Positions 1-64,000 of a stretch of DNA of 64,000 bases are shown here, piece by piece. Under the pieces are notes generated by a model that was not told the origin of the DNA, did no database searches, and saw nothing but the letters and a program-made list of their open reading frames with translations. Numbering within the stretch: the stretch's first letter is position 1; every line of letters begins with the position of its first letter. The stretch comes from Thermodesulfovibrionales bacterium (GTDB lineage Bacteria > Nitrospirota > Thermodesulfovibrionia > Thermodesulfovibrionales > UBA1546). Location: the NCBI GenBank assembly GCA_049302185.1, contig JBAQLV010000010.1, positions 38,742 to 102,741 on the forward strand, read 5' to 3'. Made by a program: the position numbers and the translations under genes.

Positions 1-63
1 AATGACAGGCTGGGATATAAAGCATTTCGGAAATATCGCTATTTTTGGTGTCGGGAGGAAGAG

Positions 64-2469
64 ATGAAGGTTACAGACCCCATCTGCAAGATGGTCATAG
101 ACCCAAAGGGCGCTGCTGGTTCATCCCTCCATAAAGGTTTGACTTACTATTTCTGTTCTACTCATTGCAAGGTAAAGTTTGACAGAGATCCTGAAGCATA
201 TATAGGAGAAAAACCAAAGGAAGCAGTCAGCACATCCACACAGGCGCCGAAAGGAACAAAATATACATGCCCTATGGACCCTGAGATCATGCAGGATAAA
301 CCCGGAGCTTGCCCTAAGTGCGGCATGGCGCTTGAACCGCTTATGCCGGTAATAGCAATGGCAAAAACAGAGTGGATATGTCCCATGCATCCTGAGATTG
401 TGCGTGATTCGCCGGGGAATTGTCCAATCTGCGGTATGGCGCTTGAGCCGAGGACTGCTCTTGAGGAAGAAAATCCAGAATTAATTGATATGACAAGGCG
501 ATTCAAAGTTGGGGTGATTCTTACTATCCCGCTTATTATAATTGCCATGAGGGGAATGATTCCCGTGATAAACATAGAGAGTATCCTTCCTCCAACCTTA
601 TTAAATTTACTTGAACTCTTACTTGCGACACCTGTTGTTCTCTGGGCCGGCTGGCCGTTTTTCGTTCGCGGCTGGCAATCTCTTATGACCCGCAATCTTA
701 ATATGTTTACATTGATAGGGATTGGCGTTGGTGTTGCTTATATATACAGCATTGTTGCAGCGCTTTTTCCGGGTATATTCCCTGTCTCGTTCAGGAAAGA
801 CGGAGAAGTGGGAGTCTATTTTGAGGCCGCAGCAGTCATAGTGACCCTTGTTCTTCTTGGTCAGGTGCTTGAATTAAAGGCACGAAGCAAAACAGGCGCA
901 GCCATTAAATTGCTGCTCGGCCTTGCGCCAAAGACAGCAAGGCGTATAAAAAACGGCAAAGAAGAAGATGTTCCCCTCGATCATGTAAAAATAGATGATA
1001 TTCTCCGTGTGCGTCCCGGTGAAAAGATACCTGTGGACGGCGTAGTTATTGACGGTTTAAGTTCGGTTGATGAATCAATGGTTACTGGAGAGCCGATTCC
1101 TGTTCAGAAGCAAAAGGAAGACCGTGTTATCGGAGCAACTGTTAACGGAACAGGCATGCTCATAATGAAAGCAGAGAAGGTTGGTGCTGATACCCTGCTG
1201 TCACAGATAGTTAATATGGTTGCAGAGGCGCAGAGAAGCCGTGCGCCCATCCAGAAACTTGCAGATATTGTTGCAGCATATTTTGTCCAGATTGTTATGG
1301 CAGTTGCAGTTCTTACCTTCGTCGTATGGGCATGGCTTGGCCCCGAACCCAGAATGGCGCACGCAATCATCAATGCAGTGGCAGTCTTAATCATTGCCTG
1401 TCCATGCGCACTCGGCCTAGCAACACCAATGTCCATAATGGTTGCAATGGGAAAGGGCGCAATGGCAGGCGTGCTTTTCAAAAACGCAGAGGCAATAGAA
1501 GTGATGAGAAAAATTGACACGCTTGTAGTGGATAAGACAGGAACCCTTACCGTAGGCAAACCTAAACTAATAAACATAATTCCGGCAAATGGATTTGATG
1601 AAAAATCCGTGCTCCATTTTGGCGCAAGCATTGAGAGGGGAAGCGAACATCCCCTTGCATCTGCAATCGTAAAAGGGGCAGAAGAAAGAGGTATAAACCT
1701 TATTGGGGTTGATGGTTTTGAATCAGTGACAGGCAAAGGAGTCATGGGCAAGATTGAAGGGCATAAGATTGCGCTGGGCAACCGGAAACTCCTTGAAGAC
1801 ATAGGCATTGATCCGGGTGAACTTTCACAAAAGGCTGAGGCAATGCGTACAGAGGGGCAGACCGTGATGTTTATTACGATAGATGGAAAAGCTGCAGGAC
1901 TTTTAGGCGTTGCCGACCCTATAAAGGAAACAACTCCGGAGGCTATAAGCGCTCTCCATAAGGAGAATATCAGGATTGTAATGCTTACAGGAGACAACCG
2001 CACTACAGCGGAGGCTGTTGCGAAGAAACTCAAGCTTGACGATGTAATTGCAGAAGTGCTGCCTGACCAGAAGGCAGATATTGTCAAGCGTCTTCAGAAT
2101 GAAGGTAAAATAGTTGCCATGGCAGGCGACGGAATAAATGATGCGCCTGCATTAGCACAGGCTCATGTGGGTGTGGCAATGGGAACAGGAACAGACGTTG
2201 CAATGGAAAGTGCGGGCGTTACATTGGTCAAAGGCGACCTCAGAGGGATAGTGAGGGCAAGACGGTTAAGCAGGGCAACGATGAGAAACATCAAGCAGAA
2301 CCTTTTCTGGGCATTTATATATAATTCAATGGGTGTTCCGGTTGCGGCAGGGATTCTTTATCCGTTCTTCGGGATACTTTTAAGCCCGATAATGGCTGCG
2401 GCAGCGATGAGCTTTAGCTCGGTATCTGTAATAATGAATGCGCTCAGGCTGCGCGGCGCAAAGCTTTAA
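64..2469 (+). CDS. copA: Copper/heavy-metal translocating P1B-type ATPase with a TRASH/YHS-like N-terminus and two CPMxPE...CPxCGMALEP metal-binding modules
   Basis: 801-aa ORF with the CPC membrane motif ([12 protein letters not shown]), DKTGTLT phosphorylation site, TGDN and the GDGINDAP hinge. The N-terminus has Cys-rich modules. Confidence 0.93.
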
Positions 2470-2490
2470 GGCAAGCGAAGAAGGCGTTAT

Positions 2491-2772
2491 TTAGAAATAC
2501 CGCACTGAGAATGTATCAAATTCGCCTTTGAAAATTTCCCATTTGACGTCAATATTGTTTACTTTAGCGGCAGGGGGGCCTTTGTAACAGAGCCCGATTG
2601 CCTTTTCTATATTTTCTTTTTCGCCTTCAAACAACGCCTCCACTTTTCCATCGCTGCAATTTTTCACCCAGCCCTTGAGTCCGAGCGAATGTGCCGCATC
2701 TTCTGTGAAAGCCCTGTAAAATACTCCCTGAACCCTGCCTGAGATTAAAAGATGCGCCCGTGCGTTTGCCAT
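2491..2772 (-). CDS. acyP: Acylphosphatase
   Basis: 93 aa with the signature RVQGVFYR...GWVKN..DG.VE. Confidence 0.85.
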   Translation of the reverse strand: MANARAHLLISGRVQGVFYRAFTEDAAHSLGLKGWVKNCSDGKVEALFEGEKENIEKAIGLCYKGPPAAKVNNIDVKWEIFKGEFDTFSVRYF

Positions 2773-2861
2773 GGATGAAATTATATCACATGAAGAAAGT
2801 GGTGTTACGACAAAACTGTGCGGCGGCTACAAGCCATCCGCGCGCGAGATTTGTTAGAAGA

Positions 2862-3164
2862 TTATTTTCTCTTTATCCTTTCTCTCCAATAACCTGGTTT
2901 TCGCCGTAAGTGTGCCACAGCAACGATTACAATTTCTTCTGGTTCAATGCGATATAAAATACCCAATGGGAATCTTCTGACAAGACGCCTTCTAAGTTCA
3001 CTTTCAATTACCGGCCATGTCATAGGTAACTCTGCAATAGAGTTTACATCTCGTTCTATTTCTGAAAGAAAATCTATACCTAAATATGTTGCCTGGGACT
3101 CGTAATATCTTGCCGCTTCAAGCATCTCTTGCTCCGCCTCAGGAAGGAATACAACAGGCTTCAT
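2862..3164 (-). CDS. Type II toxin, ParE/RelE family
   Basis: 100 aa. It has a ParE-like C-terminus (RRFPLGILYRIEPEEIVIVAVAHLRRKPGYW) and a 4-nt overlap with the upstream small ORF. Confidence 0.8.
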   Translation of the reverse strand: MKPVVFLPEAEQEMLEAARYYESQATYLGIDFLSEIERDVNSIAELPMTWPVIESELRRRLVRRFPLGILYRIEPEEIVIVAVAHLRRKPGYWRERIKRK

Positions 3165-3391
3165 CCTAATTTTGAGCGAGCCTCTTTAAACACTGCCTCC
3201 GCTGGTTTTGCCTTAACCCTGCCTTCTTTATACTCTCTATAGCGGCGTTCAGCTTCTTCTATCCAGAGCTTTTCCGCATTTGGGTCTTCTTCTGTATCCA
3301 AACTATGGATAAGATGTTCTGCTAATTGGGCTCGCTCATGAGGTGAAAGTCGGAGGGCTTTTCCTTCAATTTCTTTAACACTCAATGGCAT
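3161..3391 (-). CDS. Putative addiction-module antitoxin
   Basis: 76 aa, LSPHERAQLAEHLIHSLD-type N-terminus, translationally coupled to the ParE-like toxin. Confidence 0.7.
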   Translation of the reverse strand: MPLSVKEIEGKALRLSPHERAQLAEHLIHSLDTEEDPNAEKLWIEEAERRYREYKEGRVKAKPAEAVFKEARSKLG

Positions 3392-3760
3392 TAAATACCT
3401 CCAGTTACTATTTTTTTATATATTAACTTGAAGTTAAAGGTAATGCAAGCTGTCTTCCCCAAGACATTCTGACGATTATTAAAATAAGCAGACTAATCAC
3501 CCGCTATACTTACTGATGAGGTATGCCAGGTGCGACTAATCTTGCAATTCGCGCCATGCAGTTAATATATGACTACTGTTATACTCACTGAAATATTCCA
3601 AAAACCATCAGAGAGCGGTATGTTAAGGTGTCGAAAAATAAATTTTTTCACAATCCCGATGTGTATCGGGACATTATTTAAATACGTTTTTGAGTTAACT
3701 CAGGCTATTCTGAAATGTGAAGGGGTAATGATAGAATGAACATAAAAAGGAGACAATAGA

Positions 3761-4612
3761 TTGCTTGAAAAAATAACCCTATATCTGAAGATGATTAAGT
3801 TTTCCCACTCTGTTTTTGCCCTTCCTTTTGCACTGACAGGCGCTGTGATAGCTGCATCCGGGATTCCGTCTCTGATGCAGCTATTCTGGATTGTTGTTGC
3901 AATGGTCAGCGCAAGGTCAGGGGCAATGGGATTAAACAGGATTATTGACAGAAAGATTGACGCTGCAAATCCGAGGACAGCGAATCGGGAAATACCTTCC
4001 GGCAAGATAAAGACATCCAATGCTGTTTTATTTGCGATGATCTCATTTGGTGTTCTTATTTTTGCCGCATATATGCTTAATCCCCTCTGCCTGAAACTTT
4101 CTCCGCTGGCGATTGCAGTGCTGTTTCTTTATTCATATACAAAGAGATTCACATGGCTCTCGCACTTTGTCCTCGGCATTGCGCTTTCAGCAGCGCCTGT
4201 GGGAGCATGGATTGCCGTAAGAGGCGCATTTAACTCAGAGATACTGCCGATGGTGTTTGCTGTAGTCTTCTGGCTTGCAGGGTTTGATGTGCTTTACGCG
4301 CTTCAGGATGTTGGATTTGACAGGGCGCACGGCCTTCGCTCAATTCCTGAGAAGTTCGGCATTAAGGATGCGCTGCTTTTTTCAAGAGTTTTCCATGTTA
4401 TAACATGGGGACTGCTCGCATTTACAGGGTTAATCTTTGACCTTGGGATATTTTACTGGATTGGAATGACTTTCACAGGAGGACTTTTCATATATGAGCA
4501 TTCCCTTGTGAAGAATAATGACCTCAGCAGCCTTAATATGGCATTTTTTAACATGAACGGCTATATAAGCATAACAGTGTTTGTGTTTACACTGTTTGAT
4601 TATCTTTTTTGA
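3761..4612 (+). CDS. UbiA-family aromatic prenyltransferase (4-hydroxybenzoate polyprenyltransferase-like)
   Basis: 283 aa, polytopic. It has NRIIDRKID and a YALQDVGFD Asp-rich motif, with a TTG start. Confidence 0.85.
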   Translation: MLEKITLYLKMIKFSHSVFALPFALTGAVIAASGIPSLMQLFWIVVAMVSARSGAMGLNRIIDRKIDAANPRTANREIPSGKIKTSNAVLFAMISFGVLIFAAYMLNPLCLKLSPLAIAVLFLYSYTKRFTWLSHFVLGIALSAAPVGAWIAVRGAFNSEILPMVFAVVFWLAGFDVLYALQDVGFDRAHGLRSIPEKFGIKDALLFSRVFHVITWGLLAFTGLIFDLGIFYWIGMTFTGGLFIYEHSLVKNNDLSSLNMAFFNMNGYISITVFVFTLFDYLF

Positions 4613-4655
4613 GAGCTTAATACTAATACGGTTATTAGTAAATCTACGCATTGTC

Positions 4656-4783
4656 GGGGATTGGTCCGCAATCCCTCTTCACGCTGTCATGCTGGCTTGT
4701 CCAGCATCCTTCCTGCTTGTCAGGAATCTCAGAATGATTCCGAACAAGTCGGAATGACAAACCCGACAAGCGGGAATGACAGT
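4656..4783. repeat. Mosaic of short hairpin units (family A: GTCATTCC..GGAATGAC, GATGCTGGACAAGCCAGCATGACA)
   Basis: Intergenic. The same modules recur at 43447-43551, 46347-46419, 54731-54806 (inverted order) and 58541-58631. Confidence 0.85.
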
Positions 4784-4881
4784 GAATATGCTCTTACTTA
4801 TGGCCTCCTTAGTAAGTCATATGCCGCGCCGCCGATCTTTATTTGTGGTAAACTTTAATTAATTTAATTTCAAGAGAGGAA

Positions 4882-6135
4882 ATGCAAATGCCTTCTTACA
4901 GAAAGCGTATTTTTTGGTTTCTTTCGGCAATAATTCTTTTGGTAATGTTTTTTATCCTCAAAAGAACCTTCAGTTCAGTTGATGTCAAAACAACGCCTGT
5001 AAGTAGGCAGGAACTTGCGATTACAGTAACTGCAACGTCAACAGGGACAATAAAATCAGAAACAGAGGTTAAGATTACAGCGCAGAGAATTGGGAAGATT
5101 ACAAAGCTCTTTGTTGAAGAGGGCAGCATAGTTAAGCCCGGCTCAATGATAGCAGAGCTTGACCCTGAGGAGGCGCATCTGAGCCTTCAGGCTGCGCGGG
5201 CATCGCTTGAAAAGGCTCAATCAAGGCTCAAGGAACTCAGGAATTCTCATGACTCCCTGAAAGTGGAGATAGAAACTAATATTGAAAAAGCAAGGGCGGT
5301 TTTGAAAGAGGCGGAGATGAGATTCAAGAGATTCAATGATTTAAAAGACAAGGGATATATGGCGCAGATGGATGTTGATTCTGTCCAGAAGGAATATGAA
5401 GTGGCAAAGGCAAGCCTTGAGTCTGCCATCGCCGCAAAAAGCCGCATAACCGCACAGACCGAAGAGATAAAGGCGCAGGAGGCTGCTGTCAGAGAGGCGG
5501 AGAGTTCACTTTCGCTTGCAAAGCTTAACTATGATTATTCGTTTATAAAATCTCCGATATCAGGCGTGGTAATATCAAGGCCTGTCAAGGTTGGCGAGAC
5601 AACTGTAACGGGCGCTTTAGCGGGCGCTTTGGTGGCGCATGTTGTCTCTATGGAGGACCTTTATATAGAGGCGTTTATAGATGAGGCTGATGTTGCAAAG
5701 GTTAAACTGAGGCAGCAGGCTAATATCTCAATGGATGCGTATCAGGGGAATATTTTTAAAGGTGAAATTTATCTGATATCGCCTGTTGTCCTTGGCGGCA
5801 AACAGGAAACAAGGACCTTTGAGGTGAGGACACGGCTTAAAGAAAAACAAATCATTATAAAACCGGGGATGTCTGCTGATGTAGAGATTATTGTGGACAA
5901 CATTAAAAATGCGCTTGTGGTTCCATCCCATGCGCTTATGGAGAAAAACGGCAAAAAATTTGTATTTATCAAAAAAGGTTCAACAGCAAAACTTATTCCC
6001 GTTGAAACAGGGCAGTTCAACTGGAATTTTACAGAGATAACATCAGGCGTTAAAGAGGGTGATACAGTGATTATCAACCCGGATGCGACGGGACTTGCTG
6101 ACGGCAGGAGAGTGAAGGAAACGGTGAATAGGTGA
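4882..6135 (+). CDS. Efflux periplasmic adaptor (HlyD/MacA family)
   Basis: 417 aa with an N-terminal TM, a long coiled-coil hairpin and beta-barrel domains. It lies upstream of MacB-like ABC genes. Confidence 0.85.
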   Translation: MQMPSYRKRIFWFLSAIILLVMFFILKRTFSSVDVKTTPVSRQELAITVTATSTGTIKSETEVKITAQRIGKITKLFVEEGSIVKPGSMIAELDPEEAHLSLQAARASLEKAQSRLKELRNSHDSLKVEIETNIEKARAVLKEAEMRFKRFNDLKDKGYMAQMDVDSVQKEYEVAKASLESAIAAKSRITAQTEEIKAQEAAVREAESSLSLAKLNYDYSFIKSPISGVVISRPVKVGETTVTGALAGALVAHVVSMEDLYIEAFIDEADVAKVKLRQQANISMDAYQGNIFKGEIYLISPVVLGGKQETRTFEVRTRLKEKQIIIKPGMSADVEIIVDNIKNALVVPSHALMEKNGKKFVFIKKGSTAKLIPVETGQFNWNFTEITSGVKEGDTVIINPDATGLADGRRVKETVNR

Positions 6136-6156
6136 AAAGGTGAATCGGTGAATAGG
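6123..6156. repeat. Octamer tandem array GGTGAAWN x4
   Basis: ggtgaata ggtgaaaa ggtgaatc ggtgaata, read directly. It spans the stop codon of the adaptor gene. Confidence 0.9.
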
Positions 6157-6179
6157 AAAAACAAAGATAGCAAGATAAA

Positions 6180-6851
6180 GTGATTGTTCTGAAGGATATA
6201 AGGAAGTCGTATGTGCTGCCAAAGGTGACTGTGGATGTCTTAAGGGGCATAGACATGGAAGTCGCTGAAAAGGATTTTGTGGCAATAATGGGGCCTTCAG
6301 GCTCAGGAAAATCAACGCTCCTTCACATCATCGGCTGCCTTGACAGGCCGACATCAGGGCAATATCTGCTCCTTGATGTTGATGTCAGCCGGAAAACAGA
6401 CAATGAGCTTGCAGAGATAAGAAACAGAAAAATCGGCTTCGTATTCCAGAGTTTTAATCTTCTTCCTAAACTTATTGCATGGAAAAATGTCGAGCTGCCT
6501 CTGCTTTACGGCGGGGTGGAGCCTGATACAAGGAAAAAAAAAGCGTTTGAGATGCTTGAGAAGTTCGGCCTTTCTCACAGGGCAGAGCATTACCCGAGCG
6601 AACTTTCAGGAGGGGAGCAGCAGAGGGTTGCAATTGCAAGGGCGCTCATAAACGACCCTGCGATAATACTTGCGGATGAGCCTACAGGAAACCTTGACAG
6701 CCGTTCGGGAAAAGAAATCATAGAGGCATTTAAAGGTTTAAATAAGGAAGGCGTAACGATTGTGGTTGTTACCCATGAGAAAGATATTGCTGACGAGGCA
6801 GGGAAGATAATAACAATAAGAGACGGGGTTTGCCAGAGTGGATGTTATTGA
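6180..6851 (+). CDS. ABC transporter ATP-binding protein (MacB/LolD-like)
   Basis: Walker A GPSGSGKST, signature LSGGEQQR, Walker B ILADEPT. GTG start. Confidence 0.9.
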   Translation: MIVLKDIRKSYVLPKVTVDVLRGIDMEVAEKDFVAIMGPSGSGKSTLLHIIGCLDRPTSGQYLLLDVDVSRKTDNELAEIRNRKIGFVFQSFNLLPKLIAWKNVELPLLYGGVEPDTRKKKAFEMLEKFGLSHRAEHYPSELSGGEQQRVAIARALINDPAIILADEPTGNLDSRSGKEIIEAFKGLNKEGVTIVVVTHEKDIADEAGKIITIRDGVCQSGCY

Positions 6852-8046
6852 GATTATAAGGGTTTCAAGGGACTCTCTTATGGGCAACAGGGTAAGGTCG
6901 TTCCTTACAATGCTCGGCGTTGTTATCGGGGTTGCGTCCGTCATTATGCTTGTTTCAATAGGCGAGGGCGCAAGGTCCTACATAGGCAGAGAGCTTGGCA
7001 ATCTCGGAACGAACATATTGATTGTAGTGCCGGGCAAAACTTCTGCCAAGGGAGGGTTTCATCCGCCTGCCGCAACTACGGTCAGGAAACTTGTCTATGA
7101 TGATGCTCTAATAATTAAAAAACGTTCAAGGCATATTCAAGACGCAGTCCCGCTGATTCTTGGCACCTCCAAGATTAAATATCTGAACCAGAGCAGGGAT
7201 AATTCTGTAGTTGGGATTACGGAAACTTATTTTGATATCAGAAATCTCTCAGTTGAATCAGGCAGATTTATAAACGCATCGGATGTTGATTCAAGAAGAA
7301 AAGTATGCGTTCTCGGAAGGACAGTGAAAAAAGATCTTTTCGGAGATAAGAATGCGCTTGGCACCCTTGTGGCAATAGGCGACGGCAAATACCGCGTCAT
7401 AGGTGTGATGGAAAAGAAAGGCGTTACGCTCGGAATTGATTTTGATGACATAGTGTTTATACCTACAACCGCTGCGCAGGAATTGTTTGATACCGACAGC
7501 CTGTTTAATATAACTGTCAAGGTTAGAAGCGCAACTGAGATAGACGCTGCAAAAGAGGACATAAGGCAGATACTGATGAAAAGACATGCAGGCAGGGAAG
7601 ACTTTACGATAATGAGTCAGGATGAGATGGTTGCCGTGATGGGCAAGATATTGAATATCATGACTGCTGTGCTTGCAGGCATAGCTGCAATTTCCTTGAT
7701 TGTTGGCGGGATAGGGATAATGAATATAATGCTTGTCTCAGTAAGGGAGAGGACGCGGGAGATAGGGATAAGAAAGGCGCTTGGCGCAAAGAACAGGGAT
7801 ATTTTATTACAGTTTCTGATAGAGTCTGTTACGCTGAGCCTTATAGGCGGAACAGTGGGCATTCTGTTTGCTGGCTTGCTCTCTCTTGTTATTCCTTATT
7901 TTGTTGAATTTCTTCCGACACATCTTGCCCTGTGGTCTGTTATTGTCGCTTTTTTGTTTTCAGCGGCAGTCGGAATATTCTTCGGTGTATATCCTGCAAG
8001 AAAGGCATCGCTGTATGATCCCATAAAAGCGTTGAGGTATGAGTGA
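6838..8046 (+). CDS. ABC transporter permease (MacB/FtsX family)
   Basis: 402 aa with a MacB-type periplasmic domain and a C-terminal FtsX-like 3-TM bundle. It overlaps the ATPase gene. Confidence 0.9.
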   Translation: MDVIEIIRVSRDSLMGNRVRSFLTMLGVVIGVASVIMLVSIGEGARSYIGRELGNLGTNILIVVPGKTSAKGGFHPPAATTVRKLVYDDALIIKKRSRHIQDAVPLILGTSKIKYLNQSRDNSVVGITETYFDIRNLSVESGRFINASDVDSRRKVCVLGRTVKKDLFGDKNALGTLVAIGDGKYRVIGVMEKKGVTLGIDFDDIVFIPTTAAQELFDTDSLFNITVKVRSATEIDAAKEDIRQILMKRHAGREDFTIMSQDEMVAVMGKILNIMTAVLAGIAAISLIVGGIGIMNIMLVSVRERTREIGIRKALGAKNRDILLQFLIESVTLSLIGGTVGILFAGLLSLVIPYFVEFLPTHLALWSVIVAFLFSAAVGIFFGVYPARKASLYDPIKALRYE

Positions 8047-8148
8047 GGTATAGATTTTTTAGATGAGATGAACGTCTTGTGCATGGACGAAGCTTTTAGG
8101 TTTGTAAGTTTTCTGTTTGTGCCGCTGTTATGCGACCATTGTAGCAGT

Positions 8149-8892
8149 TTAGCGTCCGTCAACATCAAGCAATTTTGATCTCTTTTTTAACGTTCTTAAT
8201 ACAAGATAAGTTATTAATCCAATTATGAATAATAAACCCCAGCCAAAATCTACTTTAAATTTACCCTCTACAAATAAGCCTTCGAGGGAATCAAGAACAG
8301 GAAAAGATATAGTTATCACAAAAAAGGCAGTGTATTCTCTTTTAAGAACATTTTTGAATGAAAAAGGCAAAGCAGGTTTTCGCCAGCTCTTAAATTTTGG
8401 CAGAAAAGCTGGAGTCTTCTCTGCCCATTCTAAGAATAAAGCCCCATACTTTACTCGTAAAAAACCTTCTTCCGCAAATATTATACGTTCGTAATATATA
8501 AAAAATGCCAGAACGGCTATTAACACAAACCACCACACTTGAATAAACAATATTACTCCCCCAAAAATTATAAAATTTCCTAAATAAAGAGGGTGCCGAA
8601 CTATTGAATACATCCCTGTAGTATTAAGTGCTTCCGCTATCTGTTTTTTTGTATTTCTGCCTGATGTCCCTTTGGGGATATAACCTATAGTAAGGCAACG
8701 AATGGCAAGGCCGACAAAAGATAATAATAAACAGAAAATCTCCCAAAAGTGATCACTCACTTTTAAGACCCTTTTCAAAAATTCAGACTCATTTAAGGCA
8801 ATTAATAAGATTGGAAGGATTAAAAAAGGCAAGTAACTTCGCCATCTAAAAAGCCAATTGCCCTGCTTTTCTAATTCTTTATGGATAGTCAT
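8149..8892 (-). CDS. Membrane methyltransferase family protein (ICMT/PEMT-like)
   Basis: 247 aa, polytopic, with RHPLYLGNFIIFGG...YERIIFAEEGFL typical of the isoprenylcysteine carboxyl / phospholipid methyltransferase fold. Visibly AT-rich. Confidence 0.65.
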   Translation of the reverse strand: MTIHKELEKQGNWLFRWRSYLPFLILPILLIALNESEFLKRVLKVSDHFWEIFCLLLSFVGLAIRCLTIGYIPKGTSGRNTKKQIAEALNTTGMYSIVRHPLYLGNFIIFGGVILFIQVWWFVLIAVLAFFIYYERIIFAEEGFLRVKYGALFLEWAEKTPAFLPKFKSWRKPALPFSFKNVLKREYTAFFVITISFPVLDSLEGLFVEGKFKVDFGWGLLFIIGLITYLVLRTLKKRSKLLDVDGR

Positions 8893-8896
8893 TTAT

Positions 8897-9082
8897 TCAC
8901 TCCCCAATAGTGCCACAATGTCGCCTACTTCTTTTTAATAGATGAGTGGCGAGGTTATGTCTAACAGTATGCACAGAAACATCCTTTTTTTTAAGCATTA
9001 TCACCCCATAAGTAATGCCCTGCTTTGGAAATATGTATGTGCGTTTATTATTAATTAAAGCCCCTTTATTGTCAAGGAGCAT
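8897..9082 (-). pseudogene. Tyrosine recombinase C-terminal remnant, frameshifted
   Basis: VSVHTVRHNLATHLLK matches the HxLRHxxATHLL box. The following GDIVALLG segment is only readable in another frame, and there is no N-terminal domain. Confidence 0.55.
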
Positions 9083-9122
9083 AGCTTGTGCTTTTCAATG
9101 CGCATTAGTATCATAAGATTAA

Positions 9123-10103
9123 ATGCCGATAATAAAGGTTGAGAATTTAGTAAAGAGATTTGGCAGTATCACTGCTGTAAATAATATCTCCTTTAATGTG
9201 GAGGAAGGAGCGATATTCGGCTTCCTCGGGCCTAACGGCGCAGGCAAGACAACAACGATAAGCATCCTGTGTACACTGCTTGTGCCAACTTCAGGGAATG
9301 CTTTTGTGAATGGATATGACTGCACAAAAGAATCCTCATCTGTAAGGAGATCAATCGGCATAGTCTTTCAGGATACAACTCTGGATAAAGACCTAACCGC
9401 AGAGGAAAACCTTTTATTTCATGCGTATCTTTATAATGTTGAAAAGACCGAACGCAGAAAAAGGGTTGATGATGTCTTGAAGCTTGTTGATTTATTCAAC
9501 AGGAAAGATGACCTTGTTAAGAAATTTTCCGGAGGCATGAAGAGAAGGCTTGAAGTTGCAAGAGGGCTGATACACAGACCAAAGGTGCTGTTTCTGGATG
9601 AACCAACACTTGGGCTTGATCCGCAGAGCAGATCAAATCTATGGGAATTCATAACAGCGCTTCCGGAAAAATATGGAGTAACAATCTTCATGACGACGCA
9701 TTACATGGATGAGGCAGAGGTCTGCGATAACATAGCCATTATTGATAATGGAAACATTATTGCAATGAACAGTCCCGAAGAACTCAAAAAAGTGATAGGC
9801 GGGGATGTCATATATCTGAAAACGAGGGATAATGCAAAGGCAAAGGATGAGATAAAGAGCACGCTGGATATTGACGCATCAATAAGGGACGGCGAGCTTT
9901 TTATCTCAACAGTCAGGGGAGATACATGCATTCCCGAACTTATAAGGACACTCGGCGATAGTGTTTTGTCTGTGAGGCTCCAGAGGCCGACTCTGAATGA
10001 TGTTTTTTTAAAGCTGACAGGGAAGGCGATAAGAGACGAGGAGGGCGCTGATACGGATACGATAAAAGCGGAGGTGAGGGCTTACAGGAGGAGGCATGAG
10101 TGA
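9123..10103 (+). CDS. ABC transporter ATP-binding protein (DrrA/ABC-2 type)
   Basis: Walker A GPNGAGKTT, signature FSGGMKRR, Walker B LFLDEPT. Confidence 0.9.
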   Translation: MPIIKVENLVKRFGSITAVNNISFNVEEGAIFGFLGPNGAGKTTTISILCTLLVPTSGNAFVNGYDCTKESSSVRRSIGIVFQDTTLDKDLTAEENLLFHAYLYNVEKTERRKRVDDVLKLVDLFNRKDDLVKKFSGGMKRRLEVARGLIHRPKVLFLDEPTLGLDPQSRSNLWEFITALPEKYGVTIFMTTHYMDEAEVCDNIAIIDNGNIIAMNSPEELKKVIGGDVIYLKTRDNAKAKDEIKSTLDIDASIRDGELFISTVRGDTCIPELIRTLGDSVLSVRLQRPTLNDVFLKLTGKAIRDEEGADTDTIKAEVRAYRRRHE

Positions 10104-10147
10104 TGCCGCTCATTCTTATCCTGTTTCTACGAGGTTGAAAAACGAAT

Positions 10148-10912
10148 ATGGAATTTAATGCGATATACGTTATAGTTGCGCGGGAGTTCAAGAAATTTGT
10201 GAGGGAAAGGTCCAGGCTTGTCTCTGCAATAGCAAGGCCTCTTGTATGGCTTTTCCTTGTCGGCGCGGGGATGTCAAGGCTTGTCCCTCCTGTTGACGGC
10301 GTTTCATACATGCAGTTCATATTCCCGGGCATATTGGGCATGACAATTCTGTTCAGCGCAATGTTCTCCTCAATCTCTATTATCTGGGATAAAGAGTTTG
10401 GTTTTATGAAAGAGATTCTTGTTGCTCCTGTATCTCGGATATCTATAGTTGTAGGGAAGGCATTGAGCGGTATGATTATATCAACAATTCAGGCTGTTAT
10501 TGTACTTTTGCTTTTCCCTCTTCTTGGGCTTAAGCTTGGTGTTACAGATATAATCAGCGCAGTATTTATATGTATGCTTGTGTCTTTCTCGGTGTCTGCC
10601 TTCGGAATAGTAATAGCGACTTTTTATGAGAGTTATGAGAGCTTTAGCGCAATTATGAATTTCATCATCATGCCGATGTTTTTTCTCTCAGGCGCGATGT
10701 ATCCTGTAAAACTTCTGCCAGAGGCTTTGAGGTTTGCAGCCAAGCTTAATCCGCTCACTTACGGCGTAGATGCGCTGAAGCATGTGATCTCTCCGCTTGC
10801 GCACGGGCCGATGAGCCCTGATTTCAGCATTGTTACTGACCTTGCGGTTATTATTGTGCTGTCGGTTATCTTTGTTTTTGCCGGAGCAAAGGCATTTGAG
10901 AGAAGAGGGTAG
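10148..10912 (+). CDS. ABC-2 type transporter permease
   Basis: 254 aa, six predicted TM helices, directly downstream of the DrrA-like ATPase. Confidence 0.85.
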   Translation: MEFNAIYVIVAREFKKFVRERSRLVSAIARPLVWLFLVGAGMSRLVPPVDGVSYMQFIFPGILGMTILFSAMFSSISIIWDKEFGFMKEILVAPVSRISIVVGKALSGMIISTIQAVIVLLLFPLLGLKLGVTDIISAVFICMLVSFSVSAFGIVIATFYESYESFSAIMNFIIMPMFFLSGAMYPVKLLPEALRFAAKLNPLTYGVDALKHVISPLAHGPMSPDFSIVTDLAVIIVLSVIFVFAGAKAFERRG

Positions 10913-10971
10913 GAGAGTTTGACACAGCAGCGCTTTTTTGGTGTATAATAAAAATCTTCTAACCGAGAAAT

Positions 10972-11047
10972 TCCCGGGTAGCTCAGCTGGCAGAGCAGGT
11001 GGCTGTTAACCACCCTGTCGGGGGTTCGAATCCCTCCCCGGGAGCCA
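10972..11047 (+). tRNA. tRNA-Asn (anticodon GTT), CCA encoded
   Basis: Cloverleaf folded by eye: acceptor tcccggg/cccggga, anticodon loop ctGTTaa, T-loop ttcgaat. Confidence 0.9.
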
Positions 11048-11125
11048 AATACCCAAAATCCTGTCTCTTTTTTTCATAATCTGATAATATGAATTATATC
11101 AAATCTTAAAGAATAGGTATGCGTT

Positions 11126-13171
11126 ATGAATATCGATGAGTTATGCATTAACACTATCAGGATGCTTTCTGTTGATATGGTGGAAGAAGCCAATTCAGGG
11201 CATCCGGGAATGCCAATGGGCGCGGCTCCTATGGCGTATGTTCTCTGGACAAGGTTTCTTAAACATAATCCTGAAAATCCAAAATGGCATGACAGGGATC
11301 GGTTTGTACTTTCCGCAGGTCACGGCTCTGCTCTTCTTTATTCGCTTCTGCATTTAACCGGATACGATTTGCCCATTGAAGAAATTAAGAGATTCAGGCA
11401 ATGGGGAAGCAAGACGCCCGGGCATATTGAGTATGGAGATACGCCCGGAGTTGAATGCACGACAGGTCCTCTGGGGCAGGGATTTGGGATGGGTGTAGGA
11501 ATGGCGATTGCCGAAAGATTTTTTGCGGCAAAGTTTAATCAACCGGGACATGAAATAGTAAATCACTTCACATATGCGATAGTTAGCGACGGAGATATGA
11601 TGGAGGGAATCTCCTCAGAAGCAGCATCACTTGCAGGGCACTTTAAGCTGGGAAATCTGATATACCTCTATGACAATAACCACATTTCTCTGTCAGGAGA
11701 GACAAAACTTACCTTCACCGAGGACGTATGCAAGAGGTTTGAGGCATACGGATGGCATGTTCAGAATGTTGAAGACGGCAATGACATAGAGGCTGTTTCA
11801 AGGGCAGTAAAAAAAGCACAGGAAGAAACAGAACGCCCATCCTTGATTTCGGTAAGGACGCACATAGGATATGGAAGCCCTCATAAACAGGATACATTTG
11901 AAGTGCACGGCTCTCCGCTCGGGCATGATGAGGTCACAGCCACAAAGAAGAACCTCGGCTGGCCCTTGGAACCAAAATTTTATATACCGAAAGAAGCTAT
12001 CACGCAATTCAGAAAAGCGGTAGATAGAGGCGCAAGGCTTGAATCAGAATGGAAGGAGAAATTTAATTCATATAGGAAAACATATCCTGAGTTTGCATCT
12101 GAATGGGATAATATGATGAATTTCAAATTCCCTGATGCATGGGATAAGGACATCCCTGTTTTCCCTCCCGACTCGAAGGGCATTGCAACACGCTCTGCTT
12201 CGGGAAAAGTAATGAATGAAATAGCGAATCATATCCCTTCTTTGATAGGCGGCTCTGCTGATTTGAATCCTTCAACCAATACTGAGCTTAAAGGAAAAGG
12301 CAATTTCCAGTTTCCTGATTCAGCGGATAAAAATGTGCAGGGTGCAGCATCAGGTGAATGGGGATATGGAGGGGCAAACATAGCTTTTGGCGTGCGAGAA
12401 CATGCAATGGGAAGCATATCAAACGGAATGGCGCTTCATGGAGGATTGATTCCTTTTGCGGGCACTTTTTTAATATTTTCAGATTATATGAGACCTGCCG
12501 TCAGGCTTGCTGCGTTAATGAAATTGCATGTCATCTATATCTTTACGCATGACTCCTTAGCCCTTGGAGAGGACGGGCCGACTCACCAGCCCGTTGAACA
12601 GCTTTCAAGCCTGAGGGCAATGCCGGGATTGACAGTTATAAGACCTGCTGATGCCAATGAAGCTGCAAAGGCATGGGAAATAGCAGTTACGCATAAGCAC
12701 GGTCCTGTTGCTCTGATTTTCACAAGACAAAAGGTTCCTGTTATAGACAGAGATAAGTATGAATCTGCCGAAGGAGTAAAAAGAGGAGGCTATATACTTG
12801 CTGATTCTGCTCCTCATAATCCTGAAGTTATATTAATTGCAACCGGTTCAGAGGCGCATATTGCGCTTGAGGCATATGAAAGGCTTAAGACTGAAAACAT
12901 TAAAGCGCGCGTTGTGAATATGGCGTCGTGGGAACTTTTTGAGGAGCAGTCGGAAGAGTATAAGAATAAGGTGCTGCCGCGTGATATTAAGGCGAGGGTC
13001 TCTGTTGAGGCAGGTTCAACGCATGGCTGGCATAAGTATATCGGATTGGACGGAATAGTAATTGGAATAGACCATTTCGGAGCATCTGCACCAGGAGAGA
13101 TACTGCTTGAGAAGTTCGGATTTACAACGGAAAATATAGTAAATAAGGCAAAGATGCTTTTAGCGAAATAG
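11126..13171 (+). CDS. tkt: Transketolase
   Basis: 681 aa with the GHPG motif, a SDGDMMEG ThDP site and [16 protein letters not shown]. Confidence 0.95.
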
Positions 13172-13184
13172 ATGCAGATATTAC

Positions 13185-13222
13185 TTTCGCCTCAGCGAAT
13201 CCGCCGAGGCGGACAAAAATTT
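13185..13222. repeat. Hairpin module of repeat family B (TTCGCCTCAGCGAATCCGCCGAGGCGGACAAAAATTT)
   Basis: A near-identical copy lies at 43373-43412, and an inverted related core is inside 20668-20775. It sits right after the tkt stop and is a possible terminator. Confidence 0.75.
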
Positions 13223-13252
13223 CTTTAACTCGATGAGGTTTGTGGAGGATTA

Positions 13253-14884
13253 ATGGTTCGGGAGTTCAGGGATGCTGCTTCCTGCTGGAAAGAAATACTG
13301 TCAGATGTTTCAAAAAACAGAGAACTGCTTTCTGTTATAGAGAGGTTTGCGAGACAAAATACCACACCGGCAAAAATAGTATTTGGCACTTCGGGATGGC
13401 GCGGTGAGATAGGAACTGACTTTACATTCAATAATCTGCGCATTGTGACTTCAGCAATTATAGAAATGCTTAAAAGCAAAGATGAGTCAGTGATGCAGGC
13501 AATTGGCGTTTCAGGTTTTGAAAATGTAAAAACCCATGGAGTTATTGTTGGACATGACAACAGATTCCTCGGCCCTGATTTTGCGATGGAAATCATCGGG
13601 CTTCTTCAAAAACAAGGCATAAGAACATGGTATGCAGGCGAAGCAGCCACGCCTGAGTTTTCAGCAGGGATAGAGATGTTGGGCGCAGCGTGTGCTGTTA
13701 ACTTAACTCCTTCGCATAATCCTGCAAATTATGCCGGGCTCAAGTTTAATCCCTCGGACGGAGGGCCTGCGGGAGCCGATATTACAGCAAAAATAGAAGA
13801 GATAGCAAACAGGATGATGAGAGAGAATGTAATTTTGGAACCGGTGAAACCTGAGAGCGTTGAAAAAATTGATATTGCAGTACTCTATATCAGATACATA
13901 AATGAGAGAAAGACGCTGGATATAGAAAAAATCAGGAGTTTTATAGACAACGAGGATTGTATTTTCTGCGTTGACAATGTTCACGGAGCGACAAGAGGAC
14001 GCATACAGAAGATTCTCGGTGAAAGCACTAAGGTTAAATACCTAAGGACAGAAGACGATTTTCTTTTCGGTGGCGTGGCTCCTGAGCCGTCAGAGAAAAA
14101 CATGCAAGGGGTTGAAAGGGTTTTGCGTGAGAGCAATGCGAGGTTCAGAATGGGGGTTATCATAGACCCTGACGGCGACCGCATAAGACACGCTGACGCA
14201 AATATGCAGATACCTATGAATTATTTCGGAGCAATGGCATTTCATTTTCTGAGCGTATATAAAGGGATTAAGGGAGTAGGTGTGAAATCTGTCGGCACGA
14301 GCAATCTCGTTAATGCCATAGCAAAAAAACTTGGCACAGGCGTAAGAGAGACAAAAGTAGGGTTTAAAAATTTCAGACCGTATATGCTCCGGTCATCAAA
14401 AGAAAGGGCAGTGGTTGCTTTTGAAGAATCAGACGGTATGACAGGATATAATCATACGCTTGAAAAGGATGCGATCTTCGGGTTTCTTCTTGCAATAGAG
14501 ATGATGGCAGTAACAGGCAGGAACCTGAGCGAATATCTGAAAGACATAATGAATGAATTCGGACATTACTATCCTGACCGCTCCGGCATTTCAGTTGACC
14601 GCTCTCTTGCCGGAGAGCCGTTGATTAAAAAACTTTCAGTTATCGGAGAGCATTACAAAGTTGGAGCCACGCTTGATATCGGCGAAAACAAAAGAACCGT
14701 CAGTGATGTTATTATAGGTGATGGAACAAAACTTGTTTTTGACGATGGTTCATGGCTGATGATAAGGCCTTCAGGGACAGAGCCGAAGGTAAGGTTTTAC
14801 ATTGAGGCAAGAACAGAAGAAGAAAAGAAGGCAGTGTTTGAGGCAGCGGAAAAAATAACGAAAGAGGCTATTGGGCTAATATGA
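13253..14884 (+). CDS. Phosphoglucomutase/phosphomannomutase family protein
   Basis: 543 aa with the active-site loop TPSHNP and the metal loop DPDGDR. Confidence 0.85.
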   Translation: MVREFRDAASCWKEILSDVSKNRELLSVIERFARQNTTPAKIVFGTSGWRGEIGTDFTFNNLRIVTSAIIEMLKSKDESVMQAIGVSGFENVKTHGVIVGHDNRFLGPDFAMEIIGLLQKQGIRTWYAGEAATPEFSAGIEMLGAACAVNLTPSHNPANYAGLKFNPSDGGPAGADITAKIEEIANRMMRENVILEPVKPESVEKIDIAVLYIRYINERKTLDIEKIRSFIDNEDCIFCVDNVHGATRGRIQKILGESTKVKYLRTEDDFLFGGVAPEPSEKNMQGVERVLRESNARFRMGVIIDPDGDRIRHADANMQIPMNYFGAMAFHFLSVYKGIKGVGVKSVGTSNLVNAIAKKLGTGVRETKVGFKNFRPYMLRSSKERAVVAFEESDGMTGYNHTLEKDAIFGFLLAIEMMAVTGRNLSEYLKDIMNEFGHYYPDRSGISVDRSLAGEPLIKKLSVIGEHYKVGATLDIGENKRTVSDVIIGDGTKLVFDDGSWLMIRPSGTEPKVRFYIEARTEEEKKAVFEAAEKITKEAIGLI

Positions 14885-15651
14885 TACAAAACACCTTCAG
14901 CATATTAAATGGAATCGGTGTGAAACTTGAAAGAAGGCTTTGGGAAAACGGAATTCTCACTTGGAAGGATTTCTTGAATACCCCGAAGATGAATTTTATA
15001 AGCTCTGACAAAAAAGCGATTTTCGACAACAGCCTTTGTTCCGCTTTGCAGGAGCTTAAAAATTCAAATGCGAGATATTTTGCCGGCACAGTAAAAAGGA
15101 GAGAACACTGGAGGCTGTTTGATACATTCAAAGGCGAGGCAGTATGCCTGGATATAGAGACAAGCGGCCTGATGCCTGAAAAGGGCGGATATGTAACTGT
15201 TGTAGGCATGTATGACGGCTGTGATTACAGGTGCTTTGTCAGAGGCAACGGTCTTTCACCGGAGAATCTTAATAAGGCACTTTCAGGATATAAATATCTT
15301 ATAACGTTTTACGGCGCTGCATTTGACATACCTTTTCTTTTTCGTTCCATGCCCGGGCTGAGGTTTGACATCCCTCATTTTGATATATGTTTCGGTTCAA
15401 GAAAACTCGGATTTCAGGGCGGACTTAAAAAACTTGAAAACAGCATGGGAGTTGAAAGAGACGAGGCTGTCAAGGGTATGGACGGTTATGATGCCGTGAA
15501 ATTATGGGGATCTGCGCAAAACGGAAGCGCTGAGGCTCTTGACCTGTTAAAGCTTTATAACAGGGAGGATACCGTAAATTTATTCGGTATAGCTGAAGTT
15601 ATTTATCAGCGATTAAGAGCGCAGACCGGCATAGAAGAGTATCTCCGGTAA
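14881..15651 (+). CDS. RNase H-like (DEDD/YprB-type) exonuclease domain protein
   Basis: CLDIETSGL, FYGAAFDIPFL and YNREDTVNL resemble the exo I-III motifs. ATGA overlap with the upstream gene. Confidence 0.6.
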   Translation: MIQNTFSILNGIGVKLERRLWENGILTWKDFLNTPKMNFISSDKKAIFDNSLCSALQELKNSNARYFAGTVKRREHWRLFDTFKGEAVCLDIETSGLMPEKGGYVTVVGMYDGCDYRCFVRGNGLSPENLNKALSGYKYLITFYGAAFDIPFLFRSMPGLRFDIPHFDICFGSRKLGFQGGLKKLENSMGVERDEAVKGMDGYDAVKLWGSAQNGSAEALDLLKLYNREDTVNLFGIAEVIYQRLRAQTGIEEYLR

Positions 15652-15757
15652 AATCTCTGTGGTGCAGAGAGTTTTATCCTTACATTTTCTGATAACCCCT
15701 TGACTTTAACTACATGCTTCTTTTATCTTGTTTAAGCAAATTCATATTTATTAAGGA

Positions 15758-16537
15758 GTGATAATGGGGAAGATAAAAGTCGGCATAATCGGCGGCTCGG
15801 GGATGGATGACCCGCGCCTTATGAAGAATAAGAAAGAAAAAAAGGTAAAGACGCCTTACGGGAATCCTTCATCTCCTCTTACCATAGGTAAGATAGAAGG
15901 TGTCGATACGGTTATCCTTGCGCGGCATGGCAAAGACCATTCCATTTACCCGACAGGCGTTAATTTCAGGGCAAATATCTACGCGCTTAAAAAAGAAGGA
16001 TGCACGCATATCCTTGCCACCACTGCGGTGGGCTCCCTCAGAGAGAAAATAAAGCCCGGCGACCTCGTATTTACGGACCAGTTCATAGACCATACAAAAC
16101 ACAGAGCCCTTACATTCCATGATGAAAAGGTTATTCACACTCCAATGGCTGAACCTTTCTGCAAAGACCTCCGCTCCCTGCTGATAAGCTCTGCAAAAGG
16201 ACTTAGGATGAGGCATCATGCTAAAGGCACTGTAATCACAATTGAAGGCCCGAGGTTTTCCACAAAGGCAGAGTCTCACATGTTCAGGAGCTTTGGCGCT
16301 GATGTGATTAATATGTCAACTGTGCCTGAGGTTATACTTGCAAGGGAACTCGGCATCTGCTATCAGACTATTGCAATGTCAACAGATTATGACTGCTGGA
16401 AAGAGGGCGAAGAGCCTGTAACATGGGAAATGATACTGTCTATAATGAACAAGAACTCAGAGAATGTTAAGAAGCTTCTTCTTAAGACAATAGGGAAGAT
16501 AAAATACGAACACTGCGAAACGTGCAAATCCCGTTAG
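15758..16537 (+). CDS. mtnP: S-methyl-5'-thioadenosine phosphorylase
   Basis: 259 aa, IGIIGGSG N-terminus, MTAP-type PNP family motifs (NMSTVPE). Confidence 0.9.
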   Translation: MIMGKIKVGIIGGSGMDDPRLMKNKKEKKVKTPYGNPSSPLTIGKIEGVDTVILARHGKDHSIYPTGVNFRANIYALKKEGCTHILATTAVGSLREKIKPGDLVFTDQFIDHTKHRALTFHDEKVIHTPMAEPFCKDLRSLLISSAKGLRMRHHAKGTVITIEGPRFSTKAESHMFRSFGADVINMSTVPEVILARELGICYQTIAMSTDYDCWKEGEEPVTWEMILSIMNKNSENVKKLLLKTIGKIKYEHCETCKSR

Positions 16538-16562
16538 AAATACAGGATTAATTTCTAACGGG
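16530..16562. repeat. Dispersed hairpin CCCGTTAGAAAT-loop-ATTTCTAACGGG
   Basis: 12-bp stem overlapping the mtnP stop codon. A second copy of the same stem lies at 62548-62574. Confidence 0.8.
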
Positions 16563-16580
16563 ACAAATCATAGGAGGAAG

Positions 16581-17117
16581 ATGATGCCGATAAAATCAAA
16601 GATAAGAACAGTTCCTGATTATCCGAAGAAGGGCATAATGTTCAGGGATATAACTACTCTCATTAAAGACCCAGTCGGATTCAGGCTTGTAATTGACAGT
16701 CTGACACAGAGATACATCACGGGAGATATAAAGTTTGATGTTATAGTCGGGATAGAATCAAGGGGATTTATAATAGGCGGAGCGCTTTCTTATACCCTTG
16801 GCAGGGGATTTGTTCCGATAAGGAAAAAGGGAAAACTTCCTGCTGAGACAATAAAACACGAATACGAACTTGAATACGGCACCGATATTATAGAGATTCA
16901 CAAGGATGCGATAGGGAAGGGTGATAAGGTGTTGCTTATTGATGACCTGCTTGCGACAGGAGGCACAGCGCTCGCTGCCGCTGCACTGATAGAAAAACTC
17001 GGAGGCACGGTCTCTGAGATGTGCTTTATCGTTGACCTTCCCGATGTGGGCGGCAGAAAAAAAGTTGAGGCAAAGGGATACAAGGTCTTTGCGCTTACGG
17101 AGTTTGAGGGGGATTAA
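16581..17117 (+). CDS. apt: Adenine phosphoribosyltransferase
   Basis: 178 aa with the PRPP loop VLLIDDLLATGGT. Confidence 0.93.
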   Translation: MMPIKSKIRTVPDYPKKGIMFRDITTLIKDPVGFRLVIDSLTQRYITGDIKFDVIVGIESRGFIIGGALSYTLGRGFVPIRKKGKLPAETIKHEYELEYGTDIIEIHKDAIGKGDKVLLIDDLLATGGTALAAAALIEKLGGTVSEMCFIVDLPDVGGRKKVEAKGYKVFALTEFEGD

Positions 17118-17875
17118 ACACCAAGGAACTTATTTAATTGCCCCATGCTTTTTTTTGCATTCTCAGGATTGTGGGCTTCAAGGGTATAAATAAGGTCTTT
17201 GCCTTTCATGGCTGAGAACAATTTACCAAAATCAAATGTTCCTTCGCCAATCGGGAGATGCTGGTCAGAGGTTTTGTTGTTGTCATGCAGGTGAAGCTCA
17301 ATAATATAGGGCTTCAGATGCCACAGCCAATCTTCAAGTGATACTTTAGAAAAAAGGTTAAAGTGCCCAGAATCAAAGCAAATTCCAAAGCTGTTATTCT
17401 CCATTTTTTTCATCAACATTTTCAGATTTGTCGGCTCATCCTCAAAGATATTTTCAATAGCAATTTTGGCGCCGATATCCTCCGCTTTTTTCATCAAAGG
17501 TTTCCATGTCAGGAGGCTTTGCTCAAGCCAGAGGTCTATGTTTAAGGCATATTTCCATTTTTCATATCCGGAATGGAATACGACACATTTCACTTTTAAT
17601 TCTTTTGCAATGTCCAAAACATGATGGAACCTTTCCATTGTTACAGCCCTGACCTTTGAATCAACTGCGCCCGGCGATAAATCCATAAACGGAGCATGGA
17701 TTGTCAGGGAAGGGTTGTAATCAAACTGATTTTTAAGCTGTGATATATTTTCTCTGCTTATTGAGTCAAGGGTTTTTGATTCAAGATAGAGTTCAAGGTT
17801 GAGTTTTTCCTGCCTGATGAACGAAAGGTGTTCTGCTATTTTGTGATAGGGGATATGGACATGAAAGTCTGTCAC
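17114..17875 (-). CDS. Sugar phosphate isomerase/epimerase (xylose-isomerase-like TIM barrel)
   Basis: 253 aa. VVFHSG, IAIENIF and CFDSGHFN...ELHLHDN are metal-ligand motifs of this fold. Confidence 0.8.
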   Translation of the reverse strand: MTDFHVHIPYHKIAEHLSFIRQEKLNLELYLESKTLDSISRENISQLKNQFDYNPSLTIHAPFMDLSPGAVDSKVRAVTMERFHHVLDIAKELKVKCVVFHSGYEKWKYALNIDLWLEQSLLTWKPLMKKAEDIGAKIAIENIFEDEPTNLKMLMKKMENNSFGICFDSGHFNLFSKVSLEDWLWHLKPYIIELHLHDNNKTSDQHLPIGEGTFDFGKLFSAMKGKDLIYTLEAHNPENAKKSMGQLNKFLGV

Positions 17876-18177
17876 TATGCCTTTGCCGCTGACTCAGTTT
17901 TTGTATCTGCTTTGGTTTGTGCATCTGTCTTGGGTTCTGTTTTCGGCTCAGTCCCTGCGTTTTTCTTTGCTTCAGACTTTTTTCCAGATTCGGCGGGCTT
18001 TGATGCATAATCTGTTTTATACCAGCCTGTGCCTTTCAGGATGAATGATGTATTTGAGATAAGCTTTTTCAATGTTCCGCTGCATTTTGGGCATTTACTC
18101 AGCGGCTTATCGCTGAATTTCTGGCGCGCCTCATGCACCTCAGCGCAGTTCAGGCACTCATATTCGTATATCGGCAT
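17875..18177 (-). CDS. FmdB-family zinc-ribbon protein with a Lys/Thr/Glu-rich tail
   Basis: MPIYEYECLNC...CPKCSG, a double CxxC. Confidence 0.8.
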   Translation of the reverse strand: MPIYEYECLNCAEVHEARQKFSDKPLSKCPKCSGTLKKLISNTSFILKGTGWYKTDYASKPAESGKKSEAKKNAGTEPKTEPKTDAQTKADTKTESAAKA

Positions 18178-18283
18178 TTTGCAAACCTCCGGGCAAAAAA
18201 CTTAACTCGTTATTATAACTTAATAATGAGTTTGCGGTCAATCACGCTTGACTTTATGAGAAAAGGTTTTTATTATTCTCTAT

Positions 18284-18360
18284 CGGGGCGTAGCGCAGTC
18301 TGGTAGCGCACACGGTTCGGGACCGTGGGGCCGAAGGTTCAAATCCTTTCGCCCCGACCA
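18284..18360 (+). tRNA. tRNA-Pro (anticodon CGG), CCA encoded
   Basis: Acceptor cggggcg/cgccccg, anticodon loop ttCGGga, T-loop ttcaaat. Confidence 0.9.
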
Positions 18361-18602
18361 AGAATAATCAATCTTTTCTGTTGACTCTCAAAGGGCATTT
18401 AACAAAATGTCTGGCAGGCATATGCGCCTCAAAACCTTTACGACGCAGCGGGATTTTATTAGTTGTGTTATCTAAAATGTTTGGGATTCAAATATGAATA
18501 CTTTATTATTATCACAAATGTCTTACAAAGGTGCTGCCGTAAAGCTTTTTCAGCACACACGCCTGCCATAAAGAAGATTGAAGTACATTTTTCTGGTTTC
18601 AG

Positions 18603-19496
18603 TTAATTCAGCCTGCCTTCTTGTTTCAGCTTATTCACTATTCCCTGTATCTTCGGCAAAGCCTCAATCGCTGCTTTTTCTCCTTCAAGGACAGCCTCAT
18701 GCCTCTTTGAAAAATCAGCGTTGCCTATGTAACCGACCTTTGGCTTTATCACAACATCCGCTTTTGAAAGCTGTATGGCCGCAAGTTTGGAGTACATTAT
18801 GTTTATTGACTGTAAGATGGTCTCGATTGTCCCCTCTGGCTGGGATGAGTCAATATCGCCTGCTATATCCACTGCAATTACTATGTCAGCGCCGAGCCTC
18901 TTTGCTGCGTCAACCGCAACAGGACTGACAACGCCGCCGTCAACATACAGCTTCCCTAAAATATTTACGGGCCTGAATATGCCGGGTATTGAACAGCTTG
19001 CCCTTACAGCGGTGCCTGTATTGCCTGACCCAAAAACAACTTCTTTTCCGCTTTGAATATCAGTTGCAACAGCATAGAATGGAATTTTAAGCTTTTCCAG
19101 CGGTGTGTTTTTTAGTATGCGGTTTATGTACGCCTCAAGTTTTTCCCCCTTTATGAAACCATTGTCTGGGATTGTCAGGTCAGCGACATCGCCTTTTTCT
19201 ATGGAGAATGAGAGTTTCTGGAGTTCAAATGCATTATATCCATAGGCATAAAGCGAACCTACAAAACTTCCCGCGCTTGTGCCGATTATCATGTGTACGG
19301 GTATCTTGTTTGATTCAAGCACCTTAAGAACTCCGATATGCGCAAATCCCTTTGATGCTCCTGCGCCGAGGACAACCGCAATCTTTACGGGAGGCAGAGG
19401 AGGTTTAACTTCTTCTTTTGGAGCGCATGAAAATATAAAAATGACAAGAAAAAAGCAGGTTAAAAATCTTGATGCATTAATCATAATAGAACTCAT
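18603..19496 (-). CDS. Patatin-like phospholipase
   Basis: 297 aa with a signal/TM N-terminus, GAGASKG oxyanion hole, GTSAGS nucleophile elbow and DGG. Confidence 0.88.
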   Translation of the reverse strand: MSSIMINASRFLTCFFLVIFIFSCAPKEEVKPPLPPVKIAVVLGAGASKGFAHIGVLKVLESNKIPVHMIIGTSAGSFVGSLYAYGYNAFELQKLSFSIEKGDVADLTIPDNGFIKGEKLEAYINRILKNTPLEKLKIPFYAVATDIQSGKEVVFGSGNTGTAVRASCSIPGIFRPVNILGKLYVDGGVVSPVAVDAAKRLGADIVIAVDIAGDIDSSQPEGTIETILQSINIMYSKLAAIQLSKADVVIKPKVGYIGNADFSKRHEAVLEGEKAAIEALPKIQGIVNKLKQEGRLN

Positions 19497-19509
19497 TTAA
19501 TTTAGAATC

Positions 19510-19641
19510 GCAGACAGGACATAGTATTTGAGCGGTTTTTTTTGACGATATTCCATAGGAAGATTTATATAATGAGGCAAAAACCTCGGAGCCCCGATAT
19601 TATCGGGGCGAGAATGAGCGAAGATGCTATGTCCTGCCTGC
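19510..19641. repeat. MITE-like element (family B) with 14/15 terminal inverted repeats GCAGRCAGGACATAG
   Basis: TIRs at 19510-19524 and 19627-19641, with an internal GCCCCGAT-atta-TCGGGGC hairpin. It fills the patatin/hypE spacer. Confidence 0.75.
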
Positions 19642-19647
19642 CTCATC

Positions 19648-20661
19648 TCAGCATATCCTTGGAAGCTGTTCGCCTGAAAGCATATCTATAATGCGTGTTC
19701 CGCCGATTCTTGTTTTCAGCAAGACTTTACCTTCGGGCGATTCAGAGACTTCGCCGATAATATTAGCGTCTTTTCCCAAAGGGTTTTTCCTCAGTATCGC
19801 AAGCAGGCTTTCAGCTGCATCTTTCCTGACAACAGCTATTAAAATACCTTCATTTGCAATGTAAAGAGGGTCAATACCTAAAAGTTCAGATGCGCCTCTC
19901 ACTCCGTCCGGAACAGGGATTGACGCTTCTCGTATAGAAAAGCATAGGCCTGATTCCAGAGCCATTTCCTTGAGTGTCGTAGCCAGTCCTCCTCTTGTAG
20001 GGTCTCTCATTGCGTGCACGCCGCCGTATCCGATAATCTCCTCCACCATCTGATTCAGCGGCGCTGTGTCGCTCAGGACAGGAGGATTGAAGCTCAGCCC
20101 GTTTCTTTCAGCCATGACAGCAACTCCGTGGTTGCCGATTGTTCCGCTCACGATGATTTTATCCCCTGATTTTATATTTGCGAGTGAGATATTTACTCCG
20201 TCGTCAAGGATTCCGATGCCGGATGTATTTATGAATATTCCGTCTCCCTTTCCCCTATTGACAACCTTTGTGTCTCCTGTAATAATCTTTACCCCTGATC
20301 TTTTAGCGGCGTCTGCCATTGACGCGAGAATCTTTTTCAGGTCATTCATTAAAAATCCCTCTTCAAGTATTAATCCTGCGCTCATGCAAAGAGGTTTTGC
20401 GCCGACCATTGAGAGGTCATTCACCGTACCGTAAACCGCAAGTTCTCCGATATTTCCTCCCGGGAAAAAGATAGGCGAGACAACATATGAGTCAGTTGTA
20501 AAGGCAAGCCTAATAGGTGAATGGGACAAATCAACAATCGCAGAGTCTCCGAGGCTTTTCATCTCAAATTCAGGGACAAAATACTCCCTTATCAGCTTAT
20601 GCATTGCAGTCCCGCCGCTTCCGTGCGCAAGAAGGATTTTATCCACTGAATCCTCCCACAA
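19648..20661 (-). CDS. hypE: Hydrogenase maturation protein HypE
   Basis: 337 aa, PurM-like fold motifs, C-terminal PRIC. Confidence 0.95.
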   Translation of the reverse strand: MWEDSVDKILLAHGSGGTAMHKLIREYFVPEFEMKSLGDSAIVDLSHSPIRLAFTTDSYVVSPIFFPGGNIGELAVYGTVNDLSMVGAKPLCMSAGLILEEGFLMNDLKKILASMADAAKRSGVKIITGDTKVVNRGKGDGIFINTSGIGILDDGVNISLANIKSGDKIIVSGTIGNHGVAVMAERNGLSFNPPVLSDTAPLNQMVEEIIGYGGVHAMRDPTRGGLATTLKEMALESGLCFSIREASIPVPDGVRGASELLGIDPLYIANEGILIAVVRKDAAESLLAILRKNPLGKDANIIGEVSESPEGKVLLKTRIGGTRIIDMLSGEQLPRIC

Positions 20662-20667
20662 AATCTA

Positions 20668-20775
20668 AAGTCAGCAGGATTGGCTTGAGCGGCATCAGTC
20701 CGCCTGAGGCGGATTCGGTAATCCCGAATGTCTTCGGGATCGAAAAATATCGTAGCAAGCGAAAGGCAGTCCTGC
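20668..20775. repeat. Diverged second copy of the family B MITE-like element
   Basis: It shares the left TTGAGCGG, right AGCGAA and GTCCTGC ends and internal CCGCCTGAGGCGG and ATCCCGAA-tgtc-TTCGGGAT hairpins. It fills the hypD/hypE spacer. Confidence 0.6.
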
Positions 20776-20781
20776 TTACTA

Positions 20782-21852
20782 TCATTTATGACCTCCGTAT
20801 TTGTAATATGCGGCGCAGCTTCCTTCTGTGCTTACCATGCACGCTCCGACAGGGTTTTCAGGTGTGCATACGCCTGCAAAGAGCGGGCATTCATCAGGTG
20901 TTTTTATACCTTTAAGTATCTCTCCGCAGGAGCATCCCTTCGGTTCCTGAGGGCCTGAGATAAATAAGGTTTCAATCTTAATCACTGAGTTTATGTCTCT
21001 GTGTTTGTATTTTTCTCTCAGTTTAAGCCCGCTCAATGGTATGGTCCCTATCCCTCTCCAGTATGCATCGCACGGTTCAAAATATTCGTTTATGAGAGCA
21101 ACTGCCTTAGGATTTCCTTCTTCCCTTACAACTTTTTTATATTGTATTTCAACCTCTGCTCTGTTGGATAGAATCTGTTCAAGGAGCATGTTTATCCCCT
21201 GAAGTATGTCTCCTGCTTCGAACCCTGTTATCACTGACGGCTTATGATATTTGTCGGTTATAAACTTGTATGGCTTGCTGCCTATAATTGTGCTGACATG
21301 CCCGGGAAGTATAAAGCCGTCAATTTTTACTTCGCCTGAACCCAGCAATGCGTCCAGAGCAGGGGGAACAAGTTTGTGAACAGAATATATGTAGAAGTTG
21401 CTTATTCCTCTTTTCTCCGCCTCAAACAGCGTGGCAGCTACAGAGGGAGATGTTGTCTCAAAACCTGTTGCAAAAAATACAATCTTTTTGTCTTTATTTT
21501 CTGATGCAATCTTAAGCGCATCTATCGGAGAATATAGAACTCTTATGTCAGCGCCCTCTGCCTTAGTTTCAGAGAGATTTTTCTTGATGCCGGGCACGCG
21601 CATCATGTCGCCGAAAGTCGTGAATATAACATTTTCTTTTCTTGAGATTTCCATTGCCTTCTCAATATCCTCAACTGCGGTGACGCACACCGGACACCCG
21701 GGACCGCTTATAAGGCTTAACCCATCAGGCAGCAGTTCCCTGATGCCCTGCCTGAATATAGCAACGGTATGGGTGCCGCAGACTTCCATCAGCCTTACCT
21801 GCTTTCCGATTTGCTTTGTAAGATTTTTTAATGCTTCAACTGACAAGCTCAA
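20782..21852 (-). CDS. hypD: Hydrogenase maturation protein HypD
   Basis: 356 aa with GPGCPVCV and the C-terminal Cys cluster. Confidence 0.95.
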   Translation of the reverse strand: MSLSVEALKNLTKQIGKQVRLMEVCGTHTVAIFRQGIRELLPDGLSLISGPGCPVCVTAVEDIEKAMEISRKENVIFTTFGDMMRVPGIKKNLSETKAEGADIRVLYSPIDALKIASENKDKKIVFFATGFETTSPSVAATLFEAEKRGISNFYIYSVHKLVPPALDALLGSGEVKIDGFILPGHVSTIIGSKPYKFITDKYHKPSVITGFEAGDILQGINMLLEQILSNRAEVEIQYKKVVREEGNPKAVALINEYFEPCDAYWRGIGTIPLSGLKLREKYKHRDINSVIKIETLFISGPQEPKGCSCGEILKGIKTPDECPLFAGVCTPENPVGACMVSTEGSCAAYYKYGGHK

Positions 21853-21864
21853 TGATAACTCCTT

Positions 21865-24276
21865 TTATTCTTTAGTCTGGGATGACTGTTTTATTCTTTC
21901 CCTCACTATGTATGCCTGCCCCAGCGATATGCCAGCATCATTTGCAGGAACCTTTTCATTAGTATAAACATTCATTCCTATTGATTTTAGCCTGTCTATA
22001 GTATTTTTTAGAAGATACATGTTCTGAAAAACTCCGCCACTTAAAACTACATCATGCAGCTTATGAACCATGCCGAGCCGCTGGACGACTCCGGCAATAA
22101 TTGTGACTATGGTGTTGTGAAACTTAGTGGCGATAATATCTTTTCCAATGCCTTTCGCCATATCCTGTATCAGCCTGAACAGAGTCAGGCAAAAGTCTAT
22201 TTCAATCCTGTCTTTCAATCCGATGTCAGCAGGGTAGTCTTCCTCTATGTTATCTATTGTATAAGATTCAAGCGCCATTGCTGCCTCGCCTTCAAAGGTG
22301 TTTGTGTCGCATATCCCGAGTATTGCCGAGACCGCATCAAAGAGCCTTCCTGCGCTTGATGAAAGGGGTGAGAAATCTCTGTTGTCAATGATTCTGAGAA
22401 TGCTGTTTATCTTATCACTGCCGTATTTTTCAATGAAGCCTATGGACTCCAGATAGTGCATGACCTCATCTCCCGTGATATATCTTATGTAGCTGACCGC
22501 AACTCTCCACGGCTCTCTGATTGCCGTCTCTCCTCCAGGAAGGGGGATGTATTTAAAGTGTCCTGCCCTCTTAAAGTCATCTATATCGGCAATCAGGAAT
22601 TCACTTCCCCATAGATTCCCGTCAGTTCCGTAGCCTGTGCCGTCAAATGCCACGCCTATGACTTTTCTCTTTATTCCGTTTTCTGCCATGACAGATGCAA
22701 TATGGGCATAATGATGCTGAATGCCATAAAAAGATAGTGACGAGTGACGAGTTTTTTGCTCCTGACTGCTAACTGCTGACTGCTGGGCCAGCGCCCATTT
22801 TGTTGAAAGATAATTGGGATGCAGGTCATATCCAATTGCAACAGGGTTCACCCTGTAAACTTTTTTTAGATTGCTGAGGCTTTCTTCAAAGAATTTTACA
22901 GTCTCGTAATTTTCCATATCTCCTATGTGATGGCTTGGAATAGCATAGCTTCCTTTTGTGAGGGTAAATGTGTTTTTTATATCAGCTCCGCAGCCGAGCA
23001 CTTCGGGACCATCATTGTCCAGAGATATGGGTTCAGGCGCATAGCCCCTTGAACGGCGGATAAAAATAGGTTTTGTCCTGTGAGCTAAAAAATGATTTCT
23101 TATAACAGAATCATCTACACGCATGAAGATGTCCCTGTTATGGATAAGGAGGGCATCAACCATATCGGAGAATTTTGATACTGCCTCGTCATTGCTGACA
23201 ACTATCGGCTCTTCCGAGATGTTGCCGCTGGTCATTACAAGGGATTTGAAATGGGGCATACCATTTACCCCCCCTTCGCCCCCCCTTACCAAGGGGGGGA
23301 TGGGGGGGTGGGGATAATAGAATAACAGATAATGCAGAGGCGTGTATGGGAGCATGAAGCCGATGTGCAGATTATTAGGGCTGATCGAATCAGGCAAGAG
23401 CGCTGAATTGTCTTGCGCAGTTTTTTTCCTGAGGAGCACAATCGGTCTCTTATTGGAGGTCAGGAGTTCTTGCTCTTTCTCCGATACCTCGCAGTATTTT
23501 TTAATTGTTTCTATGTCAGGAGCCATAAGCGCAAAAGGCTTGTTGTTCTTTCTTTTCCTTTCTCTTAATCTTTCAACCGCATCTTTGTTTGCGGCATCGC
23601 ATGCGATATGAAAACCGCCAAGCCCCTTTATTGCAATGATACAGCCGTCTCGTAGAAGTCTTATTGTTTCTTTTATCGGATTTTCTGCCTTATTAACTTT
23701 TAACTTTTCACTTTTAATTTTTAATTCAACATGCGGTCCGCATACCGCACATGCATTAGGCTGGGCATGGAATCTCCTGTCGGAAGTGTTGTTGTATTCG
23801 CTTTCGCATTCATTGCACATTTTAAAAACAGACATGGTGGTGTTGTGTCTATCATAAGGCACAGCATTTGTGATGGTGTATCGCGGCCCGCAGTTGATAC
23901 AGTTTATGAAAGGGTAGAGATAACGCCTGTTGTCTTTGTCAAGCATCTCTTTAAGGCAGTCATCGCATATTGAGACGTCAGAAGATATAAGCGTAAAACT
24001 TCCGCTGTCTCTGCTTTTTACTATCTCAAAATCTTTGTGCCCGTAAAGAGGCATAGGCGAAATATCAATCTTGTTTATCTCTGATAATGGAGGCGCTTCT
24101 TTTGGAAGCCTGCCTATAAATGACGTGATGTCTTCGCCTTCTATGTCAATTGCCACGCCGTCAGAGGTATTGGTCACTGTGCCTTTCAGGTTAAGGGATT
24201 TGGCAAGGTTATAGACAAAGGGCCTGAAGCCGACTCCCTGCACAACGCCTTTGATATTGATGAGGACACGGTTCAT
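21865..24276 (-). CDS. hypF: Carbamoyltransferase HypF
   Basis: 803 aa with an acylphosphatase-like N-domain, four CxxC zinc-finger motifs and YrdC-like and Kae1-like domains. It carries two repeat-derived in-frame insertions. Confidence 0.95.
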   Translation of the reverse strand: MNRVLINIKGVVQGVGFRPFVYNLAKSLNLKGTVTNTSDGVAIDIEGEDITSFIGRLPKEAPPLSEINKIDISPMPLYGHKDFEIVKSRDSGSFTLISSDVSICDDCLKEMLDKDNRRYLYPFINCINCGPRYTITNAVPYDRHNTTMSVFKMCNECESEYNNTSDRRFHAQPNACAVCGPHVELKIKSEKLKVNKAENPIKETIRLLRDGCIIAIKGLGGFHIACDAANKDAVERLRERKRKNNKPFALMAPDIETIKKYCEVSEKEQELLTSNKRPIVLLRKKTAQDNSALLPDSISPNNLHIGFMLPYTPLHYLLFYYPHPPIPPLVRGGEGGVNGMPHFKSLVMTSGNISEEPIVVSNDEAVSKFSDMVDALLIHNRDIFMRVDDSVIRNHFLAHRTKPIFIRRSRGYAPEPISLDNDGPEVLGCGADIKNTFTLTKGSYAIPSHHIGDMENYETVKFFEESLSNLKKVYRVNPVAIGYDLHPNYLSTKWALAQQSAVSSQEQKTRHSSLSFYGIQHHYAHIASVMAENGIKRKVIGVAFDGTGYGTDGNLWGSEFLIADIDDFKRAGHFKYIPLPGGETAIREPWRVAVSYIRYITGDEVMHYLESIGFIEKYGSDKINSILRIIDNRDFSPLSSSAGRLFDAVSAILGICDTNTFEGEAAMALESYTIDNIEEDYPADIGLKDRIEIDFCLTLFRLIQDMAKGIGKDIIATKFHNTIVTIIAGVVQRLGMVHKLHDVVLSGGVFQNMYLLKNTIDRLKSIGMNVYTNEKVPANDAGISLGQAYIVRERIKQSSQTKE
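22736..22786. repeat. Heptamer arrays inside hypF (AGTGACG x2; CTRACTG x3)
   Basis: Read directly. They encode the AVSSQEQKTRHSSLS stretch, which looks like an insertion relative to HypF as I know it. Confidence 0.8.
23268..23313. repeat. GC-rich palindromic mini-element, in frame in hypF
   Basis: cccccccttcgccccccttaccaagggggggatgggggggtgggg. It is the near-exact reverse complement of 45716-45759 and encodes PHPPIPPLVRGGEGG. Confidence 0.9.
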
Positions 24277-24299
24277 TTAACTTCTAACTCTTAACTTTC
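24277..24299. repeat. Heptamer array TTAACTT CTAACTC TTAACTT
   Basis: It covers the hypB stop, the hypF start spacer and the last codons of hypB. Confidence 0.75.
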
Positions 24300-24931
24300 T
24301 CTGTCAGCCAGTCCGCCCATTCCGCGATTCCCTTGCCTGTTTTGCATGAAACCTCAAATATTTTCAGCGAAGGATTTAAAGACATTGCATCTTTCCTGAT
24401 TTTCTCTATGCTTGCATTTGTATATGGCAGAAGGTCAATTTTGTTCAATATCAAGGCTGATGATTCCTGAAACATCAGGGGATATTTTAACGGCTTGTCA
24501 TCACCTTCTGTTATGCTCAAAACCATTGCCTTCATATCCTCGCCTATATTGAATTCCGCGGGGCATACAAGATTTCCTACGTTTTCAACAAAAAGCAGGT
24601 CAGTCTCCTTCAGAGGAAGAGATTCCAAAACCTCGTTAATCATGTTAGCGTCAAGATGACATGCGCCGCCTGTATTTATCTGTATAACAGGGACTCCGAG
24701 ACTGCTGATCCTTTCGGCATCAGCTGTGCCTGCAATGTCTCCTTCTATAACAGCGGGCTTTATTTTTCCGCTCAGCTCTTTTATGGTCTTTTCCAGCAGG
24801 GATGTCTTGCCTGCGCCGGGTGCGCTCATCAGGTTAATGACATAGACCCTTGCCTCGTCAAAAAGCCTGCGGTTTTCCGCTGCGATTCTCTCATTTGCCT
24901 CAAGTATCCTTGTCACGACTTTAACTTTCAC
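24284..24931 (-). CDS. hypB: Hydrogenase nickel-incorporation GTPase HypB
   Basis: 215 aa with P-loop SAPGAGKTS and CH motif GGACHLD. Confidence 0.93.
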   Translation of the reverse strand: MKVKVVTRILEANERIAAENRRLFDEARVYVINLMSAPGAGKTSLLEKTIKELSGKIKPAVIEGDIAGTADAERISSLGVPVIQINTGGACHLDANMINEVLESLPLKETDLLFVENVGNLVCPAEFNIGEDMKAMVLSITEGDDKPLKYPLMFQESSALILNKIDLLPYTNASIEKIRKDAMSLNPSLKIFEVSCKTGKGIAEWADWLTEKVKS

Positions 24932-24976
24932 TTTATTTGCCCCCTGATAGTTTTTTGCATGCTGTTAGTTTGTTCT

Positions 24977-25321
24977 TCAAAATACTTCCATATCTATGAT
25001 TTCAAGTTCACGCCCTGTTTTTATATTAAATGATGTACTGCTGCATTCAGGACAGCACAATACATATTTTTCTTCTGTGACAAAATCTTTGCCGCAGCTG
25101 CTGCACAAGCCGCTTACAGGTATCTCATCTATTATAACGCTTGCTTCTGCTGCAATTGTGTCTGCTTTGACGGCATTGAATGCAAAAAGGAGGGCGTCGA
25201 TCATTATGCCCGACGCCTTCCCAATCTTTAACCGTATTGATTCTATCCTGTTATAACCTGCTTTCCTGCAGTTGTCAACGGCAATCTCAAGTACGCTCAG
25301 CGCAATAGAAGCCTCATGCAT
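24977..25321 (-). CDS. hypA: Hydrogenase nickel-insertion protein HypA
   Basis: 114 aa with an MHE N-terminus and CxxC...CxxC zinc site. Confidence 0.9.
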   Translation of the reverse strand: MHEASIALSVLEIAVDNCRKAGYNRIESIRLKIGKASGIMIDALLFAFNAVKADTIAAEASVIIDEIPVSGLCSSCGKDFVTEEKYVLCCPECSSTSFNIKTGRELEIIDMEVF

Positions 25322-25329
25322 TATCAGGT

Positions 25330-25641
25330 CTAACCCTTGGAGAGCCTCTCTTTTTCTTTTTCGTATGCCTTTTTGCCTGCTTCAACTGCCGCAGTAATGG
25401 CGGATTTTTTTTCCTCGTAAAAGTCTTTTCCTTCCTCCACTGTTGATGTTACGCCCTTTTTGATATCCTCAACGTAGTCTTCTGCCTTTTCCCGCATATC
25501 ATCTGCGAATTCCTTTATCCTTTTTCTGGTCTCGCTTCCAGACTGCGGCGCCAAAAGCATAGCAAGCCCTGCTCCTACAATCCCTCCAAAAAGAAAGGAA
25601 AGAAATACCGTGCCTGCGCTGTGTCCGTCATTGTCTCTCAT
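25330..25641 (-). CDS. YtxH domain-containing protein
   Basis: 103 aa with GGIVGAGLAMLLAPQSGSETRKRI and a helical charged tail. Confidence 0.8.
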   Translation of the reverse strand: MRDNDGHSAGTVFLSFLFGGIVGAGLAMLLAPQSGSETRKRIKEFADDMREKAEDYVEDIKKGVTSTVEEGKDFYEEKKSAITAAVEAGKKAYEKEKERLSKG

Positions 25642-26030
25642 TTGGTACCTCCTTTTGTCAGAAAATTCTTTATTAAGACTTCAAGTGCTGTTCTAATCCC
25701 AACCCTTAATCCCGAAACCTTTATTATGGCATCCGCGCTGACTTCATTTAAAAGCACGCTTATTTTTTTTAAGTTCTGTCCGATATCCCTCACGCTGCCC
25801 GATACCAGCCTTATGTCCTCTGTGACAGAATTGACATCATCAGTGACCTTTCTCATGCCTTTCAGTGTCCGCTGAAGTTCTTCCAGCGCAGGTTTCAGGG
25901 AATCCTCTGTTGTCCTGAGAAAATCTGTGAGCGCCCTTGCTGATTTTCTCAGTTCAAGCAGCACATATACGAGAAAGCATACAACTATTAAAAAAGCAAT
26001 TGTCATGAGCGCAAACCATATCTGGTTCAT
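25638..26030 (-). CDS. DUF948-like membrane-anchored helical protein
   Basis: 130 aa with an N-terminal TM and a long helix. 4-nt overlap with the YtxH gene. Confidence 0.6.
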   Translation of the reverse strand: MNQIWFALMTIAFLIVVCFLVYVLLELRKSARALTDFLRTTEDSLKPALEELQRTLKGMRKVTDDVNSVTEDIRLVSGSVRDIGQNLKKISVLLNEVSADAIIKVSGLRVGIRTALEVLIKNFLTKGGTK

Positions 26031-26199
26031 CGTCCCTCCTCAAGTCAATTATATCACAAGCATAAATAAGGTCAATAGCCGAAGTTTAATGCTATTATAG
26101 ATGCTCTATCTCTTTATCCCGATTGCCATAAATACAACAATGTAAGTATGCCTGTATTTTATTAAAGCATTAATTCGTGAAAAATTGTTATAATTTTTT

Positions 26200-26319
26200 A
26201 TGCTTTCAGAAACAGAGATAATAATTCGTCTTGTCCTTGGCGCTGTTTTAGGCGGCATCATAGGGTTTGAAAGGCAGGTTCACGGAAGGCAGGCAGGGTT
26301 CAGGCACTCTCTGACTTAA
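26200..26319 (+). pseudogene. MgtC/SapB family N-terminal fragment (39 codons)
   Basis: MLSETEIIIRLVLGAVLGGIIGFERQVHGRQAGFR matches the start of the MgtC family. The ORF then stops. Confidence 0.55.
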
Positions 26320-26436
26320 ATTGTTTATCCTGCGTCCAACTTTATTGGTTGTAATTGACAAAGCAATAAATACTATAATATCTTATATGCCTGTAAATAG
26401 TGTAGAATAAACAGAATAAGGAAATTAATCTCTCAA

Positions 26437-27531
26437 ATGTTTTCCCCATTGATTATAAAAGGCAAAGCCATTTCGCTTCCTATTATTCAGGGCGGTATGG
26501 GCGTAGGTGTTTCCCTTTATCCTCTTGCAAGCGCTGTTGCGAGGGAAGGCGGGCTGGGCATTGTATCAAGCGCAGCTCTTGATAGGCTTGTCTCAAAGAG
26601 AACGGGGAAAAAATACAATACATACGAAGCTACATACGAAGAGGTTTGCCGCGCTAAAGAAAACGGCGGTTTTGCAGGCATAAACATTATGCGCGCGCTT
26701 GTCAGGGATTATGACGATTCTGTGAAAGGCGCTCTTGATGCAAGGGCAGATGTAATCATTTCAGGAGCAGGGCTGCCTATTTCACTGCCTACAATTCAAC
26801 CGCCAAAGGATACCGCGCTTATTCCAATCGTGTCATCTGCAAGAGCCCTTGACATCATCTGCAAGAAATGGGAGAAGAACGGTTACAGGCCTGATGCCGT
26901 TGTTTTGGAGGGACCACTTGCAGGAGGGCATCTCGGCTTTAAGATGGACGAGATTGACAGCGATGAAAACAGGCTTGAAAACCTGCTTCCGCCTGTGAAA
27001 GATATGGCTCAGAAATACGGAGGTTTTCCGGTCATTGTCGCAGGAGGTATTTATACCTATGACGACATCATCAGATTTATGAAAATGGGCGCTGATGGTG
27101 TGCAGATGGGAACCCGATTCCTTGCTACTGAGGAGAGCAGCGCAACTGTAGAATATAAACAGGCTGTTATTGATGCAAGGGAAGATGATATTGTTGTTGC
27201 GCACGATCCCGGTTCTCCATGCGGTATGCCTTTCAGGGTCATAAAGCAGTCGCCCATGTATGTCTCTACCCTGCAGAAACTGAGAAAGCCAAAATGCGAC
27301 AAAACCTATGTTCTGCTTAAGGACAAAGAAGGCAAATTCAGTCTCTGCCCTGCAAAAGAAAGCAACGAGCACCATTTCTGCATATGCAACGGTTTGCTGA
27401 GTTCAGCCGGCTACAATGCTGACAAAGAAGAGCCTCTTTATACTGTGGGCACAAATGCTCACAGAGTTGACAGGATTTTGTCAGTCAAGGATCTGATGGC
27501 AGAGTTAACCGGAAAAGCTGTTCTTGTCTGA
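26437..27531 (+). CDS. Nitronate monooxygenase / FMN-dependent NAD(P)H oxidoreductase family (FabK-like)
   Basis: 364 aa with IIQGGMGVGVS, an EGPLAGGH motif and GADGVQMGTRF. Confidence 0.85.
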   Translation: MFSPLIIKGKAISLPIIQGGMGVGVSLYPLASAVAREGGLGIVSSAALDRLVSKRTGKKYNTYEATYEEVCRAKENGGFAGINIMRALVRDYDDSVKGALDARADVIISGAGLPISLPTIQPPKDTALIPIVSSARALDIICKKWEKNGYRPDAVVLEGPLAGGHLGFKMDEIDSDENRLENLLPPVKDMAQKYGGFPVIVAGGIYTYDDIIRFMKMGADGVQMGTRFLATEESSATVEYKQAVIDAREDDIVVAHDPGSPCGMPFRVIKQSPMYVSTLQKLRKPKCDKTYVLLKDKEGKFSLCPAKESNEHHFCICNGLLSSAGYNADKEEPLYTVGTNAHRVDRILSVKDLMAELTGKAVLV

Positions 27532-27568
27532 TTGAATCCTCTGCTTTAAACTCACAGCGCCCATCTGT

Positions 27569-28735
27569 TTACTCAATCAATAAAAATGCGCATTTGAGGT
27601 ATTCTGTCTCTGGCATTGAGAGGAGGATGGGGTGGTCAGGACTTTGAGAGCTGAGGCTGAGAAGCCTGATTCTTCTTCCTGAATCCCTTGCAGAAACCTT
27701 GAGCATATCAATAAACATCTCCCTGCTGATGTGATACGAACATGAAGACGTTGCAAGGATTCCGCCTTTCTTCATAAGCCTCATGCAGATGCTGTTTAAT
27801 CCCCTGTATGCCTTCAGCGCCTCTTTAATTCTGGATGAGCTTTTCACAAATGCAGGAGGGTCAAGGACTATGAAATCATATCCCTGTTCATTTTTCTGGG
27901 ATTCACTTTTCAAAAAAGCAAAGACATCATCCTTTATGAATTTTGCTTTGTCCTGTAAATTGTTTATTTCAGCATTCTTCTTAGCTTGTGCAACTGCTTT
28001 TTCGGATTCATCAATTCCTGTGACTTCTGCTCCTGCTGATGCAAGATGGATTGACCACGCGCCTGTATAGCAGAACAGGTCAAGCCCCTTGCCGCCTTTG
28101 ATAAGATTTTTCAGGGCAATCCTGTTCTCTCTCTGGTCAAGAAAAAATCCTGTTTTCTGTCCTTCGTATGGATTAATCTCAAAGAGAATCCCATCCTCGT
28201 TTATCACAGGCAGAGTGTCCAAATTCCCTTTTACAATTTCTTTATGAAGCGCAAGCCCCTCAAGTATTCGTGAACGTCCATCGTTTCTGAGTATGATTAC
28301 TTCAGGCACTAACATCTCATCAAACAGATTTATGATTGTCTCTTTCATGGCTTCTATCCCTGCTGTGAGAAACTGAAGGACGAGGCAGTTTTTATACTTA
28401 TCTGCTATGAGTCCGGGAAGAAAATCTCCTTCACTGTAAATCAAGCGCATGGCGTCTCTTGCGCCTAAGAGTTTTTCCCTCAGCATGAGCGCATCTTTTA
28501 TACGCTTGCTGAAGAATTCCTTATCAACAGGCTCTTTGTCTCTTGTAAGGATTCTTACAGAGATGAGGCTCTGAGGGTTGATGTATCCAATGCCGATAAA
28601 GGCATCCTTCATGTCATAAAGTTCAACAATAGAGCCTGAAGCATACTTTTTTGGATTTTCATACAGCTCATTTGAAAACACCCACAGATGTCCGTCGTTA
28701 ATTCTTTTTGTCCTTTTCAGATGAATCTTTTGCAT
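27569..28735 (-). CDS. Class I SAM-dependent rRNA methyltransferase (RlmI-like, PUA domain)
   Basis: 388 aa with an N-terminal PUA-like region, DLFCYTGAWS SAM motif and VLDPPAF. Confidence 0.85.
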   Translation of the reverse strand: MQKIHLKRTKRINDGHLWVFSNELYENPKKYASGSIVELYDMKDAFIGIGYINPQSLISVRILTRDKEPVDKEFFSKRIKDALMLREKLLGARDAMRLIYSEGDFLPGLIADKYKNCLVLQFLTAGIEAMKETIINLFDEMLVPEVIILRNDGRSRILEGLALHKEIVKGNLDTLPVINEDGILFEINPYEGQKTGFFLDQRENRIALKNLIKGGKGLDLFCYTGAWSIHLASAGAEVTGIDESEKAVAQAKKNAEINNLQDKAKFIKDDVFAFLKSESQKNEQGYDFIVLDPPAFVKSSSRIKEALKAYRGLNSICMRLMKKGGILATSSCSYHISREMFIDMLKVSARDSGRRIRLLSLSSQSPDHPILLSMPETEYLKCAFLLIE

Positions 28736-28772
28736 TTCAATGATTGATTTTTTAACTTCTAACTGATTGCTA

Positions 28773-29918
28773 TCATAACATCGTATACCGATTTTTAATG
28801 GTGAATCCTCTTAATGCAGGTTTGCGGCTGCCTTTGTACTGTATTATGACCTTGTGCGTTTCTCCCATTGTACCCGGAAGAATTAATTTTTTGATTCTGG
28901 CAACTTCAAACGGATAATCAGCAGAATTTTTATGGATTTCAGCGATAACCTCATCAATACCGAGGGAAACGAGAAATACGCCCTGACGGCAGAAGCCTAT
29001 AGTTTTTATGCCGAGTTCATAACCCCATTTTTTTACTGATGAGAAATTGACATGCGCTGTGATATCCTGCTCTCCTGTATTTTGGTAAGGGTCTTCTGTT
29101 ACTTGATGCTCATGATAGCAAAGGAGTGTCCCTCTGTTTCTGTCTTCACTGTAATAGTCTTCGGAAGAATAGCCGTAGTCAATAGTTAATAAAAATCCCT
29201 CTGTTAAAGCGCGGTTTATTTCAGAAAGCCATTTTTTGATTTCAAGATTTATCTCTGTCCTATGTCCTTTCTCAAGTTCTATGGAAAACTCGTTGATGTA
29301 ATCTATTATCACGCTTGTGCTTGGCGCTCCTTTGATTTCTGTTAATTTCTCATTTTCTGCGGAAACGAATATTTCCTTGATTTCATCCTTCATCTCTATA
29401 ATATGTACAGGGAAGGCATCAAGAAGCTCGTTTGAGAGAATGCAGCCTCTTATAGCGCTGAGTTCTTTAATGGATGAGACCCATCGAACTTTGTCCGAGA
29501 ACTCAGACAAAAGATTTTTCTGGTTCTCTCTCATTAAGGGATTAAGTTCAACGATTATGTATTGCAGGTTTTTTATTATTTCTCTTTCTAACCCCTGACC
29601 CCCAATCCCTAAACCCTTGTAGTATTCAAGAATATCTTTACAGAGATAACCTACGCCTGAGCCCATTTCAACGATTTGAAAATCAGAAGGCCTGCCCATT
29701 ATCTCCCACATCTCTTCTATCTGTTTTCCAATCATCATTCCGAATGCAGGATGGAGATGAGAGCTTGTGTAGAAATCGCCGCTTCTTCCAATCCTTGTTT
29801 TTTGAGAGGTGTAATAGCCGAGTTCAGGTTCGTAGAGAGCCATCTCCATGAAGGCTCTGAATGTGATATGTCCTTCTTTTTTTATCTTGCCTATGATTTT
29901 TTGCTGAAGAGGATTCAT
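28773..29918 (-). CDS. SAM-dependent methyltransferase, MidA/NDUFAF7-like
   Basis: 381 aa with YYTS...GDFYTS and EMGSGVGYL motifs. It contains a heptamer-derived insert. Confidence 0.8.
   Translation of the reverse strand: MNPLQQKIIGKIKKEGHITFRAFMEMALYEPELGYYTSQKTRIGRSGDFYTSSHLHPAFGMMIGKQIEEMWEIMGRPSDFQIVEMGSGVGYLCKDILEYYKGLGIGGQGLEREIIKNLQYIIVELNPLMRENQKNLLSEFSDKVRWVSSIKELSAIRGCILSNELLDAFPVHIIEMKDEIKEIFVSAENEKLTEIKGAPSTSVIIDYINEFSIELEKGHRTEINLEIKKWLSEINRALTEGFLLTIDYGYSSEDYYSEDRNRGTLLCYHEHQVTEDPYQNTGEQDITAHVNFSSVKKWGYELGIKTIGFCRQGVFLVSLGIDEVIAEIHKNSADYPFEVARIKKLILPGTMGETHKVIIQYKGSRKPALRGFTIKNRYTML
29589..29616. repeat. Heptamer array TAACCCC TGACCCC CAATCCC TAAACCC inside the MidA-like gene
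   Basis: Read directly. It encodes GLGIGGQGL on the coding strand. Confidence 0.8.
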
Positions 29919-30250
29919 GTGAAGACATTATAAACTTATTTGGTGGTATACAGGCAAGGGATAGCATTTTCTCTCAAGCACCATCCCCTCCCATCATTGA
30001 GTTGTTGATAGGTAGGATTGGGGTTGAGCGATATTAGAGATTTTTCGTTTTCGTTCTTGGCGAGTGGAGCGTTACAGCCGCAACTGTCTGAACCCGAAGG
30101 GTGAGTTTTGCCCCGAAAACATTCGGGATAGTGGAATGAGCCTTAGAACGACAGAAAAATATCTGCAGAAAGCGAAACCTCTATCCTGCCTATAATTTAA
30201 TGTTAGCCTTCTTATTTGACAAACAGCCTCATTTAAAAGTAATTTAAAAC

Positions 30251-30865
30251 ATGATTGCAATTGTTGATTATGGAATGGGAAATTTAAGGAGCGTTGAAAA
30301 AGGCTTCCAAAAAGTCGGCGTTGACGCGCGCATTGTCACTGATGCCGTTTCCATTGATAATGCCGATGGAATAGTCCTTCCGGGTGTCGGAGCATTTATT
30401 GACTGCATAAAAAACCTCACTGACATGAAACTAACTGAGGCGATCATAAAATCAATCCAGAAAGGCAAGCCATATCTCGGCATCTGCCTCGGGCTTCAGG
30501 TGTTGTTTACAGAGTCAGAGGAATTCGGGGTATGCAAAGGCCTGAATGTTTTTAAAGGCAAGGTTGTAAGATTTCCCAAAATGGATTTAAAAGTTCCTCA
30601 CATGGGGTGGAATACGCTGAACATCAAAAATAAACCGCCGATATTTAATGGAATAGGGGGCAGTTCGTATTTTTATTTTGTGCACTCTTTTTATGTTGCG
30701 CCGGAAGATGAAGGCATAATCGCAGCTACGACAGACTACGGAATAAACTTTACATCAATGGTCTGGAAGGATAATGTCTTTGCTATGCAGTTCCATCCTG
30801 AAAAAAGTCAGGAACTCGGCTTGAAGATACTGAAGGGTTACGGAGATTTTGTAAAAAAGGCATGA
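30251..30865 (+). CDS. hisH: Imidazole glycerol phosphate synthase, glutamine amidotransferase subunit
   Basis: 204 aa with GICLGLQ nucleophile Cys and QFHPEKS. Confidence 0.93.
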   Translation: MIAIVDYGMGNLRSVEKGFQKVGVDARIVTDAVSIDNADGIVLPGVGAFIDCIKNLTDMKLTEAIIKSIQKGKPYLGICLGLQVLFTESEEFGVCKGLNVFKGKVVRFPKMDLKVPHMGWNTLNIKNKPPIFNGIGGSSYFYFVHSFYVAPEDEGIIAATTDYGINFTSMVWKDNVFAMQFHPEKSQELGLKILKGYGDFVKKA

Positions 30866-31100
30866 CATAGAAATACATGAGGTAATGCCTGTAAACAGGG
30901 ATTCCCTGCGAGAAATGATATTGGAGAAGATTTTGGAGTTACTTGGGAATGAGAGAAGACAAGTAAGGTAACGTATGCGTCACTGACGAGTGCCACTAAA
31001 TCATAAACAAATGCCTGAAACTAATTTGCACACCTTAACACAATGCAAGCTAAAAAAGCGTCCTGTGGCACTCGTTCATGTGCACGCAATGGTTAGCTTA

Positions 31101-31676
31101 TCATGTTATTTGAACCTCTCCGATATTCTCTGTGCATACTTCGAACTTTTTCTGAAGATCAAATGATGCTTCCAGTAATTTACGATATTCATTAATTGAA
31201 TTTATAAAAGTCCTTTTTAAAAGTGGAACATTAACCTTAAAAACCTTTTGTGTCACTTCTGAAACACATTCAGTCGCACCATCAGAATCATCAATGTGAA
31301 ACTCATAAATTTCCTGCCCTTTCTTTTTTCTTGTTGATAACCGATAGCCATGTGCGAGTGCGTGGCGAAATTGAGCCAGGGCATCGGCTTTATCACTTGG
31401 CAAACCTGTAACGTTCTCCAAGAAGGAAATTAATTCCTTGCTCTCTGCTTGATAGTTACCTGACCACATCTTAGCCAATAACTCGAATCCAACCATTATG
31501 CCCAAACATGCAAGCAAGGGTGCTTTTACTGACCCGTTTCTATTTTCATGCCCGTATAGGAGTTCCAAATCCCTCCGAAGTAAATAGAGGAAAGGTGTTC
31601 GATGATCTGGCAAAGGGTGAGAAGGAGCAGTAAAAACTCGCGCTATTTTTGTTTGAACATTTTTGCTAAACAGCAT
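31101..31676 (-). CDS. Hypothetical protein with a HEPN-like R-x4-H motif
   Basis: 191 aa, all-helical appearance, FRHALAHGY at residues 103-111 (nt 31344-31370). AT-rich. No other recognisable motif. Confidence 0.35.
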   Translation of the reverse strand: MLFSKNVQTKIARVFTAPSHPLPDHRTPFLYLLRRDLELLYGHENRNGSVKAPLLACLGIMVGFELLAKMWSGNYQAESKELISFLENVTGLPSDKADALAQFRHALAHGYRLSTRKKKGQEIYEFHIDDSDGATECVSEVTQKVFKVNVPLLKRTFINSINEYRKLLEASFDLQKKFEVCTENIGEVQIT

Positions 31677-31984
31677 ATATCCTTATTGCCTCTCCAAACA
31701 ATTTAGTTAATGTCGTGGCTGTTTATTGATCTTTATCAGTTTTTTCGTTATTATTCTCGGTGCCGTTATTTTCTTTAATGCCGTGACCTGCCGTAATTTC
31801 ATTTATATTACATGAATCCCTTGATATATCTGAGAACATCATATGGCACTGGAAAAGCAACGCCGTCTTGAGTTGCCTGCTTAACTATATCGTGCCAGCT
31901 TCCGCCAAAAGTCTTCGCAACGCGCTCTGTCACCTTCACACTATTCGCAATCTCAACTACAACTAGGGGAATAATTAGGGGAAT

Positions 31985-32743
31985 AATTAGGGACACATCC
32001 CATAATTTTCTTTTACTTTTTTTTCTTCCTCGGTCTTCCGGGAGATTTCAGTATAAATCTCCTTTCAAGCTTCTTTTCCATTTTCTTTATGAACTCTTCG
32101 CTGCCCAACGGTCTCCCCGTTCTCGTATGATACCTTATACCGTTTATCTCTTTCTCCGCAATACCTGATTTAATAAGTTTTCTGTAGTCCTTCCTCTGCC
32201 TTGCTTCAAACAATTCCTCTTCCAATATCTCATTCACTATGCCATTTATGTGAGCATTTGCACTTGAATATGTAAAGTCCTCTGCCTTTTTCACTATCCG
32301 TGCTCTTACAGGGTTCTGTTCAATGTATCTTGCCACAGCCCACAAATACTTATCCTTATCTACTATGCAGGAATGATATCTGCTTTCCCATAATCTGCCT
32401 GTCCGTTGGTATTTTCTATTTATATGCTGCGTGTAACACAGCGTTACTCCCTGCATCATCTTATATAAGGATTCTTCACTTTTTGGCCGTGTCAATAGGT
32501 GGATATGGTTGCTCATAAGACAATAGGCAAGGATTGGTGAATCCCATTTGTCTGAATATTTCTTAAGTAATTCCAAATATTTCTTTCTGTCTTCACCTTT
32601 AAAAAAGACCTTTTCTCTGTTATTGCCTCTCTGGACTACATGATGGAAAAAACCCGTTGCAACTGCTCTCGCTATTCTTGGCATGAGAAGATTTTAGATT
32701 ATAGCTGCTCTTTTGTCAAATAATAGGGGATGTGTCCCTAATT
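31985..32743 (-). mobile_element. RAYT/IS200-like unit: Y1 transposase gene bracketed by perfect 17-bp inverted repeats
   Basis: AATTAGGGACACATCCC at 31985-32001 and its exact reverse complement at 32727-32743. Subterminal 12-bp direct repeats lie on both outer flanks. Confidence 0.75.
32013..32684 (-). CDS. REP-associated tyrosine transposase (Y1 / IS200-like family)
   Basis: 223 aa with HHVVQRGNNRE, CLMSNHIHLL (HUH motif) and a conserved Tyr region YIEQNPVRA. Confidence 0.8.
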   Translation of the reverse strand: MPRIARAVATGFFHHVVQRGNNREKVFFKGEDRKKYLELLKKYSDKWDSPILAYCLMSNHIHLLTRPKSEESLYKMMQGVTLCYTQHINRKYQRTGRLWESRYHSCIVDKDKYLWAVARYIEQNPVRARIVKKAEDFTYSSANAHINGIVNEILEEELFEARQRKDYRKLIKSGIAEKEINGIRYHTRTGRPLGSEEFIKKMEKKLERRFILKSPGRPRKKKK

Positions 32744-32972
32744 TTCCAATTTTCCACCTCCCTAATTTTCCATAATTTTCCATTGTCCTAAAATTGTCCC
32801 TAAAATTGTCCCTAAAGCCGGATACAAGCCCAATGACATATGCATTTAGTCCAGCAGTCTCTGATGCAACGGGCTTCGATATATCTGTGATTTGTTTTTT
32901 ACTGTTTTCATCTGCATAGGAAAATATTGTGGTAGAAGACAATAAGAATATAACTGCTATAAAAAGTTTCAT
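32694..32972 (-). CDS. Hypothetical small secreted protein whose 3' half runs into the RAYT flanking repeats
   Basis: Signal-like MKLFIAVIFLLSSTTIFSYA. The C-terminal FRDNFRDNFRTMENYGKLGRWKIGKLG is a translation of the 12-bp repeats. Possibly disrupted. Confidence 0.3.
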   Translation of the reverse strand: MKLFIAVIFLLSSTTIFSYADENSKKQITDISKPVASETAGLNAYVIGLVSGFRDNFRDNFRTMENYGKLGRWKIGKLGTHPLLFDKRAAII

Positions 32973-33047
32973 TCCGTGATTCCCCTTTGCTCTTATCAGT
33001 AAAAAGAGCATATCTTATCGGCTAAAGTTCGATAGCACTTTGTATGT

Positions 33048-33695
33048 TTATTTATGATCAACTATATTTTCTTCTATAAGTTTATAAACAATGTTTTCTG
33101 CAAGCGTGTTAGCTATAGCAGACAAATCCACTGTTGATAGACCTAAATTATCTTTTGAGTATGCTGTTGCTGTCCATACAATTTTCAACTTTTCGCTCTC
33201 AAATGAAGCTTTGACATCAACTAAAAGAATATTAAACGTGACAGTCGTCTGGAATACATTAAAGCCTGGTGATTGTGATGTCTGGCTCTGATATGTCATT
33301 GTGTTACCCATAACCATACCGCTACCCATAGTTGATGAACTTGGGGGAATGTATAAACTGTTGGTATTGGCATTTAATGCTTTTAATATTATTGCTCCAT
33401 CTATATTGTTGTCAATTAATTTACGATTTAAATCTGAATTGCTATAATCAGTTACTGGTGGGAAAAGCTTCAAGCTAGAAACTGCTTTTATACTTGACTG
33501 AGAAAAATGCTCTACAAAAGCATCTTCAAACACTGCTCTTAGAGCAATATCAGATTCTGGTATAAAGATTATTAGATTTTTATATTTATTGTGAGAAAAC
33601 TCTTCATTCCTAACTGAATATAAAGAAGTTCCTGCACACGCTGTTAGATGTAATAGCGAAAAGAATAAAATTACACACTTCTTCACATTTTTCAT
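33048..33695 (-). CDS. Putative lipoprotein
   Basis: 215 aa with a signal peptide and lipobox LHLTAC. AT-rich, no recognisable catalytic motif. Confidence 0.55.
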   Translation of the reverse strand: MKNVKKCVILFFSLLHLTACAGTSLYSVRNEEFSHNKYKNLIIFIPESDIALRAVFEDAFVEHFSQSSIKAVSSLKLFPPVTDYSNSDLNRKLIDNNIDGAIILKALNANTNSLYIPPSSSTMGSGMVMGNTMTYQSQTSQSPGFNVFQTTVTFNILLVDVKASFESEKLKIVWTATAYSKDNLGLSTVDLSAIANTLAENIVYKLIEENIVDHK

Positions 33696-33850
33696 TTTTC
33701 TATTTCAGACTCTCTTGCCTAACATTGTATTTTATGTCTCATGCGTCTTTTTGTTATAATTTTAGGTAAATTTAATAGGTGTGTCAAGAAAAATCGCGGT
33801 GGATGCCTATTTAACTAATTGAAAAATAAGGAAATTAATTTTTTGTTGTA

Positions 33851-33874
33851 AATTATATCGCATGCGATATAATT
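33851..33874. other. Perfect 24-bp palindrome AATTATATCGCATGCGATATAATT
   Basis: Verified by reverse-complementing. It lies 10 bp beyond the folK stop, in the spacer facing the lipoprotein gene promoter region. Confidence 0.9.
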
Positions 33875-33884
33875 AATGAATTAA

Positions 33885-34343
33885 TTATGCGTTCAGGTTT
33901 TTAAGCATTTGCTTGACAGTTTTCTTTATCACAGGATGTTTTTTGTCTGGGGCAATCTCGCAAAGGGGCTTTAAGACAAAAGCCCGTTCATGCATATAAG
34001 GATGGGGAATTTCCAAGTCTTGAGTCTTTAAAATCAGGTCGTCATAAAAGAGAATATCTAAATCAATAACACGCGGCCCCCATTTGACAGTCTCTGTCCG
34101 CCCAATCTCTTTCTCTGTCTCTTCCAGAACTCTGAGAAGCTCTTCAGGTTTTTTATCCGTCTCTGCTTCAATTGCCATGTTGATAAACTTTGGCTGGTCT
34201 TTGACTCCCCACGGTTCTGTCTCATACATGCGCGATTGTTTCCTAACAACAATCCCGTTTTTCTCAATCAGCTTTATTGCTTGTCGGCAGTTCTCTTCCC
34301 TGTCTCCGAGATTTGAACCTATGCTGATGTAAGCGATTGCCAT
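33885..34343 (-). CDS. folK: 2-amino-4-hydroxy-6-hydroxymethyldihydropteridine diphosphokinase
   Basis: 152 aa with YISIGSNLGD, ETEPWG and RVIDLDIL. Confidence 0.92.
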   Translation of the reverse strand: MAIAYISIGSNLGDREENCRQAIKLIEKNGIVVRKQSRMYETEPWGVKDQPKFINMAIEAETDKKPEELLRVLEETEKEIGRTETVKWGPRVIDLDILFYDDLILKTQDLEIPHPYMHERAFVLKPLCEIAPDKKHPVIKKTVKQMLKNLNA

Positions 34344-34346
34344 AAA

Positions 34347-34417
34347 AGTGTCAGTGTCAGTTATCAGTGCGAGTGAATTATTTTACAGACACTAACCACT
34401 GACACTAATCACTGATT
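34347..34417. repeat. Inverted pair of hexa/heptamer arrays (AGTGTC/AGTTATC/AGTGAAT versus CACTAAC/CACTGAC/ACTAATC)
   Basis: It fills the folK-start to dapL-stop spacer and encodes the last 8 residues of the aminotransferase (KSVISVSG). Confidence 0.85.
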
Positions 34418-35570
34418 TAATCCTCTCAACCGTCTCTTTTATCTTCTCCACAGGCACTGTGAGCGCAAACCTGACATATCCTTCTCCTGGCGCTCCGAAA
34501 CCATTTCCGGGTGTTGCGAGCACCCCTGCCTTATTAAGAAGATGAGCAACAAAACCTGAAGAATCAAATCCTGAAGGCACTTTCGCCCAGAGATAGAATG
34601 TTGCCTTTGGTTTTATCAGATTAAAGCCAATGCCCTTTAAACCATTGTAAAGCGCATCTCTTCTGTCCTGATATGTTTTCCTGATGTCTGAGAGGATGGA
34701 ATCATCAGTATTGAATGCAGCAATGGCTGCCTCCTGAATTGCCTGAAACACACCTGAATCAAGGTTTGACTTTATCTTTCCGAGTCCTGCAATAACATCT
34801 TTATTGCCGGCAGCAAAACCGATTCTCCAGCCGGTCATGTTGTAAGTTTTTGAGAGTGAATGAAACTCTATGCCGACATCCTTTGCTCCTTCTATTTCAA
34901 GAAAGCTTATTGGCTTTTCATTGTCATAATAAACCTCTGAATACGCCGCATCATGGCATATTATGATGTTGTATTTTTTCGCAAGGCTTATCGCCTCTTT
35001 GTAAAATCCTGCGTCTGCTGTTGCAGACGTTGGGTTGTTAGGATAGTTTATGAACATGAGTTTTGCTTTTTTTAATATGTCCTCAGGAATTATTTTAAAA
35101 TCAGGGAGAAATCCGTTTTCTCCTTTTAGCGGCATTATGTAACTTTCACCGCCTGCAAACAATGTTCCCACAGGATACACAGGATAGCCCGGAGACGAAA
35201 CAAGAACAACATCGCCGGGATTTATGAATGCAAGAGGAATGTGTCCTATGCCTTCTTTAGAGCCGATAAGAGATAATACTTCTGTCTTTGGATCTAATGA
35301 GACATTGAATCTTTTTTTATACCACACTGCAACTGCATCTCTGTAAGAAAGCATTCCTTCATAAGAAGGATAGCGGTGATGAGCAGGATTTTCTACTGCC
35401 TTTTTCATAGCATTAACTATGTGTGCTGGAGTCGGAATGTCGGGGTCACCGATGCTCAAGTCTATAAGATCAATACCTTTTGCGAGAGCGTCCTGCTTCA
35501 TTTTATCTATTGCCGCAAAGAGATACGGCGGTAGGTTTTTTACCCTGTTGGATAACTGAACGGATATCAT
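34392..35570 (-). CDS. dapL: LL-diaminopimelate aminotransferase-type class I/II aminotransferase
   Basis: 392 aa with NLPPYLFAAIDK...IDLSIGDPDIPTP at the N-terminus and SLSKTYNMTGWRIG for the PLP lysine. Confidence 0.8.
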   Translation of the reverse strand: MISVQLSNRVKNLPPYLFAAIDKMKQDALAKGIDLIDLSIGDPDIPTPAHIVNAMKKAVENPAHHRYPSYEGMLSYRDAVAVWYKKRFNVSLDPKTEVLSLIGSKEGIGHIPLAFINPGDVVLVSSPGYPVYPVGTLFAGGESYIMPLKGENGFLPDFKIIPEDILKKAKLMFINYPNNPTSATADAGFYKEAISLAKKYNIIICHDAAYSEVYYDNEKPISFLEIEGAKDVGIEFHSLSKTYNMTGWRIGFAAGNKDVIAGLGKIKSNLDSGVFQAIQEAAIAAFNTDDSILSDIRKTYQDRRDALYNGLKGIGFNLIKPKATFYLWAKVPSGFDSSGFVAHLLNKAGVLATPGNGFGAPGEGYVRFALTVPVEKIKETVERIKSVISVSG

Positions 35571-35684
35571 TAATTCAAAAACTCCTTCCTGATTAATTTT
35601 TCCTGTTTATTATATACGATAAAAGTTATGAAGTAAACTTGACATGAAACACGCAAACAATTAAAATTACAAAAGGGCGGATAT

Positions 35685-36689
35685 ATGGATAATAACCAAT
35701 GGGAATTATATTTTGATGCTGTAAAGAACAAGAACTGGCAAAAGGCTGTGGATTCGCTTAACGCTATCCTGAAAACTAAGCCAAAAAATCCGAAGGTTCA
35801 TCTGAAGATCGGAGATGTCTTTCAGAAAAAAGGAGATATCAGGCGCGCTGTGTCGGCCTATCAGCAGTCCGCATGGCTTTTGATGAAAGACGGCTTCATG
35901 CAAAAGTCGCTTGCTGTTTTTAAGGTGATACTCAGGCTTGACCCGAATAATGCTGAGGCAATCAAGAGCGCCAAAGAGCTTATGATGGAGATTGAAGGCG
36001 CAAAAATAAAACCCGCTGAAGAGCTTTCTCTGCCTCCGCCTGTGGTTGAAGAGAAACCCGCTGAAGAGGCCGCTGCTGAATCTTATTTTACAGCAGGAGC
36101 AGAATTTGAACCGGAGAAAGAGCATGATATTTCTGTTGAGCCTCCTGCTGAAATGGATTTTATTGAACGGACATCATTTTACGGGGAATCTACGGAGACT
36201 ACGTCTATTCCTGAAGTGAAAGGAGAGGAAAAGATTGCTGTTCAACCTGAAGCAGAGGTGGAAGAGCCTGATTTGCGTATTCCGTTTCTGTCATCCCTTC
36301 CTGAAGATGAAATAAAACAGATAACCGAGAGGCTTAAAGCGCAGTCATTTTTGCCGGGGCAGAAGGTTGTTGAAGAGGGAGATTTCGGTGATTCTATATT
36401 TGTCATAACATCAGGCGAGGCTAAAGTCGTTGCGCATATACTCGGCACTGAAATAGAGCTTGCAACCCTGTCTGTTGGTGATGTATTCGGCGAAATGGCG
36501 TTTCTTACAGGAAGGCCGAGAACTGCTTCTGTCATTGCAGTTGATGAGCTTAGAGTAATGGAATTTAACAGGCTGATTCTTGAAGAGATACTTGAGAAAT
36601 ACCCTGAAATCCTGAAAAAATTAGAGGACTTCTACCAATCCCACCTTGAGGATACCCTTAGCAAGGTAAGAACGAAGATAAAAAAATAG
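35685..36689 (+). CDS. TPR plus cyclic-nucleotide-binding domain protein
   Basis: 334 aa with N-terminal TPR repeats, an acidic linker and a C-terminal cNMP-binding beta-roll (FGEMAFLTGRPRTASV). Confidence 0.8.
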   Translation: MDNNQWELYFDAVKNKNWQKAVDSLNAILKTKPKNPKVHLKIGDVFQKKGDIRRAVSAYQQSAWLLMKDGFMQKSLAVFKVILRLDPNNAEAIKSAKELMMEIEGAKIKPAEELSLPPPVVEEKPAEEAAAESYFTAGAEFEPEKEHDISVEPPAEMDFIERTSFYGESTETTSIPEVKGEEKIAVQPEAEVEEPDLRIPFLSSLPEDEIKQITERLKAQSFLPGQKVVEEGDFGDSIFVITSGEAKVVAHILGTEIELATLSVGDVFGEMAFLTGRPRTASVIAVDELRVMEFNRLILEEILEKYPEILKKLEDFYQSHLEDTLSKVRTKIKK

Positions 36690-36719
36690 GGCGCTAAAAA
36701 TATTTAGCGCCCTATTTTT
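36687..36719. terminator. Bidirectional intrinsic terminator
   Basis: Stem TAGGGCGCTAAA / TTTAGCGCCCTA flanked by an A-run and a T-run, between convergent genes. Confidence 0.75.
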
Positions 36720-36730
36720 GAGAAATAATA

Positions 36731-37156
36731 TTATTTCTTCTTTTCTGCCGGCTTTGCTGGCTCAGTTTTCATAGGCTCTGCCTTCTTTTCCATCTTTGCT
36801 GCTGCTTTCTTTACTACTGACTTTGCAGTGTTTTTGCCGTCTGCTGTGGTGTATTTTGCTGTTACTTTGTCGCCAGCCTTTACATCTGCAAGTGTTTTGT
36901 CGTCAACGGCTATGACAACATCAGCTTTTTTACCTTTTACGGTAATTGTTTTTGCTGCTGCATCAACTGCTGCAACTTCACCGCTTACTGACATTACCTT
37001 TGTTGCAGCCTTTGCTGGTTCAGCCTTCTTCTCAGCAGGAGCAGGAGCAGCTTCCTTCTTTGCAGGAGCAGCCTTCTTCTCCTCTGCTGCGATAGAGACT
37101 GAAGCAACTGCAAATACAAAGAGTACTGCAACGATAAGAGCTATTATCTTCTTCAT
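36731..37156 (-). CDS. Secreted Ala/Lys/Pro-rich protein with a small beta domain
   Basis: I place the start at MKKIIALIV (ATG 37154-37156), behind the AGGGAGGTGA RBS, rather than at the track start 37204. It has a signal peptide and sits downstream of a sigma-54 promoter. Confidence 0.6.
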   Translation of the reverse strand: MKKIIALIVAVLFVFAVASVSIAAEEKKAAPAKKEAAPAPAEKKAEPAKAATKVMSVSGEVAAVDAAAKTITVKGKKADVVIAVDDKTLADVKAGDKVTAKYTTADGKNTAKSVVKKAAAKMEKKAEPMKTEPAKPAEKKK

Positions 37157-37200
37157 AGATTCACCTCCCTTCAATTGAAATATACTGAAAATAGTTAGAA

Positions 37201-37215
37201 GCAATAACTATGCCA
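37201..37215 (-). promoter_or_regulatory. Sigma-54 (-24/-12) promoter TGGCAT-N5-TTGCT
   Basis: The minus strand reads tggcatagttattgc, with 44 nt between the -12 element and the ATG. It lies directly downstream of a sigma-54 enhancer-binding regulator gene. Confidence 0.6.
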
Positions 37216-37266
37216 TGCAGGAAAACATTGAAATGACAGGCTGTTTATGGAAAATTTTCTCCTCTA

Positions 37267-38646
37267 TTAAGAAGGGTTATCCTTTTTTGGGGAGGTATTG
37301 CTGTCGAGTTTTTCCCACCTGTACCAGAAGGTTTTATAACTCATCCCGAGCAGCCTTGCTGCCTTTGCGGCAACATTATTTGCCTTAGACATGGCTTTTT
37401 TCAGAAGTTCATTTTCAAATTCCTCAAAATTTATCCCTTCATCCGGGATATCAATGCTCAGAATGCCGCACGGCTGGGATAACTTTAGTTCGCTCTTTAT
37501 ATCTTTGAGCGTTATTACGTTAGAGTCGCACATTAGAACAGCCTTTTCTATTACAGATTCAAGCTGTCTTATATTGCCGGGCCAGTGGTATTCTGCAAGG
37601 GCTTTCATTGCGCTGTTTTCCGAGTCTTTGATTCTCTTGCCGAATTCCTGATTGTATTTCCTGATAAAAAAATCTGTCAATACAGGTATGTCTTCCTTTC
37701 TTTCACGCAAAGGCGGAAGCTCAATGGTCACTACTTTGAGCCTGTAGTATAGGTCTTCCCTGAAGGCTCCTTTTTGCATTTCTTTTTCTATATCCTTATT
37801 TGTTGCGGCAATAATTCTGACGTCTACTTTTATGGCATCCCTTCCGCCAAGACGCCTTACTTCTTTTTCCTGAAGAACGCGCAGTATTTTTGACTGGGTT
37901 ATCTGTGGCAGATCTCCGACCTCATCAAGAAAAAGTGTGCCGCCTGTTGTTGCTTCAAAAAGTCCTGTCTGTCTTGATGCAGCGCCTGTAAATGCTCCTG
38001 CCTCATAGCCGAACAATTCGCTCTCAAGCAGGGTTTCAGGTATTGCAGCGCAGTTGATTGCAGTAAATGGTTTTATGCGTCTCGGGCTGTTGTAGTGTAT
38101 TGCCTTTGCGGCAAGCTCCTTGCCTGTTCCGCTCTCGCCGAGTATAAGCACAGTGGCAGCGCTTGAAGATACTTTTTTCATAATCTCCACTGCCTCTGTC
38201 ATTTTTTTTGAATTGCCTATGATGCCTTCTATTTTGAACCTGTCAAATAAAGCCTTATGCAGCTGCTGATTTTCTTTAAGCAGTTCAGTTCTTTCAAGCG
38301 CCCTTTTAACTGTAAGCAGGACTATGTCTTTATCAAGCGGTTTGGTCAGGTAGTCAAAAGCGCCTTTTTTCATAGCCTCAACCGCTGATGAAACGGTCCC
38401 GTAGGCGGTCATAATAATCACGGCAGGCGCGATCTCATCTTTTCGCACTTCTCCAAGAAGTTCTACACCGTTCATACCGCCAAGCTTTAGGTCAGTGAGG
38501 ATTATATCAGGGTTAAATTCCCTTGAAATCTTTACGGCATCTTCACCGGAAGACGCTGTATGAATCTCATAACCGCAGTCTTCAAGTATTGTTTTAAGGA
38601 TGTCTCTCTGGAGAGGCTCATCATCAACTACAAGTATGCCCGGCAT
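37267..38646 (-). CDS. Sigma-54-dependent response regulator (NtrC/AtoC family)
   Basis: 459 aa with a receiver domain (DLKLGGMNG), an AAA+ domain with GESGTGKE and the GAFTGA loop, and a C-terminal HTH. Confidence 0.93.
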   Translation of the reverse strand: MPGILVVDDEPLQRDILKTILEDCGYEIHTASSGEDAVKISREFNPDIILTDLKLGGMNGVELLGEVRKDEIAPAVIIMTAYGTVSSAVEAMKKGAFDYLTKPLDKDIVLLTVKRALERTELLKENQQLHKALFDRFKIEGIIGNSKKMTEAVEIMKKVSSSAATVLILGESGTGKELAAKAIHYNSPRRIKPFTAINCAAIPETLLESELFGYEAGAFTGAASRQTGLFEATTGGTLFLDEVGDLPQITQSKILRVLQEKEVRRLGGRDAIKVDVRIIAATNKDIEKEMQKGAFREDLYYRLKVVTIELPPLRERKEDIPVLTDFFIRKYNQEFGKRIKDSENSAMKALAEYHWPGNIRQLESVIEKAVLMCDSNVITLKDIKSELKLSQPCGILSIDIPDEGINFEEFENELLKKAMSKANNVAAKAARLLGMSYKTFWYRWEKLDSNTSPKKDNPS

Positions 38647-38685
38647 TTATTCTCCTCTATTTAGTGAACAGTTTTTTACTAACGA

Positions 38686-40128
38686 CTATTCACTATTCAC
38701 TTTATTAATTACTGGCAAGGTTATAACCACGGTACTGCCGTCTCCTGCAATGCTGTGGATGTTCACTTTTCCTCCGTGCTCCTCAACAACTCTTTTTGTC
38801 ATTGCAAGCCCGAGCCCAAGCCCGTTCCTTTTTGTAGTATAGAATGGTTCAAAGACCTTTGCTAATTCATCTTCAGGAATCCCTTTCCCTGTATCGCTGA
38901 TAGTGATTGAAAGCATTCCTTCCGCAGGTTCTGTTTTTATAGTCAATGCGCCTCCGTCAGGCATTGCCTGAAATGCATTCAATACGACGTTAAAGACGCA
39001 TGTTTTTATAAGGTCAGTGTCTATGTTAAGTGATGGAAGGAAATCGCAGTCTTTTATTATCTTTATCTTTTCTGCCTCTGCTTTTGCCCAGATTATTTCT
39101 ATTGTCTCTTCAAGGAGTTTGCCGATGTCTGCTTTTTGGAGATTGAGTTTAAGCGGTTTCCCGTAATCAAGAAACTCCTCTACGAGTTTGTTCAGCCGCT
39201 GAATTTCCTGTTTGATGTTTGCTATAAGAGAGTGGAATTTTTCTGCATCAATGTTACCGTCAGGAGAGAACTTTTCTTTTATATAGTCTACGCTTAGGCT
39301 TATAAAATTCAGAGGGTTCCTTATCTCATGGGCTATGCTTCTTGAAAGCTGGCCGATGCCTGAAAGGTGTTCTGCCTCGCGCAGTTTTTCCTCCATCTGC
39401 CTCTGCTCGCGCAGCTTCTGAACCATAAAATTAAAACTCTGCGTAAGCTCTCCTATCTCATCTTTGCTGTCAGTTACAAGGGTTTGTTCAAGGTCTCCTG
39501 CCGCAATCCTGTTTGCGGCAGAGACTACATTGTGTATCGGTTTTGTGTATCTCCATGAAAGGAGCATGGCTAAGCCGATGCCGAGTCCGAAGACCATAAG
39601 AGTGCTTATAATCCTTTTTATAATATTGATGCGCAGCGCTTTTGAAAAATCATCAGTATTGATTCTCAGATGAATATATCCGTAATGCTCTTCGCCCGCG
39701 ATAACAGGCACTATTACATTGTATGTCTTTCCCTCTTCGCGCGATACGGATTCGCCGAGTTCTGCCTTGATAATCAGTTCCTTCCTTTTCTGGCTCAGAG
39801 GTTTGCCAATCTTTGTAGGGTTTGAACTTGCAATGATCTCATCGGCATTGCTGATTATTGAAATCTCTTTTACCTCTTTTACATTCAGGCTCTGAAGGTA
39901 TTGCTGGAGTCTTGCCTCATCCGTAGAACCCTGGCTTGTTATCTCTTTAACGCCTATCTGAATTGCCTTTGAAAGCTCAACAATCTGCGCCTCAAATGCC
40001 TTATGCAGCGCCTTCTCGGATTGTGAATAGAGGATCATAAGGATTGACGTGAGGATAAAGCTCAGGAATATCATCATCAGGATGAGCTTTTTATTCAGAG
40101 AAAGGCCGAGAAAAAAGTCTTTTAGCAT
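38686..40128 (-). CDS. Sensor histidine kinase (periplasmic sensor, HAMP, HisKA, HATPase_c)
   Basis: 480 aa with H-box SIAHEIRNPLN and N/G boxes. Its last codons come from the heptamer array CTATTCA x2 at 38686-38706. Confidence 0.9.
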   Translation of the reverse strand: MLKDFFLGLSLNKKLILMMIFLSFILTSILMILYSQSEKALHKAFEAQIVELSKAIQIGVKEITSQGSTDEARLQQYLQSLNVKEVKEISIISNADEIIASSNPTKIGKPLSQKRKELIIKAELGESVSREEGKTYNVIVPVIAGEEHYGYIHLRINTDDFSKALRINIIKRIISTLMVFGLGIGLAMLLSWRYTKPIHNVVSAANRIAAGDLEQTLVTDSKDEIGELTQSFNFMVQKLREQRQMEEKLREAEHLSGIGQLSRSIAHEIRNPLNFISLSVDYIKEKFSPDGNIDAEKFHSLIANIKQEIQRLNKLVEEFLDYGKPLKLNLQKADIGKLLEETIEIIWAKAEAEKIKIIKDCDFLPSLNIDTDLIKTCVFNVVLNAFQAMPDGGALTIKTEPAEGMLSITISDTGKGIPEDELAKVFEPFYTTKRNGLGLGLAMTKRVVEEHGGKVNIHSIAGDGSTVVITLPVINKVNSE

Positions 40129-40242
40129 GCATTTAGCTTATCAGGTATGGAAATTGGAAATCAAGCAGTGGTTTGCTTGCTACTTTCTTCTGCAACATGA
40201 TATATTGCCCTATATATTATTTGAGATTATAAGGAGAAATGT

Positions 40243-40881
40243 ATGTCCAAAGAAGAGGCGCTCAAAACAGAACTTATTCAATCAATCATAAATTATGTAA
40301 GGGCAAATCATGCTGATGCGATAGATAAGGCATATGCATATTTCTGGGATGAGAAAAATCCTGATGAATTCCTTAGCGGGAATGCCCTCTACATAGGATT
40401 TGTAAATTTTGAGGACTGGCTTATATTTGATTACAAAGCCAATGATGCCGGAGAGGCTTTTATTGACCTCTACATAAAGAATTCCACAGGATTAAAAGAC
40501 GGCGAACTTACGCTCCTGAATAAAATAAAAGGCTCCTTATTGAGCCTCTATGAAGCAGTCTCAGTTTCCAAGGATAAGAGAGTTCTGCTTAAAGATCTGC
40601 TTATGGGAGGAGAAGTCTCTATGAAGGACAAGACATTAACAAAAGGCCTGAAAAAAGGCGATATATTCGCGGCAAGGCTTTTGCCTATTGACAAGGGACA
40701 TGCCATGAGCGGAAGCGTTTATCCGTTCAGGGCAGAGGATAAAAAAGCTGTTCTTGATTATGTGAACAGAATGTTCAGGAGATACACAAAAAATGAAAAT
40801 CCAAATGGGACGATGAAGGATTTTCTCAAGGATTACGGTGATGTATTTAATATGGCATGGATAAGGATTATAACAGGTTAG
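40243..40881 (+). CDS. Conserved hypothetical protein
   Basis: 212-aa ORF with good coding appearance and no motif I can assign. Confidence 0.5.
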   Translation: MSKEEALKTELIQSIINYVRANHADAIDKAYAYFWDEKNPDEFLSGNALYIGFVNFEDWLIFDYKANDAGEAFIDLYIKNSTGLKDGELTLLNKIKGSLLSLYEAVSVSKDKRVLLKDLLMGGEVSMKDKTLTKGLKKGDIFAARLLPIDKGHAMSGSVYPFRAEDKKAVLDYVNRMFRRYTKNENPNGTMKDFLKDYGDVFNMAWIRIITG

Positions 40882-40983
40882 TTTTTTAAAAAGACAAATG
40901 GCATATAGGTAAAAAGAGGGAGGTGGGGTTATTCAATATATTCTCTTGCTCTGTGATAAAATAGTTTCAAAAGAAGGATTTGT

Positions 40984-41739
40984 ATGTTCCGAGATATAAA
41001 AGATTCAGAAATATTTACAAGATTGGCGGATTTTTTTGGGAAAAAGTCTGAAGTTTTGCTTGTTTTTCTCTTTGGATCCGCAGCAAGCAGGAAAATGACA
41101 GAATATCTCACAAAGGTAATGGGCTATCCAGAGGAGAATGTTGTAACACTTTTGAATGAACATGCGACAAATGTAGATTTTGCAAAATACTTTGAGAAGT
41201 GGCTTCCTAACAACGTTGAAAAAGATAGAAACCTTTACAAAGTTAAACTTAAAGCTCTTGTTGAACCTGTTTATCCTGAAAAAAGCGAAACTATCTCACT
41301 TAAAGTCTCCCTCTCAAAGACTGTTTTAAAGGAAGGCGATGAGGTTAAGGTTTTTTTTCAGACAAACAGGGACTCTTATGTGTATATCTTTTCGGTAGCA
41401 GCAGACGGCTCTGTGACACTCCTGTTGCCCAACTCCATAAATAAGGACAATCTTATTCTTGCTGGGAGAGCATACACTTTCCCTACTCCTGAAAGCCGGA
41501 TAAGGTTGACGGCAATGTTCCTTCCTGAGTTTAAAGGGAAGATTGCAGAAGAAAAGATAAAGATTATAACCACAAAGAAAAAAGAGGATTTAGTGCCTCT
41601 CGGTTTTCAGGAAGGGATGTTCAAGGTCTATGATGCAAAGTCCACAGGCATGATAAGCGACCTAATCAAAAGACTCAATCAGCTTGAGCCTGCTGACTGG
41701 GCAGAGGCAACGACAGTTTATAGGATTGAGAGAAGATGA
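40984..41739 (+). CDS. DUF4384-like domain protein with a degenerate mosaic N-terminus
   Basis: The C-terminal YVYIFSVAADGSVTLLLPNS...AGRAYTFP resembles DUF4384. The N-terminus carries a nucleotidyltransferase-like LVFLFGSAASR and a caspase-like segment without catalytic His/Cys. Confidence 0.5.
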   Translation: MFRDIKDSEIFTRLADFFGKKSEVLLVFLFGSAASRKMTEYLTKVMGYPEENVVTLLNEHATNVDFAKYFEKWLPNNVEKDRNLYKVKLKALVEPVYPEKSETISLKVSLSKTVLKEGDEVKVFFQTNRDSYVYIFSVAADGSVTLLLPNSINKDNLILAGRAYTFPTPESRIRLTAMFLPEFKGKIAEEKIKIITTKKKEDLVPLGFQEGMFKVYDAKSTGMISDLIKRLNQLEPADWAEATTVYRIERR

Positions 41740-43343
41740 AAGTTGTTACAGCGGAAGAGATGAGAGAGATTGACAGGATGACCATAAGGGATTATGAAAT
41801 AGCCGGTAGTGTGCTCATGGAGAGGGCAGGGCTTGCCGTTGCAGGAAAAATAAGGGAACTTTTTGAGCGGCGGAGAAAGGTTATAGTTCTTTCGGGTGGA
41901 GGCAATAATGGCGGAGACGGCATTGTTGTTGTAAGAAATCTTCATGAATGGGGCTGGAATGTAAAAATCATTCTTCTTTCAAAGGAAAACAAGCTAAGCC
42001 CGGACTGTCTGTTGCAATATAAGATAGCGAAAAAATCAGGCGTGCCGGTTGAGTTTCGGGATTATATCACAGAAAAAGACCTTCATAGCGCTTTGGTTGT
42101 AGATGCAATTTTCGGCACCGGTTTAAGCAAAAATATCACAGGAAAGACGGCCGAGATTATATCGTTTATCAATGCCTCGGATGCTCCTGTAATTTCTGTT
42201 GACATTCCCTCAGGCATTTCATCAGATACAGGGCAGATTATGGGAGAGGCGGTCAGGGCGGATTATACCATAGCGTTCGGTATTCCCAAGAGAGGTCATC
42301 TGCTTTACCCGGGCGCTGATTATACCGGAAGGCTTTTTATTGAAGATATCGGCTTTCCTGAAGAACTGCTTCACTCGGAAAAGCTTAAAGCAGAGCTTCT
42401 TGAAAAAAGAGACATATTTTTATTGATTCCCGAAAGGCAGAGGTATTCGCATAAAGGCGATTATGGCCATGTGCTTGTTATTGCAGGCTCAAGAGGGAAA
42501 ACAGGCGCTGCATTCATGTGTGCAAAGGCATGTCTAAGGTCAGGCGCAGGGCTTGTGACAATAGGAGTTCCGGAATCACTGCTGGATGTTTTTCAGTCAA
42601 GGGTTACAGAAGAGATGACCCTGCCTTTGCCTGACAAAGGAGACGGGACGCTTTCATCAAAGGCATTGGAAAAGATTCTGGAATTTCTTTCTGAAAAGGC
42701 TGATGTGCTTGCAATTGGTCCGGGAATTTCCGTTACCGATGATACTAAGAAGCTTGTCAGAGAACTTTTACTGAATTCAACAGCGTCGGCTGTTATTGAT
42801 GCTGATGCTATAAATTCGCTTCAGGGCAATAAGCAGATACTCAAAAAAGCGAGGTCGCCGCTGATTCTTACGCCTCATCCAGGAGAGATGGCGAGACTCT
42901 TACAGAAGTCACCCCCCCCACCCATCCCTCCCCCTCGAGGGGGGAGGGTGAGGGAGGGGGTGAAAGCTCTAACTTCTGAACTCCAAACCAAAATAGAGCA
43001 GGACAGGATTAATACTGCCATGTTTTTTGCAAAAGAGACAGGGACATATCTTGTTCTTAAAGGCGTGCCGACAGTTATTGCTGAACCGGAAGGCAGAGTG
43101 TTCATCAATCCGACAGGCAATTCCGGTATGGCGAGCGCCGGAACAGGGGATGTCCTGACAGGAATGGTTTCAGGGTTTTTAGGGCAGGGGTTAAACCCGC
43201 TTGAGGCGTCAATTCTTGGAGTTTATATGCATGGACTTGCCGGAGACATAGCTGCGAAAAGCAAGGGAGAACATTCGCTGATTGCATCCGATATTACAGA
43301 TGCGATTCCGGAGGCGTTTCATCTATTGAGGATTATTTCATAA
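41736..43343 (+). CDS. nnr: Bifunctional NAD(P)H-hydrate repair enzyme (epimerase/dehydratase)
   Basis: 535 aa with a YjeF_N domain (GGGNNGGDG) and a carbohydrate-kinase-like C domain (GTGDVLTG). It carries an in-frame GC-palindrome insertion. Confidence 0.92.
   Translation: MKVVTAEEMREIDRMTIRDYEIAGSVLMERAGLAVAGKIRELFERRRKVIVLSGGGNNGGDGIVVVRNLHEWGWNVKIILLSKENKLSPDCLLQYKIAKKSGVPVEFRDYITEKDLHSALVVDAIFGTGLSKNITGKTAEIISFINASDAPVISVDIPSGISSDTGQIMGEAVRADYTIAFGIPKRGHLLYPGADYTGRLFIEDIGFPEELLHSEKLKAELLEKRDIFLLIPERQRYSHKGDYGHVLVIAGSRGKTGAAFMCAKACLRSGAGLVTIGVPESLLDVFQSRVTEEMTLPLPDKGDGTLSSKALEKILEFLSEKADVLAIGPGISVTDDTKKLVRELLLNSTASAVIDADAINSLQGNKQILKKARSPLILTPHPGEMARLLQKSPPPPIPPPRGGRVREGVKALTSELQTKIEQDRINTAMFFAKETGTYLVLKGVPTVIAEPEGRVFINPTGNSGMASAGTGDVLTGMVSGFLGQGLNPLEASILGVYMHGLAGDIAAKSKGEHSLIASDITDAIPEAFHLLRIIS
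42910..42962. repeat. GC-rich palindromic mini-element, in frame in nnr
   Basis: cacccccccacccatccctccccctcgaggggggagggtgagggagggggtg, centred on CTCGAG. It encodes SPPPPIPPPRGGRVREG. Confidence 0.9.
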
Positions 43344-43353
43344 GCTATGTTTA

Positions 43354-43551
43354 AGCAGACAGGACATAGCATCTTCGCTTTCGCCTCAGGCGAATTCGCC
43401 GAGGAGGACAAAAATTTATTTACTAAGACGGCTACAAGTAAGGATACATTCTTGTCATTCTCCTCCTCCGGCTTGACCGGGGGATTGACCGGAGAATCCA
43501 GAAAGGCGCTGGATGCCCGATTAAGAACTTCGGGCATGACGTCAAAAATAA
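43354..43551. repeat. Composite of a family B terminus and hairpin plus family A hairpin units
   Basis: 43354-43377 matches the reverse complement of 19618-19641 at 23/24. 43373-43412 matches 13185-13222. 43447-43551 starts like 46347. Confidence 0.8.
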
Positions 43552-43596
43552 GTTGCATGTGTCCTTACTAATGACCGCATTAGTATTTAGAAATTA

Positions 43597-44274
43597 ATGG
43601 AAACGCTTATATTCCCTGAAATATTCGGAAGACATGTAACAGCCTTTTTTACAGGCAAATCTCCGGGCGCTGACCCTGAAGGAATATCCGGAGCTGTGTC
43701 CGTTGATAAGCAAAAGATTTATCTGCCGATACAGAAGCATACAGACAAGGTGCTTGTGCTGGATTCAGATTTGAGTCCCAGAATTGCAGATGCTGTTATA
43801 ACTAACAATAAGGGCATTCTTCTTGGTGTTCAGGTTGCAGACTGTGTGCCTGTGCTTCTGTATGATGTGAAGAGAAATGTAATTGGGGTTGTTCATGCGG
43901 GGTGGCGGGGAACAGCAGCTTCAATACTTAAAAAGACAATAGAAACAATGCGTGAGAGGTTTGGTTCTTTTCCTGATGATATTAAGATAGCCATAGGCCC
44001 GAGTATAAGATGGTGTTGTTACCACGTAGGGTATAATGTTCTTGAGTCTGTTGAAAAGGCAACAGGCAATGGCGAATATCACATCAACAGAGGCGAGGCA
44101 TATTGTCTTGATATCGCATCAGCTAACAAATATCAGGCGGTATCTGCGGGGATTCACGAAAAGAATATATGGGTATCTGAAGAGTGTACATACTGTCATC
44201 CTGACAAATACTATTCATACAGGTTTGCAAAGGGGACTACCGGAAGACAGGGAGGGTTTATAGGGATTCTTTAA
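43597..44274 (+). CDS. pgeF: Peptidoglycan editing factor PgeF (YfiH/laccase-domain family)
   Basis: 225 aa with VADCVPV, HAGWRG and a C..H motif. Confidence 0.88.
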   Translation: METLIFPEIFGRHVTAFFTGKSPGADPEGISGAVSVDKQKIYLPIQKHTDKVLVLDSDLSPRIADAVITNNKGILLGVQVADCVPVLLYDVKRNVIGVVHAGWRGTAASILKKTIETMRERFGSFPDDIKIAIGPSIRWCCYHVGYNVLESVEKATGNGEYHINRGEAYCLDIASANKYQAVSAGIHEKNIWVSEECTYCHPDKYYSYRFAKGTTGRQGGFIGIL

Positions 44275-44291
44275 ATTAATAAAAAAATAAT

Positions 44292-44735
44292 ATGGCTATA
44301 AAGTTTTTAAGCAGAAATACGGAAGAGACGCAGATGATAGGTTTCAGGCTCGGGAATTTGCTGAGGCCTCATAATGTCGTTTGTCTCTATGGTGAACTCG
44401 GCGCAGGCAAGACAACATTTGTTAAAGGCATTGCGCAGGCGCTGGGTATTTCAGACAGGGATATTACAAGCGCAAGTTTTACTATAATTGCGGAATATGA
44501 CAGCGAAATCCCGCTCTACCATATAGACCTTTACAGGATTGAAAAAAACGCTGATATTGATGAAACAGGGATATGGGATTATATTTACAGTGACGGCATC
44601 ACCGTTATTGAATGGGCTGAACGCCTCGGAGAAATTCAGGATGATTTTATAAGGGTAAAATTTGCTATTATAGATAAAGAAGTAAGGGACATTACGATTG
44701 AGGGAATAGATGAAAAAGATTGGAATCGTATCTAA
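44292..44735 (+). CDS. tsaE: tRNA t6A37 biosynthesis ATPase TsaE
   Basis: 147 aa with GELGAGKTTF and HIDLYR. Confidence 0.88.
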   Translation: MAIKFLSRNTEETQMIGFRLGNLLRPHNVVCLYGELGAGKTTFVKGIAQALGISDRDITSASFTIIAEYDSEIPLYHIDLYRIEKNADIDETGIWDYIYSDGITVIEWAERLGEIQDDFIRVKFAIIDKEVRDITIEGIDEKDWNRI

Positions 44736-45561
44736 AGCTGGAAGATCTGAGCCTATAGAGATACTGAAAGATTTTCTTCCGTGGCTGAATAATAAAGGGC
44801 TTGAGGTTTTTCTGGATTCGGAAACAGCCGCTTTACTTAAGGTGAAGGGCTATCCACGCTCTGAGATGCCTTCCCTTGTTGATATGATAATCGTTCTTGG
44901 CGGCGACGGGACAATGCTCAATGTTGCACGGCTTGTCTGTGAAAGAGGCGTTCCTATTCTCGGAGTGAATCTCGGAGGGCTTGGTTTCATCACAGAGGTT
45001 CGTAAAGAAGAACTCTCTGATGCAATGAGCAAGACGCTCTCAGGCGAATATTCAATTGAAGACAGGATGATGCTTACCGCGCACATACACAGGCATGGGG
45101 AAAAAATTGCTGAATATACTGTGCTGAATGATGTGGTTATAAATAAAGGCGCCCTTGCAAGGATTATTGACCTTGAAACATATATTAACAAGACCTATGT
45201 AACCCTCTTTAAGGCGGATGGGCTTATCGTATCAACTCCGACAGGTTCAACAGCATACTCATTGTCAGCAGGCGGCCCTGTGCTTTATCCGACGCTTGAC
45301 TGTATTATCCTTACGCCTATATGCCCGCATACACTGACAAACAGGCCTACTGTGCTTCCGGATGACGCGCTTATAGAAATAATACTTAAGTCTGTCAGCG
45401 AGGATGTGTTCCTCACGCTTGACGGTCAGGTCGGATTTTCTCTCAGGAAGGATGACGTTGTGGAGGTCAAGAGGTCGCCGTTTAAGACAAGGCTTATCAT
45501 CCCGTTTGAGAGGGATTATTTCCAGATATTAAGGACAAAGCTTAAATGGGGAGAGCGTTAA
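44710..45561 (+). CDS. nadK: NAD kinase
   Basis: 283 aa with GGDGT, the NLGGLGFIT motif and TPTGSTAYSLSAGGP. Confidence 0.93.
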   Translation: MKKIGIVSKAGRSEPIEILKDFLPWLNNKGLEVFLDSETAALLKVKGYPRSEMPSLVDMIIVLGGDGTMLNVARLVCERGVPILGVNLGGLGFITEVRKEELSDAMSKTLSGEYSIEDRMMLTAHIHRHGEKIAEYTVLNDVVINKGALARIIDLETYINKTYVTLFKADGLIVSTPTGSTAYSLSAGGPVLYPTLDCIILTPICPHTLTNRPTVLPDDALIEIILKSVSEDVFLTLDGQVGFSLRKDDVVEVKRSPFKTRLIIPFERDYFQILRTKLKWGER

Positions 45562-45565
45562 AAAC

Positions 45566-45600
45566 AGTTATGAGTTTAGAGTTAAGAGTTAGAAATTAAA
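45566..45600. repeat. Heptamer array AGTTATG AGTTTAG AGTTAAG AGTTAGA AATTAAA
   Basis: Five units make up essentially the whole nadK-UDG intergenic spacer. Confidence 0.85.
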
Positions 45601-46323
45601 ATGACAAATATTGCAGAAGACATAAAGACAGTGCTTGAGTTTTATCAGGCGATGGGGATTGAGAGAATACCCTTAAACATAGCGCTGAAGAGCAGAAGCG
45701 CAGAAGTGCAGAAGCCACCCCCCCATCCCCCCCTTGGTAAGGGGGGGCGAAGGGGGGGTGATTATTCGGAAAAGGTTATTGCTTTAAAAAAATTGCGCGA
45801 TGAGATTGGTGATTGTCAGAGGTGCAAACTCTCAAAGGGGAGAAAGAACATTGTATTCGGGGAAGGCAGCATAGATGCGGAAATAATGTTCATTGGCGAA
45901 GGGCCCGGCGAAGACGAGGACATTCAGGGGCGGCCTTTTGTGGGCAAGGCAGGACAGCTGCTTACAAAACTGATAGAGAAGATGGGATTTAAGAGGGAGG
46001 ATGTCTATATCGGCAATATCGTGAAGTGCCGGCCTCCCGGTAACAGGGACCCTGAGGAAGACGAGATTAACGCCTGTTCTCCGTTCATAAAAAAACAGGC
46101 GGCGATAATCTCTCCGAAGGTTATAGTTTCGCTTGGCCGCATATCTACGCAGACGCTCATCGGCATGAAGATTCCGATAGGCAAGCTGAGGGGCAAATTC
46201 TATCAGTTTGAAGATATTCCGCTGATGCCGACATTTCATCCGTCTTATCTCCTGAGAAACCCCAAAGACAAATGGCTTGTATGGGAAGATGCGCAAAAGG
46301 TTCTTGAAAGGCTGGGAAAGTAG
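45601..46323 (+). CDS. Uracil-DNA glycosylase, family 4
   Basis: 240 aa with CQRC..., GEGPGEDED and HPSYLLRN. It carries an in-frame GC palindrome in the N-terminal extension. Confidence 0.9.
   Translation: MTNIAEDIKTVLEFYQAMGIERIPLNIALKSRSAEVQKPPPHPPLGKGGRRGGDYSEKVIALKKLRDEIGDCQRCKLSKGRKNIVFGEGSIDAEIMFIGEGPGEDEDIQGRPFVGKAGQLLTKLIEKMGFKREDVYIGNIVKCRPPGNRDPEEDEINACSPFIKKQAAIISPKVIVSLGRISTQTLIGMKIPIGKLRGKFYQFEDIPLMPTFHPSYLLRNPKDKWLVWEDAQKVLERLGK
45716..45759. repeat. GC-rich palindromic mini-element, in frame in the UDG gene
   Basis: cacccccccatcccccccttggtaagggggggcgaagggggggtg. It encodes PPPHPPLGKGGRRGG. Confidence 0.9.
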
Positions 46324-46346
46324 TTTGAACGGTTTTTAGATGAACA

Positions 46347-46419
46347 CATTCTTGTCATTCCTGCGCAAGCAGGAATCCAGCAGTTTGAAAACTGGATTCC
46401 CGTTTTCACGAGAATGACA
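46347..46419. repeat. Family A hairpin units (GTCATTCCTGCGCAAGCAGGAATC; CCAGCAGTTTGAAAACTGGATTC)
   Basis: Intergenic between UDG and ubiX. It has the same ACATTCTTGTCATTC start as 43445. Confidence 0.8.
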
Positions 46420-46433
46420 GATAAGGACTTAAG

Positions 46434-47066
46434 ATGAAGAAATATGTTTTTGCCATAAGCGGTGCAAGCGGTTCCATAATCGGGATAAGAGTTCTAAGAG
46501 AATTACTCAAGACTTCTCATGTTCATCTCATAATATCATCACAGTCATTCTCCATTATAAAAGATGAGACAGGCATTGATTGGGCAATTAAAAAAAGTTC
46601 AAAGTTTAAAGTTCAAAATTCAAAGTTAAGAGAAGATAAAATCAGGAAGTATTTTAAAACAGACAGGCTTTTCTTTTATGAGAACACACAGATGGATGCG
46701 CCTGTCGCAAGCGGTTCATTTAAAACAGACGGGATGCTCATTGTGCCATGTTCCATGAAGACGCTTTCAGGCATTGCGAATGGTTATGCAAATAACCTCA
46801 TAGAGCGGGCTGCTGATGTGACGATAAAAGAGGGAAGGACACTGCTTCTTTCGCCGAGGGAGATGCCGTTCAGCGCAATACATCTTGAGAACATGCTCAA
46901 ACTTGCAAGAATCGGGGTGAAGATTGCGCCTCCTGTTTTAGCCTTCTACCACAAGCCTAAAAAGATTGACGATATGATTAATTTCACAGCAGGCAAAATC
47001 CTTGACGCTGTCGGAGTGGAACATGAGATTTATAAGAGATGGGGAACTGATAGCGGTAAGAAATGA
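46434..47066 (+). CDS. ubiX: UbiX-family flavin prenyltransferase
   Basis: 210 aa with [20 protein letters not shown] and REMP. It contains a heptamer-derived insert. Confidence 0.9.
46596..46630. repeat. Heptamer array AGTTCAA AGTTTAA AGTTCAA AATTCAA AGTTAAG inside ubiX
   Basis: It encodes [12 protein letters not shown] within a loop that is about 15 residues longer than in E. coli UbiX as I recall it. Confidence 0.85.
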
Positions 47067-49270
47067 CGATTAAAGAACATATCAAGCTGATTATTAAGGC
47101 TGAGCACTGGGACCCCTTTCAAGCGCTTGGGATGCATGAAGTAAGAACGGAAGGCAAAAAGGCAGTAACAGTTCGCGCATTCATGCCTGATGCTGATAAG
47201 GCGTGGGTTGTTGATGCCGGCAAAAACAAATCCTATGAAATGGAAAAAACGAGCAAGGCAGGTTTTTTTGAGAAGGACTTTGAAAAAAGGAAAGATTTTT
47301 TCCAATATAAACTCAAGATAAAAACATCCGATAACCGCATTGCTGAATTTTTTGACCCTTATTCATTCCTGCCTGTGCTTTCGGATTTTGACCTTCATCT
47401 TATAGGCGAGGGAAGCCACTACAAGAAATACGAAAAACTCGGAGCCCACGTTATTGAGGTTAATGGGATTAAAGGCATTCATTTTGCAGTATGGGCGCCG
47501 AATGCGAAAAGGGTCAGCGTTGTGGGTGATTTCAACAACTGGGACGGAAGAAGGCATCAGATGCGCGTCCTTGGCTCATCAGGCGTGTGGGAGATATTTG
47601 TGCCGGGGCTTGATGAAGGAGAGGTTTATAAGTTTGAGATAAAGTCAAAGTCCGGTGAAATATTTCTGAAGGCAGACCCATATGCATTTTATTTTGAGGT
47701 CAGGCCAAAAAGCGCATCTGTTGTATATGACATAAACAGATACCGATGGAATGACAGCGAATGGCTTGAAATGCGTTCAGAAAAAAACTGGTTTGAATCT
47801 CCTGTCTCTGTTTATGAGGTTCACCTTGGCTCATGGATGCGTGTGCCAGAGGAAGAAAACCGTTTTCTCACTTACAGAGAGCTTGCTGATAAACTGATCG
47901 GCTATGTAAAGGATATGGGATATACACATATTGAACTCATGCCTGTAACAGAGCATCCGCTGGACGCTTCGTGGGGTTATCAAACAGTGGGGTATTTTGC
48001 TCCGACAAGCAGACACGGCGCGCCTGAAGACTTTATGTATTTTGTGGATAAATGCCACCAGAACAAGATAGGCGTTATCCTTGACTGGGTTCCAGCGCAT
48101 TTTCCAAAAGATGCGCATGGGCTTGGATATTTTGACGGCACAGCGCTCTATGAACATGCAGACCCGAGGAAAAGCGAGCACAAAGACTGGGGCACGCTGA
48201 TATTTAACTACGGAAGAAATGAGGTAAGGAATTTTCTGATATCAAGCGCGCTTTTCTGGCTCGAAAAATATCACATAGACGGTTTGCGTGTTGATGCTGT
48301 CGCCTCAATGATTTACCTTGATTATTCAAAAAAAGAAGGTGAATGGGTTCCAAATATATTCGGAGGAAGGGAAAACCTTGAGGCGATAGATTTCCTGAAA
48401 AGATTTAACGAAGTTGTTCACCGGCAGCATCCCGGCATTCTCACGATTGCAGAGGAATCAACTGCGTGGACAGGCGTATCAAGACCTACGTATCTCGGCG
48501 GGCTTGGCTTCAGCCTTAAGTGGAATATGGGATGGATGCATGACATTCTTGAGTATTTTTCAAAAGACCCTGTTTACAGGGAACATCACCACAGCAATCT
48601 TACGTTCAGCCTTCTTTATGCCTTTACGGAGAACTTTATGCTCGTCCTTTCTCACGATGAGGTTGTGCACGGGAAGAGTTCAATGCTCGGCAAGATGCCC
48701 GGAGATATGTGGCAGAAGTTTGCAAACCTTAGACTGCTGTATGGTTTCATGTACGGACATCCGGGGAAGAAACTGCTTTTTATGGGAAGTGAGTTCGGGC
48801 AGTGGGATGAGTGGGACTTTGACCACAGCCTTGACTGGCACCTTCTTCAGTATGAGCCTCATCAAAAACTTCAGCATTATATAAGAGACCTAAACAGGCT
48901 TTACAGAACAAAGCCGCCGCTACATGAGGTTGATTTCAGTTATTCAGGCTTTGAGTGGATAGATTTTCACGATACAGAGCAGAGCGTAATATCATTTATA
49001 AGAAAGGGGAAAAGGGCTGACGATTTCCTTGTGTTTGTGTGCAACTTTACTCCTTTGCCGAGATATAATTACAGGATAGGCGTGCCTGAATCGGGTTTAT
49101 ATAAAGAGATTTTAAACAGTGATTCTGCCGAATACTGGGGAAGCGGAATTGGAAATACAGAGGGTATTTTATCAGAAAATATTTCATGGAATGGAAGGCC
49201 TTATTCTATAAGCATCACATTGCCGCCGCTGGCAGTTGTCGTATTCAAGCCTGACAGGCTAAAGAACTGA
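47063..49270 (+). CDS. glgB: 1,4-alpha-glucan branching enzyme
   Basis: 735 aa with GH13 motifs [17 protein letters not shown] and EESTAW. Confidence 0.95.
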
Positions 49271-49437
49271 TGATATTTTAAGAATGTTAACCTGAAAATA
49301 TTGTGCGATTCCACTGCTTTGTGTGATATGATTTTATTATGAAAGAGCACATTTATGAGGTTGCTGTTTAAATGAATGAACGTCAGCCGAGAAGCTTGAA
49401 CCTGTTTTTATGATATACTTAAACTTCATAAGAAGGG

Positions 49438-49740
49438 TTGAAAGGGCAACATATTTTGGAGATTGATGATTTAATAATAACCGCTGAAATACTTGATAAA
49501 CTCATATGGAAACATAATGTCACCGAGACAGAGGTCAGGCAGGTTTTTCTTGACGCACCCAGATACAGGTTTATTGAAAAAGGCAGATATAAAGGCGAAC
49601 ATCTATATCTTGCTCTCGGTGTTTCTGATTCAGGGAGGTATCTATCAGTGTTTTTTATTTATAAAAAAGACAAGAATGCCTTAATTGTAACAGCAAGAGA
49701 TATGACTGAGAAAGAAAGGAGGAGGTATGCAAAAAAGTAA
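49438..49740 (+). CDS. Putative type II toxin (BrnT/DUF497-like)
   Basis: 100 aa with KHNVTETEVRQVF...GRYLSVFF...ALIVTARDMTEKERRRY. TTG start, and it overlaps the antitoxin gene by 14 nt. Confidence 0.55.
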   Translation: MKGQHILEIDDLIITAEILDKLIWKHNVTETEVRQVFLDAPRYRFIEKGRYKGEHLYLALGVSDSGRYLSVFFIYKKDKNALIVTARDMTEKERRRYAKK

Positions 49741-49999
49741 GAAAAGTGTAGAACCTATTCCTGATGAGTTCACAACACTTGTGGAAGCATCTGATTTCTG
49801 GGATACCCATGATATTTCTGACTACTGGAATAAGACAAAAGAGGTAAAGTTTCAGGTAAGACTGAAAAAAGAACCAAAATATGTTGCTATTGAAGAGAAA
49901 CTTGCAAAAAAAGTTTTTAATATAGCAAAGAAAAAACATATTTCAACAGAGACGCTTATTAACCTATGGCTCAAAGAAAAACTACCTGCTGTGAAATAA
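49727..49999 (+). CDS. CopG/BrnA-type antitoxin
   Basis: 90 aa with the EASDFWDTHDISDYW motif and a C-terminal RHH-like segment. Confidence 0.7.
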   Translation: MQKSKKSVEPIPDEFTTLVEASDFWDTHDISDYWNKTKEVKFQVRLKKEPKYVAIEEKLAKKVFNIAKKKHISTETLINLWLKEKLPAVK

Positions 50000-50004
50000 G
50001 GATT

Positions 50005-50033
50005 GTTCACAGTTCACGGTTCACAGTTCACGG
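50005..50033. repeat. Heptamer array GTTCACR x4
   Basis: gttcaca gttcacg gttcaca gttcacg, between the antitoxin stop and the four-helix-bundle start. Confidence 0.9.
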
Positions 50034-50071
50034 ATTGGGGACAGGGTTTTTTGCTGTCAACAGGAGGTAGC

Positions 50072-50265
50072 ATGGGTTTTAATTTTGAAAAACTGGATGT
50101 TTACAAAGAAGCACTATATTTTGCAAATGAGATCTATCAGATCACTAAACGGTACCCAAAAGATGAGATATTTGGGATAACGAATCAAATAAGAAGGTCG
50201 TCTACGTCTATAGCTCAAAATATTGCAGAGGGCAGTGGTCGAACAAAGAAAGAGTTTCCTCCTGA
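50072..50265 (+). pseudogene. Four-helix-bundle protein (23S rRNA intervening-sequence protein / Avd-like family), 3'-truncated
   Basis: MGFNFEKLDVYKEALYFANEIYQITKRYPKDEIFGITNQIRRSSTSIAQNIAEGSGR is a typical family N-terminus. It breaks off after about 65 residues and reads straight into kinase sequence. Confidence 0.7.
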
Positions 50266-51520
50266 AAGAAGAAATGAGGCATGTGTGAAATGCCACGCTG
50301 CCGTGCGCGGCAACCTTAAGGATGTAGATATCTTTGTGAAATCACTTGAAAAGGATCATGAGAAGGACATAAAAGATTTTGATGCCTTCAGATTTTATGT
50401 GCTTGGATTTTTCTTTATTGGAGCGGTTTTTATTGTGTTTTATATAAGGCAGAGCATTGTTATGCCTGTAGGAAGGCTTAAGGATGCAGCAAAAGAGATT
50501 GAAAAAGGAGATTTTTATGTCAGGGTTGATGTAAAAACGAGCGATGATATCGGGACACTCAGTAAGACATTCAATGAAACGGCTAAGTCTCTTGATTTTC
50601 TTTTTAAAGAGGATATGGAACTTCTGCAGGAACTTGAAGAAAAAGTAAAGGAGAGGACGAAGGAGCTTGAGGGTGCAAACCTTGAGCTTCAAACCTTCAA
50701 CAGAGAGATTCAGCTAAGGAGGGTTGAGGCTGAGGAGGCAAGGCTTTAGGCAGAGGCTGCAAGCAGGGCAAAATCAGAATTCCTTGCAAATATGTCGCAT
50801 GAATTAAGGACACCGTTGAATTCAGTCATAGGCTTTTCAGAGGTTTTGACTGAAGGACTGGCAGGCGATATCACAGACAAGCAGAAAGAATATATTCAGG
50901 ATATATGGGGAAGCGGGAAACATCTTTTGCGGCTTATAAATGATATGCTTGACCTCTCAAAGATAGAGGCGGGCATGATGGAGCTTGACCTCAGTGAAGT
51001 TGACATTAAAGAGCTTATTGAGGGAACTATGCTGATGTTTAAGGAGAAGGCAATAAAACACAAAATTAAATTTACTTCTAACATCCCTGATGATATAGGG
51101 TCTGTGACTGCTGATGCTGTGAAGATAAAACGGGTGCTCCTGAATCTCCTCGGCAATGCCTTCAAGTTTACGGATGACGGTGGAGCCGTCTCTGTGCGGG
51201 CGCGGAGGATACATGATACAAGATACATGATGCAGGATAAAGATATCATGTATCGTGAATCAGGCATCGTGCATCCCGACGGAAATTTCGATAAAATTTC
51301 CGTCGCTGACACAGGCATCGGCATTTCCCCTGAAGACCAGAAGAGACTCTTTCAGCCGTTCCAGCAGCTTGAATCTACGCTTACAAAGAAATATGAAGGC
51401 ACAGGACTTGGACTCAGCATCAGCAAAAGGATTGTTGAATTTCACGGCGGCAGGATTTGGGCTGAGAGCGAGGAAGGAAAGGGAAGCAGGTTTATATTTG
51501 TAATACCGGTGAGGAAATGA
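50266..51520 (+). pseudogene. Sensor histidine kinase, 5'-truncated and interrupted by an in-frame TAG
   Basis: CVKCH heme-c motif, one TM, HAMP and a coiled coil. TAG at 50747-50749 is followed in the same frame by [22 protein letters not shown] (H-box) and HATPase_c. Confidence 0.75.
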
Positions 51521-51906
51521 AAATATTGATTGTTGAGGATAATGAAGAGAACCTGAAGCTTTTTAATATCATAGTGGAATCCGGGGGACATACCACTATT
51601 CTTGCAAGGGACGGTGAAGAAACTGTTGAGACCGCTAAAAGGGAAATTCCTGACATCATACTTATGGATATACAGATGCCGAAGATGAACGGTATTGAGG
51701 CGGCAAAAATACTTAAATCAGAGCAGTCCACTGCAAAGATACCGATAATAGCCCTTACGGCATATGCGATGATAGAGGAAAGAGAAAAATTGGGCGGAGA
51801 GTGGTTTGACGGCTACATTTCAAAGCCGGTTGGTGTAAAGGACATTCTGAATGTAATTGATGAAATAACTCAGCAGAAAGGGGAGAGATACGATACCACG
51901 GACTGA
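51517..51906 (+). CDS. Single-domain response regulator (CheY-like receiver)
   Basis: 129 aa with the DNEEN acidic pocket, phospho-acceptor MDIQMP and ALTA...K. Confidence 0.9.
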
Positions 51907-51928
51907 GAAAGGATATTTAAATGAGCCG

Positions 51929-53077
51929 ATAGGCATTATCCTTCTTAATCTCGGCGGGCCTGATTCTATTCAGGCTGTAAAGCCGTTTCTTTACAATTTA
52001 TTTTCAGACAGAAAGATAATTCAACTTGGCCCTCCATTCCTTCAAAAACCGATTGCACGGCTAATCTCAACACTGAGGTCTAAAAAAACAGAAAGTTGTT
52101 ACCGCCTCATAGGAGGCAGGTCTCCGATACTTGATATTACCAATGCACAGGCAAAGGCGCTGGAAGAAACGCTAAATCAGTTCAGCGTTCAGGGTTCAGC
52201 GTCAGAAAACTCCGAACTCCTAACTCCTAACTCCGAGAAATCCCCCCATCCCCCCTTTGTTAAAGGGGGGCGAGGGGGGATTAAAGTTTTCGTAGGAATG
52301 CGTTACTGGCATCCTTTGATAGAAGACGTGATACCTCAGATTTATAATGATGGAATTAGAAAACTTATCGCCATCAGCCTTTATCCCCAGTATTCTCTGG
52401 CAACATCAGGCTCAGCGCTTGTTAAATTTAAAGAAGCTGTAATAAATACTTATCAGCCGGATAAAACAGAGGTTGAAAAAATGAATAGTTCTTTTGAGTA
52501 TCATGGCAAGCCTTCTTTTACTGTTCACTATTCACTATTCACTATTCACTGTATTTTATCATGGTATGACCATCCGCTTTATATTAAGGCATTGGTGGAT
52601 GTGATAAAGAAGGGGATTGAATCTTTTAACTCCAAACTCCAAACTCCAAACTCTGAACTTAATATCCACGTTCTCTTCAGCGCCCACAGCCTTCCTGAAA
52701 AGTTTATTGATGAGGGTGACCCTTATGTGCGTCATATTGAGAGAACGATTGAAGAGATTGTAAAGCGGATACCAATAAAATGGCATCTGAGTTATCAATC
52801 CAAGAGCGGGCCTGTAAAATGGCTTGGGCCTTCAACAGACGAAAAACTTAAAGAACTTGCAGGCAGGAATGTTAAGAATATTCTCATTGTCCCGATAAGT
52901 TTTGTATCTGACCATATTGAGACGCTTTATGAGATTGATATATTATATATGCAGATGGCAAAAGACCTCGGAATTAATCTGAGACGAACAGATTCCCTGA
53001 ACACACATCCGCTTTTTATTGAAGCGCTGAAAGATATAGTAATAAAAAACATGAAGGAGCTTGGTTGGACAGAATAG
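51929..53077 (+). CDS. hemH: Ferrochelatase (start codon unresolved)
   Basis: The conserved N-terminus GIILLNLGGPDS...FLYNLFSD...IGGRSP is in frame from at least 51932. There is no ATG/GTG/TTG in frame after the stop at 51866-51868. The track start at 52298 would delete about 120 conserved residues. SAHSLPE and DHIETLYE motifs are present. Confidence 0.85.
   Translation: MGIILLNLGGPDSIQAVKPFLYNLFSDRKIIQLGPPFLQKPIARLISTLRSKKTESCYRLIGGRSPILDITNAQAKALEETLNQFSVQGSASENSELLTPNSEKSPHPPFVKGGRGGIKVFVGMRYWHPLIEDVIPQIYNDGIRKLIAISLYPQYSLATSGSALVKFKEAVINTYQPDKTEVEKMNSSFEYHGKPSFTVHYSLFTIHCILSWYDHPLYIKALVDVIKKGIESFNSKLQTPNSELNIHVLFSAHSLPEKFIDEGDPYVRHIERTIEEIVKRIPIKWHLSYQSKSGPVKWLGPSTDEKLKELAGRNVKNILIVPISFVSDHIETLYEIDILYMQMAKDLGINLRRTDSLNTHPLFIEALKDIVIKNMKELGWTE
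52178..52282. repeat. Composite in-frame insertion in hemH: GTTCAG-type heptamers, inverted AACTCCN heptamers, then a GC-rich palindrome (52241-52281)
   Basis: Read directly. It encodes SVQGSASENSELLTPNSEKSPHPPFVKGGRGG just upstream of the conserved VGMRYWHP. Confidence 0.9.
52521..52555. repeat. Heptamer array CTGTTCA CTATTCA x3 CTGTATT inside hemH
   Basis: It encodes FTVHYSLFTIHCI. The same CTATTCA unit appears at 38686-38699. Confidence 0.9.
52628..52660. repeat. Heptamer array AACTCCA x3 AACTCTG AACTT inside hemH
   Basis: It encodes NSKLQTPNSEL just before the conserved LFSAHSLPE. Confidence 0.9.
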
Positions 53078-54456
53078 TCATTGTAGGCGGCGGTATTTCA
53101 GGGCTTTCGCTATCCTATGCGCTTCTTGAATCTAACCCATCAGCAGACGTAGTAATATTTGAATCCGAAAAAAGACCCGGCGGAAAGATATGGACAGAAA
53201 AAGTGAACGGTTTTCTCTGCGAAGGCGGAGCTAACGGTTTTCTTGACAACAGGCCAAAGACTTTAGAGCTTGCCTCAAAACTTCTGATTAATCCGCTGAG
53301 AAGCAGTGACGCAGCCAGAAAGAGATATGTTTTTTCTGGCGGGAAATTAAACATTCTGCCTGAATCTCCTTTATCGTTTCTTACTTCCGATCTCTTGAGC
53401 CTTTACGGACGCTTAAGGGTAATGTATGAGTTTTTCGCTCCAAGTCGGTACGACTCGCAACCGAGGGACAGCTCAGATGATGAAACCCTTGCTGATTTTG
53501 CAAGGAGAAGACTCGGCAAAGAAGCATACGAAAAACTCATTGATCCGATGGCATCAGGCATTTATGCGGGGAATCCTGAGTCGCTAAGCCTTAAAAGTTG
53601 TTTTCCAAAGGTATTCAAACTTGAAGAGAAATACGGAAGCCTTATAAAAGGCATGATAAAACTGAAGAGAGAGGCTAAAAAATCAGGAAATCAAAAAATC
53701 GGAGCCGGCCCCGGAGGCACGCTTACATCTTTTCACGACGGCATGGGAATGATGATAGATTCCATGAAAAATTCATTGAAGGAAAGACTCAGAGCCGGGA
53801 GCAAAGTAATCTCTGTTGAAAGGAAGAATAAGGGTTATGCTGTCCATCTCTCTGACGGCATGGTTGTAGAAGCTGAGATTGTTGTCATTGCATCTCCTGC
53901 ATATTCAGCAGCGGAGATTTTAAAAAATCTTGACAGGCATCTCTCATCGGTTCTTTCAGAAATAACGTATCCTTCTGTCTCTGTTGTGTGTTTTGGATAC
54001 AGGAAAGAACGCATTGCTCATAAACTGGATGGATTTGGTTTTCTCATCCCATATAGGGAGCGCAGAAAAATCCTCGGTTCATTATGGGATTCAAGCATTT
54101 TTCCCGGAAGGGCTCCTGACGGATATGCGCTTTTAAGGAGCATGGTGGGAGGCGCAAGGGCATCCGAGATTGCGATGCAAGATGACAGCAGGCTGATAGA
54201 CATTGTGGCAGAGGAATTAGGGCATATTATGGATATAAAAGTTCAGCCTGATTTTGTAAAAATTTACAGACACGAAAAGGCAATTCCGCAGTATAATATA
54301 GGTCATGACAGGAAATTGAAAGCAGTTGACGAGATGTTATTAAAATACAGAAACCTGTATTTAACAGGGAATGCATACAGGGGAATAGGCGTTAATGACT
54401 GCATAGAAAATTCATATAAATTGGCAGGGACAATAATCAGAAAGGAGGAAATATAA
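53065..54456 (+). CDS. hemY: Protoporphyrinogen/coproporphyrinogen oxidase (HemY type, FAD-dependent)
   Basis: 463 aa with IVGGGISGLS dinucleotide-binding N-terminus. It overlaps the hemH end. Confidence 0.88.
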   Translation: MDRIVIVGGGISGLSLSYALLESNPSADVVIFESEKRPGGKIWTEKVNGFLCEGGANGFLDNRPKTLELASKLLINPLRSSDAARKRYVFSGGKLNILPESPLSFLTSDLLSLYGRLRVMYEFFAPSRYDSQPRDSSDDETLADFARRRLGKEAYEKLIDPMASGIYAGNPESLSLKSCFPKVFKLEEKYGSLIKGMIKLKREAKKSGNQKIGAGPGGTLTSFHDGMGMMIDSMKNSLKERLRAGSKVISVERKNKGYAVHLSDGMVVEAEIVVIASPAYSAAEILKNLDRHLSSVLSEITYPSVSVVCFGYRKERIAHKLDGFGFLIPYRERRKILGSLWDSSIFPGRAPDGYALLRSMVGGARASEIAMQDDSRLIDIVAEELGHIMDIKVQPDFVKIYRHEKAIPQYNIGHDRKLKAVDEMLLKYRNLYLTGNAYRGIGVNDCIENSYKLAGTIIRKEEI

Positions 54457-54457
54457 A

Positions 54458-54688
54458 TTGAAAGAACAGGAGATAGCAGAGATTCTTTTAAAGGAAAACG
54501 AGGAGTATAAAAAACTTGGAGAGGAACATAAAAGTCTTGAAGGGGTGCTTGCAGAAATAGACAAGAAAGTTTATCTCACACCGGAAGGAGAGGTAGAGAG
54601 AAAGAGGATTCAGAAACTGAAACTTACAAAAAAGGACAGAATGGCAGAGCTTATAAGGGAATACAAAAAGAGCCATTCGCTGAATTAA
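54458..54688 (+). CDS. DUF465 (YdcH-like) small coiled-coil protein
   Basis: 76 aa with the LKLTKKDRMAELI-type C-terminus. TTG start. Confidence 0.65.
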   Translation: MKEQEIAEILLKENEEYKKLGEEHKSLEGVLAEIDKKVYLTPEGEVERKRIQKLKLTKKDRMAELIREYKKSHSLN

Positions 54689-54730
54689 ACCTGAATTGAG
54701 CGATTCTATACTCTGTAATTCTGTCTTGTC

Positions 54731-54806
54731 TGTCATTCCGACTTGTTCGGAATCCTTCCTGCTTGTCAGGAATCGTCAGAAAGATGCTGGACAAGCCAGC
54801 ATGACA
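54731..54806. repeat. Family A hairpin mosaic, inverted relative to 4684-4765
   Basis: tgtcattccgacttgttcggaatc + cttcctgcttgtcaggaatc + gatgctggacaagccagcatgaca, the same three modules as the 4.7-kb copy. Confidence 0.85.
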
Positions 54807-54865
54807 AAAAAGGGTGAGGGGTATTTTCGGGTCAATGACAGGAATAAGAAAGGGGTTTTGTTTTC

Positions 54866-56518
54866 ATGAGAAGCAGGACAATTAAGGAAGGATTAGAGCG
54901 TGTTCCGCACAGGGCGCTCCTTTATGCGACAGGCATTCCAAAGAGTGAAATGAAAAAGCCGTTTATCGGCGTTGCAACAAGTTTCACTGATATTATTCCG
55001 GGACACATTGGCATGAGGGATCTGGAGAGATTCATAGAGAAAGGAATACATACAGGAGGAGGCTATCCGTTCTTTTTTGGAATTCCCGGCATCTGCGACG
55101 GCATTGCAATGGGACACAGCGGCATGCATTATTCTCTTCCGTCAAGGGAACTGATTGCCGACATGGTGGAGACTATAGCTCAGGCACATCAGCTTGACGG
55201 GCTTGTGCTCCTTACTAACTGCGACAAGATTACGCCCGGAATGCTCATGGCTGCGGCAAGGATTAATATCCCCTCAATAGTCGTTACTGCAGGCCCTATG
55301 ATTTCAGGACATCTAAGGGGCAAAAGGCTTTCGCTTGTCAATGACACCTTTGAAGCAGTTGGAAAGTATAAAAAAGGGTTGATAAAAAATGATGAGCTTG
55401 AAGCGCTTGAAATGTGCGCATGTCCGGGCGCAGGCTCATGTCAGGGCATGTACACTGCAAATACAATGGCATGCGTTACAGAATCGCTCGGTATGAGTCT
55501 TCCAAGATGCGCCACTGCGCTTGCTGTATCTGCCGACAAGAGGAGAATAGCCTTTGCAAGCGGAGAGCGCATCGTTGAACTGGTAAAGAAAAATATCACG
55601 CCGAGAAAGATAATGACGCGGAAGGCGTTTGAGAATGCGATAATGGCTGACCTTGCATTAGGCGGCTCAACCAATACTGTCCTTCACATCCCTGCAATAG
55701 CGCATGATGCAGGAGTGGAACTTCCGCTTGAGGCATTTGATATCCTGAGCAAGAAAACCCCTCATCTTGCAAATATGCTTCCCGGAGGCGAGCATTATCT
55801 TGAAGACCTTGAATGGGCAGGAGGCATCCCGGCTTTGATGAAGAGATTAAGGGGGAGTTTGAATAATTGCATGACAGTAAGCGGCAGGAGTATTTTTGAG
55901 ATTGCTGATTCCGCAGAGATTATAAATGAAAACGTTATAAGGCCTCTGAGCAAGGCTTATCATAAAGAAGGAGGCATCGCAATCCTGAGGGGCAATCTTG
56001 CGCCTGACGGAGCAGTTGTAAAACAGTCTGCCGTTAGCAAGAACATGATGAAGTTTGAAGGCAGCGCAAAGGTGTTTAACTCAGAGGAAGAGGGCATGAA
56101 GGCAATCCTCAATGGAAAGATAAAGGCAGGCGATGTTGTTGTTATCAGGTATGAGGGGCCTAAGGGAGGTCCCGGAATGAGGGAAATGCTTTCTCCGACA
56201 GCAACAATCGCGGGCATGGGATTGAGCGAATCAGTTGCCCTGATAACAGACGGAAGGTTTTCAGGCGGGACAAGAGGCCCATGCATAGGGCACATATCGC
56301 CTGAAGCAATGGAAGGCGGAATCATAGCAATTATCAAAAACGGCGACAGGATAAAAATTGACATTCCATGGAGAAGGGTTGATGTTCTTCTCTCCGAGAA
56401 AGAGATAAAGGAAAGGCTCAGCAAGTGGAAACCGCCAAAGCCTAAGATAACAAAGGGCTATCTTTCAAGATACGCAAGGATGGTCACTTCTGCTGGAACA
56501 GGAGCGGTGATGAAGTAG
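54866..56518 (+). CDS. ilvD: Dihydroxy-acid dehydratase
   Basis: 550 aa with CDKITPGM, Fe-S ligand context and GGSTN. Confidence 0.95.
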
Positions 56519-56559
56519 CGTCTTGAGTGCTTGAGAAGCTTGAAAGGTTTTGACGTTAG

Positions 56560-56808
56560 TCATACATCTTCTCTGGCCTCAGACCACTTTTTAAACCGAC
56601 CACGTTTGAAATCCTCATCGCCGCTCATAATGCTATTCAGAAAATCTTTATCCTTGATAATCTCTTTTGTAGCTTCGAGTTCCTTAATTTCTCGTTCTGC
56701 CTGACGCATTCCTGCCGTGTCTTTAGGCTTCCACCTGTTGTCCCAGCCTTTCTTGTGCGGTTTGCATAATCCACAACTTCTTTTTTTAGTTTTGTATTGT
56801 TTTCTCAT
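56560..56808 (-). CDS. Small basic CxxC protein with an antitoxin-like C-terminal helix
   Basis: 82 aa. The N-terminus reads KKRSCGLCKPHKKGWDNRWK. The C-terminal IIKDKDFLNSIMSGDEDFKRGRFKKWSE resembles tails of archaeal/thermophile Phd/RelB-type antitoxins. Confidence 0.45.
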   Translation of the reverse strand: MRKQYKTKKRSCGLCKPHKKGWDNRWKPKDTAGMRQAEREIKELEATKEIIKDKDFLNSIMSGDEDFKRGRFKKWSEAREDV

Positions 56809-56960
56809 ATTGATTTTCAGTTAAACTTCAATTTATCCCTTTTCTGCCTGCAATGCGCGGCTAACGTTCCCAGCATACCCGACGTTTTTCCGTAGCGAAG
56901 CGAAGGAAAAATGTGCCGAAGGCCGAGAGCCTGAGCAGAGCGCGAAGTGGGTATGCTGTG

Positions 56961-58071
56961 TTAGGCGATGGGCAGAGCACCATTTTTTGTTCTCTTGATC
57001 TTCAATCCCACGTCTTTTTTCCGTCGTAGCTAAGAATGTTGAAGATGTAAACTCGCTTTATTCTAAGTTTCCTTTACCTATATTACAGTTTGAACAAAGA
57101 GTTTTAAGATTTTCAAAAGTAGTTTCACCATCTTTTGACCAGGGTATTATATGATCAACATGTAATATTATTTTAGGGTCAGTCGCCGGAGATCTGCCAC
57201 AGTATCGGCACTTAAAATTATCTCTTCTCATTACCTTAAATCTAAGTCTATCATTGACTTCCCTTTTAGTTTGATGTGTATTCATTAGTTTTTGTGATGA
57301 TTTTGGTCTCTTGGCTGATGGTGTTTTATCTGCAAACCCAGAAACTAATTCTTCATTGGGATATTCTATAATTGTTGCTTGAGGTAATATGCCCTCTTTA
57401 ATAATTATAGAATTTTCACCCTCAATTGTTGTTTCTTCTTCTTTATTGACATACTCAATAAATCGCTCAAGTGATTTCCGCCAAGTACCAAAATTATGCA
57501 CATAACCACTTCCTGAATATTTAGAAAACGGTATTCGCATATCAGAAAAATGTGGTTGCCTACCGAGTTTTATCCAAACTTCTTCTAAATTTTTAAAATA
57601 CTCCTCATCCGATATACTTGGATGTTCTCTTCTTTTTAAACCGGTTTTTTCTTTTGCTTTTATCCAAGAACCAAATCTATACTCAAGTGTTGAACTATGA
57701 AATTTCCCATGCCGGTTATATTCATCTCTAGTAATTGAATCATTTTTTAACTTAAAAGAAACCCGTTGTAAGTCTGCAATTAATTCTGCATCTTTTATAA
57801 TATTTTTTGTTCTACTTTTTCCGCTTTTTAAACCTGCTTTCGCCAAAGCGTTAGACCAAGAGCCAAATCTGTTATAAAATATGGTAACTCCAAATTTACC
57901 ATGCTTTTTATATTCCCGTTGGGTTAATGAATCTGTTTTTAACTCGGAAGCGACATGTTTTAAGTCCGCAATTAATTCTTTATCTGCAATATGTCTGTTA
58001 AATTTATCTAACTCAAATTTAATCATATTTACTCAACTCTTTTTTATTTTGGTGCTCTGCCTTTCGCCTAA
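56961..58071 (-). mobile_element. HNH endonuclease cassette bounded by 22-bp imperfect inverted repeats
   Basis: TTAGGCGATGGGCAGAGCACCA (56961-56982) matches the reverse complement of 58050-58071 at 20/22. The interior is AT-rich. Confidence 0.35.
57058..58026 (-). CDS. HNH endonuclease with three N-terminal homing-endonuclease-associated repeats
   Basis: 322 aa with three copies of LIADL..V...L..DS(L/I)T..EY..HGKF......RFGSW..A. The C-terminus reads CRYCG...HVDHIIPWSKDG...NLKTLCSNCN. Confidence 0.85.
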   Translation of the reverse strand: MIKFELDKFNRHIADKELIADLKHVASELKTDSLTQREYKKHGKFGVTIFYNRFGSWSNALAKAGLKSGKSRTKNIIKDAELIADLQRVSFKLKNDSITRDEYNRHGKFHSSTLEYRFGSWIKAKEKTGLKRREHPSISDEEYFKNLEEVWIKLGRQPHFSDMRIPFSKYSGSGYVHNFGTWRKSLERFIEYVNKEEETTIEGENSIIIKEGILPQATIIEYPNEELVSGFADKTPSAKRPKSSQKLMNTHQTKREVNDRLRFKVMRRDNFKCRYCGRSPATDPKIILHVDHIIPWSKDGETTFENLKTLCSNCNIGKGNLE

Positions 58072-58189
58072 CTACTTCATAGACGACTTATGTCGCTTTT
58101 TGTCCCGATTTGGGATGTTAGACGACATATGGCGGATATGCTGCGTCTGGCAGATACCCGCTTCCCTTCCTTTTTATTGCCAATAAATG

Positions 58190-58435
58190 TCAAGCATCAC
58201 CTCCCTTTGCGATACTTAAGCTGTCTAACGGACTCTGTATTTTACCTAAACTCTTTGTGCTTACATGCGTATAAATCTCAGTTGTCTTGCTATGTGCGTG
58301 TCCAAGCAACTCTTGTATATATCGTAAATCCACACCACTTTCAAGAAGATGTGTAGCGAAGCTGTGGCGTAGTGTATGTGAAGAGTTTTTGCTGACTGTA
58401 ATTATCCCATTAATAATATCTCCTGAAAATTCGAT
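58190..58435 (-). pseudogene. Tyrosine recombinase C-terminal fragment
   Basis: The minus strand reads [42 protein letters not shown] (R-H-R-Y box II region with the catalytic Tyr). The open frame starts right after a stop, with no N-terminal or core domain. Confidence 0.75.
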
Positions 58436-58540
58436 TTAGTAGATAATATATTCCCCAAATCCTTTATTGTCAATTGAAAATCTCCCTCTGTTTCTACCAA
58501 TTTAGAAATGTCCGGTTTTATGTTATTGCTCAATGCGGTT

Positions 58541-58631
58541 GTCATTCCCGCGTGTCGGGAATCTTTCTTTCCCGCACTCAGGCGTGTTCGCTGTGGCAAC
58601 AAAGAAAGATGCTGGACAAGCCAGCATGACA
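58541..58631. repeat. Family A hairpin units
   Basis: gtcattcccgcgtgtcgggaatc ... gatgctggacaagccagcatgaca, upstream of ilvB. Confidence 0.8.
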
Positions 58632-58737
58632 GACAGGGGAGGGGTAAGATATAAATAAAAACATCAGGTTAATGCAAGAATTTATGGACATTTTCATAAT
58701 CTTTTGTGGTAAAATTATTTAAATTTTAAAAGGAGCT

Positions 58738-60480
58738 GTGTGCGATATGAAGATTTCAGGCTCAGAGATATTAATTGAATGTCTGAAAAAGGAAGGGGTT
58801 AAGTATATCTTCGGCTATCCCGGAGGCGTTGTGCTGAACATCTTTGACTCCCTTTATGACAATAAGGATTTACGTCTGATTCTCACAAGGCACGAACAGG
58901 GTGCTGTTCATGCGGCAGACGGTTATGCGAGGTCATCTGGAAAAGTTGGCGTTGCTCTTGTGACATCAGGCCCCGGAGCGACAAATACAGTTACAGGCAT
59001 TGCTACTGCCTCAATGGATTCCATACCGCTTGTTGTGTTTTCAGGGCAGGTGCCGACAATGCTTATCGGCAATGATGCATTTCAGGAGGCTGATATAGTA
59101 GGCATAACAAGGCCATGCACAAAATATAACTACCTTGTTAAGGATGTGAATGACCTTGCGAGGATAGTGAAAGAGGCATTTTATATAGCGTCTTCAGGCA
59201 GGCCGGGCCCTGTGCTTATAGACCTTCCGAAAGATGTAACTGTAGGAAAAGCTGATTTTGTCTGGCCTGAACTTGACATAAGGAGCTACAAACCCACTTA
59301 CGAAGGCAATAAGTGGATGATTACGCAGGGCGCGCATCTCATAGCAAAATCAAAGAAACCTGTGATAATTGCCGGAGGAGGTGTGATACTCTCAGGAGCT
59401 GCCAAAGAACTCAGAGAGTTCGCAGAGCATACTGACATCCCTGTGACTATGACACTTATGGGGCTTGGAGGATTTCCGGGTTCGCATAAACTTTCCCTCG
59501 GCATGCTTGGAATGCACGGGACTTATTATGCCAACAAGGCAGTTCAGGATTCAGACCTTATTATTGCCGTAGGAATGCGCTTTGATGACAGGGTGACAGG
59601 CAAGGTTGATGCATTCGCGCCTAATGCAAAGATAATTCACATAGACATTGACCCGACATCAATAAAAAAGAATGTGAGAGTTGATGTTCCTGTAGTGGGT
59701 GACGTTAAGAAAGTTCTGGCAGTGATGAATAAGGTGCTGAAAGAGGAAGTGAAAGAACAGTGGGGCGAGGTCAGAAAGGCATGGCTCAAGCAGATAGATG
59801 CATGGCGCGCAGAAAGGCCTCAGACTTATACTCACAGCGATGAGATTATAAAACCGCAGTTTGTTGTTGAGAAGATATATGAGCTTACAAAGGGAGATGC
59901 GATTATAACAACAGAGGTAGGGCAGAACCAGATGTGGACAGCTCAGTTTTATAAATTTGATAAACCGAGAACACTTCTGACATCAGGCGGGCTCGGCACC
60001 ATGGGTTATGGTTTCCCCGCTGCTATCGGCGCGCAGTTCGCACATCCTGAAAAACTTGTTATCGATATTGCAGGCGATGGGAGCATACAGATGAACATAC
60101 AGGAGCTTGCCACAGCTGTTATAAATAAGCTTCCCGTTAAGGTAGCCATACTCAACAACGGATACCTCGGGATGGTAAGACAGTGGCAGGAACTGTTCTT
60201 TGATGAAAGATATTCCCATACCAAGCTTGATGAGAGCGTACCTGACTTTGTAAAGATTGCCGAGGCATACGGCGCTGTGGGATTAAGGGCAACAAAACCG
60301 AGCGAGGTTGAACCTGTGCTTAAAGAGGCTTTCAGGATAAAGAAGACTGTGTTTATGGATTTTGTTGTTGACTGGAAGGAAAATGTTTATCCGATAGTTC
60401 CTCCAGGCGCAGCAATAGACCATATGCTTTTTGAACCGGCAGAAAAAAAGGCCGAAAAGAAATTAAAGTCAGTGAAATAA
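58738..60480 (+). CDS. ilvB: Acetolactate synthase, large subunit (biosynthetic type)
   Basis: 580 aa with a ThDP motif [16 protein letters not shown]...GDGS...NN. The true start may be the ATG at 58747. Confidence 0.95.
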
Positions 60481-60495
60481 ATCTGAGGTGAAGGA

Positions 60496-60981
60496 ATGAG
60501 ACATACTATCTCTGTTCTTGTTGAAAATAAATTCGGTGTGCTTTCAAGGGTATCAGGGCTTTTCAGCGGAAGAGGCTATAACATTGAAAGCCTCTCAGTT
60601 GGAGAGACTATTGACCCTCAGATTTCTGTTATGACAATAGTAACAACCGGGGATGACTCGGTTATTGAGCAGATTACGAAACAGCTCAATAAGCTTATTG
60701 ATGTCATAAAAGTCACTGACATGACAGAGCTTGACCATGTTGAGCGTGAAATGGTGCTCATAAAAGTATCTCCGAGACAGCAGGACAAGGCAGAGGTGTT
60801 AAATCTGACCGAGATATTCAGGGGAAGGATTGTGGATTCAAGCCAGAAGACATATACGATAGAAATCACTGGCGATGAAAAGAAGATAGAGGCGTTTGTG
60901 GAGCTTATGCGTCCTATGGGTATTAAGGAATTTGTAAGGACAGGCAAGGTAGCTATAACAAGAGAAGGCGTAAAGAAGTAA
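60496..60981 (+). CDS. ilvN: Acetolactate synthase, small (regulatory) subunit
   Basis: 161 aa with ACT domain N-terminus HTISVLVENKFGVLSRVSGLFSGRGYNIESL. Confidence 0.93.
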   Translation: MRHTISVLVENKFGVLSRVSGLFSGRGYNIESLSVGETIDPQISVMTIVTTGDDSVIEQITKQLNKLIDVIKVTDMTELDHVEREMVLIKVSPRQQDKAEVLNLTEIFRGRIVDSSQKTYTIEITGDEKKIEAFVELMRPMGIKEFVRTGKVAITREGVKK

Positions 60982-61047
60982 GGTAAATATCCTTTATAGC
61001 AGGCAAAATGGGGAAAGTGCATATATCAAATTAAAAGGAGGAGAGTT

Positions 61048-61680
61048 ATGCGGATATTGGTCATCTTTTTAACTCTAATCGTCTTATCACTGGGTAGTCT
61101 AATCCCGCAGGCAAAGGCAAGTGTGGATATAGGGGTATCCATCGGAGATGAAGGATTAAGAGGGTTTTATCTTGCGGTTGGAGATTACTACAGAGTACCG
61201 CAAAGAGAAGTAGTAATTATTAGAGAAAGGGGTATGCCTTACGAGGAATTACCTGTTGTCTATTTTATTGCCGGCAGGGCTCGCGTTGCGCCTGAAATAA
61301 TAGTAAACCTTAGACTCGGGGGTATGTCATGGATGGATATTACACTCCGTTATGGTTTGTCTCCGGAGATATTCTATGTGCCTGTTAGAGTGGGGCCGCC
61401 TTACGGAAAGGCATATGGCTATTATATGAATAAGCCTAAAAAAGAGTGGAAAAAAATAGTTTTCAAAGATAGCGACATCATAAACCTTGTGAATCTAAAG
61501 TTTACATCAGAACACTACAAATATTCGCCTAATGAAGTAATAAAGATGAGAGAGAAGGGTAAAAACTTTGTAGTAATTAATGATGAAATTAAAAAAGGGA
61601 AGAAAGAGCACAAGGTGAAAGACAAAAGACAGGAAAAAGAAAAACATAAAGGAAAAGGCAAAGATAAGGATAAAGATTAA
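61048..61680 (+). CDS. Secreted hypothetical protein with a Lys-rich tail
   Basis: 210 aa with a strong RBS AAGGAGG, a signal peptide ending AKA|S, and a C-terminal KKGKKEHKVKDKRQEKEKHKGKGKDKDKD. Confidence 0.6.
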   Translation: MRILVIFLTLIVLSLGSLIPQAKASVDIGVSIGDEGLRGFYLAVGDYYRVPQREVVIIRERGMPYEELPVVYFIAGRARVAPEIIVNLRLGGMSWMDITLRYGLSPEIFYVPVRVGPPYGKAYGYYMNKPKKEWKKIVFKDSDIINLVNLKFTSEHYKYSPNEVIKMREKGKNFVVINDEIKKGKKEHKVKDKRQEKEKHKGKGKDKDKD

Positions 61681-61712
61681 TAATTTATAAAAGTGAAGGG
61701 AGGGTGAAAAAA

Positions 61713-62108
61713 ATGAAAATCCGGTTTATGAAACAGATTTCGTGGTATCTTGTCTTTGCAATGTTTATCATCGGGATTGCGCCTAAGGCTGATGCGGGCA
61801 TTGCGCCGTCAGAAATCATTGTCATGTCACAGGTTGACAGGACGGCTGACCTTGGAAAAATCCAGAAGGTTCTTGAGATGAAGATGGTCAGGGAAAGGCT
61901 TGAAAAACTGGGATACGCACAGGAAGAGATTAACAGCAGGCTTGCCCATCTCAGTGACCAGCAGATGCACAATCTGGCGCTCCAGATAGATGGGATTAAG
62001 GTTGGAGGCGATAGTGGTCTCGGTATAGTGATAGCTCTTCTTGTGATAGCCATACTTTTTGTGCTGTTGCTTTGGCTTATGGATCACAAAGTAGTAGTGA
62101 CAAAATAA
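61713..62108 (+). CDS. Small signal-peptide, tail-anchored protein with a juxtamembrane Gly-Gly (paralog 1)
   Basis: I place the start at ATG 61713 (MKIRFMKQISW, homologous to the paralog-2 start, with good RBS spacing). Features are APKADA|G, KVGGD, a hydrophobic helix and HKVVVTK. Confidence 0.7.
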   Translation: MKIRFMKQISWYLVFAMFIIGIAPKADAGIAPSEIIVMSQVDRTADLGKIQKVLEMKMVRERLEKLGYAQEEINSRLAHLSDQQMHNLALQIDGIKVGGDSGLGIVIALLVIAILFVLLLWLMDHKVVVTK

Positions 62109-62129
62109 AATTAAAGGAGGTGAATTAAA

Positions 62130-62519
62130 ATGAGGATACCTTTAATGAAACATTTGTCGTGGTACTTGATAGTTGCAATGTTCATCATCGGGATTGCACC
62201 GAAGGCTGATGCGGGCATTGCGCCGTCTGAAATCATTGTCATGTCACAGGTTGACAGGACGGCTGACCTTGGAAAAATCCAGAAGGTTCTTGAAATGAAA
62301 ATGGTCAGAGAGAGGCTGGAGAAGTTAGGATTTGCTCAGGATGAAATACAGGGCAAGTTAGGCAGTCTCAGTGACCAGCAGATGCACAATCTGGCGCTCC
62401 AGATAGACGATATGAAGGTTGGAGGCGATCTCGGTATAGTGATAGCTCTTCTTGTGATAGCCATACTTGTTGTGCTGTTTATACAGCTTACAGGTCACAG
62501 AGTAGTAGTAACGAAATAG
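62130..62519 (+). CDS. Small signal-peptide, tail-anchored protein with a juxtamembrane Gly-Gly (paralog 2)
   Basis: 129 aa with RBS AAAGGAGGTG and the same architecture as paralog 1. Confidence 0.7.
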   Translation: MRIPLMKHLSWYLIVAMFIIGIAPKADAGIAPSEIIVMSQVDRTADLGKIQKVLEMKMVRERLEKLGFAQDEIQGKLGSLSDQQMHNLALQIDDMKVGGDLGIVIALLVIAILVVLFIQLTGHRVVVTK

Positions 62520-62520
62520 A

Positions 62521-63135
62521 ATGAGGCTAAAATTTCAGTCTGTAAACCCCGTTAGAAAATGGATTTCTAACGGGATAAATAAGCAGGCATGGATTATCTC
62601 CATGCCTGCTTATTTATTTCTTGCTCTTCTCACATTTTTCTTGCATTCATGCGCTGTTGTCAGCAATGGCAATATTCCTGAATCAAGACAAAACAGGATT
62701 GTCAGCAATGTTCCTTTCTACGCTCAAGAGGATTATCAGTGCGGGCCTGCATCTCTTGCAGGCGTTATGAATTACTGGAAGATAGATGTTACGCCTGATG
62801 ATATTGCAAAAGAAATATACAGCAAATCTGCGAAAGGCACCCTGAATATTGATATGGTAATTTATCCTCAGAAGAAGGGATTAACTGCAGAACAATATTC
62901 AGGGAATATGAGAGACCTGAAAAAAAATATAGATTCAGGTTATCCGCTTATTGTGCTTGTTGATTATGGTTTCTGGGCATTGCAGTCAAATCATTTCATG
63001 GTTGTTGTCGGGTATAATGAGGATGGAGTGATTGTAAATTCGGGAAAGGATAAGGGCAAGTTCATATCTGAAGAGGATTTTATAAAGACATGGGAAAAGA
63101 CAAAGTTCTGGACGCTGGTAATAAAAAGAAAGTGA
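62521..63135 (+). CDS. C39-like papain-fold cysteine peptidase, probable lipoprotein
   Basis: Catalytic-type QCGPASL and NHFMVVVGY, lipobox FLHSC. The start is ambiguous (62521, coupled to the upstream stop, or 62602). Confidence 0.72.
   Translation: MRLKFQSVNPVRKWISNGINKQAWIISMPAYLFLALLTFFLHSCAVVSNGNIPESRQNRIVSNVPFYAQEDYQCGPASLAGVMNYWKIDVTPDDIAKEIYSKSAKGTLNIDMVIYPQKKGLTAEQYSGNMRDLKKNIDSGYPLIVLVDYGFWALQSNHFMVVVGYNEDGVIVNSGKDKGKFISEEDFIKTWEKTKFWTLVIKRK
62548..62615 (+). promoter_or_regulatory. Two consecutive strong hairpins at the small-protein/peptidase junction
   Basis: An 11-bp stem at 62548-62574 (a copy of the 16530 hairpin). A 16-bp perfect stem at 62577-62592 / 62600-62615, followed by a T-rich tract. 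The internal ATG at 62602 lies in the 3' arm. Confidence 0.6.
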
Positions 63136-63209
63136 GAAGTGGGAAGTGAGAACCAAGAAAAAAAACATCTATTTCTTACTTCTTACTTCCTACTTCCTAC
63201 TTCTAAGTT
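63130..63209. repeat. Inverted pair of heptamer arrays (AAGTGAG AAGTGGG AAGTGAG ... CTTACTT x2 CCTACTT x2 CTAAGTT)
   Basis: It spans the peptidase stop and the TPR start. The second array encodes the TPR protein signal peptide YFLLLTSYFLLLSS. Confidence 0.9.
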
Positions 63210-63610
63210 CATGTGCCATGCCAAAGATAATTATCCTTGATGATCCGCTGAGCCCGGAGGAGCACATAAACCTCGGGGTTGCATACGAGAAACAAGGAGA
63301 TATTGATAATGCATTGAAGGAATACAGGCTTGCATCAAAAAAACTTCCTCTGGCGTATCTTTATATGGGGAATATATATTTCCAGAAAAATGATCTCGAT
63401 GAGGCTGAATCAGCGTATAAAAAGGCGATTAAAAAGGCTCCTGACAATTCAGACGCATACAATAATCTTGCTTGGCTTTATTACACAAAGAAAGAAAATC
63501 TTGCTGAGGCAGAGTATCTCGCTCTTAAGGCAATAGAGCTTAATCCTTCAAAGAAGGAAATTTATCAGGACACGCTTGAGAAGATTAGAGAATTGAAGGG
63601 TCGGAAGTGA
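63146..63610 (+). CDS. TPR-repeat lipoprotein
   Basis: 154 aa with lipobox LLSSC and three TPR units (NLGVAYEKQGDIDNALKEY, GNIYFQKNDLDEAESAYKKAI, NNLAWLYY). GTG start. Confidence 0.8.
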   Translation: MRTKKKNIYFLLLTSYFLLLSSCAMPKIIILDDPLSPEEHINLGVAYEKQGDIDNALKEYRLASKKLPLAYLYMGNIYFQKNDLDEAESAYKKAIKKAPDNSDAYNNLAWLYYTKKENLAEAEYLALKAIELNPSKKEIYQDTLEKIRELKGRK

Positions 63611-64000
63611 GAGAGAAAAGTCTGTTTATATCAAAAAACTTTTTTGACGAAATGATTTCCCATTGCAGGGATATATATCCGAATGAGGCATGTGGTATTC
63701 TGGCAGGAAAAGGGAGCGAGATTCTTAAGGTTTATAAGATGGCTAATATTGAAAAGTCTCCTGTGAGTTACGAATTTGATTCAAGAGAGCATATCAAAGC
63801 CATAAGAGACATGCGAGAGAACAACCACACAATGCTTGCGATATTTCATTCGCATCCGTCCTCTCCGGCTTATCCGTCTGCAAAGGACATGAACCTTGCA
63901 TTTTATGAAGACTGCATATATGTCATTGTCAGCCTTATTGAGAAACAGCTCGGTTGCGAGTCGAAGCGACCTGTTGTAAAGGGTTTTTTGATAAGGGAAG
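63607..64000 (+). CDS. JAMM/MPN-domain metalloprotease (partial, runs off the window)
   Basis: GTG start in a GTGA overlap with the TPR stop. It has EACGIL and the JAMM motif HSHPSSPAYPSAKD. Confidence 0.8.
   Translation, partial: MREKSLFISKNFFDEMISHCRDIYPNEACGILAGKGSEILKVYKMANIEKSPVSYEFDSREHIKAIRDMRENNHTMLAIFHSHPSSPAYPSAKDMNLAFYEDCIYVIVSLIEKQLGCESKRPVVKGFLIRE

What the first reader, a model, noticed from the sequence alone, without database searches (positions are those of the whole stretch)
23268..23313. GC-rich palindromic mini-element inserted in frame in hypF: one of four intragenic copies
A ~45-bp element made of C-runs followed by G-runs sits inside HypF, between the conserved LPYTPLHYLL and LVMTSGN segments. 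It adds PHPPIPPLVRGGEGG without breaking the frame.

Near-identical or related copies lie inside three other conserved enzymes in this window: nnr (42910-42962), UDG (45716-45759) and hemH (52241-52281). I found no intergenic copy here.

Because the element is a palindrome, either insertion orientation reads Pro-rich then Gly-rich, which avoids stop codons. This is the behaviour described for Rickettsia palindromic elements (selfish DNA tolerated inside protein-coding genes). I am not aware of it being described for this kind of element or host.
Basis: partly seen in the sequence, partly recalled or inferred. Interest (0 to 1): 0.75.

Follow-up and report, generated by a model that had tools for sequence, protein, structure and literature searches.

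The report
GC-hairpin mini-repeat inserted inside genes
A roughly 40-45-base GC-rich hairpin repeat sits in frame inside hypF and three other housekeeping genes of a Nitrospirota bacterium, and it belongs to an apparently undescribed repeat family, found in at least nine phyla, that comes and goes in protein loops, adding a short proline/glycine peptide.

Summary
Four C-run/G-run bulged hairpins lie in frame in hypF, nnr, a family-4 UDG and hemH of a Thermodesulfovibrionales MAG. The hypF and UDG copies are identical over 45 nt. The hemH copy is a second architecture, and the nnr copy is degenerate.

In all four hosts the segment is an insertion relative to solved homologs. The sites turn over among close relatives. 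The window's HypF nests in a clade that carries heptamer repeats at this loop, so the hairpin is a recent gain. Across 117 orthologs the hairpin state needs at least 21 changes at that one site.

The family occurs in at least nine phyla. In Microcoleus isolates, GlyS alleles hold 0, 1, 2 or 3 copies. Across 48 copies, 79% are intragenic against 76% for random positions, so there is no gene avoidance and no preference, and intergenic copies exist. Filled alleles differ from empty ones by +27, +33 and +36 nt. There are no target-site duplications and no GTAG/CGTC REP tags. In this lineage the hairpins often sit just 3' of 7-8-nt tandem arrays.

Best reading: a selfish or neutral mini-repeat tolerated because it encodes a Pro/Gly loop in most frames. 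The behaviour is RPE-like, but it is not an RPE. The mobilisation mechanism is unknown.

The parts
23267..23311 (-). Type II C/G-run hairpin element in hypF (core 23268-23308). Coding strand reads CCA-C7-AT-C7-TTGGTAA-G7-CGAA-G7-T and encodes HPPIPPLVRGGEGG.
   Evidence: RNA fold -38 kcal/mol. Falls in a 19-residue gap versus PDB 3vth and 4g9i. Absent from the closest relatives.
45715..45759 (+). Type II element in the N-terminal linker of a family-4 UDG. It is 45/45 identical to the hypF copy in the same orientation relative to the coding strand, and encodes PPPHPPLGKGGRRGG.
   Evidence: The identical copy is present in relative L124, absent in L125, and replaced by a different hairpin in L128.
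52238..52282 (+). Type I element in hemH: AAAT-C6-AT-C6-TTTGTTAAA-G6-CGA-G6-ATT, encoding SPHPPFVKGGRGG.
   Evidence: Absent from the hemH of L124, L125 and L128, which carry GATTCAC-type heptamers at this site.
42910..42962 (+). Degenerate copy in nnr: C8-A-C3-AT-C3-T-C5-TCGA-G6-A-G3-TGA-G3-A-G5, encoding PPPPIPPPRGGRVREG.
   Evidence: -45 kcal/mol. L124 has a canonical type I copy at the same site. L125 and L128 have none.
21865..24276 (-). hypF host gene (803 aa, all HypF domains intact).
   Evidence: (E = 9e-204 to 3vth).
41736..43343 (+). nnr host gene (bifunctional NAD(P)H-hydrate repair enzyme, 535 aa).
45601..46323 (+). Family-4 uracil-DNA glycosylase host gene (240 aa).
51908..53077 (+). 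hemH (ferrochelatase) host reading frame. It is open from 51908, with no canonical start codon before 52298.
45681..45715 (+). 8-nt tandem array (AGCGCAGA x4.4) immediately 5' of the UDG hairpin.
52180..52236 (+). Two heptamer arrays (GTTCAGC x3.3 and AACTCCG x4.1) immediately 5' of the hemH hairpin, in frame.
22736..22785 (-). Heptamer arrays (AGTGACG and CTGACTG on the + strand) that form a second repeat-derived insert in HypF (AVSSQEQKTRHSSL).

Best explanation
The hypF segment is one copy of a dispersed family of 38-46-nt GC-rich bulged-hairpin repeats. Two architectures recur:
- Type I: aAAT-C6-bulge-C6-TTTnnnAAA-G6-bulge-G6-ATTt.
- Type II: A-C7-bulge-C7-TTnnnAA-G7-bulge-G7-T.

Copies are gained and lost at the DNA level. 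They persist inside genes because C-runs read as proline and G-runs as glycine in every frame. Most frames and both orientations therefore give a stop-free PPxPP(L/F)x(K/R)GGxGG peptide that a flexible protein loop can accommodate.

In hypF the copy is a recent gain in this lineage. It sits in a hypervariable connection between a helix (TPLHYLLF) and a strand (LVMTSGN), at a site that held AACTCCN heptamer repeats in the nearest relatives. It most likely has no host function there and is selfish or neutral DNA filtered by selection: only permissive loops and length changes that are multiples of three survive.

Shown here: the repeat family, identical copies at unrelated loci, insertion relative to homologs, presence/absence and copy-number polymorphism, no gene avoidance, strong hairpin potential, no target-site duplication, and association with 7-8-nt tandem arrays in this lineage.

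Inferred: that the insert is translated, that it is neutral, and how it spreads. My best guess for spread is copying of a single-stranded hairpin by an enzyme acting in trans, or template switching or gene conversion during replication, with short replacement of target bases. I give about 0.25 to an HUH/RAYT-like enzyme specifically.
For: - Four copies against 0 expected by chance. The hypF and UDG copies are 45/45 identical in unrelated genes.
- The segment falls in gaps versus solved homologs.
- The HypF loop is hypervariable across 120 orthologs. The window sequence nests among heptamer-type relatives, and at least 21 state changes are needed.
- nnr, UDG and hemH differ among relatives at 80-91% identity.
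- Filled versus empty alleles differ by multiples of three: YfiH-like +27 nt and PPOX +36 nt, and Microcoleus GlyS +33 nt. GlyS has 0, 1, 2 or 3 copies among named isolates, including a complete M. vaginatus chromosome.
- 66 structured copies were found in at least nine phyla.
- Ten of ten sampled host ORFs are bona fide conserved genes.
- 79% are intragenic against 76% for random windows, p = 0.74.
- Conserved AAAT/ATTT or A/T termini, and no target-site duplication.
- Hairpins fold at -34 to -45 kcal/mol as RNA.
- Nested hairpin-in-hairpin in HypF orthologs.
- The HypF model places the insert in a coil with pLDDT below 50.
Against: - No transposase, excision intermediate or target-site duplication was found, so mobility is inferred only from polymorphism.
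- No junction is a clean insertion. A few target bases are always replaced, which fits gene conversion or template switching as well as transposition.
- Translation of the insert is not shown. A hairpin of -38 kcal/mol in an mRNA could have effects of its own.
- The AT-bulge orientation is biased 14:4 relative to the coding strand (copies are not independent). A purely neutral model does not predict this.
- The HypF model is only moderate (pLDDT 71) and other regions are also low, so 'surface loop' rests mainly on the alignment gaps.
- Most carriers are MAGs. The cross-phylum claim is validated in cultured isolates only for Microcoleus.
Confidence: 0.75

Rival explanations
1. The hairpins are host-beneficial RNA or DNA modules. 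Examples would be ribosome pause sites between folding units, mRNA stability elements, or hypermutable homopolymer tracts that give reversible frameshift switching of the host gene.
For: The mRNA hairpins are very stable. C7 and G7 tracts are classic slippage-prone sequences. Inserts lie at domain or secondary-structure boundaries. There is a possible orientation bias of 14:4.
Against: - Any given site is filled in one lineage and empty or differently filled in its nearest relatives, which argues against a conserved site-specific function.
- Hosts are unrelated housekeeping genes.
- Intergenic copies exist.
- None of the three copies in the scanned stretch 42000-53500 (nnr, UDG, hemH) shows terminator-like features; the hypF copy lay outside that scan.
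- No curated RNA family matches.
Confidence: 0.1
2. The hairpins are not mobile. They arise locally and repeatedly through a mutational process, such as template switching or inverted duplication at C-runs inside unconstrained, repeat-rich loops. Similar sequences then converge because of structure and composition.
For: - Junctions are never clean insertions and show no target-site duplication.
- Sites are pre-occupied by tandem heptamer arrays.
- Microcoleus GlyS shows local tandem multiplication of the inner hairpin.
- Loop sequences flip independently of the bulges.
Against: - A local origin cannot produce 45/45 identity between copies in hypF and UDG 22 kb apart.
- It does not explain the same bulge and loop sequences in different genes and genomes, such as L003 and L077.
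- It does not explain the conserved AAAT/ATTT termini across phyla.
Confidence: 0.1
3. The segments are assembly or sequencing artefacts, such as poly-G/poly-C chimeras.
For: The same search pattern also recovers many plain poly-C/poly-G junctions at contig ends of high-GC isolate assemblies, and these do look artefactual.
Against: - The structured copies are internal, in frame and distinct in sequence.
- The UDG copy is identical in an independent metagenome assembly, L124.
- The hypF-type copy recurs at the same site in a different assembly, L003.
- The GlyS copy is present in a complete Microcoleus vaginatus chromosome and in dozens of isolates.
Confidence: 0.02
4. The segments reflect protein-level convergent selection for Pro/Gly-rich linkers, with no DNA-level repeat involved.
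For: The peptides are loop-compatible and lie in linkers.
Against: Selection on protein would not create reverse-complement symmetry in the DNA, identical 45-mers in two genes, intergenic copies, or the use of different reading frames for the same DNA.
Confidence: 0.02

Closest known systems
Rickettsia palindromic elements (RPE)
   Same: Palindromic repeats found inserted in frame in unrelated metabolic genes. They are presumed compatible with protein fold and regarded as selfish DNA (PMC10969869, PMC3733652).
   Different: RPEs are about 150 bp, and the short RPE-4 and RPE-6 carry a CGTC tag. They are confined to Rickettsia and encode a conserved peptide. The element here is 38-46 nt, built of C and G homopolymer runs, untagged, present in at least nine phyla, and shares no sequence similarity with RPEs.
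Intragenic GTAG/CGTC-tagged REPs (Di Nocera et al. 2013, PMC3733652)
   Same: These are 20-40-bp imperfect GC-rich stem-loops, sometimes located inside genes for known proteins (often DNA repair genes), sometimes at the same site in orthologs, with single, dimeric and grouped forms. That paper explicitly anticipates further untagged families.
   Different: REPs are defined by a terminal GTAG or CGTC and are predominantly extragenic, downstream of genes. GTAG REPs are linked to RAYT transposases. The element here has AAAT/ATTT or A/T termini and no tag, and it shows no depletion from genes.
Cyanobacterial small dispersed repeats (SDR; Elhai et al. 2008, Genome Res 18:1484). The paper is not held in the library, so features are from my own knowledge and from PMC5861425.
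   Same: Very small (under 50 nt) hairpin-forming mobile repeats with no encoded protein and no known mobilisation mechanism. From memory, they are associated with heptameric tandem repeats and show nested insertions.
   Different: SDRs are 21-27 nt and reported only in Nostocaceae (PMC5861425). The element here is about twice as long, has a C/G-run architecture and spans many phyla. Its cyanobacterial hosts so far are Oscillatoriales (Microcoleus, Microseira).
Mitochondrial GC clusters and repetitive hairpin elements (yeast GC42, PMC4478555; sponge RHE, PMC2800124)
   Same: GC-rich hairpins of about 40 nt spreading in AT-richer genomes, with stems conserved, loops variable, merging and shuffling of units, and an unresolved mobility mechanism.
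   Different: These are organellar and mostly intergenic, with a putative AG target-site duplication. Their sequences are unrelated to the element here.

Membership tests
Rickettsia palindromic elements (RPE) | Length of about 100-150 bp (RPE-1 type), or a short stem-loop ending in CGTC (RPE-4/-6) | tested here: not met
   The core is 38-43 nt and 44-46 nt with termini. None of the four window copies has CGTC or GACG at its ends.
Rickettsia palindromic elements (RPE) | In-frame insertion in genes that encode functional proteins | tested here: met
Rickettsia palindromic elements (RPE) | Host range restricted to Rickettsia/Rickettsiales | tested here: not met
   The host is Thermodesulfovibrionales. 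The family also occurs in Nitrospinota, Methylomirabilota, Planctomycetota, Cyanobacteria and other phyla.
REP (GTAG- or CGTC-tagged; REPIN/RAYT system) | Imperfect GC-rich palindrome of 20-40 bp | tested here: met
   Bulged hairpins, -34 to -45 kcal/mol as RNA and about -19 to -22 kcal/mol as DNA.
REP (GTAG- or CGTC-tagged; REPIN/RAYT system) | Conserved terminal tetranucleotide GTAG or CGTC | tested here: not met
   The flank consensus is AAAT...ATTT (type I) or A...T (type II). No tag is present at the four window copies.
REP (GTAG- or CGTC-tagged; REPIN/RAYT system) | Predominantly extragenic location | tested here: not met
   38 of 48 copies are intragenic, the same share as random positions.
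REP (GTAG- or CGTC-tagged; REPIN/RAYT system) | Associated RAYT (IS200/IS605-like HUH) transposase gene in the genome | not tested
   Only fragments of 8-64 kb of each genome were available, so no whole-genome search was possible.
MITE | Terminal inverted repeats plus a target-site duplication, 70-300 bp, derived from an IS | tested here: not met
   The element is under 50 nt. The only flanking direct repeat is the palindromic AT. The filled/empty junctions show no duplication.
Cyanobacterial SDR (Elhai 2008) | Length of 21-27 nt and restriction to Nostocaceae | tested here: not met
   The element is 38-46 nt. Its cyanobacterial hosts are Microcoleus and Microseira, and most hosts are not cyanobacteria. 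SDR features are taken from PMC5861425.
Cyanobacterial SDR (Elhai 2008) | Association with heptameric tandem repeats (feature recalled from memory) | tested here: met
   6 of 48 copies have a strong 7/8-nt array within 70 nt, against a 1.2% baseline. All six arrays are on the 5' coding side, and all are in Nitrospirota relatives of the window.
Intrinsic (rho-independent) terminator | GC-rich stem-loop followed by a T-tract | tested here: not met
   None of the three copies in 42000-53500 is called terminator-like. The stems extend through the A/T termini and leave no free U-tail.

The most novel reading that the evidence does not exclude
This is a pan-bacterial family of 'coding-proof' selfish hairpins. 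Its C-run/G-run design would be an adaptation for living inside genes, because it yields Pro/Gly loop peptides in any frame and lets length slippage restore the reading frame. It would be spread by a dedicated, still unidentified structure-specific machinery that moves between phyla, possibly through phages, and that targets A/T-rich or tandem-repeat sequences. If so, it would be a general and overlooked source of loop insertions in bacterial proteins.
Probability: 0.3. Interest if true: 0.8.

Novelty: new variant of a known kind. Interest (0 to 1): 0.6.

Why it matters
Small palindromic repeats are usually treated as extragenic, with Rickettsia as the noted exception. This family shows no depletion from coding DNA and sits in essential genes such as glyS, uvrA, recJ, mutL, murD, hypF and hemH, across at least nine phyla.

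Three things follow if this holds:
- It offers a simple explanation for many lineage-specific Pro/Gly loop inserts seen in protein alignments of MAG-rich phyla.
- Its conserved architecture (AAAT-C6...G6-ATTT) across phyla provides a handle for finding the unknown mobilising enzyme by phylogenetic profiling.
- Cultured Microcoleus strains with 0, 1, 2 or 3 copies in GlyS are a ready experimental system for testing translation, fitness cost and homopolymer slippage.

It is also a practical warning for annotation and alignment pipelines. These inserts, and the heptamer arrays that accompany them, inflate apparent protein divergence.

Tried and rejected
- **Exact-sequence lookup of the window UDG:** found nothing. 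The source was identified through HypF homologs instead.
- **Elhai 2008:** the closest cyanobacterial precedent is not held in the library, so SDR features rest on PMC5861425 and on memory.
- **Literature searches:** searches on element descriptions, on the literal sequences and on Nitrospirota or cyanobacterial intragenic palindromes found no description of this family.
- **Rfam:** only two tRNAs in the window reach the gathering threshold.
- **Terminator hypothesis:** rejected.
- **REP tags and target-site duplications:** searched for and not found.
- **Orientation relative to the coding strand:** all four window copies share one orientation and the AT-bulge marker gives 14:4. The copies are not independent, and bulge-length polarity is 19:13 (p = 0.38), so this is inconclusive. 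GC skew in the window simply tracks gene strand, so replication and transcription polarity cannot be separated.
- **'Element length is a multiple of three':** rejected. Cores are mostly 38 or 41 nt.
- **'Prefers genes':** rejected. The intragenic share equals random expectation.
- **Artefact hits:** about half of the genome-collection hits were plain poly-C/poly-G junctions, mostly at contig ends of high-GC assemblies, and were discarded as an artefact class.
- **Relaxed searches of the window:** found no further degenerate or intergenic copies.
- **AlphaFold model of HypF:** only moderate (pLDDT 71) because the alignment was shallow. It supports a disordered connection but not specifically.
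Full report
**1. Observation**

At 23268-23313 the window holds C7-TTCG-C7-TTACCAA-G7-AT-G7 on the plus strand. On the minus strand, which is the coding strand of an intact 803-aa hypF (21865-24276), it reads C7-AT-C7-TTGGTAA-G7-CGAA-G7. This translates in frame as PHPPIPPLVRGGEGG, between LPYTPLHYLL and LVMTSGN.

A C5..C5..G5 pattern matches only these four places, against none in 100 dinucleotide-preserving shuffles. Of the 15 C or G runs of six or more bases in the 64 kb, 14 belong to these elements, and relaxed searches find no further copy.

The hypF and UDG copies are exact 45-nt reverse complements on the plus strand. They therefore have the same orientation relative to their host genes. 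The hemH copy has a different architecture (C6 runs, TTTGTTAAA loop), and the nnr copy is degenerate. All four fold into very stable bulged hairpins: -34 to -45 kcal/mol as RNA (z-scores -2.4 to -4.1) and about -19 to -22 kcal/mol as DNA.

**2. The segments are insertions relative to characterised homologs**

HypF aligns end to end with two solved HypF structures (3vth, E = 9e-204; 4g9i). Both show a 19-residue gap exactly over the element. A second gap covers a heptamer-derived segment, AVSSQEQKTRHSSL.
- HemH has about 26 extra residues where human ferrochelatase has six.
- Nnr has about 25 extra residues relative to TM0922.
- In the UDG the element lies in a variable linker of an N-terminal extension, ahead of the family-4 core that begins near residue 60. 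It is inside the ORF but not inside the conserved fold.

An AlphaFold model of HypF built on 32 orthologs is only moderate (mean pLDDT 71, pTM 0.54). It places residues 325-338 in a coil with pLDDT below 50, between helix 313-320 and strand 346-350. Other regions are also low-confidence, so this agrees with a tolerated loop but is not specific proof.

**3. Host and turnover at the hypF site**

The 100%-identical HypF in the protein collection is labelled as coming from a Thermodesulfovibrionales MAG (Nitrospirota). A dense ladder of orthologs exists from 92% down to 61% identity.

In an alignment of 120 orthologs, the stretch between LPYTPLHYLLFYYP and NFDALVMTSGN is hypervariable:
- The closest relatives (85-92% identity) read LTPNSELLTPNF. 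At DNA level this is an AACTCCN heptamer array with no hairpin.
- Orthologs at 73% identity carry the same type of hairpin in the same frame as the window (L003).
- About 30 more distant orthologs carry same-class hairpins, such as NPPSPPFSKGGMGGF.
- Others carry unrelated repeat-derived peptides.

On a neighbour-joining tree built without the loop, the window sequence nests inside the heptamer-type clade. Hairpin presence or absence needs at least 21 changes over 117 sequences. Some loops show one hairpin nested in the loop of another, for example NPPIPPF-[NSPLSKGGYRGV]-KEGHGG. The hypF copy is therefore a recent gain at a site that repeatedly gains and loses small repeats. It is not an ancient conserved feature.

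**4. Turnover at the other sites**

Syntenic metagenome contigs from relatives (L124 91%, L125 87%, L128 80% identity for a neighbouring protein) show the following.

| Site | Window | L124 | L125 | L128 |
|---|---|---|---|---|
| nnr | degenerate copy | canonical type I copy at the same site | none | none |
| UDG | type II copy | identical copy | unrelated sequence | a different hairpin |
| hemH | type I copy | GATTCAC-type heptamers | GATTCAC-type heptamers | GATTCAC-type heptamers |

Conversely, L124 has copies in a YfiH-like gene and in protoporphyrinogen oxidase where the window, L128 and (for the YfiH-like gene) L125 are empty. The net changes are +27 and +36 nt.

None of these junctions shows a target-site duplication, and a few target bases are always replaced.

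**5. The family beyond this genome**

About half the hits are plain poly-C/poly-G junctions, mostly at contig ends of high-GC isolate assemblies, and I set these aside as an artefact class. The rest, together with copies in the relatives' loci, give 66 structured elements.

They come from Nitrospirota, Nitrospinota, Methylomirabilota, Planctomycetota (including Brocadiaceae), Cyanobacteria, Ignavibacteriaceae, Thermodesulfobacteriota and other 'delta' lineages, beta- and gammaproteobacterial MAGs, and Chloroflexota. Nine IMG/VR viral contigs also carry type I copies, all inside ORFs.

Aligning the flanks defines two architectures:
- Type I: aAAT-C6-bulge-C6-TTTnnnAAA-G6-bulge-G6-ATTt.
- Type II: A-C7-bulge-C7-TTnnnAA-G7-bulge-G7-T.

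There is no GTAG or CGTC tag.

Ten of ten sampled host ORFs are bona fide conserved genes: two radical SAM enzymes, CbiG-methylase, RecJ, UvrA, an NB-ARC protein, GlyS, MutL, a P-type ATPase and MurD. In RecJ, NB-ARC, GlyS, the P-type ATPase and MurD the element lies inside a Pfam domain envelope.

**6. Statistics**

These are for the 48 copies in loci with GC at or below 55% and away from locus ends.
- 38 copies (79%) lie inside ORFs of at least 120 aa. The figure for random 40-nt windows in the same loci is 76% (p = 0.74).
- The family therefore neither avoids genes nor prefers them, and nine copies are intergenic.
- Core length is not a multiple of three; 38 and 41 nt are the commonest lengths.
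- The AT-bulge marker is oriented 14:4 relative to the coding strand, but the copies are not independent. Bulge-length polarity is 19:13, which is not significant.
- Six of 48 copies have a strong 7/8-nt tandem array within 70 nt, against a 1.2% baseline. All six arrays are on the 5' side of the coding strand, and all are in the window's Nitrospirota relatives.

The window itself holds about 15 period-7 arrays, many of them inside genes.

**7. Independent confirmation in cultured organisms**

The cyanobacterial host GlyS (L043) has Microcoleus isolates as its closest homologs, including M. vaginatus PCC 9802. An alignment of 120 orthologs at 84-100% identity has a single indel block:
- 24 sequences are empty (AHRVLH-PSQVSI).
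- Many carry one copy (TPPTPPLGKGGTGG).
- Some carry two or three tandem copies.

At the DNA level, the empty allele has 9 nt (CCGTCGCAA) where the filled allele has 42 nt (A-C7-TACA-C7-TTGGCAA-G7-AC-G8). The filled allele comes from a complete 6.76-Mb M. vaginatus chromosome. The net change is +33 nt, with no target-site duplication. The two-copy allele duplicates the inner hairpin. This rules out MAG mis-binning and assembly artefact as general explanations.

**8. Interpretation**

The evidence fits a dispersed, actively turning-over mini-repeat. It is tolerated in coding DNA because C-runs and G-runs encode Pro and Gly in all frames, and the A/T loop usually avoids stop codons. Between 3 and 6 of the six frames are open per intragenic copy: 5 for the hypF type and 4 for the hemH type. 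Selection then keeps only insertions in permissive loops with a net length that is a multiple of three (+27, +33, +36).

How the element spreads is not shown. Candidates compatible with the absence of a target-site duplication, the conserved short termini, the bulged hairpin and the replacement of a few target bases are:
- a single-strand hairpin-specific enzyme acting in trans;
- template switching or gene conversion.

I could not test for a co-occurring transposase or for replication-strand bias.

Rival readings are less likely given site turnover, intergenic copies and identical copies in unrelated genes. These rivals are a beneficial RNA module, a purely local mutational origin, an assembly artefact, and protein-level convergence.

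**9. Comparison with what is known**

In-frame fusion of small palindromic repeats into genes is established. It is documented for RPEs (about 150 bp, 44 insertions in R. conorii; PMC10969869). It is also documented for GTAG/CGTC-tagged REPs in several phyla, often in repair genes (PMC3733652), and it has been reviewed (PMC3184786).

The present family works like these but fails their membership tests on size, tag, host range and extragenic bias. It resembles the cyanobacterial SDRs in being very small and, from memory, in its link to heptamer arrays. It is longer than SDRs, however, and is not confined to Nostocaceae (PMC5861425). Organellar GC clusters are a further analogue (PMC4478555, PMC2800124).

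I found no description of this C/G-run family, either by topic or by literal sequence. The library lacks most subscription journals, so this is absence of evidence only.

**10. Verdict**

I classify it as a new variant of a known kind. Interest is moderate to high, because of the cross-phylum reach, the lack of gene avoidance, and the availability of a culturable test system.

Noticed in passing
window 22736-22785, 23693-23724, 29588-29617, 46594-46627, 50005-50031, 51208-51250, 52180-52236, 52520-52550, 52628-52653, 63130-63204: About 15 arrays of 3-5 tandem heptamers (AACTCCN, TTCACTA, GATACAT, GTTCACA and others) occur in the window. Most lie inside ORFs and are read in frame. Orthologous sites in relatives carry different heptamers. 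This resembles the heptamer tandem repeats of heterocystous cyanobacteria, but here they are inside genes of a Nitrospirota bacterium.
   Followed up: partly
window 51905-51935: hemH has no canonical start codon in the frame of its conserved N-terminus (NEPIGIILLNLGGPD). The only ATG (51921) is one base out of frame and runs into TAG after three codons. Relatives start with ATG or TTG followed by G-N-K-E-P-I-G. This is either a one-base assembly or sequencing error, a real frameshift, or a non-canonical start.
   Followed up: partly
window 52440-52565: hemH carries a further insert of about 28 residues (QPDKTEVEKMNSSFEYHGKPSFTVHYSLFTIH) that includes four TTCACTA heptamers. It is absent from L124 and L128 and from human ferrochelatase.
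   Followed up: partly
window 4673-4772, 54722-54819, 58539-58644: A different, intergenic repeat family of paired hairpins (TGTCATTCCGACTTGTTCGGAATGACA and TGTCATGCTGGCTTGTCCAGCATGACA types) occurs at three places in both orientations.
   Followed up: no
window 61690-62522: A tandem duplication of about 415 bp at 83-86% identity produces two adjacent small paralogous ORFs (61704-62108 and 62130-62519).
   Followed up: no
HypF orthologs P0033, P0059, P0119: A second hairpin-derived peptide (NSPL(S/T)KGGYRGV) is nested between the PPF and KGG halves of the first. This implies insertion of one element into the loop of another.
   Followed up: partly
L214:856-978; Microcoleus GlyS alleles P0121-P0240: GlyS alleles hold 0, 1, 2 or 3 tandem hairpin units at one site among strains more than 85% identical. 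The loop sequence flips (TTGGCAA, TTAGCAA, TTACCAA) between otherwise identical copies.
   Followed up: partly
L008, L009, L012, L014, L016 and about 50 other loci: Long poly-C runs abutting poly-G runs lie within a few dozen bases of contig ends in many isolate assemblies (Streptomyces, Sphingomonas, Kitasatospora, Pseudomonas). These are probably an assembler or sequencing artefact class that contaminates public genomes.
   Followed up: partly
L204-L212 (IMG/VR contigs): Type I elements occur inside ORFs of nine viral contigs. Three of them (L205, L206, L209) appear to carry the copy at the same place in a related gene.
   Followed up: partly
window UDG site versus L125: The window's 57 nt (the 45-nt element plus 12 nt) and L125's unrelated 57 nt occupy exactly the same length between conserved anchors. 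This could be coincidence or a patch-like replacement.
   Followed up: no

Follow-up and report, generated by a model that had tools for sequence, protein, structure and literature searches.

A 759-bp unit with terminal inverted repeats and a Y1/HUH transposase in a Thermodesulfovibrionales bacterium, very probably a TIRtron

A stretch of 64,000 nucleotides from a Thermodesulfovibrionales bacterium (hereafter the window; positions count from its first letter) carries a 759-bp unit that is very probably an autonomous, single-gene, insertion sequence (IS)-like TIRtron. It has terminal inverted repeats (TIRs) of 17-25 nt with the core TAGGGACACATCCC, and its gene encodes a TIRYT, a Y1/HUH transposase probably of TnpAY1 subclass 2.1 (RAYT group 1) (Table 1). 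The TIRtron/TIRYT class, named for TIR-associated tyrosine transposases, was described by Di Nocera et al. 2013 (PMC3733652); length and sequence signatures set its proteins apart from RAYTs. It is a known but little studied class, and the window element is an ordinary further member of it with some useful details. Among Y1 HUH transposases other than IS200, TIRYT/subclass 2.1/RAYT group 1 is the largest branch. For this branch, comparative evidence from the locus and its relatives points to a moving unit that runs from TIR to TIR, a TIR core that depends on the clade, a promoter inside the 5′ end, and ends that generate local tandem duplications.

Table 1. Features of the element and its flanks, in window positions
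Feature	Position	Strand	Details
Whole putative mobile unit, TIR to TIR	31985..32743	-	759 bp; bounded by copy-to-copy homology limits
TIRYT gene, 223-aa Y1/HUH transposase	32013..32684	-	Pfam Y1_Tnp, E 1.8e-19
Sigma-70-like promoter	32691..32719	-	TTGACA - 17 nt - TAAAAT; 11/12 consensus matches
5′ (promoter-side) TIR	32727..32743	-	Exact reverse complement of the 3′ TIR; conserved 14-nt core TAGGGACACATCCC on minus strand 32740..32727
3′ TIR	31985..32001	+	AATTAGGGACACATCCC; core TAGGGACACATCCC on plus strand 31988-32001, 11 nt past the stop codon
3′-side outer tandem array	31960..31992	.	TAGGGGAATAAT plus duplicated CAACTA
5′-side outer tandem arrays	32735..32816	.	Partial TIR-terminus copies: GGAAAATTA-type units and TAGGGACAATTT x ~3
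Flank, outside element: 249-bp fragment of a 127-aa hypothetical-protein gene	31711..31959	-	95.6% nucleotide identity to locus L142
Flank, outside element: 92-aa ORF P0121	32697..32972	-	Signal-peptide-like N-terminus, then through arrays and TIR

The transposase carries the HUH motif H60-I61-H62, the catalytic Y120 within YIEQNP, the pair S140-S141 and two C-terminal GRP motifs, and these motif residues are invariant in an alignment of 41 homologs. Its AlphaFold2 model (pLDDT 93.6) shows three helices and a basic tail in the C-terminal extension. Among PDB folds this model is closest to E. coli TnpA(REP) (4ER8, E 2.6e-8); the TnpA proteins of IS608, ISDra2 and IS200 come next, at E values of about 1e-4 to 1e-5. 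A single-sequence search of the PDB returned no match at E up to 1, and the C-terminal tail (residues 128-223) has no Pfam match at E up to 10, whether HTH or Bac_DnaA_C. With the proteins in Additional file 5 of PMC3733652 as BLASTP references, the closest published TIRYT is pca 3049 of Pelobacter carbinolicus, 49.6% identical over residues 1-221 (E 2e-73). It is followed by gsu 2396 (41.5%) and 12 further TIRYTs that align over their full length at 29-42%. The RAYTs eco b228, pfs 3939 and sml 2816 align over only about 90 residues of the catalytic core, and identity to E. coli TnpA(REP) is 21.7% over 92 residues. Comparison with RAYT groups and with IS200/IS605 TnpA, a check proposed in the initial annotation of this DNA, thus identifies the protein as a TIRYT and as neither a true RAYT nor an IS200 transposase. 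Relatives are abundant, with about 35,800 protein clusters (50% identity) matching at E up to 1e-3.

Perfect 17-bp inverted repeats around a 223-aa Y1/HUH gene had been described in that annotation, and both repeats and the intact ORF are present as it stated. The inverted repeat reaches 25 nt at 88% complementarity (31985-32009 against 32719-32743). When up to three mismatches are allowed, the 17-mer matches only twice in the window, at the two positions that flank the gene (shuffled sequences gave a mean of 0.21 matches, and two or more in 0 of 100 shuffles). This agrees with the earlier observation that no other repeat in the window matches it. A search of the window for a second Y1 gene that would explain its other hairpin repeat families found none. 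The core is identical in all homologs of at least 54% protein identity that have a clear bracketing repeat, with the qualification that loci L022-L141 were fetched by the 14-mer itself, which makes core conservation there circular and leaves an estimated thousands of chance 14-mer matches. In the P0117 lineage both ends are altered in concert, one end reading TTCGGGACA... and the opposite end ...TGTCCCGAA. Searching the literature for the core sequence turned up nothing but unrelated primers.

Each TIR comprises TTAG and a 4-bp stem, with no stable hairpin on a GT[AG]G foot. We rejected a REP-like hairpin as a defining feature of the single TIR: the stem is so short, shuffles equal two of the four single-end folds in stability (z is about -2.9 for the remaining two), and other clades do not retain the palindrome. 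Since the mini-hairpin in the core is weak and is not kept across clades, the data do not support recognition of a hairpin in the manner of IS608 or REPs. Between the 5′ TIR and the gene, the -10 box ends 6 nt from the ATG, so the transposase mRNA is probably leaderless. Homologs repeat this layout (TTGACA, a spacer of about 17 nt, a TAgAAT-like box and 5-6 nt to the ATG), and TIR, spacing and promoter are alike in homologs from unrelated contexts.

Five unrelated contexts contain copies of at least 90% protein identity, whose nucleotide homology ends either at the TIRs or no more than about 30 nt away from them. Projected onto the window, these limits are 32743-32771 for one end and 31971-31986 for the opposite end. 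One metagenome-assembled genome (MAG) holds two 759-nt copies at 99.5% identity (L029 and L070). L011, a copy in another context, shares 98.8% identity with the window unit, whose ORF, both TIRs and promoter are intact. These comparisons indicate that the moving unit is the segment from TIR to TIR and that it is able to duplicate within one genome. The window itself has a single copy, as most genomes with a homolog also seem to have, so this particular copy may be inactive. Its flanks, in the hisH-folK interval, are a patchwork and a search for a clean empty site found none; insertion at this site may or may not have been precise. Carriage by viruses or phages was considered and dropped, as the 29 matches of the 14-mer on viral contigs are all isolated, chance-like singles and phage records gave one weak partial protein match. 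Plasmid carriage was likewise set aside: plasmid relatives are all below 40% identity and labelled "transposase".

An independent sample of 60 loci, drawn by protein similarity alone, shows how general this architecture is. TIRs bracket the gene in 52 of the 60 and mostly begin (G)GGGAC[AG][CG], and their inner end mostly lies about 33-42 nt from the ATG. The core varies by protein clade, and a repeat with GGG[AT][CG]A[CG] was detected at 42 loci. Inverted TIR doublets without a gene exist in other genomes, where they fold at -25 kcal/mol (z -10); such doublets, and solo copies with the extended consensus, are spread over several phyla.

These properties correspond closely to what the searched parts of PMC3733652 give for TIRtrons. 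The shared arrangement is a single Y1/HUH gene between TIRs that are not GTAG REPs. The published motif, GGGGWSAS at a short and constant spacing from the gene, is matched at 7 of 8 positions by AGGGACAC in the window and appears as GGGGACAC in relatives L092, L156 and L161. There, as among the relatives studied here, TIRs also occur without a gene as singles, dimers and clusters in some genomes. The searched text and supplements of that paper make no mention of Nitrospirota or Thermodesulfovibrionales hosts or of the core TAGGGACACATCCC, and the same searched parts do not include the junction duplications, the promoter and leaderless layout, the clade-wise change of the TIR core or the copy boundaries.

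Features in common with subclass 2.1 (PMC6006769), equivalent to RAYT group 1 (PMC5581495), are the general motif set (NHxH, W[EQ], YIExNP and SS), a size of about 220-240 aa that includes a long C-terminal tail, the lack of canonical REPs, low copy number with occasional near-identical duplicates, and a wide, patchy taxonomic spread. The published motifs are NH[V/Y/F]H, W[EQ], YIELNP or Y[IV]HLNP, and an SS pair early in the tail, and the proteins have a median of about 238 aa (PMC6006769, PMC5581495). The window protein, with NHIH, WE, YIEQNP, S140-S141 and 223 aa, is close to this set and not an exact match: the middle residue of its HUH motif is I rather than V, Y or F, and its tyrosine motif is YIEQNP rather than YIELNP. 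NHIH and YI-Q-NP also resemble subclass 2.6, while length, tail and TIR type fit 2.1. Within subclass 2.1, the tail of subgroup 2.1.2 is HTH-like (Bac_DnaA_C, HTH_23 or HTH_28) and that of 2.1.1 is another conserved extension (PMC6006769, PMC5581495); the tail of the window protein shows no similarity of the 2.1.2 kind. Quentin et al. 2018 (PMC6006769), the most recent phylogenomic survey, describe the non-IS200 subclasses as lacking typical insertion-sequence features. Against that statement stand the TIR-bracketed majority of the 60 relatives and a unit that is demonstrably mobile by comparison of its copies.

Short tandem arrays adjoin both ends of the element. The initial annotation had noted these arrays, and Tandem Repeats Finder confirms them, but they are not subterminal as described there: they lie on the flank side of the TIRs, outside the unit conserved between copies. 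On the 3′ side, TAGGGGAATAAT (12 nt) is repeated 2.4 times at 31964-31992, and the last unit is the TIR terminus, which corrects the earlier account in that the innermost unit of the left array is the TIR itself. CAACTA is doubled next to it, with the native copy at 31954-31959 and the extra copy at 31960-31965. The intact gene at L142 has a single TAGTTG, and the duplication therefore arose with or after insertion. On the 5′ side, ATTGTCCCTAAA (12 nt) is repeated 3.0 times at 32782-32816, and units of 8, 10 and 24 nt lie inside 32735-32783. The near-identical copy L011 has other arrays in the same position, GTGGGACA x3 and ATTGAAA x2. Junction tandem duplications were found at 10 of 44 ends in a first set of loci (4.8% of controls, p 4e-5) and at 19 of 94 ends in a second (1.3% of control positions, p 1e-17). 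Compared with randomly placed positions of these loci, TIR ends are enriched 5- to 15-fold, in both identity groups tested, so whatever makes the duplications is tied to the element ends. Such junction duplications across the TIRYT family appear to be undescribed so far.

Other readings of the locus have to be weighed against the TIRtron. The gene could belong to a domesticated REP/REPIN system, in which a single-copy, vertically inherited RAYT serves palindromes throughout the genome and the gene-flanking repeats are local members of that population (a "REPtron"). TnpA(REP) is the closest solved structure, and the E. coli system shares inverted cognate repeats around its gene and gene-less inverted doublets with long hairpins, which the doublets and solo TIRs in several phyla recall. 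Further, the NCBIfam RAYT model NF047646 gives 74.3 bits, narrowly short of the required 80, and the apparent single-copy state of most homologs would fit. We nevertheless regard a domesticated system as improbable. The window holds no extra TIR copy even with mismatches and no GT[AG]G-footed stable hairpin, both of them differences from the E. coli TnpA(REP) system. Near-identical genes in five contexts and the 99.5% pair within one MAG are a poor fit to vertical single-copy inheritance, as the gene here changes context. The match to true RAYTs is confined to the catalytic core, no REPs have been reported for subclass 2.1, and the flanking 16-mers of group 1 occur only about 12 times (PMC6006769, PMC5581495). 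The label "RAYT-type" in the initial annotation is thus apt for the nearest structure, but not for a protein that falls below the RAYT cut-off, meets RAYTs in the core alone and matches TIRYTs along its full length. An ordinary IS200/IS605 element (TnpA subclass 1.1), moving by single-strand "peel and paste" with subterminal hairpins on one strand, would share the Y1_Tnp domain, the HUH fold seen in the matches to IS608, ISDra2 and IS200 TnpA, the compactness and, presumably, a single-strand nick-and-join chemistry. It is a very remote prospect and is refuted for practical purposes. NF033573, the NCBIfam IS200 model, gives 25.2 bits where 55 are needed, the tyrosine motif is of class 2, Y---NP rather than Y---Q (PMC6006769), and the protein has 223 aa with a tail of about 100 residues where IS200 TnpA has about 150 aa. 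The ends are inverted repeats instead of same-strand subterminal hairpins, and tnpB is absent. The earlier alternative of a self-contained "IS200-like" unit accordingly survives in its first half, since homology ends near the TIRs and the window has no other copy, but neither the ends nor the protein are IS200-like.

It could also be that the local copy is an immobile relic, with outer arrays produced by plain replication slippage in AT-rich DNA, unrelated to the transposase. Rearranged flanks, including the 249-bp gene fragment that lacks synteny on either side, and the single copy in the window are compatible with this, and arrays that differ between 98.8%-identical copies are what slippage would give. 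Yet an intact ORF, TIRs and promoter, so little diverged from a copy elsewhere, speak against a relic, as do duplications concentrated at TIR ends in both identity groups. We therefore consider a relic with unrelated arrays very unlikely.

How a TIRtron might move can be sketched, although we found no biochemical study of any TIRYT in the literature, and we infer the chemistry, the cleaved strand and the intermediate of its transposition. Transcription would start from the sigma-70-type promoter between the 5′ TIR and the ATG, and the position of the TIR directly upstream of the -35 box would make autoregulation possible. The enzyme, acting through H60/H62 and Y120, would recognise the GGGAC(A/G)-type TIR sequence, and its C-terminal tail, which is helical and basic and carries two GRP motifs, would probably make extra contacts in the AT-rich TIR borders. 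Single-stranded DNA would be nicked at the outer TIR edge, or a few bases from it at most, via a 5′-phosphotyrosine link, and the ends then rejoined, such that the segment is moved or copied. Because the ends are inverted and place the recognition sequence on opposite strands, cleavage of opposite strands would be expected, unlike in IS608. Tandem duplications of TIR terminus and flank might then be side products, formed when the ends are cut and rejoined repeatedly or when synthesis restarts there.

We speculate that TIRYTs may constitute an active, very widespread IS family that uses opposite-strand HUH cleavage, a mode that would differ from IS200/IS605 "peel and paste" as well as from REP processing; this broader proposal is tentative, and we would rate it as rather unlikely. 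If it were true, the family-wide duplications would be the footprint of the mechanism, left by slipped termination or re-initiation of end-primed synthesis or by repeated cleaving and rejoining, and the adjoining 249-bp gene fragment could be flank DNA carried along by imprecise end recognition. The locus supplies defined DNA substrates (the 14-nt core and AT-rich borders) and a measurable by-product for work on inverted-repeat HUH enzymes.

The flanking ORFs bear on whether the element interrupted a gene. It had been suggested that the insertion split a small secreted-protein gene, an idea that the flanks contradict: the left ORF is the end of an unrelated 127-aa gene, and the N-terminus of the right ORF is not related to that family. 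In silico excision, the check proposed for this suggestion, was run and restored nothing. The 249-bp fragment consists of the last 50 codons (31811-31960), residues 78-127 of the conserved 127-aa family, together with downstream sequence, and its synteny with L142 stops at both ends. The 64-kb window lacks the other 77 codons altogether. When the flanking ORFs were joined as one candidate gene, only the C-terminal half found the family and the 5′ part was again absent from the window. Other truncated copies of the 127-aa gene were examined as shared insertion sites and rejected, as the shorter matches are alternative starts that cross the breakpoint. The N-terminus of the right ORF scores -1.0 against the family profile, a value equalled or bettered by 219 of 450 scored shuffles. 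Mechanically listed at 32694-33011, this ORF is annotated in a 92-aa version as P0121, which has no homolog but itself and is probably not a real full-length gene. For annotation more generally, ORFs that run into TIRs or their arrays are likely artefacts, and "REP-associated" or "IS200-like" are imprecise labels for TIRYT genes.

The 759-bp unit is a Nitrospirota member of the TIRtron class (probably subclass 2.1, RAYT group 1), in which terminal inverted repeats (TIRs) flank a Y1/HUH transposase gene (TIRYT), and it behaves as a compact insertion sequence. To this known but poorly studied class, we make modest additions: TIR-to-TIR mobility, a clade-linked TIR core in a large independent sample, a built-in promoter, and family-wide junction duplications.

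Even when up to 3 mismatches are allowed, the 17-mer forming the element's ends has only two matches in the whole window, one at each end. Dinucleotide-preserving shuffles yield a mean of 0.21 matches, and 0/100 give two. Pairing of the TIRs extends to 25 nt (88% complementary). Because these statistics are joined by an intact ORF with a Pfam Y1_Tnp match (E 1.8e-19) and by arrays detected with Tandem Repeats Finder, the arrangement of TIRs, gene and arrays is real and far beyond chance. The initial annotation was therefore right about the exact inverted repeats, their confinement to these two sites in the window, and the 223-aa HUH/Y1 transposase. The arrays it described are also present, but they are all external to the TIRs rather than subterminal.

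Features of the element and its surroundings in window coordinates
Feature	Position	Strand	Description
TIR, 3′	31985-32001		AATTAGGGACACATCCC
TIR, 5′	32727-32743		exact reverse complement of AATTAGGGACACATCCC
Transposase ORF	32013-32684	-	223 aa
Promoter	32719..32691	-	TTGACA - 17 nt - TAAAAT; promoter scan, 11/12 consensus matches
Array, 3′ side	31964-31992		12-nt unit x 2.4; Tandem Repeats Finder
Arrays, 5′ side	32735-32783		8-, 10- and 24-nt units; Tandem Repeats Finder
Array, 5′ side	32782-32816		12-nt unit x 3.0; Tandem Repeats Finder
Left ORF	31808-31996		C-terminal residues (78-127) of a conserved hypothetical protein, 127 aa
Fragment homologous to L142	31711-31959		249 bp, 95.6%
Right ORF (P0121)	32697-32972		92 aa
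8-nt breakpoint match	~32816-32823		TCCGGCTT
Palindromic family	23267-23311, 42913-42960, 45715-45759, 52242-52285		G/C-rich, ~45 nt, e.g. ACCCCCCCTTCGCCCCCCCTTACCAAGGGGGGGATGGGGGGGTGG
Paired hairpins	4673-4772, 54722-54819, 58594-58644		type TGTCATGCTGGCTTGTCCAGCATC
Tandem duplication	61690-62522		~411-417 nt; 300 nt at 83% + 94 nt at 86% identity

Classification of the transposase against RAYT (REP-associated) and IS200/IS605 proteins, as the initial annotation had proposed, returned neither. The protein lies between the two families in NCBIfam, scoring 74.3 bits against a cut-off of 80 for the RAYT model and 25.2 against 55 for IS200. A PDB search by sequence alone found no match. An AlphaFold2 model (pLDDT 93.6; alignment of 41 diverse homologs) most closely matches the structure of E. 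coli TnpA(REP) in complex with a REP hairpin (4ER8, E 2.6e-8, TM 0.76 on target), and next the IS608, ISDra2 and IS200 transposases. In BLASTP comparisons with reference sequences from Additional file 5 of PMC3733652, the transposase aligns end to end with TIRYTs (49.6% to pca 3049 over residues 1-221, E 2e-73; 41.5% to gsu 2396; 29-42% to twelve others), whereas true RAYTs (E. coli b228, P. fluorescens 3939) align over only ~90 core residues. This difference, by which membership is judged, assigns the protein by sequence to the TIRYTs. The original "RAYT-type" label thus holds for the nearest structure, but a canonical REP/RAYT system is rejected on the model score and the core-only alignment, and an IS200 identity on its low score.

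Conservation among the 41 homologs is complete or almost complete at, among others, H60 and H62 of the HUH motif, W99, Y120-x-E-x-N-P and S140-S141. This is close to the combination named for TnpAY1 subclass 2.1 (NHxH, W[EQ], YIExNP, SS tail, ~238 aa; Quentin et al., PMC6006769), with two motifs each one residue off the description. Pfam finds no HTH match in the C-terminal tail. The equivalent of subclass 2.1 in Bertels et al. is RAYT group 1 (PMC5581495; PMC6006769), and Quentin et al. consider the subclass a probable counterpart of the TIRYTs described by Di Nocera et al. (PMC6006769; PMC3733652), whose genes are bordered by TIRs sharing GGGGWSAS and not by REPs (PMC3733652).

Of the alternatives first raised, a RAYT serving distant repeats or a self-contained IS200-like unit, self-containment stands and the IS200 part falls. 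The 20 proteins clustering at >=90% identity, among them the annotated window protein MFZ3122126.1 (Thermodesulfovibrionales MAG), span at least five contexts: the window and L011, L146/L148, L151 and L154 (L-numbers denote loci from other genomes or metagenomes). Nucleotide homology of these copies to the window runs no further than 32743-32771 at one end and 31971-31986 at the other, limits that coincide with the TIRs or lie within ~30 nt of them, and two loci in one MAG (L029, L070) have exactly 759 nt in common at 99.5% identity. With such limits, differing contexts and duplicate copies, the element reads as a self-contained, insertion-sequence-like unit.

Homologs found through protein alone occupy unrelated contexts: L001 lies between alcohol dehydrogenase genes, L005 has an RHS-associated ORF on one side and type II secretion pseudopilin genes on the other, and L012-L021 adjoin Trm112. 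Their common 5′ layout is ...TAGGGACACATCCC, n-TATTTC-TTGACA, ~17 nt, a TAgAAT-like box, 5-6 nt and ATG; at the 3′ end the stop codon is followed after 1-11 nt by GGGATGTGTCCCTA... The P0117 lineage carries a matching change at both ends (TTCGGGACA... and ...TGTCCCGAA), so both ends evolve together. The predicted window promoter, whose geometry is repeated in homologs, stops 6 nt before the ATG with no Shine-Dalgarno sequence between. We infer that the transposase mRNA would be leaderless and that transposase bound to the adjoining TIR may regulate its own gene. At L005 (6677-6720) the 3′ TIR provides the start codon and first codons of the downstream pseudopilin gene (MGCVPNKNKGFTLLEV). In L012-L017, of the P0117 lineage, the downstream neighbour Trm112 is constant. 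Upstream, some contigs have an AAA_15/DUF4276 gene pair whereas another has unrelated ORFs, so the element borders a variable region.

A scan of 596 Gb of genomes with the conserved 14-nt TIR core found at least 120 loci. By our estimate a 14-mer should occur there by chance a few thousand times, so isolated matches in GC-rich genomes are noise, and core conservation within a set so retrieved is circular. Among the matches listed, inverted TIR pairs spaced ~730-750 nt enclose a homolog, in one case (L100) of only 46% protein identity. The same matches include inverted doublets that lack a gene, with 4-50 nt between the copies, in Omnitrophota, Planctomycetota, Atribacterota, Clostridia and others, and many solo copies that follow one extended consensus, aaaTAGGGACACATCCCatttt. 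The predicted fold of a doublet reaches -25 kcal/mol (z -10), against no more than a weak 4-bp stem for a single TIR. Three gene-less copies or doublets lie 6-19 nt downstream of tRNA-Pro, tRNA-Thr and tRNA-Ser genes (L035 159-172, L089 5774-5805, L107 1690-1703).

An independent sample comprised 80 metagenome loci fetched by protein similarity, 60 with sufficient flank; 52 of these 60 have bracketing inverted repeats. The core is GGGACACATCCC in 6/6 loci of >=54% identity whose bracketing repeat is clear (two more loci at this level differ), GGGACACTTCCC at ~46-56%, and GGGACAGTCACC, GGGACAGCGCC, GGGGACGCAACCC or GGGGACACCATAC at lower identity than the GGGACACTTCCC group. The TIR core tracks protein clade. 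Like the TIRs described by Di Nocera et al. (PMC3733652), nearly all sampled repeats start with a GGGGWSAS-type motif, and 33-42 nt separate their ends from the ATG. Since the TIR mini-palindrome is not kept across clades, recognition by sequence is more likely than recognition of a hairpin. A 24-kb Pseudomonas aeruginosa plasmid (NZ_CP116719.1) has a distant homolog (36.7% identity) matching at three places, possibly a relative carried in several copies on a mobile replicon.

The element was initially thought to have split a small secreted-protein gene. The left ORF is indeed the end of a 127-aa family, and an intact gene exists at L142, on a contig from another sample. Nucleotide homology to L142 is confined to the gene's 3′ end and downstream sequence, ends exactly at the array, and is without synteny on either side; the shared stretch looks like a translocated fragment adjoining the element. 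The gene's first 77 codons are absent from the window, and P0121 has no homolog except itself and is not a diverged N-terminus of the family. A split gene is thereby ruled out, and excision restores no ORF. An identical in-frame 8 nt abuts both breakpoints: in the window it borders the 5′-side arrays on their outer side, and in the intact gene (L142 ~5222-5232) it directly precedes the breakpoint, with unrelated sequences beyond. Coincidence is unlikely (~1e-4 to 1e-3, our estimate); the 8 nt could have been left over from the original target, mark a rearrangement mediated by microhomology, or have travelled with the element as flank.

Near-identical copies differ in their arrays at the same position: GTGGGACA x3 and ATTGAAA x2 in L011, an 18-nt partial-TIR duplication (5′ side) and a 30-nt unit with the whole TIR, x2 (3′ side), in L148, CAGATAAATAGGGACA-type units in L151, and CTAATTATGTACT x2 in L154. 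Units consist of the outermost TIR bases plus site-specific flank. TAGTTG occurs twice at the window's 3′ junction and once in the uninterrupted L142 gene, so at least that duplication arose with or after insertion. Scored with a simple detector against random positions in the same loci, junction-proximal tandem duplications occur at 10/44 unique ends in the first set (control 4.8%, p 4e-5) and 19/94 in the independent set (control 1.3%, p 1e-17). The latter comprise 4/16 ends at >=54% identity and 15/78 below, 13 on the 5′ and 6 on the 3′ side, an asymmetry not significant by rough estimate. Contigs often break or carry N runs exactly at TIRs or arrays (L018-L021 start there; L146 and L147 have an N run after the 3′ TIR), which fits real, variable repeats with length heterogeneity within populations. 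In the published accounts consulted we found no description of such duplications; we favour the view that they are left behind when the ends are repeatedly cut and rejoined, or when synthesis restarts there.

The window holds other repeats. The ACCCCCCCTTCGCCCCCCCTTACCAAGGGGGGGATGGGGGGGTGG family, two of whose copies are 100% complementary to each other, bears no relation to the TIR. It appears to be a distinct family of REP- or MITE-like repeats, and the window contains no Y1 gene to go with it. A second dispersed hairpin family occupies three sites, and a tandem duplication lies near the window's right end.

Follow-up and report, generated by a model that had tools for sequence, protein, structure and literature searches.

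A GC-rich palindrome with G-quadruplex motifs inside a Thermodesulfovibrionales nnr gene is probably one copy of a dispersed repeat family that is translated within its host genes

Within the 64,000-nucleotide stretch of a Thermodesulfovibrionales genome analysed here (the window), the gene nnr carries a GC-rich palindrome with canonical G-quadruplex (G4) motifs on both strands. The locus raises the question of whether this element is a structural device serving nnr, an old part of the Nnr protein, or a sequence that has entered the gene from elsewhere. The features at the locus are as follows.

41736 to 43343, plus strand: nnr, bifunctional NAD(P)H-hydrate epimerase/dehydratase, 535 aa, intact (YjeF_N 1e-50; Carb_kinase 4.5e-56; TM0922 2.9e-112).
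42903 to 42911, plus strand: left flank CAGAAGTCA, what is left of a heptamer array, (CAGAAGT)n; SEVRSQKSEV in orthologues.
42912 to 42962, plus strand: imperfect GC palindrome, 51 nt (17 codons), centred on TCGA.
42912 to 42934, minus strand: C-rich left arm, a canonical G4 motif on the minus strand, GGGGGAGGGATGGGTGGGGGGGG (G4Hunter -2.84, regular-expression match).
42939 to 42960, plus strand: G-rich right arm, canonical G4 motif GGGGGGAGGGTGAGGGAGGGGG (G4Hunter +2.56).
42963 to 42990, plus strand: right flank AAAGCTCTAACTTCTGAACTCCAAACC, degenerate heptamer array of the (GAACTCN)n type (family D6), encoding KALTSELQT.

The letters from 42910 to 42962 are CA CCCCCCCC A CCC AT CCC T CCCCC TCGA GGGGGG A GGG TGA GGG A GGGGG TG, and the palindrome is imperfect by one extra G, an internal loop of AT versus TGA, and an A-A mismatch. 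Read in frame, it forms Nnr residues 393 to 409 (PPPPIPPPRGGRVREGV) within the Carb_kinase (dehydratase) domain of a protein composed of YjeF_N and Carb_kinase; the original prediction was correct in both the translation LLQKSPPPPIPPPRGGRVREGVKAL and the domain, and overstated the case in calling this metabolite-repair enzyme essential. A canonical G4 motif was defined as G3+ N1-7 x4, that is, four G-tracts of at least 3 with loops of 1 to 7 nt on one strand. The G4 scoring run bore out the predicted motifs on both strands. The plus-strand loops are 1/3/1 nt (A, TGA, A) and not 1 to 2 nt as had been claimed, those of the minus strand are 1/2/1 nt, and the left arm, which is i-motif-capable on the plus strand, begins with C8 rather than C7. 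There were 8 canonical G4 motifs in the window versus 0.38 +/- 0.52 in Markov-1 simulations, 6 of them within palindrome copies, and the pairing of a C-motif with a G-motif was observed three times versus none in the simulations. The palindrome core, with up to 3 mismatches allowed, was expected 0.00 times in shuffles.

The structures available to the element were compared in an energy model. As RNA, the palindrome folds into a hairpin of -45.0 kcal/mol (z = -3.8), whereas the G arm alone as an RNA G4 reaches -22.8 kcal/mol, about 22 kcal/mol weaker, and the minimum-energy RNA fold given by ViennaRNA was unaltered when G4s were allowed. In RNA, the hairpin (-45) is thus predicted to outcompete the G4 (-23). 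Under DNA parameters, for which the ViennaRNA G4 energies are uncalibrated, the hairpin has an energy of -21.6 kcal/mol (z = -3.1) versus -27.3 for a G4-containing fold. The proposed choice between hairpin and G4 is therefore lopsided in the mRNA, and a G4-containing fold is competitive under DNA parameters only. In this element the complementary C-arm lies 4 nt away, so the G4 is in direct competition with a duplex or hairpin. The hairpin was rejected as an intrinsic terminator, since no U-run follows it. An Rfam search of the window returned two tRNAs only, with no match on the palindromes.

The original prediction regarded the nnr palindrome as one copy of a family, and four copies were indeed found in the window, all in frame within genes. 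What it overlooked is the main point: in every one of these genes a dispersed repeat is inserted in frame and translated with its host. The other three are listed here.

23267 to 23311, minus strand: palindrome in hypF (C7-AT-C7 TTGGTAA G7-CGAA-G7), in frame as HPPIPPLVRGGEGGV; 45/45 identical to the uracil-DNA glycosylase (UDG) copy.
45715 to 45759, plus strand: palindrome of 45 nt in the family-4 UDG gene, the same as in hypF and read in another frame, PPPHPPLGKGGRRGG.
52239 to 52282, plus strand: palindrome AATCCCCCCATCCCCCCTTTGTTAAAGGGGGGCGAGGGGGGATT in hemH (ferrochelatase), in frame as SPHPPFVKGGRGGI; heptamer arrays precede it.

Despite their 45 identical nt, the hypF and UDG copies show no flanking similarity. 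The UDG genes of the relatives L013, L014, and L016 lack the UDG copy, which was seen in the window only, and a copy in pgeF occurs in L013 only, with 45 nt in place of 18 nt. Copies are thus polymorphic, and one close relative may have a copy that another lacks.

The family, taken as GC-rich imperfect palindromes of about 45 to 51 nt, extends well beyond the window. At least 120 metagenome stretches contain the 26-nt core of the nnr copy, sharply bounded and set in unrelated surroundings; this sample is biased towards young copies because it was selected by the exact core. Information content falls sharply at both borders (80 to 83 non-redundant copies among the matches listed), with the exact borders uncertain by 1 to 2 nt because the nnr-type copy has no clean empty/filled pair. 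The consensus, GCCCCCCCACCCATCCCTCCCCCTCGAGGGGGGAGGGTAAGGGAGGGGGTG, starts with (G/T)CCCCCCC and ends with GGGGGTG(A), and it is stop-free in five of six frames because C-tracts encode Pro, Ser, Thr, or His and G-tracts encode Gly, Arg, or Glu in any frame. Among the matches listed, 46 of the 52 non-redundant copies on contigs with GC below 0.47 lie inside open frames of at least 450 nt. Hosts confirmed by Pfam are class II RNR, LeuRS, TrpE, MurD, RecJ, PurL, FolC, AcrB, CobA-HemD, and PrmC, and a single PurL gene has five inserts. Nested insertions occur in P0005, P0113, L050, and L116. Twelve related palindromes, matched by a pattern whose loop is one base longer than in the window subtypes, were found in Nitrospinota, Nitrospiria, Deltaproteobacteria, and Nevskiales MAGs, and viral contigs contained no exact match to either subtype. 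A query with the 46-aa peptide of the element plus flank gave one match, the word index being ill-suited to a low-complexity peptide. We found no description of such elements in Nitrospirota in the literature.

The position of the nnr copy in its protein was examined by structure prediction and by alignment. The AlphaFold model of Nnr has an overall pLDDT of 87.4, and the insert (residues 390 to 411) is modelled as coil with a pLDDT of 41 to 55, between helices 382 to 389 and 412 to 422. When Nnr is aligned with the solved structures 2AX3 and 3RPH, the insert falls in a gap, and Thermotoga maritima TM0922 and Bacillus subtilis YxkO are about 25 residues shorter at this site. The model and the gap both place the nnr copy, the one examined in this way, in a permissive loop. 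The linker length across 120 homologues ranged from 10 to 55 aa; about 31 of them carried the nnr-type element at the site and about 18 a palindrome of another subfamily, and others had peptides derived from heptamers or next to nothing. In L016, whose Nnr is 88% identical, the palindrome is absent and a (GGTRTCA)n heptamer array occupies the site. The nnr copy is therefore an insertion in a loop that lies between two dehydratase-domain helices and is both hypervariable and structurally permissive, in agreement with the original view of the segment as inserted and not ancestral.

Divergence of the palindrome did not follow that of the gene around it. L013, the closest relative, has a gene of 94.0% nucleotide identity and a palindrome of 45/51, with the left arm decayed and the tract pattern destroyed. 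In L015, by contrast, a gene of 65.9% identity contains a palindrome of 50/51, and elsewhere the palindrome is 49/51 where the surrounding nnr is 76% identical, the excess identity including synonymous positions. As far as these alignments go, the identity of the palindrome is independent of how far its host gene has diverged. The near-identity in L015 reaches 40 nt into the flank (98/103) and could reflect transfer of a gene segment instead of an independent insertion. The element is common to many Nnr orthologues at the same site, in some of them in a decayed state, and therefore its distribution in nnr is partly vertical.

An ancestral Pro/Gly linker, maintained at the protein level in the Nnr of this clade and carrying the DNA palindrome as an incidental feature, would also explain why the peptide PPPIPPPRGGRVREGV recurs in Nnr homologues 63 to 89% identical overall and why some versions (P0077, P0083, and P0107) look old and decayed. 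This explanation is almost certainly wrong and was already largely refuted by the identities just given for L015 and the 76% gene. Moreover, other genes contain the identical palindrome DNA in different frames and on the opposite strand, unrelated sequence occupies the site in close relatives, and the segment is missing from the T. maritima and B. subtilis enzymes.

A functional device selected in nnr, with a hairpin/G4/i-motif switch tuning translation, mRNA stability, or replication, is highly improbable. Such a device would draw on the canonical motifs on both strands with their high G4Hunter scores, the very stable hairpin, the competitive G4-containing fold under DNA parameters, retention of the element at the site in about 31 of 121 Nnr sequences, and PPPP-I-PPP as a likely ribosome-stalling motif. 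However, the same element lies in at least 46 other open frames of unrelated function; L016 does without it, and other repeat types replace it in other relatives; and the left arm has lost its tract pattern in L013 although the gene there is 94% identical. The advantage of the RNA hairpin over the G4 and the missing U-run likewise count against a switch or a terminator. The nnr-specific structural role suggested at the outset is not supported, given the occurrence of the 51-nt element in dozens of unrelated genes and its absence from L016 and decay in L013.

The reading we prefer, with a probability of about 0.82, is that the nnr element is a copy of a high-copy, selfish, non-autonomous family of GC palindromes that survives inside genes of Thermodesulfovibrionales/Nitrospirota with about 43% GC. 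From distribution alone, we infer that the family is probably mobile.

The flanks were examined for an insertion signature. Period-7 arrays adjoin copies on the left in 15/83 and on the right in 11/83 cases (copies among the matches listed) versus 1/622 controls, and the window contains 16 such arrays. At nnr, the left-flank CAGAAGT is inverted relative to the right-flank ACTTCTG, and an inverted-flank test gave a weak excess (mean 0.43 versus 0.39). Peptides resembling KALTSELQT are present in Nnr orthologues without the palindrome. Border direct repeats or target-site duplications showed no excess over controls, and the combination of terminal inverted repeats, target-site duplication, and a related autonomous IS that marks a MITE was not found for these palindromes. 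A parent IS was sought in the conserved context of 29 copies and rejected, as this context proved to be a composite repeat, about 150 nt long, that contains no ORF. In the one clean filled/empty pair, pgeF in L013, the palindrome takes the place of 18 nt and is not simply added, and no target-site duplication was found; transposition accounts for this pair no better than recombination or repair does.

These observations bear on how the family spreads. In the likeliest scheme, itself tentative, an HUH/Y1 transposase acting in trans would process the hairpin extruded on ssDNA, much as in REP/REPIN systems; no target-site duplication is expected, because this route leaves none. One gene in the window was considered as a candidate mobiliser.

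32016 to 32684, minus strand: RAYT-like Y1 (IS200-type) tyrosine transposase gene (PF01797 1.8e-19; REP_Tyr_transpos 74.3 bits).

The score of 74.3 bits is below the 80-bit NCBIfam cut-off, and the gene is flanked by inverted GGGACACATCCC and not by the GC palindrome. Because the flanking repeats differ, the gene was not adopted as evidence for a mobiliser of the palindromes. Alternatively, although we consider this rather unlikely, the palindrome may be a passenger copied from one heptamer tandem array to another without transposition: the arrays would recombine or undergo gene conversion, or replication and repair would switch templates at hairpins. The strong enrichment of period-7 arrays at both flanks, often inverted, is in keeping with this alternative, as are the heptamer arrays at the same Nnr site in relatives, the recurrence of the right flank GAAAGCTC(GAACTCN)n in different host genes, the replacement in pgeF, the lack of target-site duplication, and the co-conserved flank of L015. 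On the other hand, about 70 to 80% of copies have no detectable adjoining heptamer array, the borders are sharp whatever the flank, and hypF and UDG share their palindrome with no similarity around it.

Among known systems, the nearest in kind to the family, by analogy, appear to be the Rickettsia palindromic elements (RPE), which were reportedly described by Ogata et al. in 2000 as in frame in many unrelated housekeeping genes and translated. As in RPE, dispersed palindromes lie in frame in many unrelated genes, at permissive surface positions such as the nnr loop, and are present or absent between relatives; RPE are not known to encode a transposase. RPE are said to differ in their length of about 100 to 150 bp, in having neither C/G homopolymer tracts nor G4 motifs, and in being confined to an obligate intracellular alphaproteobacterium, whereas the element described here is 45 to 51 nt long, GC-rich in a 43% GC genome, associated with heptamer arrays, and resident in free-living Nitrospirota. 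Membership in the RPE sequence families is not claimed, since size (45 to 51 nt) and composition differ from those of RPE-1 to RPE-8. In cyanobacteria, Elhai et al. reportedly described in 2008 small dispersed repeats (SDR) and heptamer arrays (STRR); SDR are likewise tiny, hairpin-forming, dispersed, nested, and linked to abundant heptanucleotide tandem arrays, and hairpin repeats nested in or adjoining heptanucleotide arrays were found here as well. SDR have no known mobiliser and are said to differ in being 21 to 27 nt long, without C/G tracts, mostly intergenic, and from a different phylum.

REP/REPIN sequences are short (20 to 40 nt), GC-rich, imperfect palindromes of high copy number that are associated with RAYT transposases (PMC3116915), are tagged by GTAG/CGTC (PMC3733652), and are thought to move as ssDNA hairpins via a Y1 transposase (PMC3116915, PMC3733652). 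The present family resembles them as an imperfect GC palindrome of high copy number with no target-site duplication, and a RAYT-like gene is present in the window. However, REPs are extragenic by definition, whereas about 88% of the copies here (among the matches listed) lie in open frames; no GTAG/CGTC head was found in the element consensus; the copies are single and not REPIN doublets; and the RAYT-like gene in the window is flanked by a repeat other than the palindrome. GC clusters of yeast mitochondrial DNA (PMC8811140) and the coding palindromes of Nematomorpha mitochondrial DNA (PMC6649704) are also GC-rich palindromes that have spread through a lower-GC genome, some in frame with both arms translated, but they belong to organelle genomes and differ in sequence and size. 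Among bacterial G4-forming repeats, a heptamer enriched in Xanthomonas and Nostoc (PMC4692102) shares the repeated G-tracts and canonical G4 potential, but it is a tandem simple-sequence repeat, whereas the element is a dispersed palindrome.

If the preferred reading of a selfish palindrome family holds, the C-tract/G-tract design, together with selection against disruptive insertions, would allow copies to persist in open reading frames as Pro/Gly-rich surface loops. The G4/i-motif potential would follow from the tract architecture of every intact copy and so be a family-wide property rather than an nnr-specific regulatory device. In the mRNA, the arms would pair into a very stable hairpin, with local slowing of translation possible. 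A PPPP-I-PPP peptide should require EF-P, and this dependence could also slow translation locally. Heptamer tandem arrays may act as preferred landing or recombination sites. It is possible, although we put it forward as speculation, that the family represents a class of mobile DNA in free-living bacteria that is compatible with translation and has so far gone undescribed. Such a class would combine an ORF-adapted, stop-free Pro/Gly architecture with homing to heptamer arrays and Y1/HUH mobilisation of ssDNA hairpins or G4/i-motif structures, and as by-products it would keep generating surface loops, polyproline stalling sites, and C7-8/G6-7 homopolymers prone to slippage in housekeeping proteins of Nitrospirota and possibly of Nitrospinota and Deltaproteobacteria.

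In MAGs, the low-complexity PPxPP..GGxGG peptides could plausibly give rise to errors of annotation and alignment, and the G4 motif in nnr should not be taken as a regulatory feature of that gene. The element offers a tractable case for the movement of very small repeats and dozens of matched contexts in which to measure hairpin/G4 competition, EF-P-dependent stalling, and homopolymer slippage. With about nine-tenths of the sampled copies (among the matches listed) in genes, this element of about 50 nt constitutes a natural experiment on the tolerance and recruitment of random loop insertions by proteins. In-frame palindromic repeats have classically been a curiosity of Rickettsia and organelles, and the same phenomenon is apparent in free-living, environmentally abundant Nitrospirota.

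The palindrome in nnr, an in-frame insert in a loop that is both permissive and hypervariable, is a copy of a dispersed, translation-tolerant palindromic repeat family. Repeat finding returned four palindrome copies in the window, and each is part of the reading frame of a long ORF that has a full Pfam match:

23267-23311, minus strand, in-frame copy in hypF
42912-42962, plus strand, in-frame copy in nnr
45715-45759, plus strand, in-frame copy in the family-4 uracil-DNA glycosylase (UDG) gene
52239-52282, plus strand, in-frame copy in hemH

The hypF and UDG copies are identical (45/45) with dissimilar flanks and are translated in different frames, as HPPIPPLVRGGEGGV and PPPHPPLGKGGRRGG. At least 120 metagenome stretches contain the 26-nt core ATCCCTCCCCCTCGAGGGGGGAGGGT without a mismatch. 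Removal of redundant flanks left 80 to 83 contexts among the matches listed, with near-total conservation over ~50 nt and background levels beyond either border. The family consensus is (G/T)CCCCCCCACCC(T)ATCCCTCCCCCTCGAGGGGGGAGGGT(W)(R)GGGAGGGGGTG(A). Among the matches listed on contigs with a GC content below 0.47, 46 of 52 copies fell inside an open frame that was 450 nt or longer, and Pfam confirmed ten of the host genes in question (class II ribonucleotide reductase, LeuRS, anthranilate synthase, MurD, RecJ, PurL, FolC, AcrB, CobA-HemD, and PrmC). Stop codons are absent from five of the six frames of the 51-nt consensus, and frame usage among the 46 listed copies in open frames was uneven:

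Frame read as PPTHPSPSRGEGKGGG, 26 copies
Frame read as TPSLTLPPRGGGMGGG, opposite strand, 14 copies
Frame read as APPPIPPPRGGRVREGV, the nnr frame, 5 copies
Further opposite-strand frame, 1 copy

The PurL (FGAM synthase) gene at L110:4774-9042 (minus strand; L-numbers are metagenome loci) carries five in-frame palindromic inserts of at least three subfamilies. Several palindromic inserts were also seen in a TPR membrane protein gene in L136. MAGs of Nitrospinota, Nitrospiria, Deltaproteobacteria, and Nevskiales also contain related C6-AT-C6...G6 palindromes; an exact search with either subtype gave no palindrome match in viral contigs, and Rfam had no match for the palindromes. We additionally observed 29 nnr-type copies nested in a ~150-nt ORF-less composite repeat, TACTACTAACGTGCAAATTCTCAAAATTTTATTAAGCAAT / palindrome / GATTTCTTTTGGTTGCGGCTATGCCGCGCTGTG (L018, L024, L026, L038, L049, L092, and about 23 more loci), on contigs of ~0.5 GC and so probably from a different host lineage. 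Insertions nested within the palindrome, at the TCGA center or inside the G-arm, split it in L050, L116, and the Nnr homologues P0005 and P0113.

The nnr palindrome lies in an ORF of 535 aa that has the YjeF_N and Carb_kinase domains of Nnr; its first base is the first of a codon, and residues 393-409, PPPPIPPPRGGRVREGV, are read from its 51 nt. In the alignment with Thermotoga maritima TM0922 (2AX3), query residues 392 and 428 correspond to chain residues 389 and 400, and with Bacillus subtilis YxkO (3RPH), 388 and 419 correspond to 159 and 166; the window Nnr is therefore ~25 residues longer at the linker. Across 120 homologues (63 to 89% identical), every one of which comes from a Thermodesulfovibrionales/Nitrospirota MAG, the linker that follows GEMARLL is hypervariable (10 to 55 aa). 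It holds an nnr-type peptide in ~31 sequences, part of them visibly decayed, and other palindrome subfamilies, matching the hemH, UDG, and hypF types, in ~18 (e.g., NPPLPPFTKGGRGGIT, PHPPLGKGGxGGNY, and PQIPPLVRGGYGGV). Heptamer-derived peptides (e.g., SEVRSQKSEV) are found in many sequences, and in a few (P0037, P0081, P0087, and P0098) the linker is nearly empty. The DNA of L016, whose Nnr is 88% identical, shows a (GGTRTCA)n array in this position instead of the palindrome. The original prediction that the segment was inserted rather than ancestral is thus borne out by its absence from TM0922, YxkO, and L016 and by the orthologue alignment. An AlphaFold model built from a 55-sequence alignment was confident (pLDDT 87.4, pTM 0.87) and placed residues 390-411 in a coil (pLDDT 41-55) between helices 382-389 and 412-422; the insert therefore occupies a permissive loop.

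The element at 42912-42962 reads CCCCCCCC A CCC AT CCC T CCCCC TCGA GGGGGG A GGG TGA GGG A GGGGG TG. It had been described correctly overall, although the left arm is C8 rather than C7 and the loop lengths come to 1/3/1 and 1/2/1 nt, and the G4 motifs described on both strands are present:

42939-42960, plus strand, canonical G4 motif, G4Hunter maximum +2.56
42912-42934, minus strand, canonical G4 motif, G4Hunter maximum -2.84

The window contains 8 canonical G4 motifs versus 0.38 +/- 0.52 in Markov-1 simulations, and 6 of the 8 lie within palindromes of the nnr kind; G4 and i-motif capacity appears to belong to the consensus of the family rather than to nnr. The other two are a telomere-like (CTAACCC)n heptamer array (29588-29617) and GGGGCAGGGATTTGGGATGGG (11473-11493), the latter in or near the start of a transketolase gene. 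The arms, spaced 4 nt apart in nnr mRNA, form an imperfect hairpin of -45.0 kcal/mol as RNA (z = -3.8) and -21.6 kcal/mol with DNA parameters (z = -3.1). The proposed choice between hairpin and G4 was one-sided in the RNA energy model, where the hairpin (-45 kcal/mol) is stronger than the G4 (-22.8) and the minimum-energy structure was unchanged with G4s allowed. A G4-containing fold was competitive only under DNA parameters, which are uncalibrated (-27.3 versus -21.6). A structural function specific to nnr is unlikely.

Palindrome identity was also set against that of the rest of nnr (nucleotide identity, each relative to the window):

L015, nnr 65.9%, palindrome 50/51, extended block 98/103
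L014, nnr 75.9%, palindrome 49/51
L013, nnr 94.0%, palindrome 45/51

The extra changes in L013, the closest relative, are confined to the C-arm, where they disrupt the tract pattern. In these sequences, palindrome identity is decoupled from host-gene divergence, a pattern not expected of neutral vertical descent and indicating repeated acquisition or homogenization in some lineages and decay in others. The UDG palindrome occurs in the window only; at that position, AGAGCAGA-type arrays and another linker are seen in L013, L014, and L016. In L013 pgeF, a 45-nt palindrome (AATCCCCCCTTGCCCCCCTTTAGTAAAGGGGGGTTGGGGGGATTT) stands in place of 18 nt (INRGEA) of the window and L016.

Period-7 tandem arrays adjoin some of the palindrome copies (left, 15/83; right, 11/83; control windows, 1/622), whereas the same flank test of the 83 copies gave nothing for periods 5, 6, 8, and 9. 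Left and right arrays are often mutually inverted, as in nnr (CAGAAGT left, ACTTCTG right). The window is unusually rich in such arrays, with 16 in its 64 kb, and several lie within ORFs:

Period-7 arrays 1-8, at 22736, 22762, 23693, 29588, 33686, 38685, 45566, 46594
Period-7 arrays 9-16, at 50005, 51208, 52180, 52208, 52520, 52628, 63130, 63173

Those in the hypF and hemH ORFs are translated, and hemH alone has four arrays and one palindrome. The L015 nnr orthologue (2081-3709) has an extra in-frame (GGCAATA)n expansion ~90 nt upstream of the palindrome site, missing from other loci. The first of two ORFs forming a sensor histidine kinase (50003-51517, plus strand; a single 543-aa gene in L013) has a fused "23S rRNA-intervening sequence protein" domain and a (GTTCACA)n array at its start.

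Spread by a single-stranded DNA hairpin mobilized by a trans-acting HUH/Y1 enzyme is our favored, tentative reading (probability roughly 0.3). Recombination or template switching at the heptamer arrays, its main rival and only slightly less probable, is favored by the 18-nt replacement in pgeF and the flank co-conserved in L015. Target-site duplications at the palindrome borders showed no excess over the control. The window encodes a 223-aa Y1 (IS200-like) transposase (32016-32684, minus strand; PF01797, 1.8e-19), whose nearest NCBIfam family is the REP-associated tyrosine transposase (74.3 bits versus a cutoff of 80). This gene is only a lead as mobilizer because the inverted exact repeats bracketing it (flanks 31964-32001 and 32727-32816) are GGGACACATCCC, not the GC palindrome. 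Its flanks also carry 10- to 24-nt tandem arrays, in the lowest-GC region of the window (0.35).

Other repeats were noted. A second palindromic family, TGTCATTCCGACTTGTTCGGAATGACA / GATGCTGGACAAGCCAGCATGACA, is clustered at 4673-4772, 54722-54819, and 58539-58644, apparently intergenic and REP-like. GAATCCGCCGAGGCGGAC hairpins (13195-13227, 20695-20738, and 43390-43422) and a 40-nt inverted pair (19617-19656 and 43340-43379) lie directly downstream of genes, including just past the nnr stop codon, and the same hairpin (TCCGCCTCAGGCGGA) is also nested in a heptamer array in L053. At 61690-62522, a tandemly duplicated ~415-bp unit (83-86% identity) yields two paralogous small ORFs (61704-62108 and 62130-62519). 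The HNH endonuclease encoded at 57061-58026 (minus strand), which has three "homing endonuclease associated" repeats, stands alone amid housekeeping genes.

The nnr-type palindromes resemble REP/REPIN elements in size and hairpin form, but those are defined by extragenic location and a GTAG/CGTC tag (PMC3733652, PMC3116915); membership was rejected, the palindromes being neither extragenic nor so tagged. Organelle GC clusters and coding palindromes are a parallel (PMC8811140, PMC6649704), as are cyanobacterial SDR/STRR repeats in the heptamer-array link and nested insertions; the heptanucleotide arrays of the window resemble STRR. The literature searched gave no account of such palindromes in Nitrospirota, an absence that is not proof. 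Rickettsia palindromic elements are the closest kind, likewise palindromic repeats translated in frame, but differ in size, composition, and host.

The hairpin and the PPPP-I-PPP stretch could plausibly slow ribosomes at the insert, and the C8 and G6 runs could allow slippage. Translation of a PPPP-I-PPP stretch would be expected to depend on EF-P. The element is tolerated in many proteins, with turnover among relatives. Owing to its C-tract/G-tract build, it could be translated in nearly every frame, giving Pro/Ser/Thr and Gly/Arg/Glu, and copies may persist inside ORFs because of this translatability together with purifying selection.
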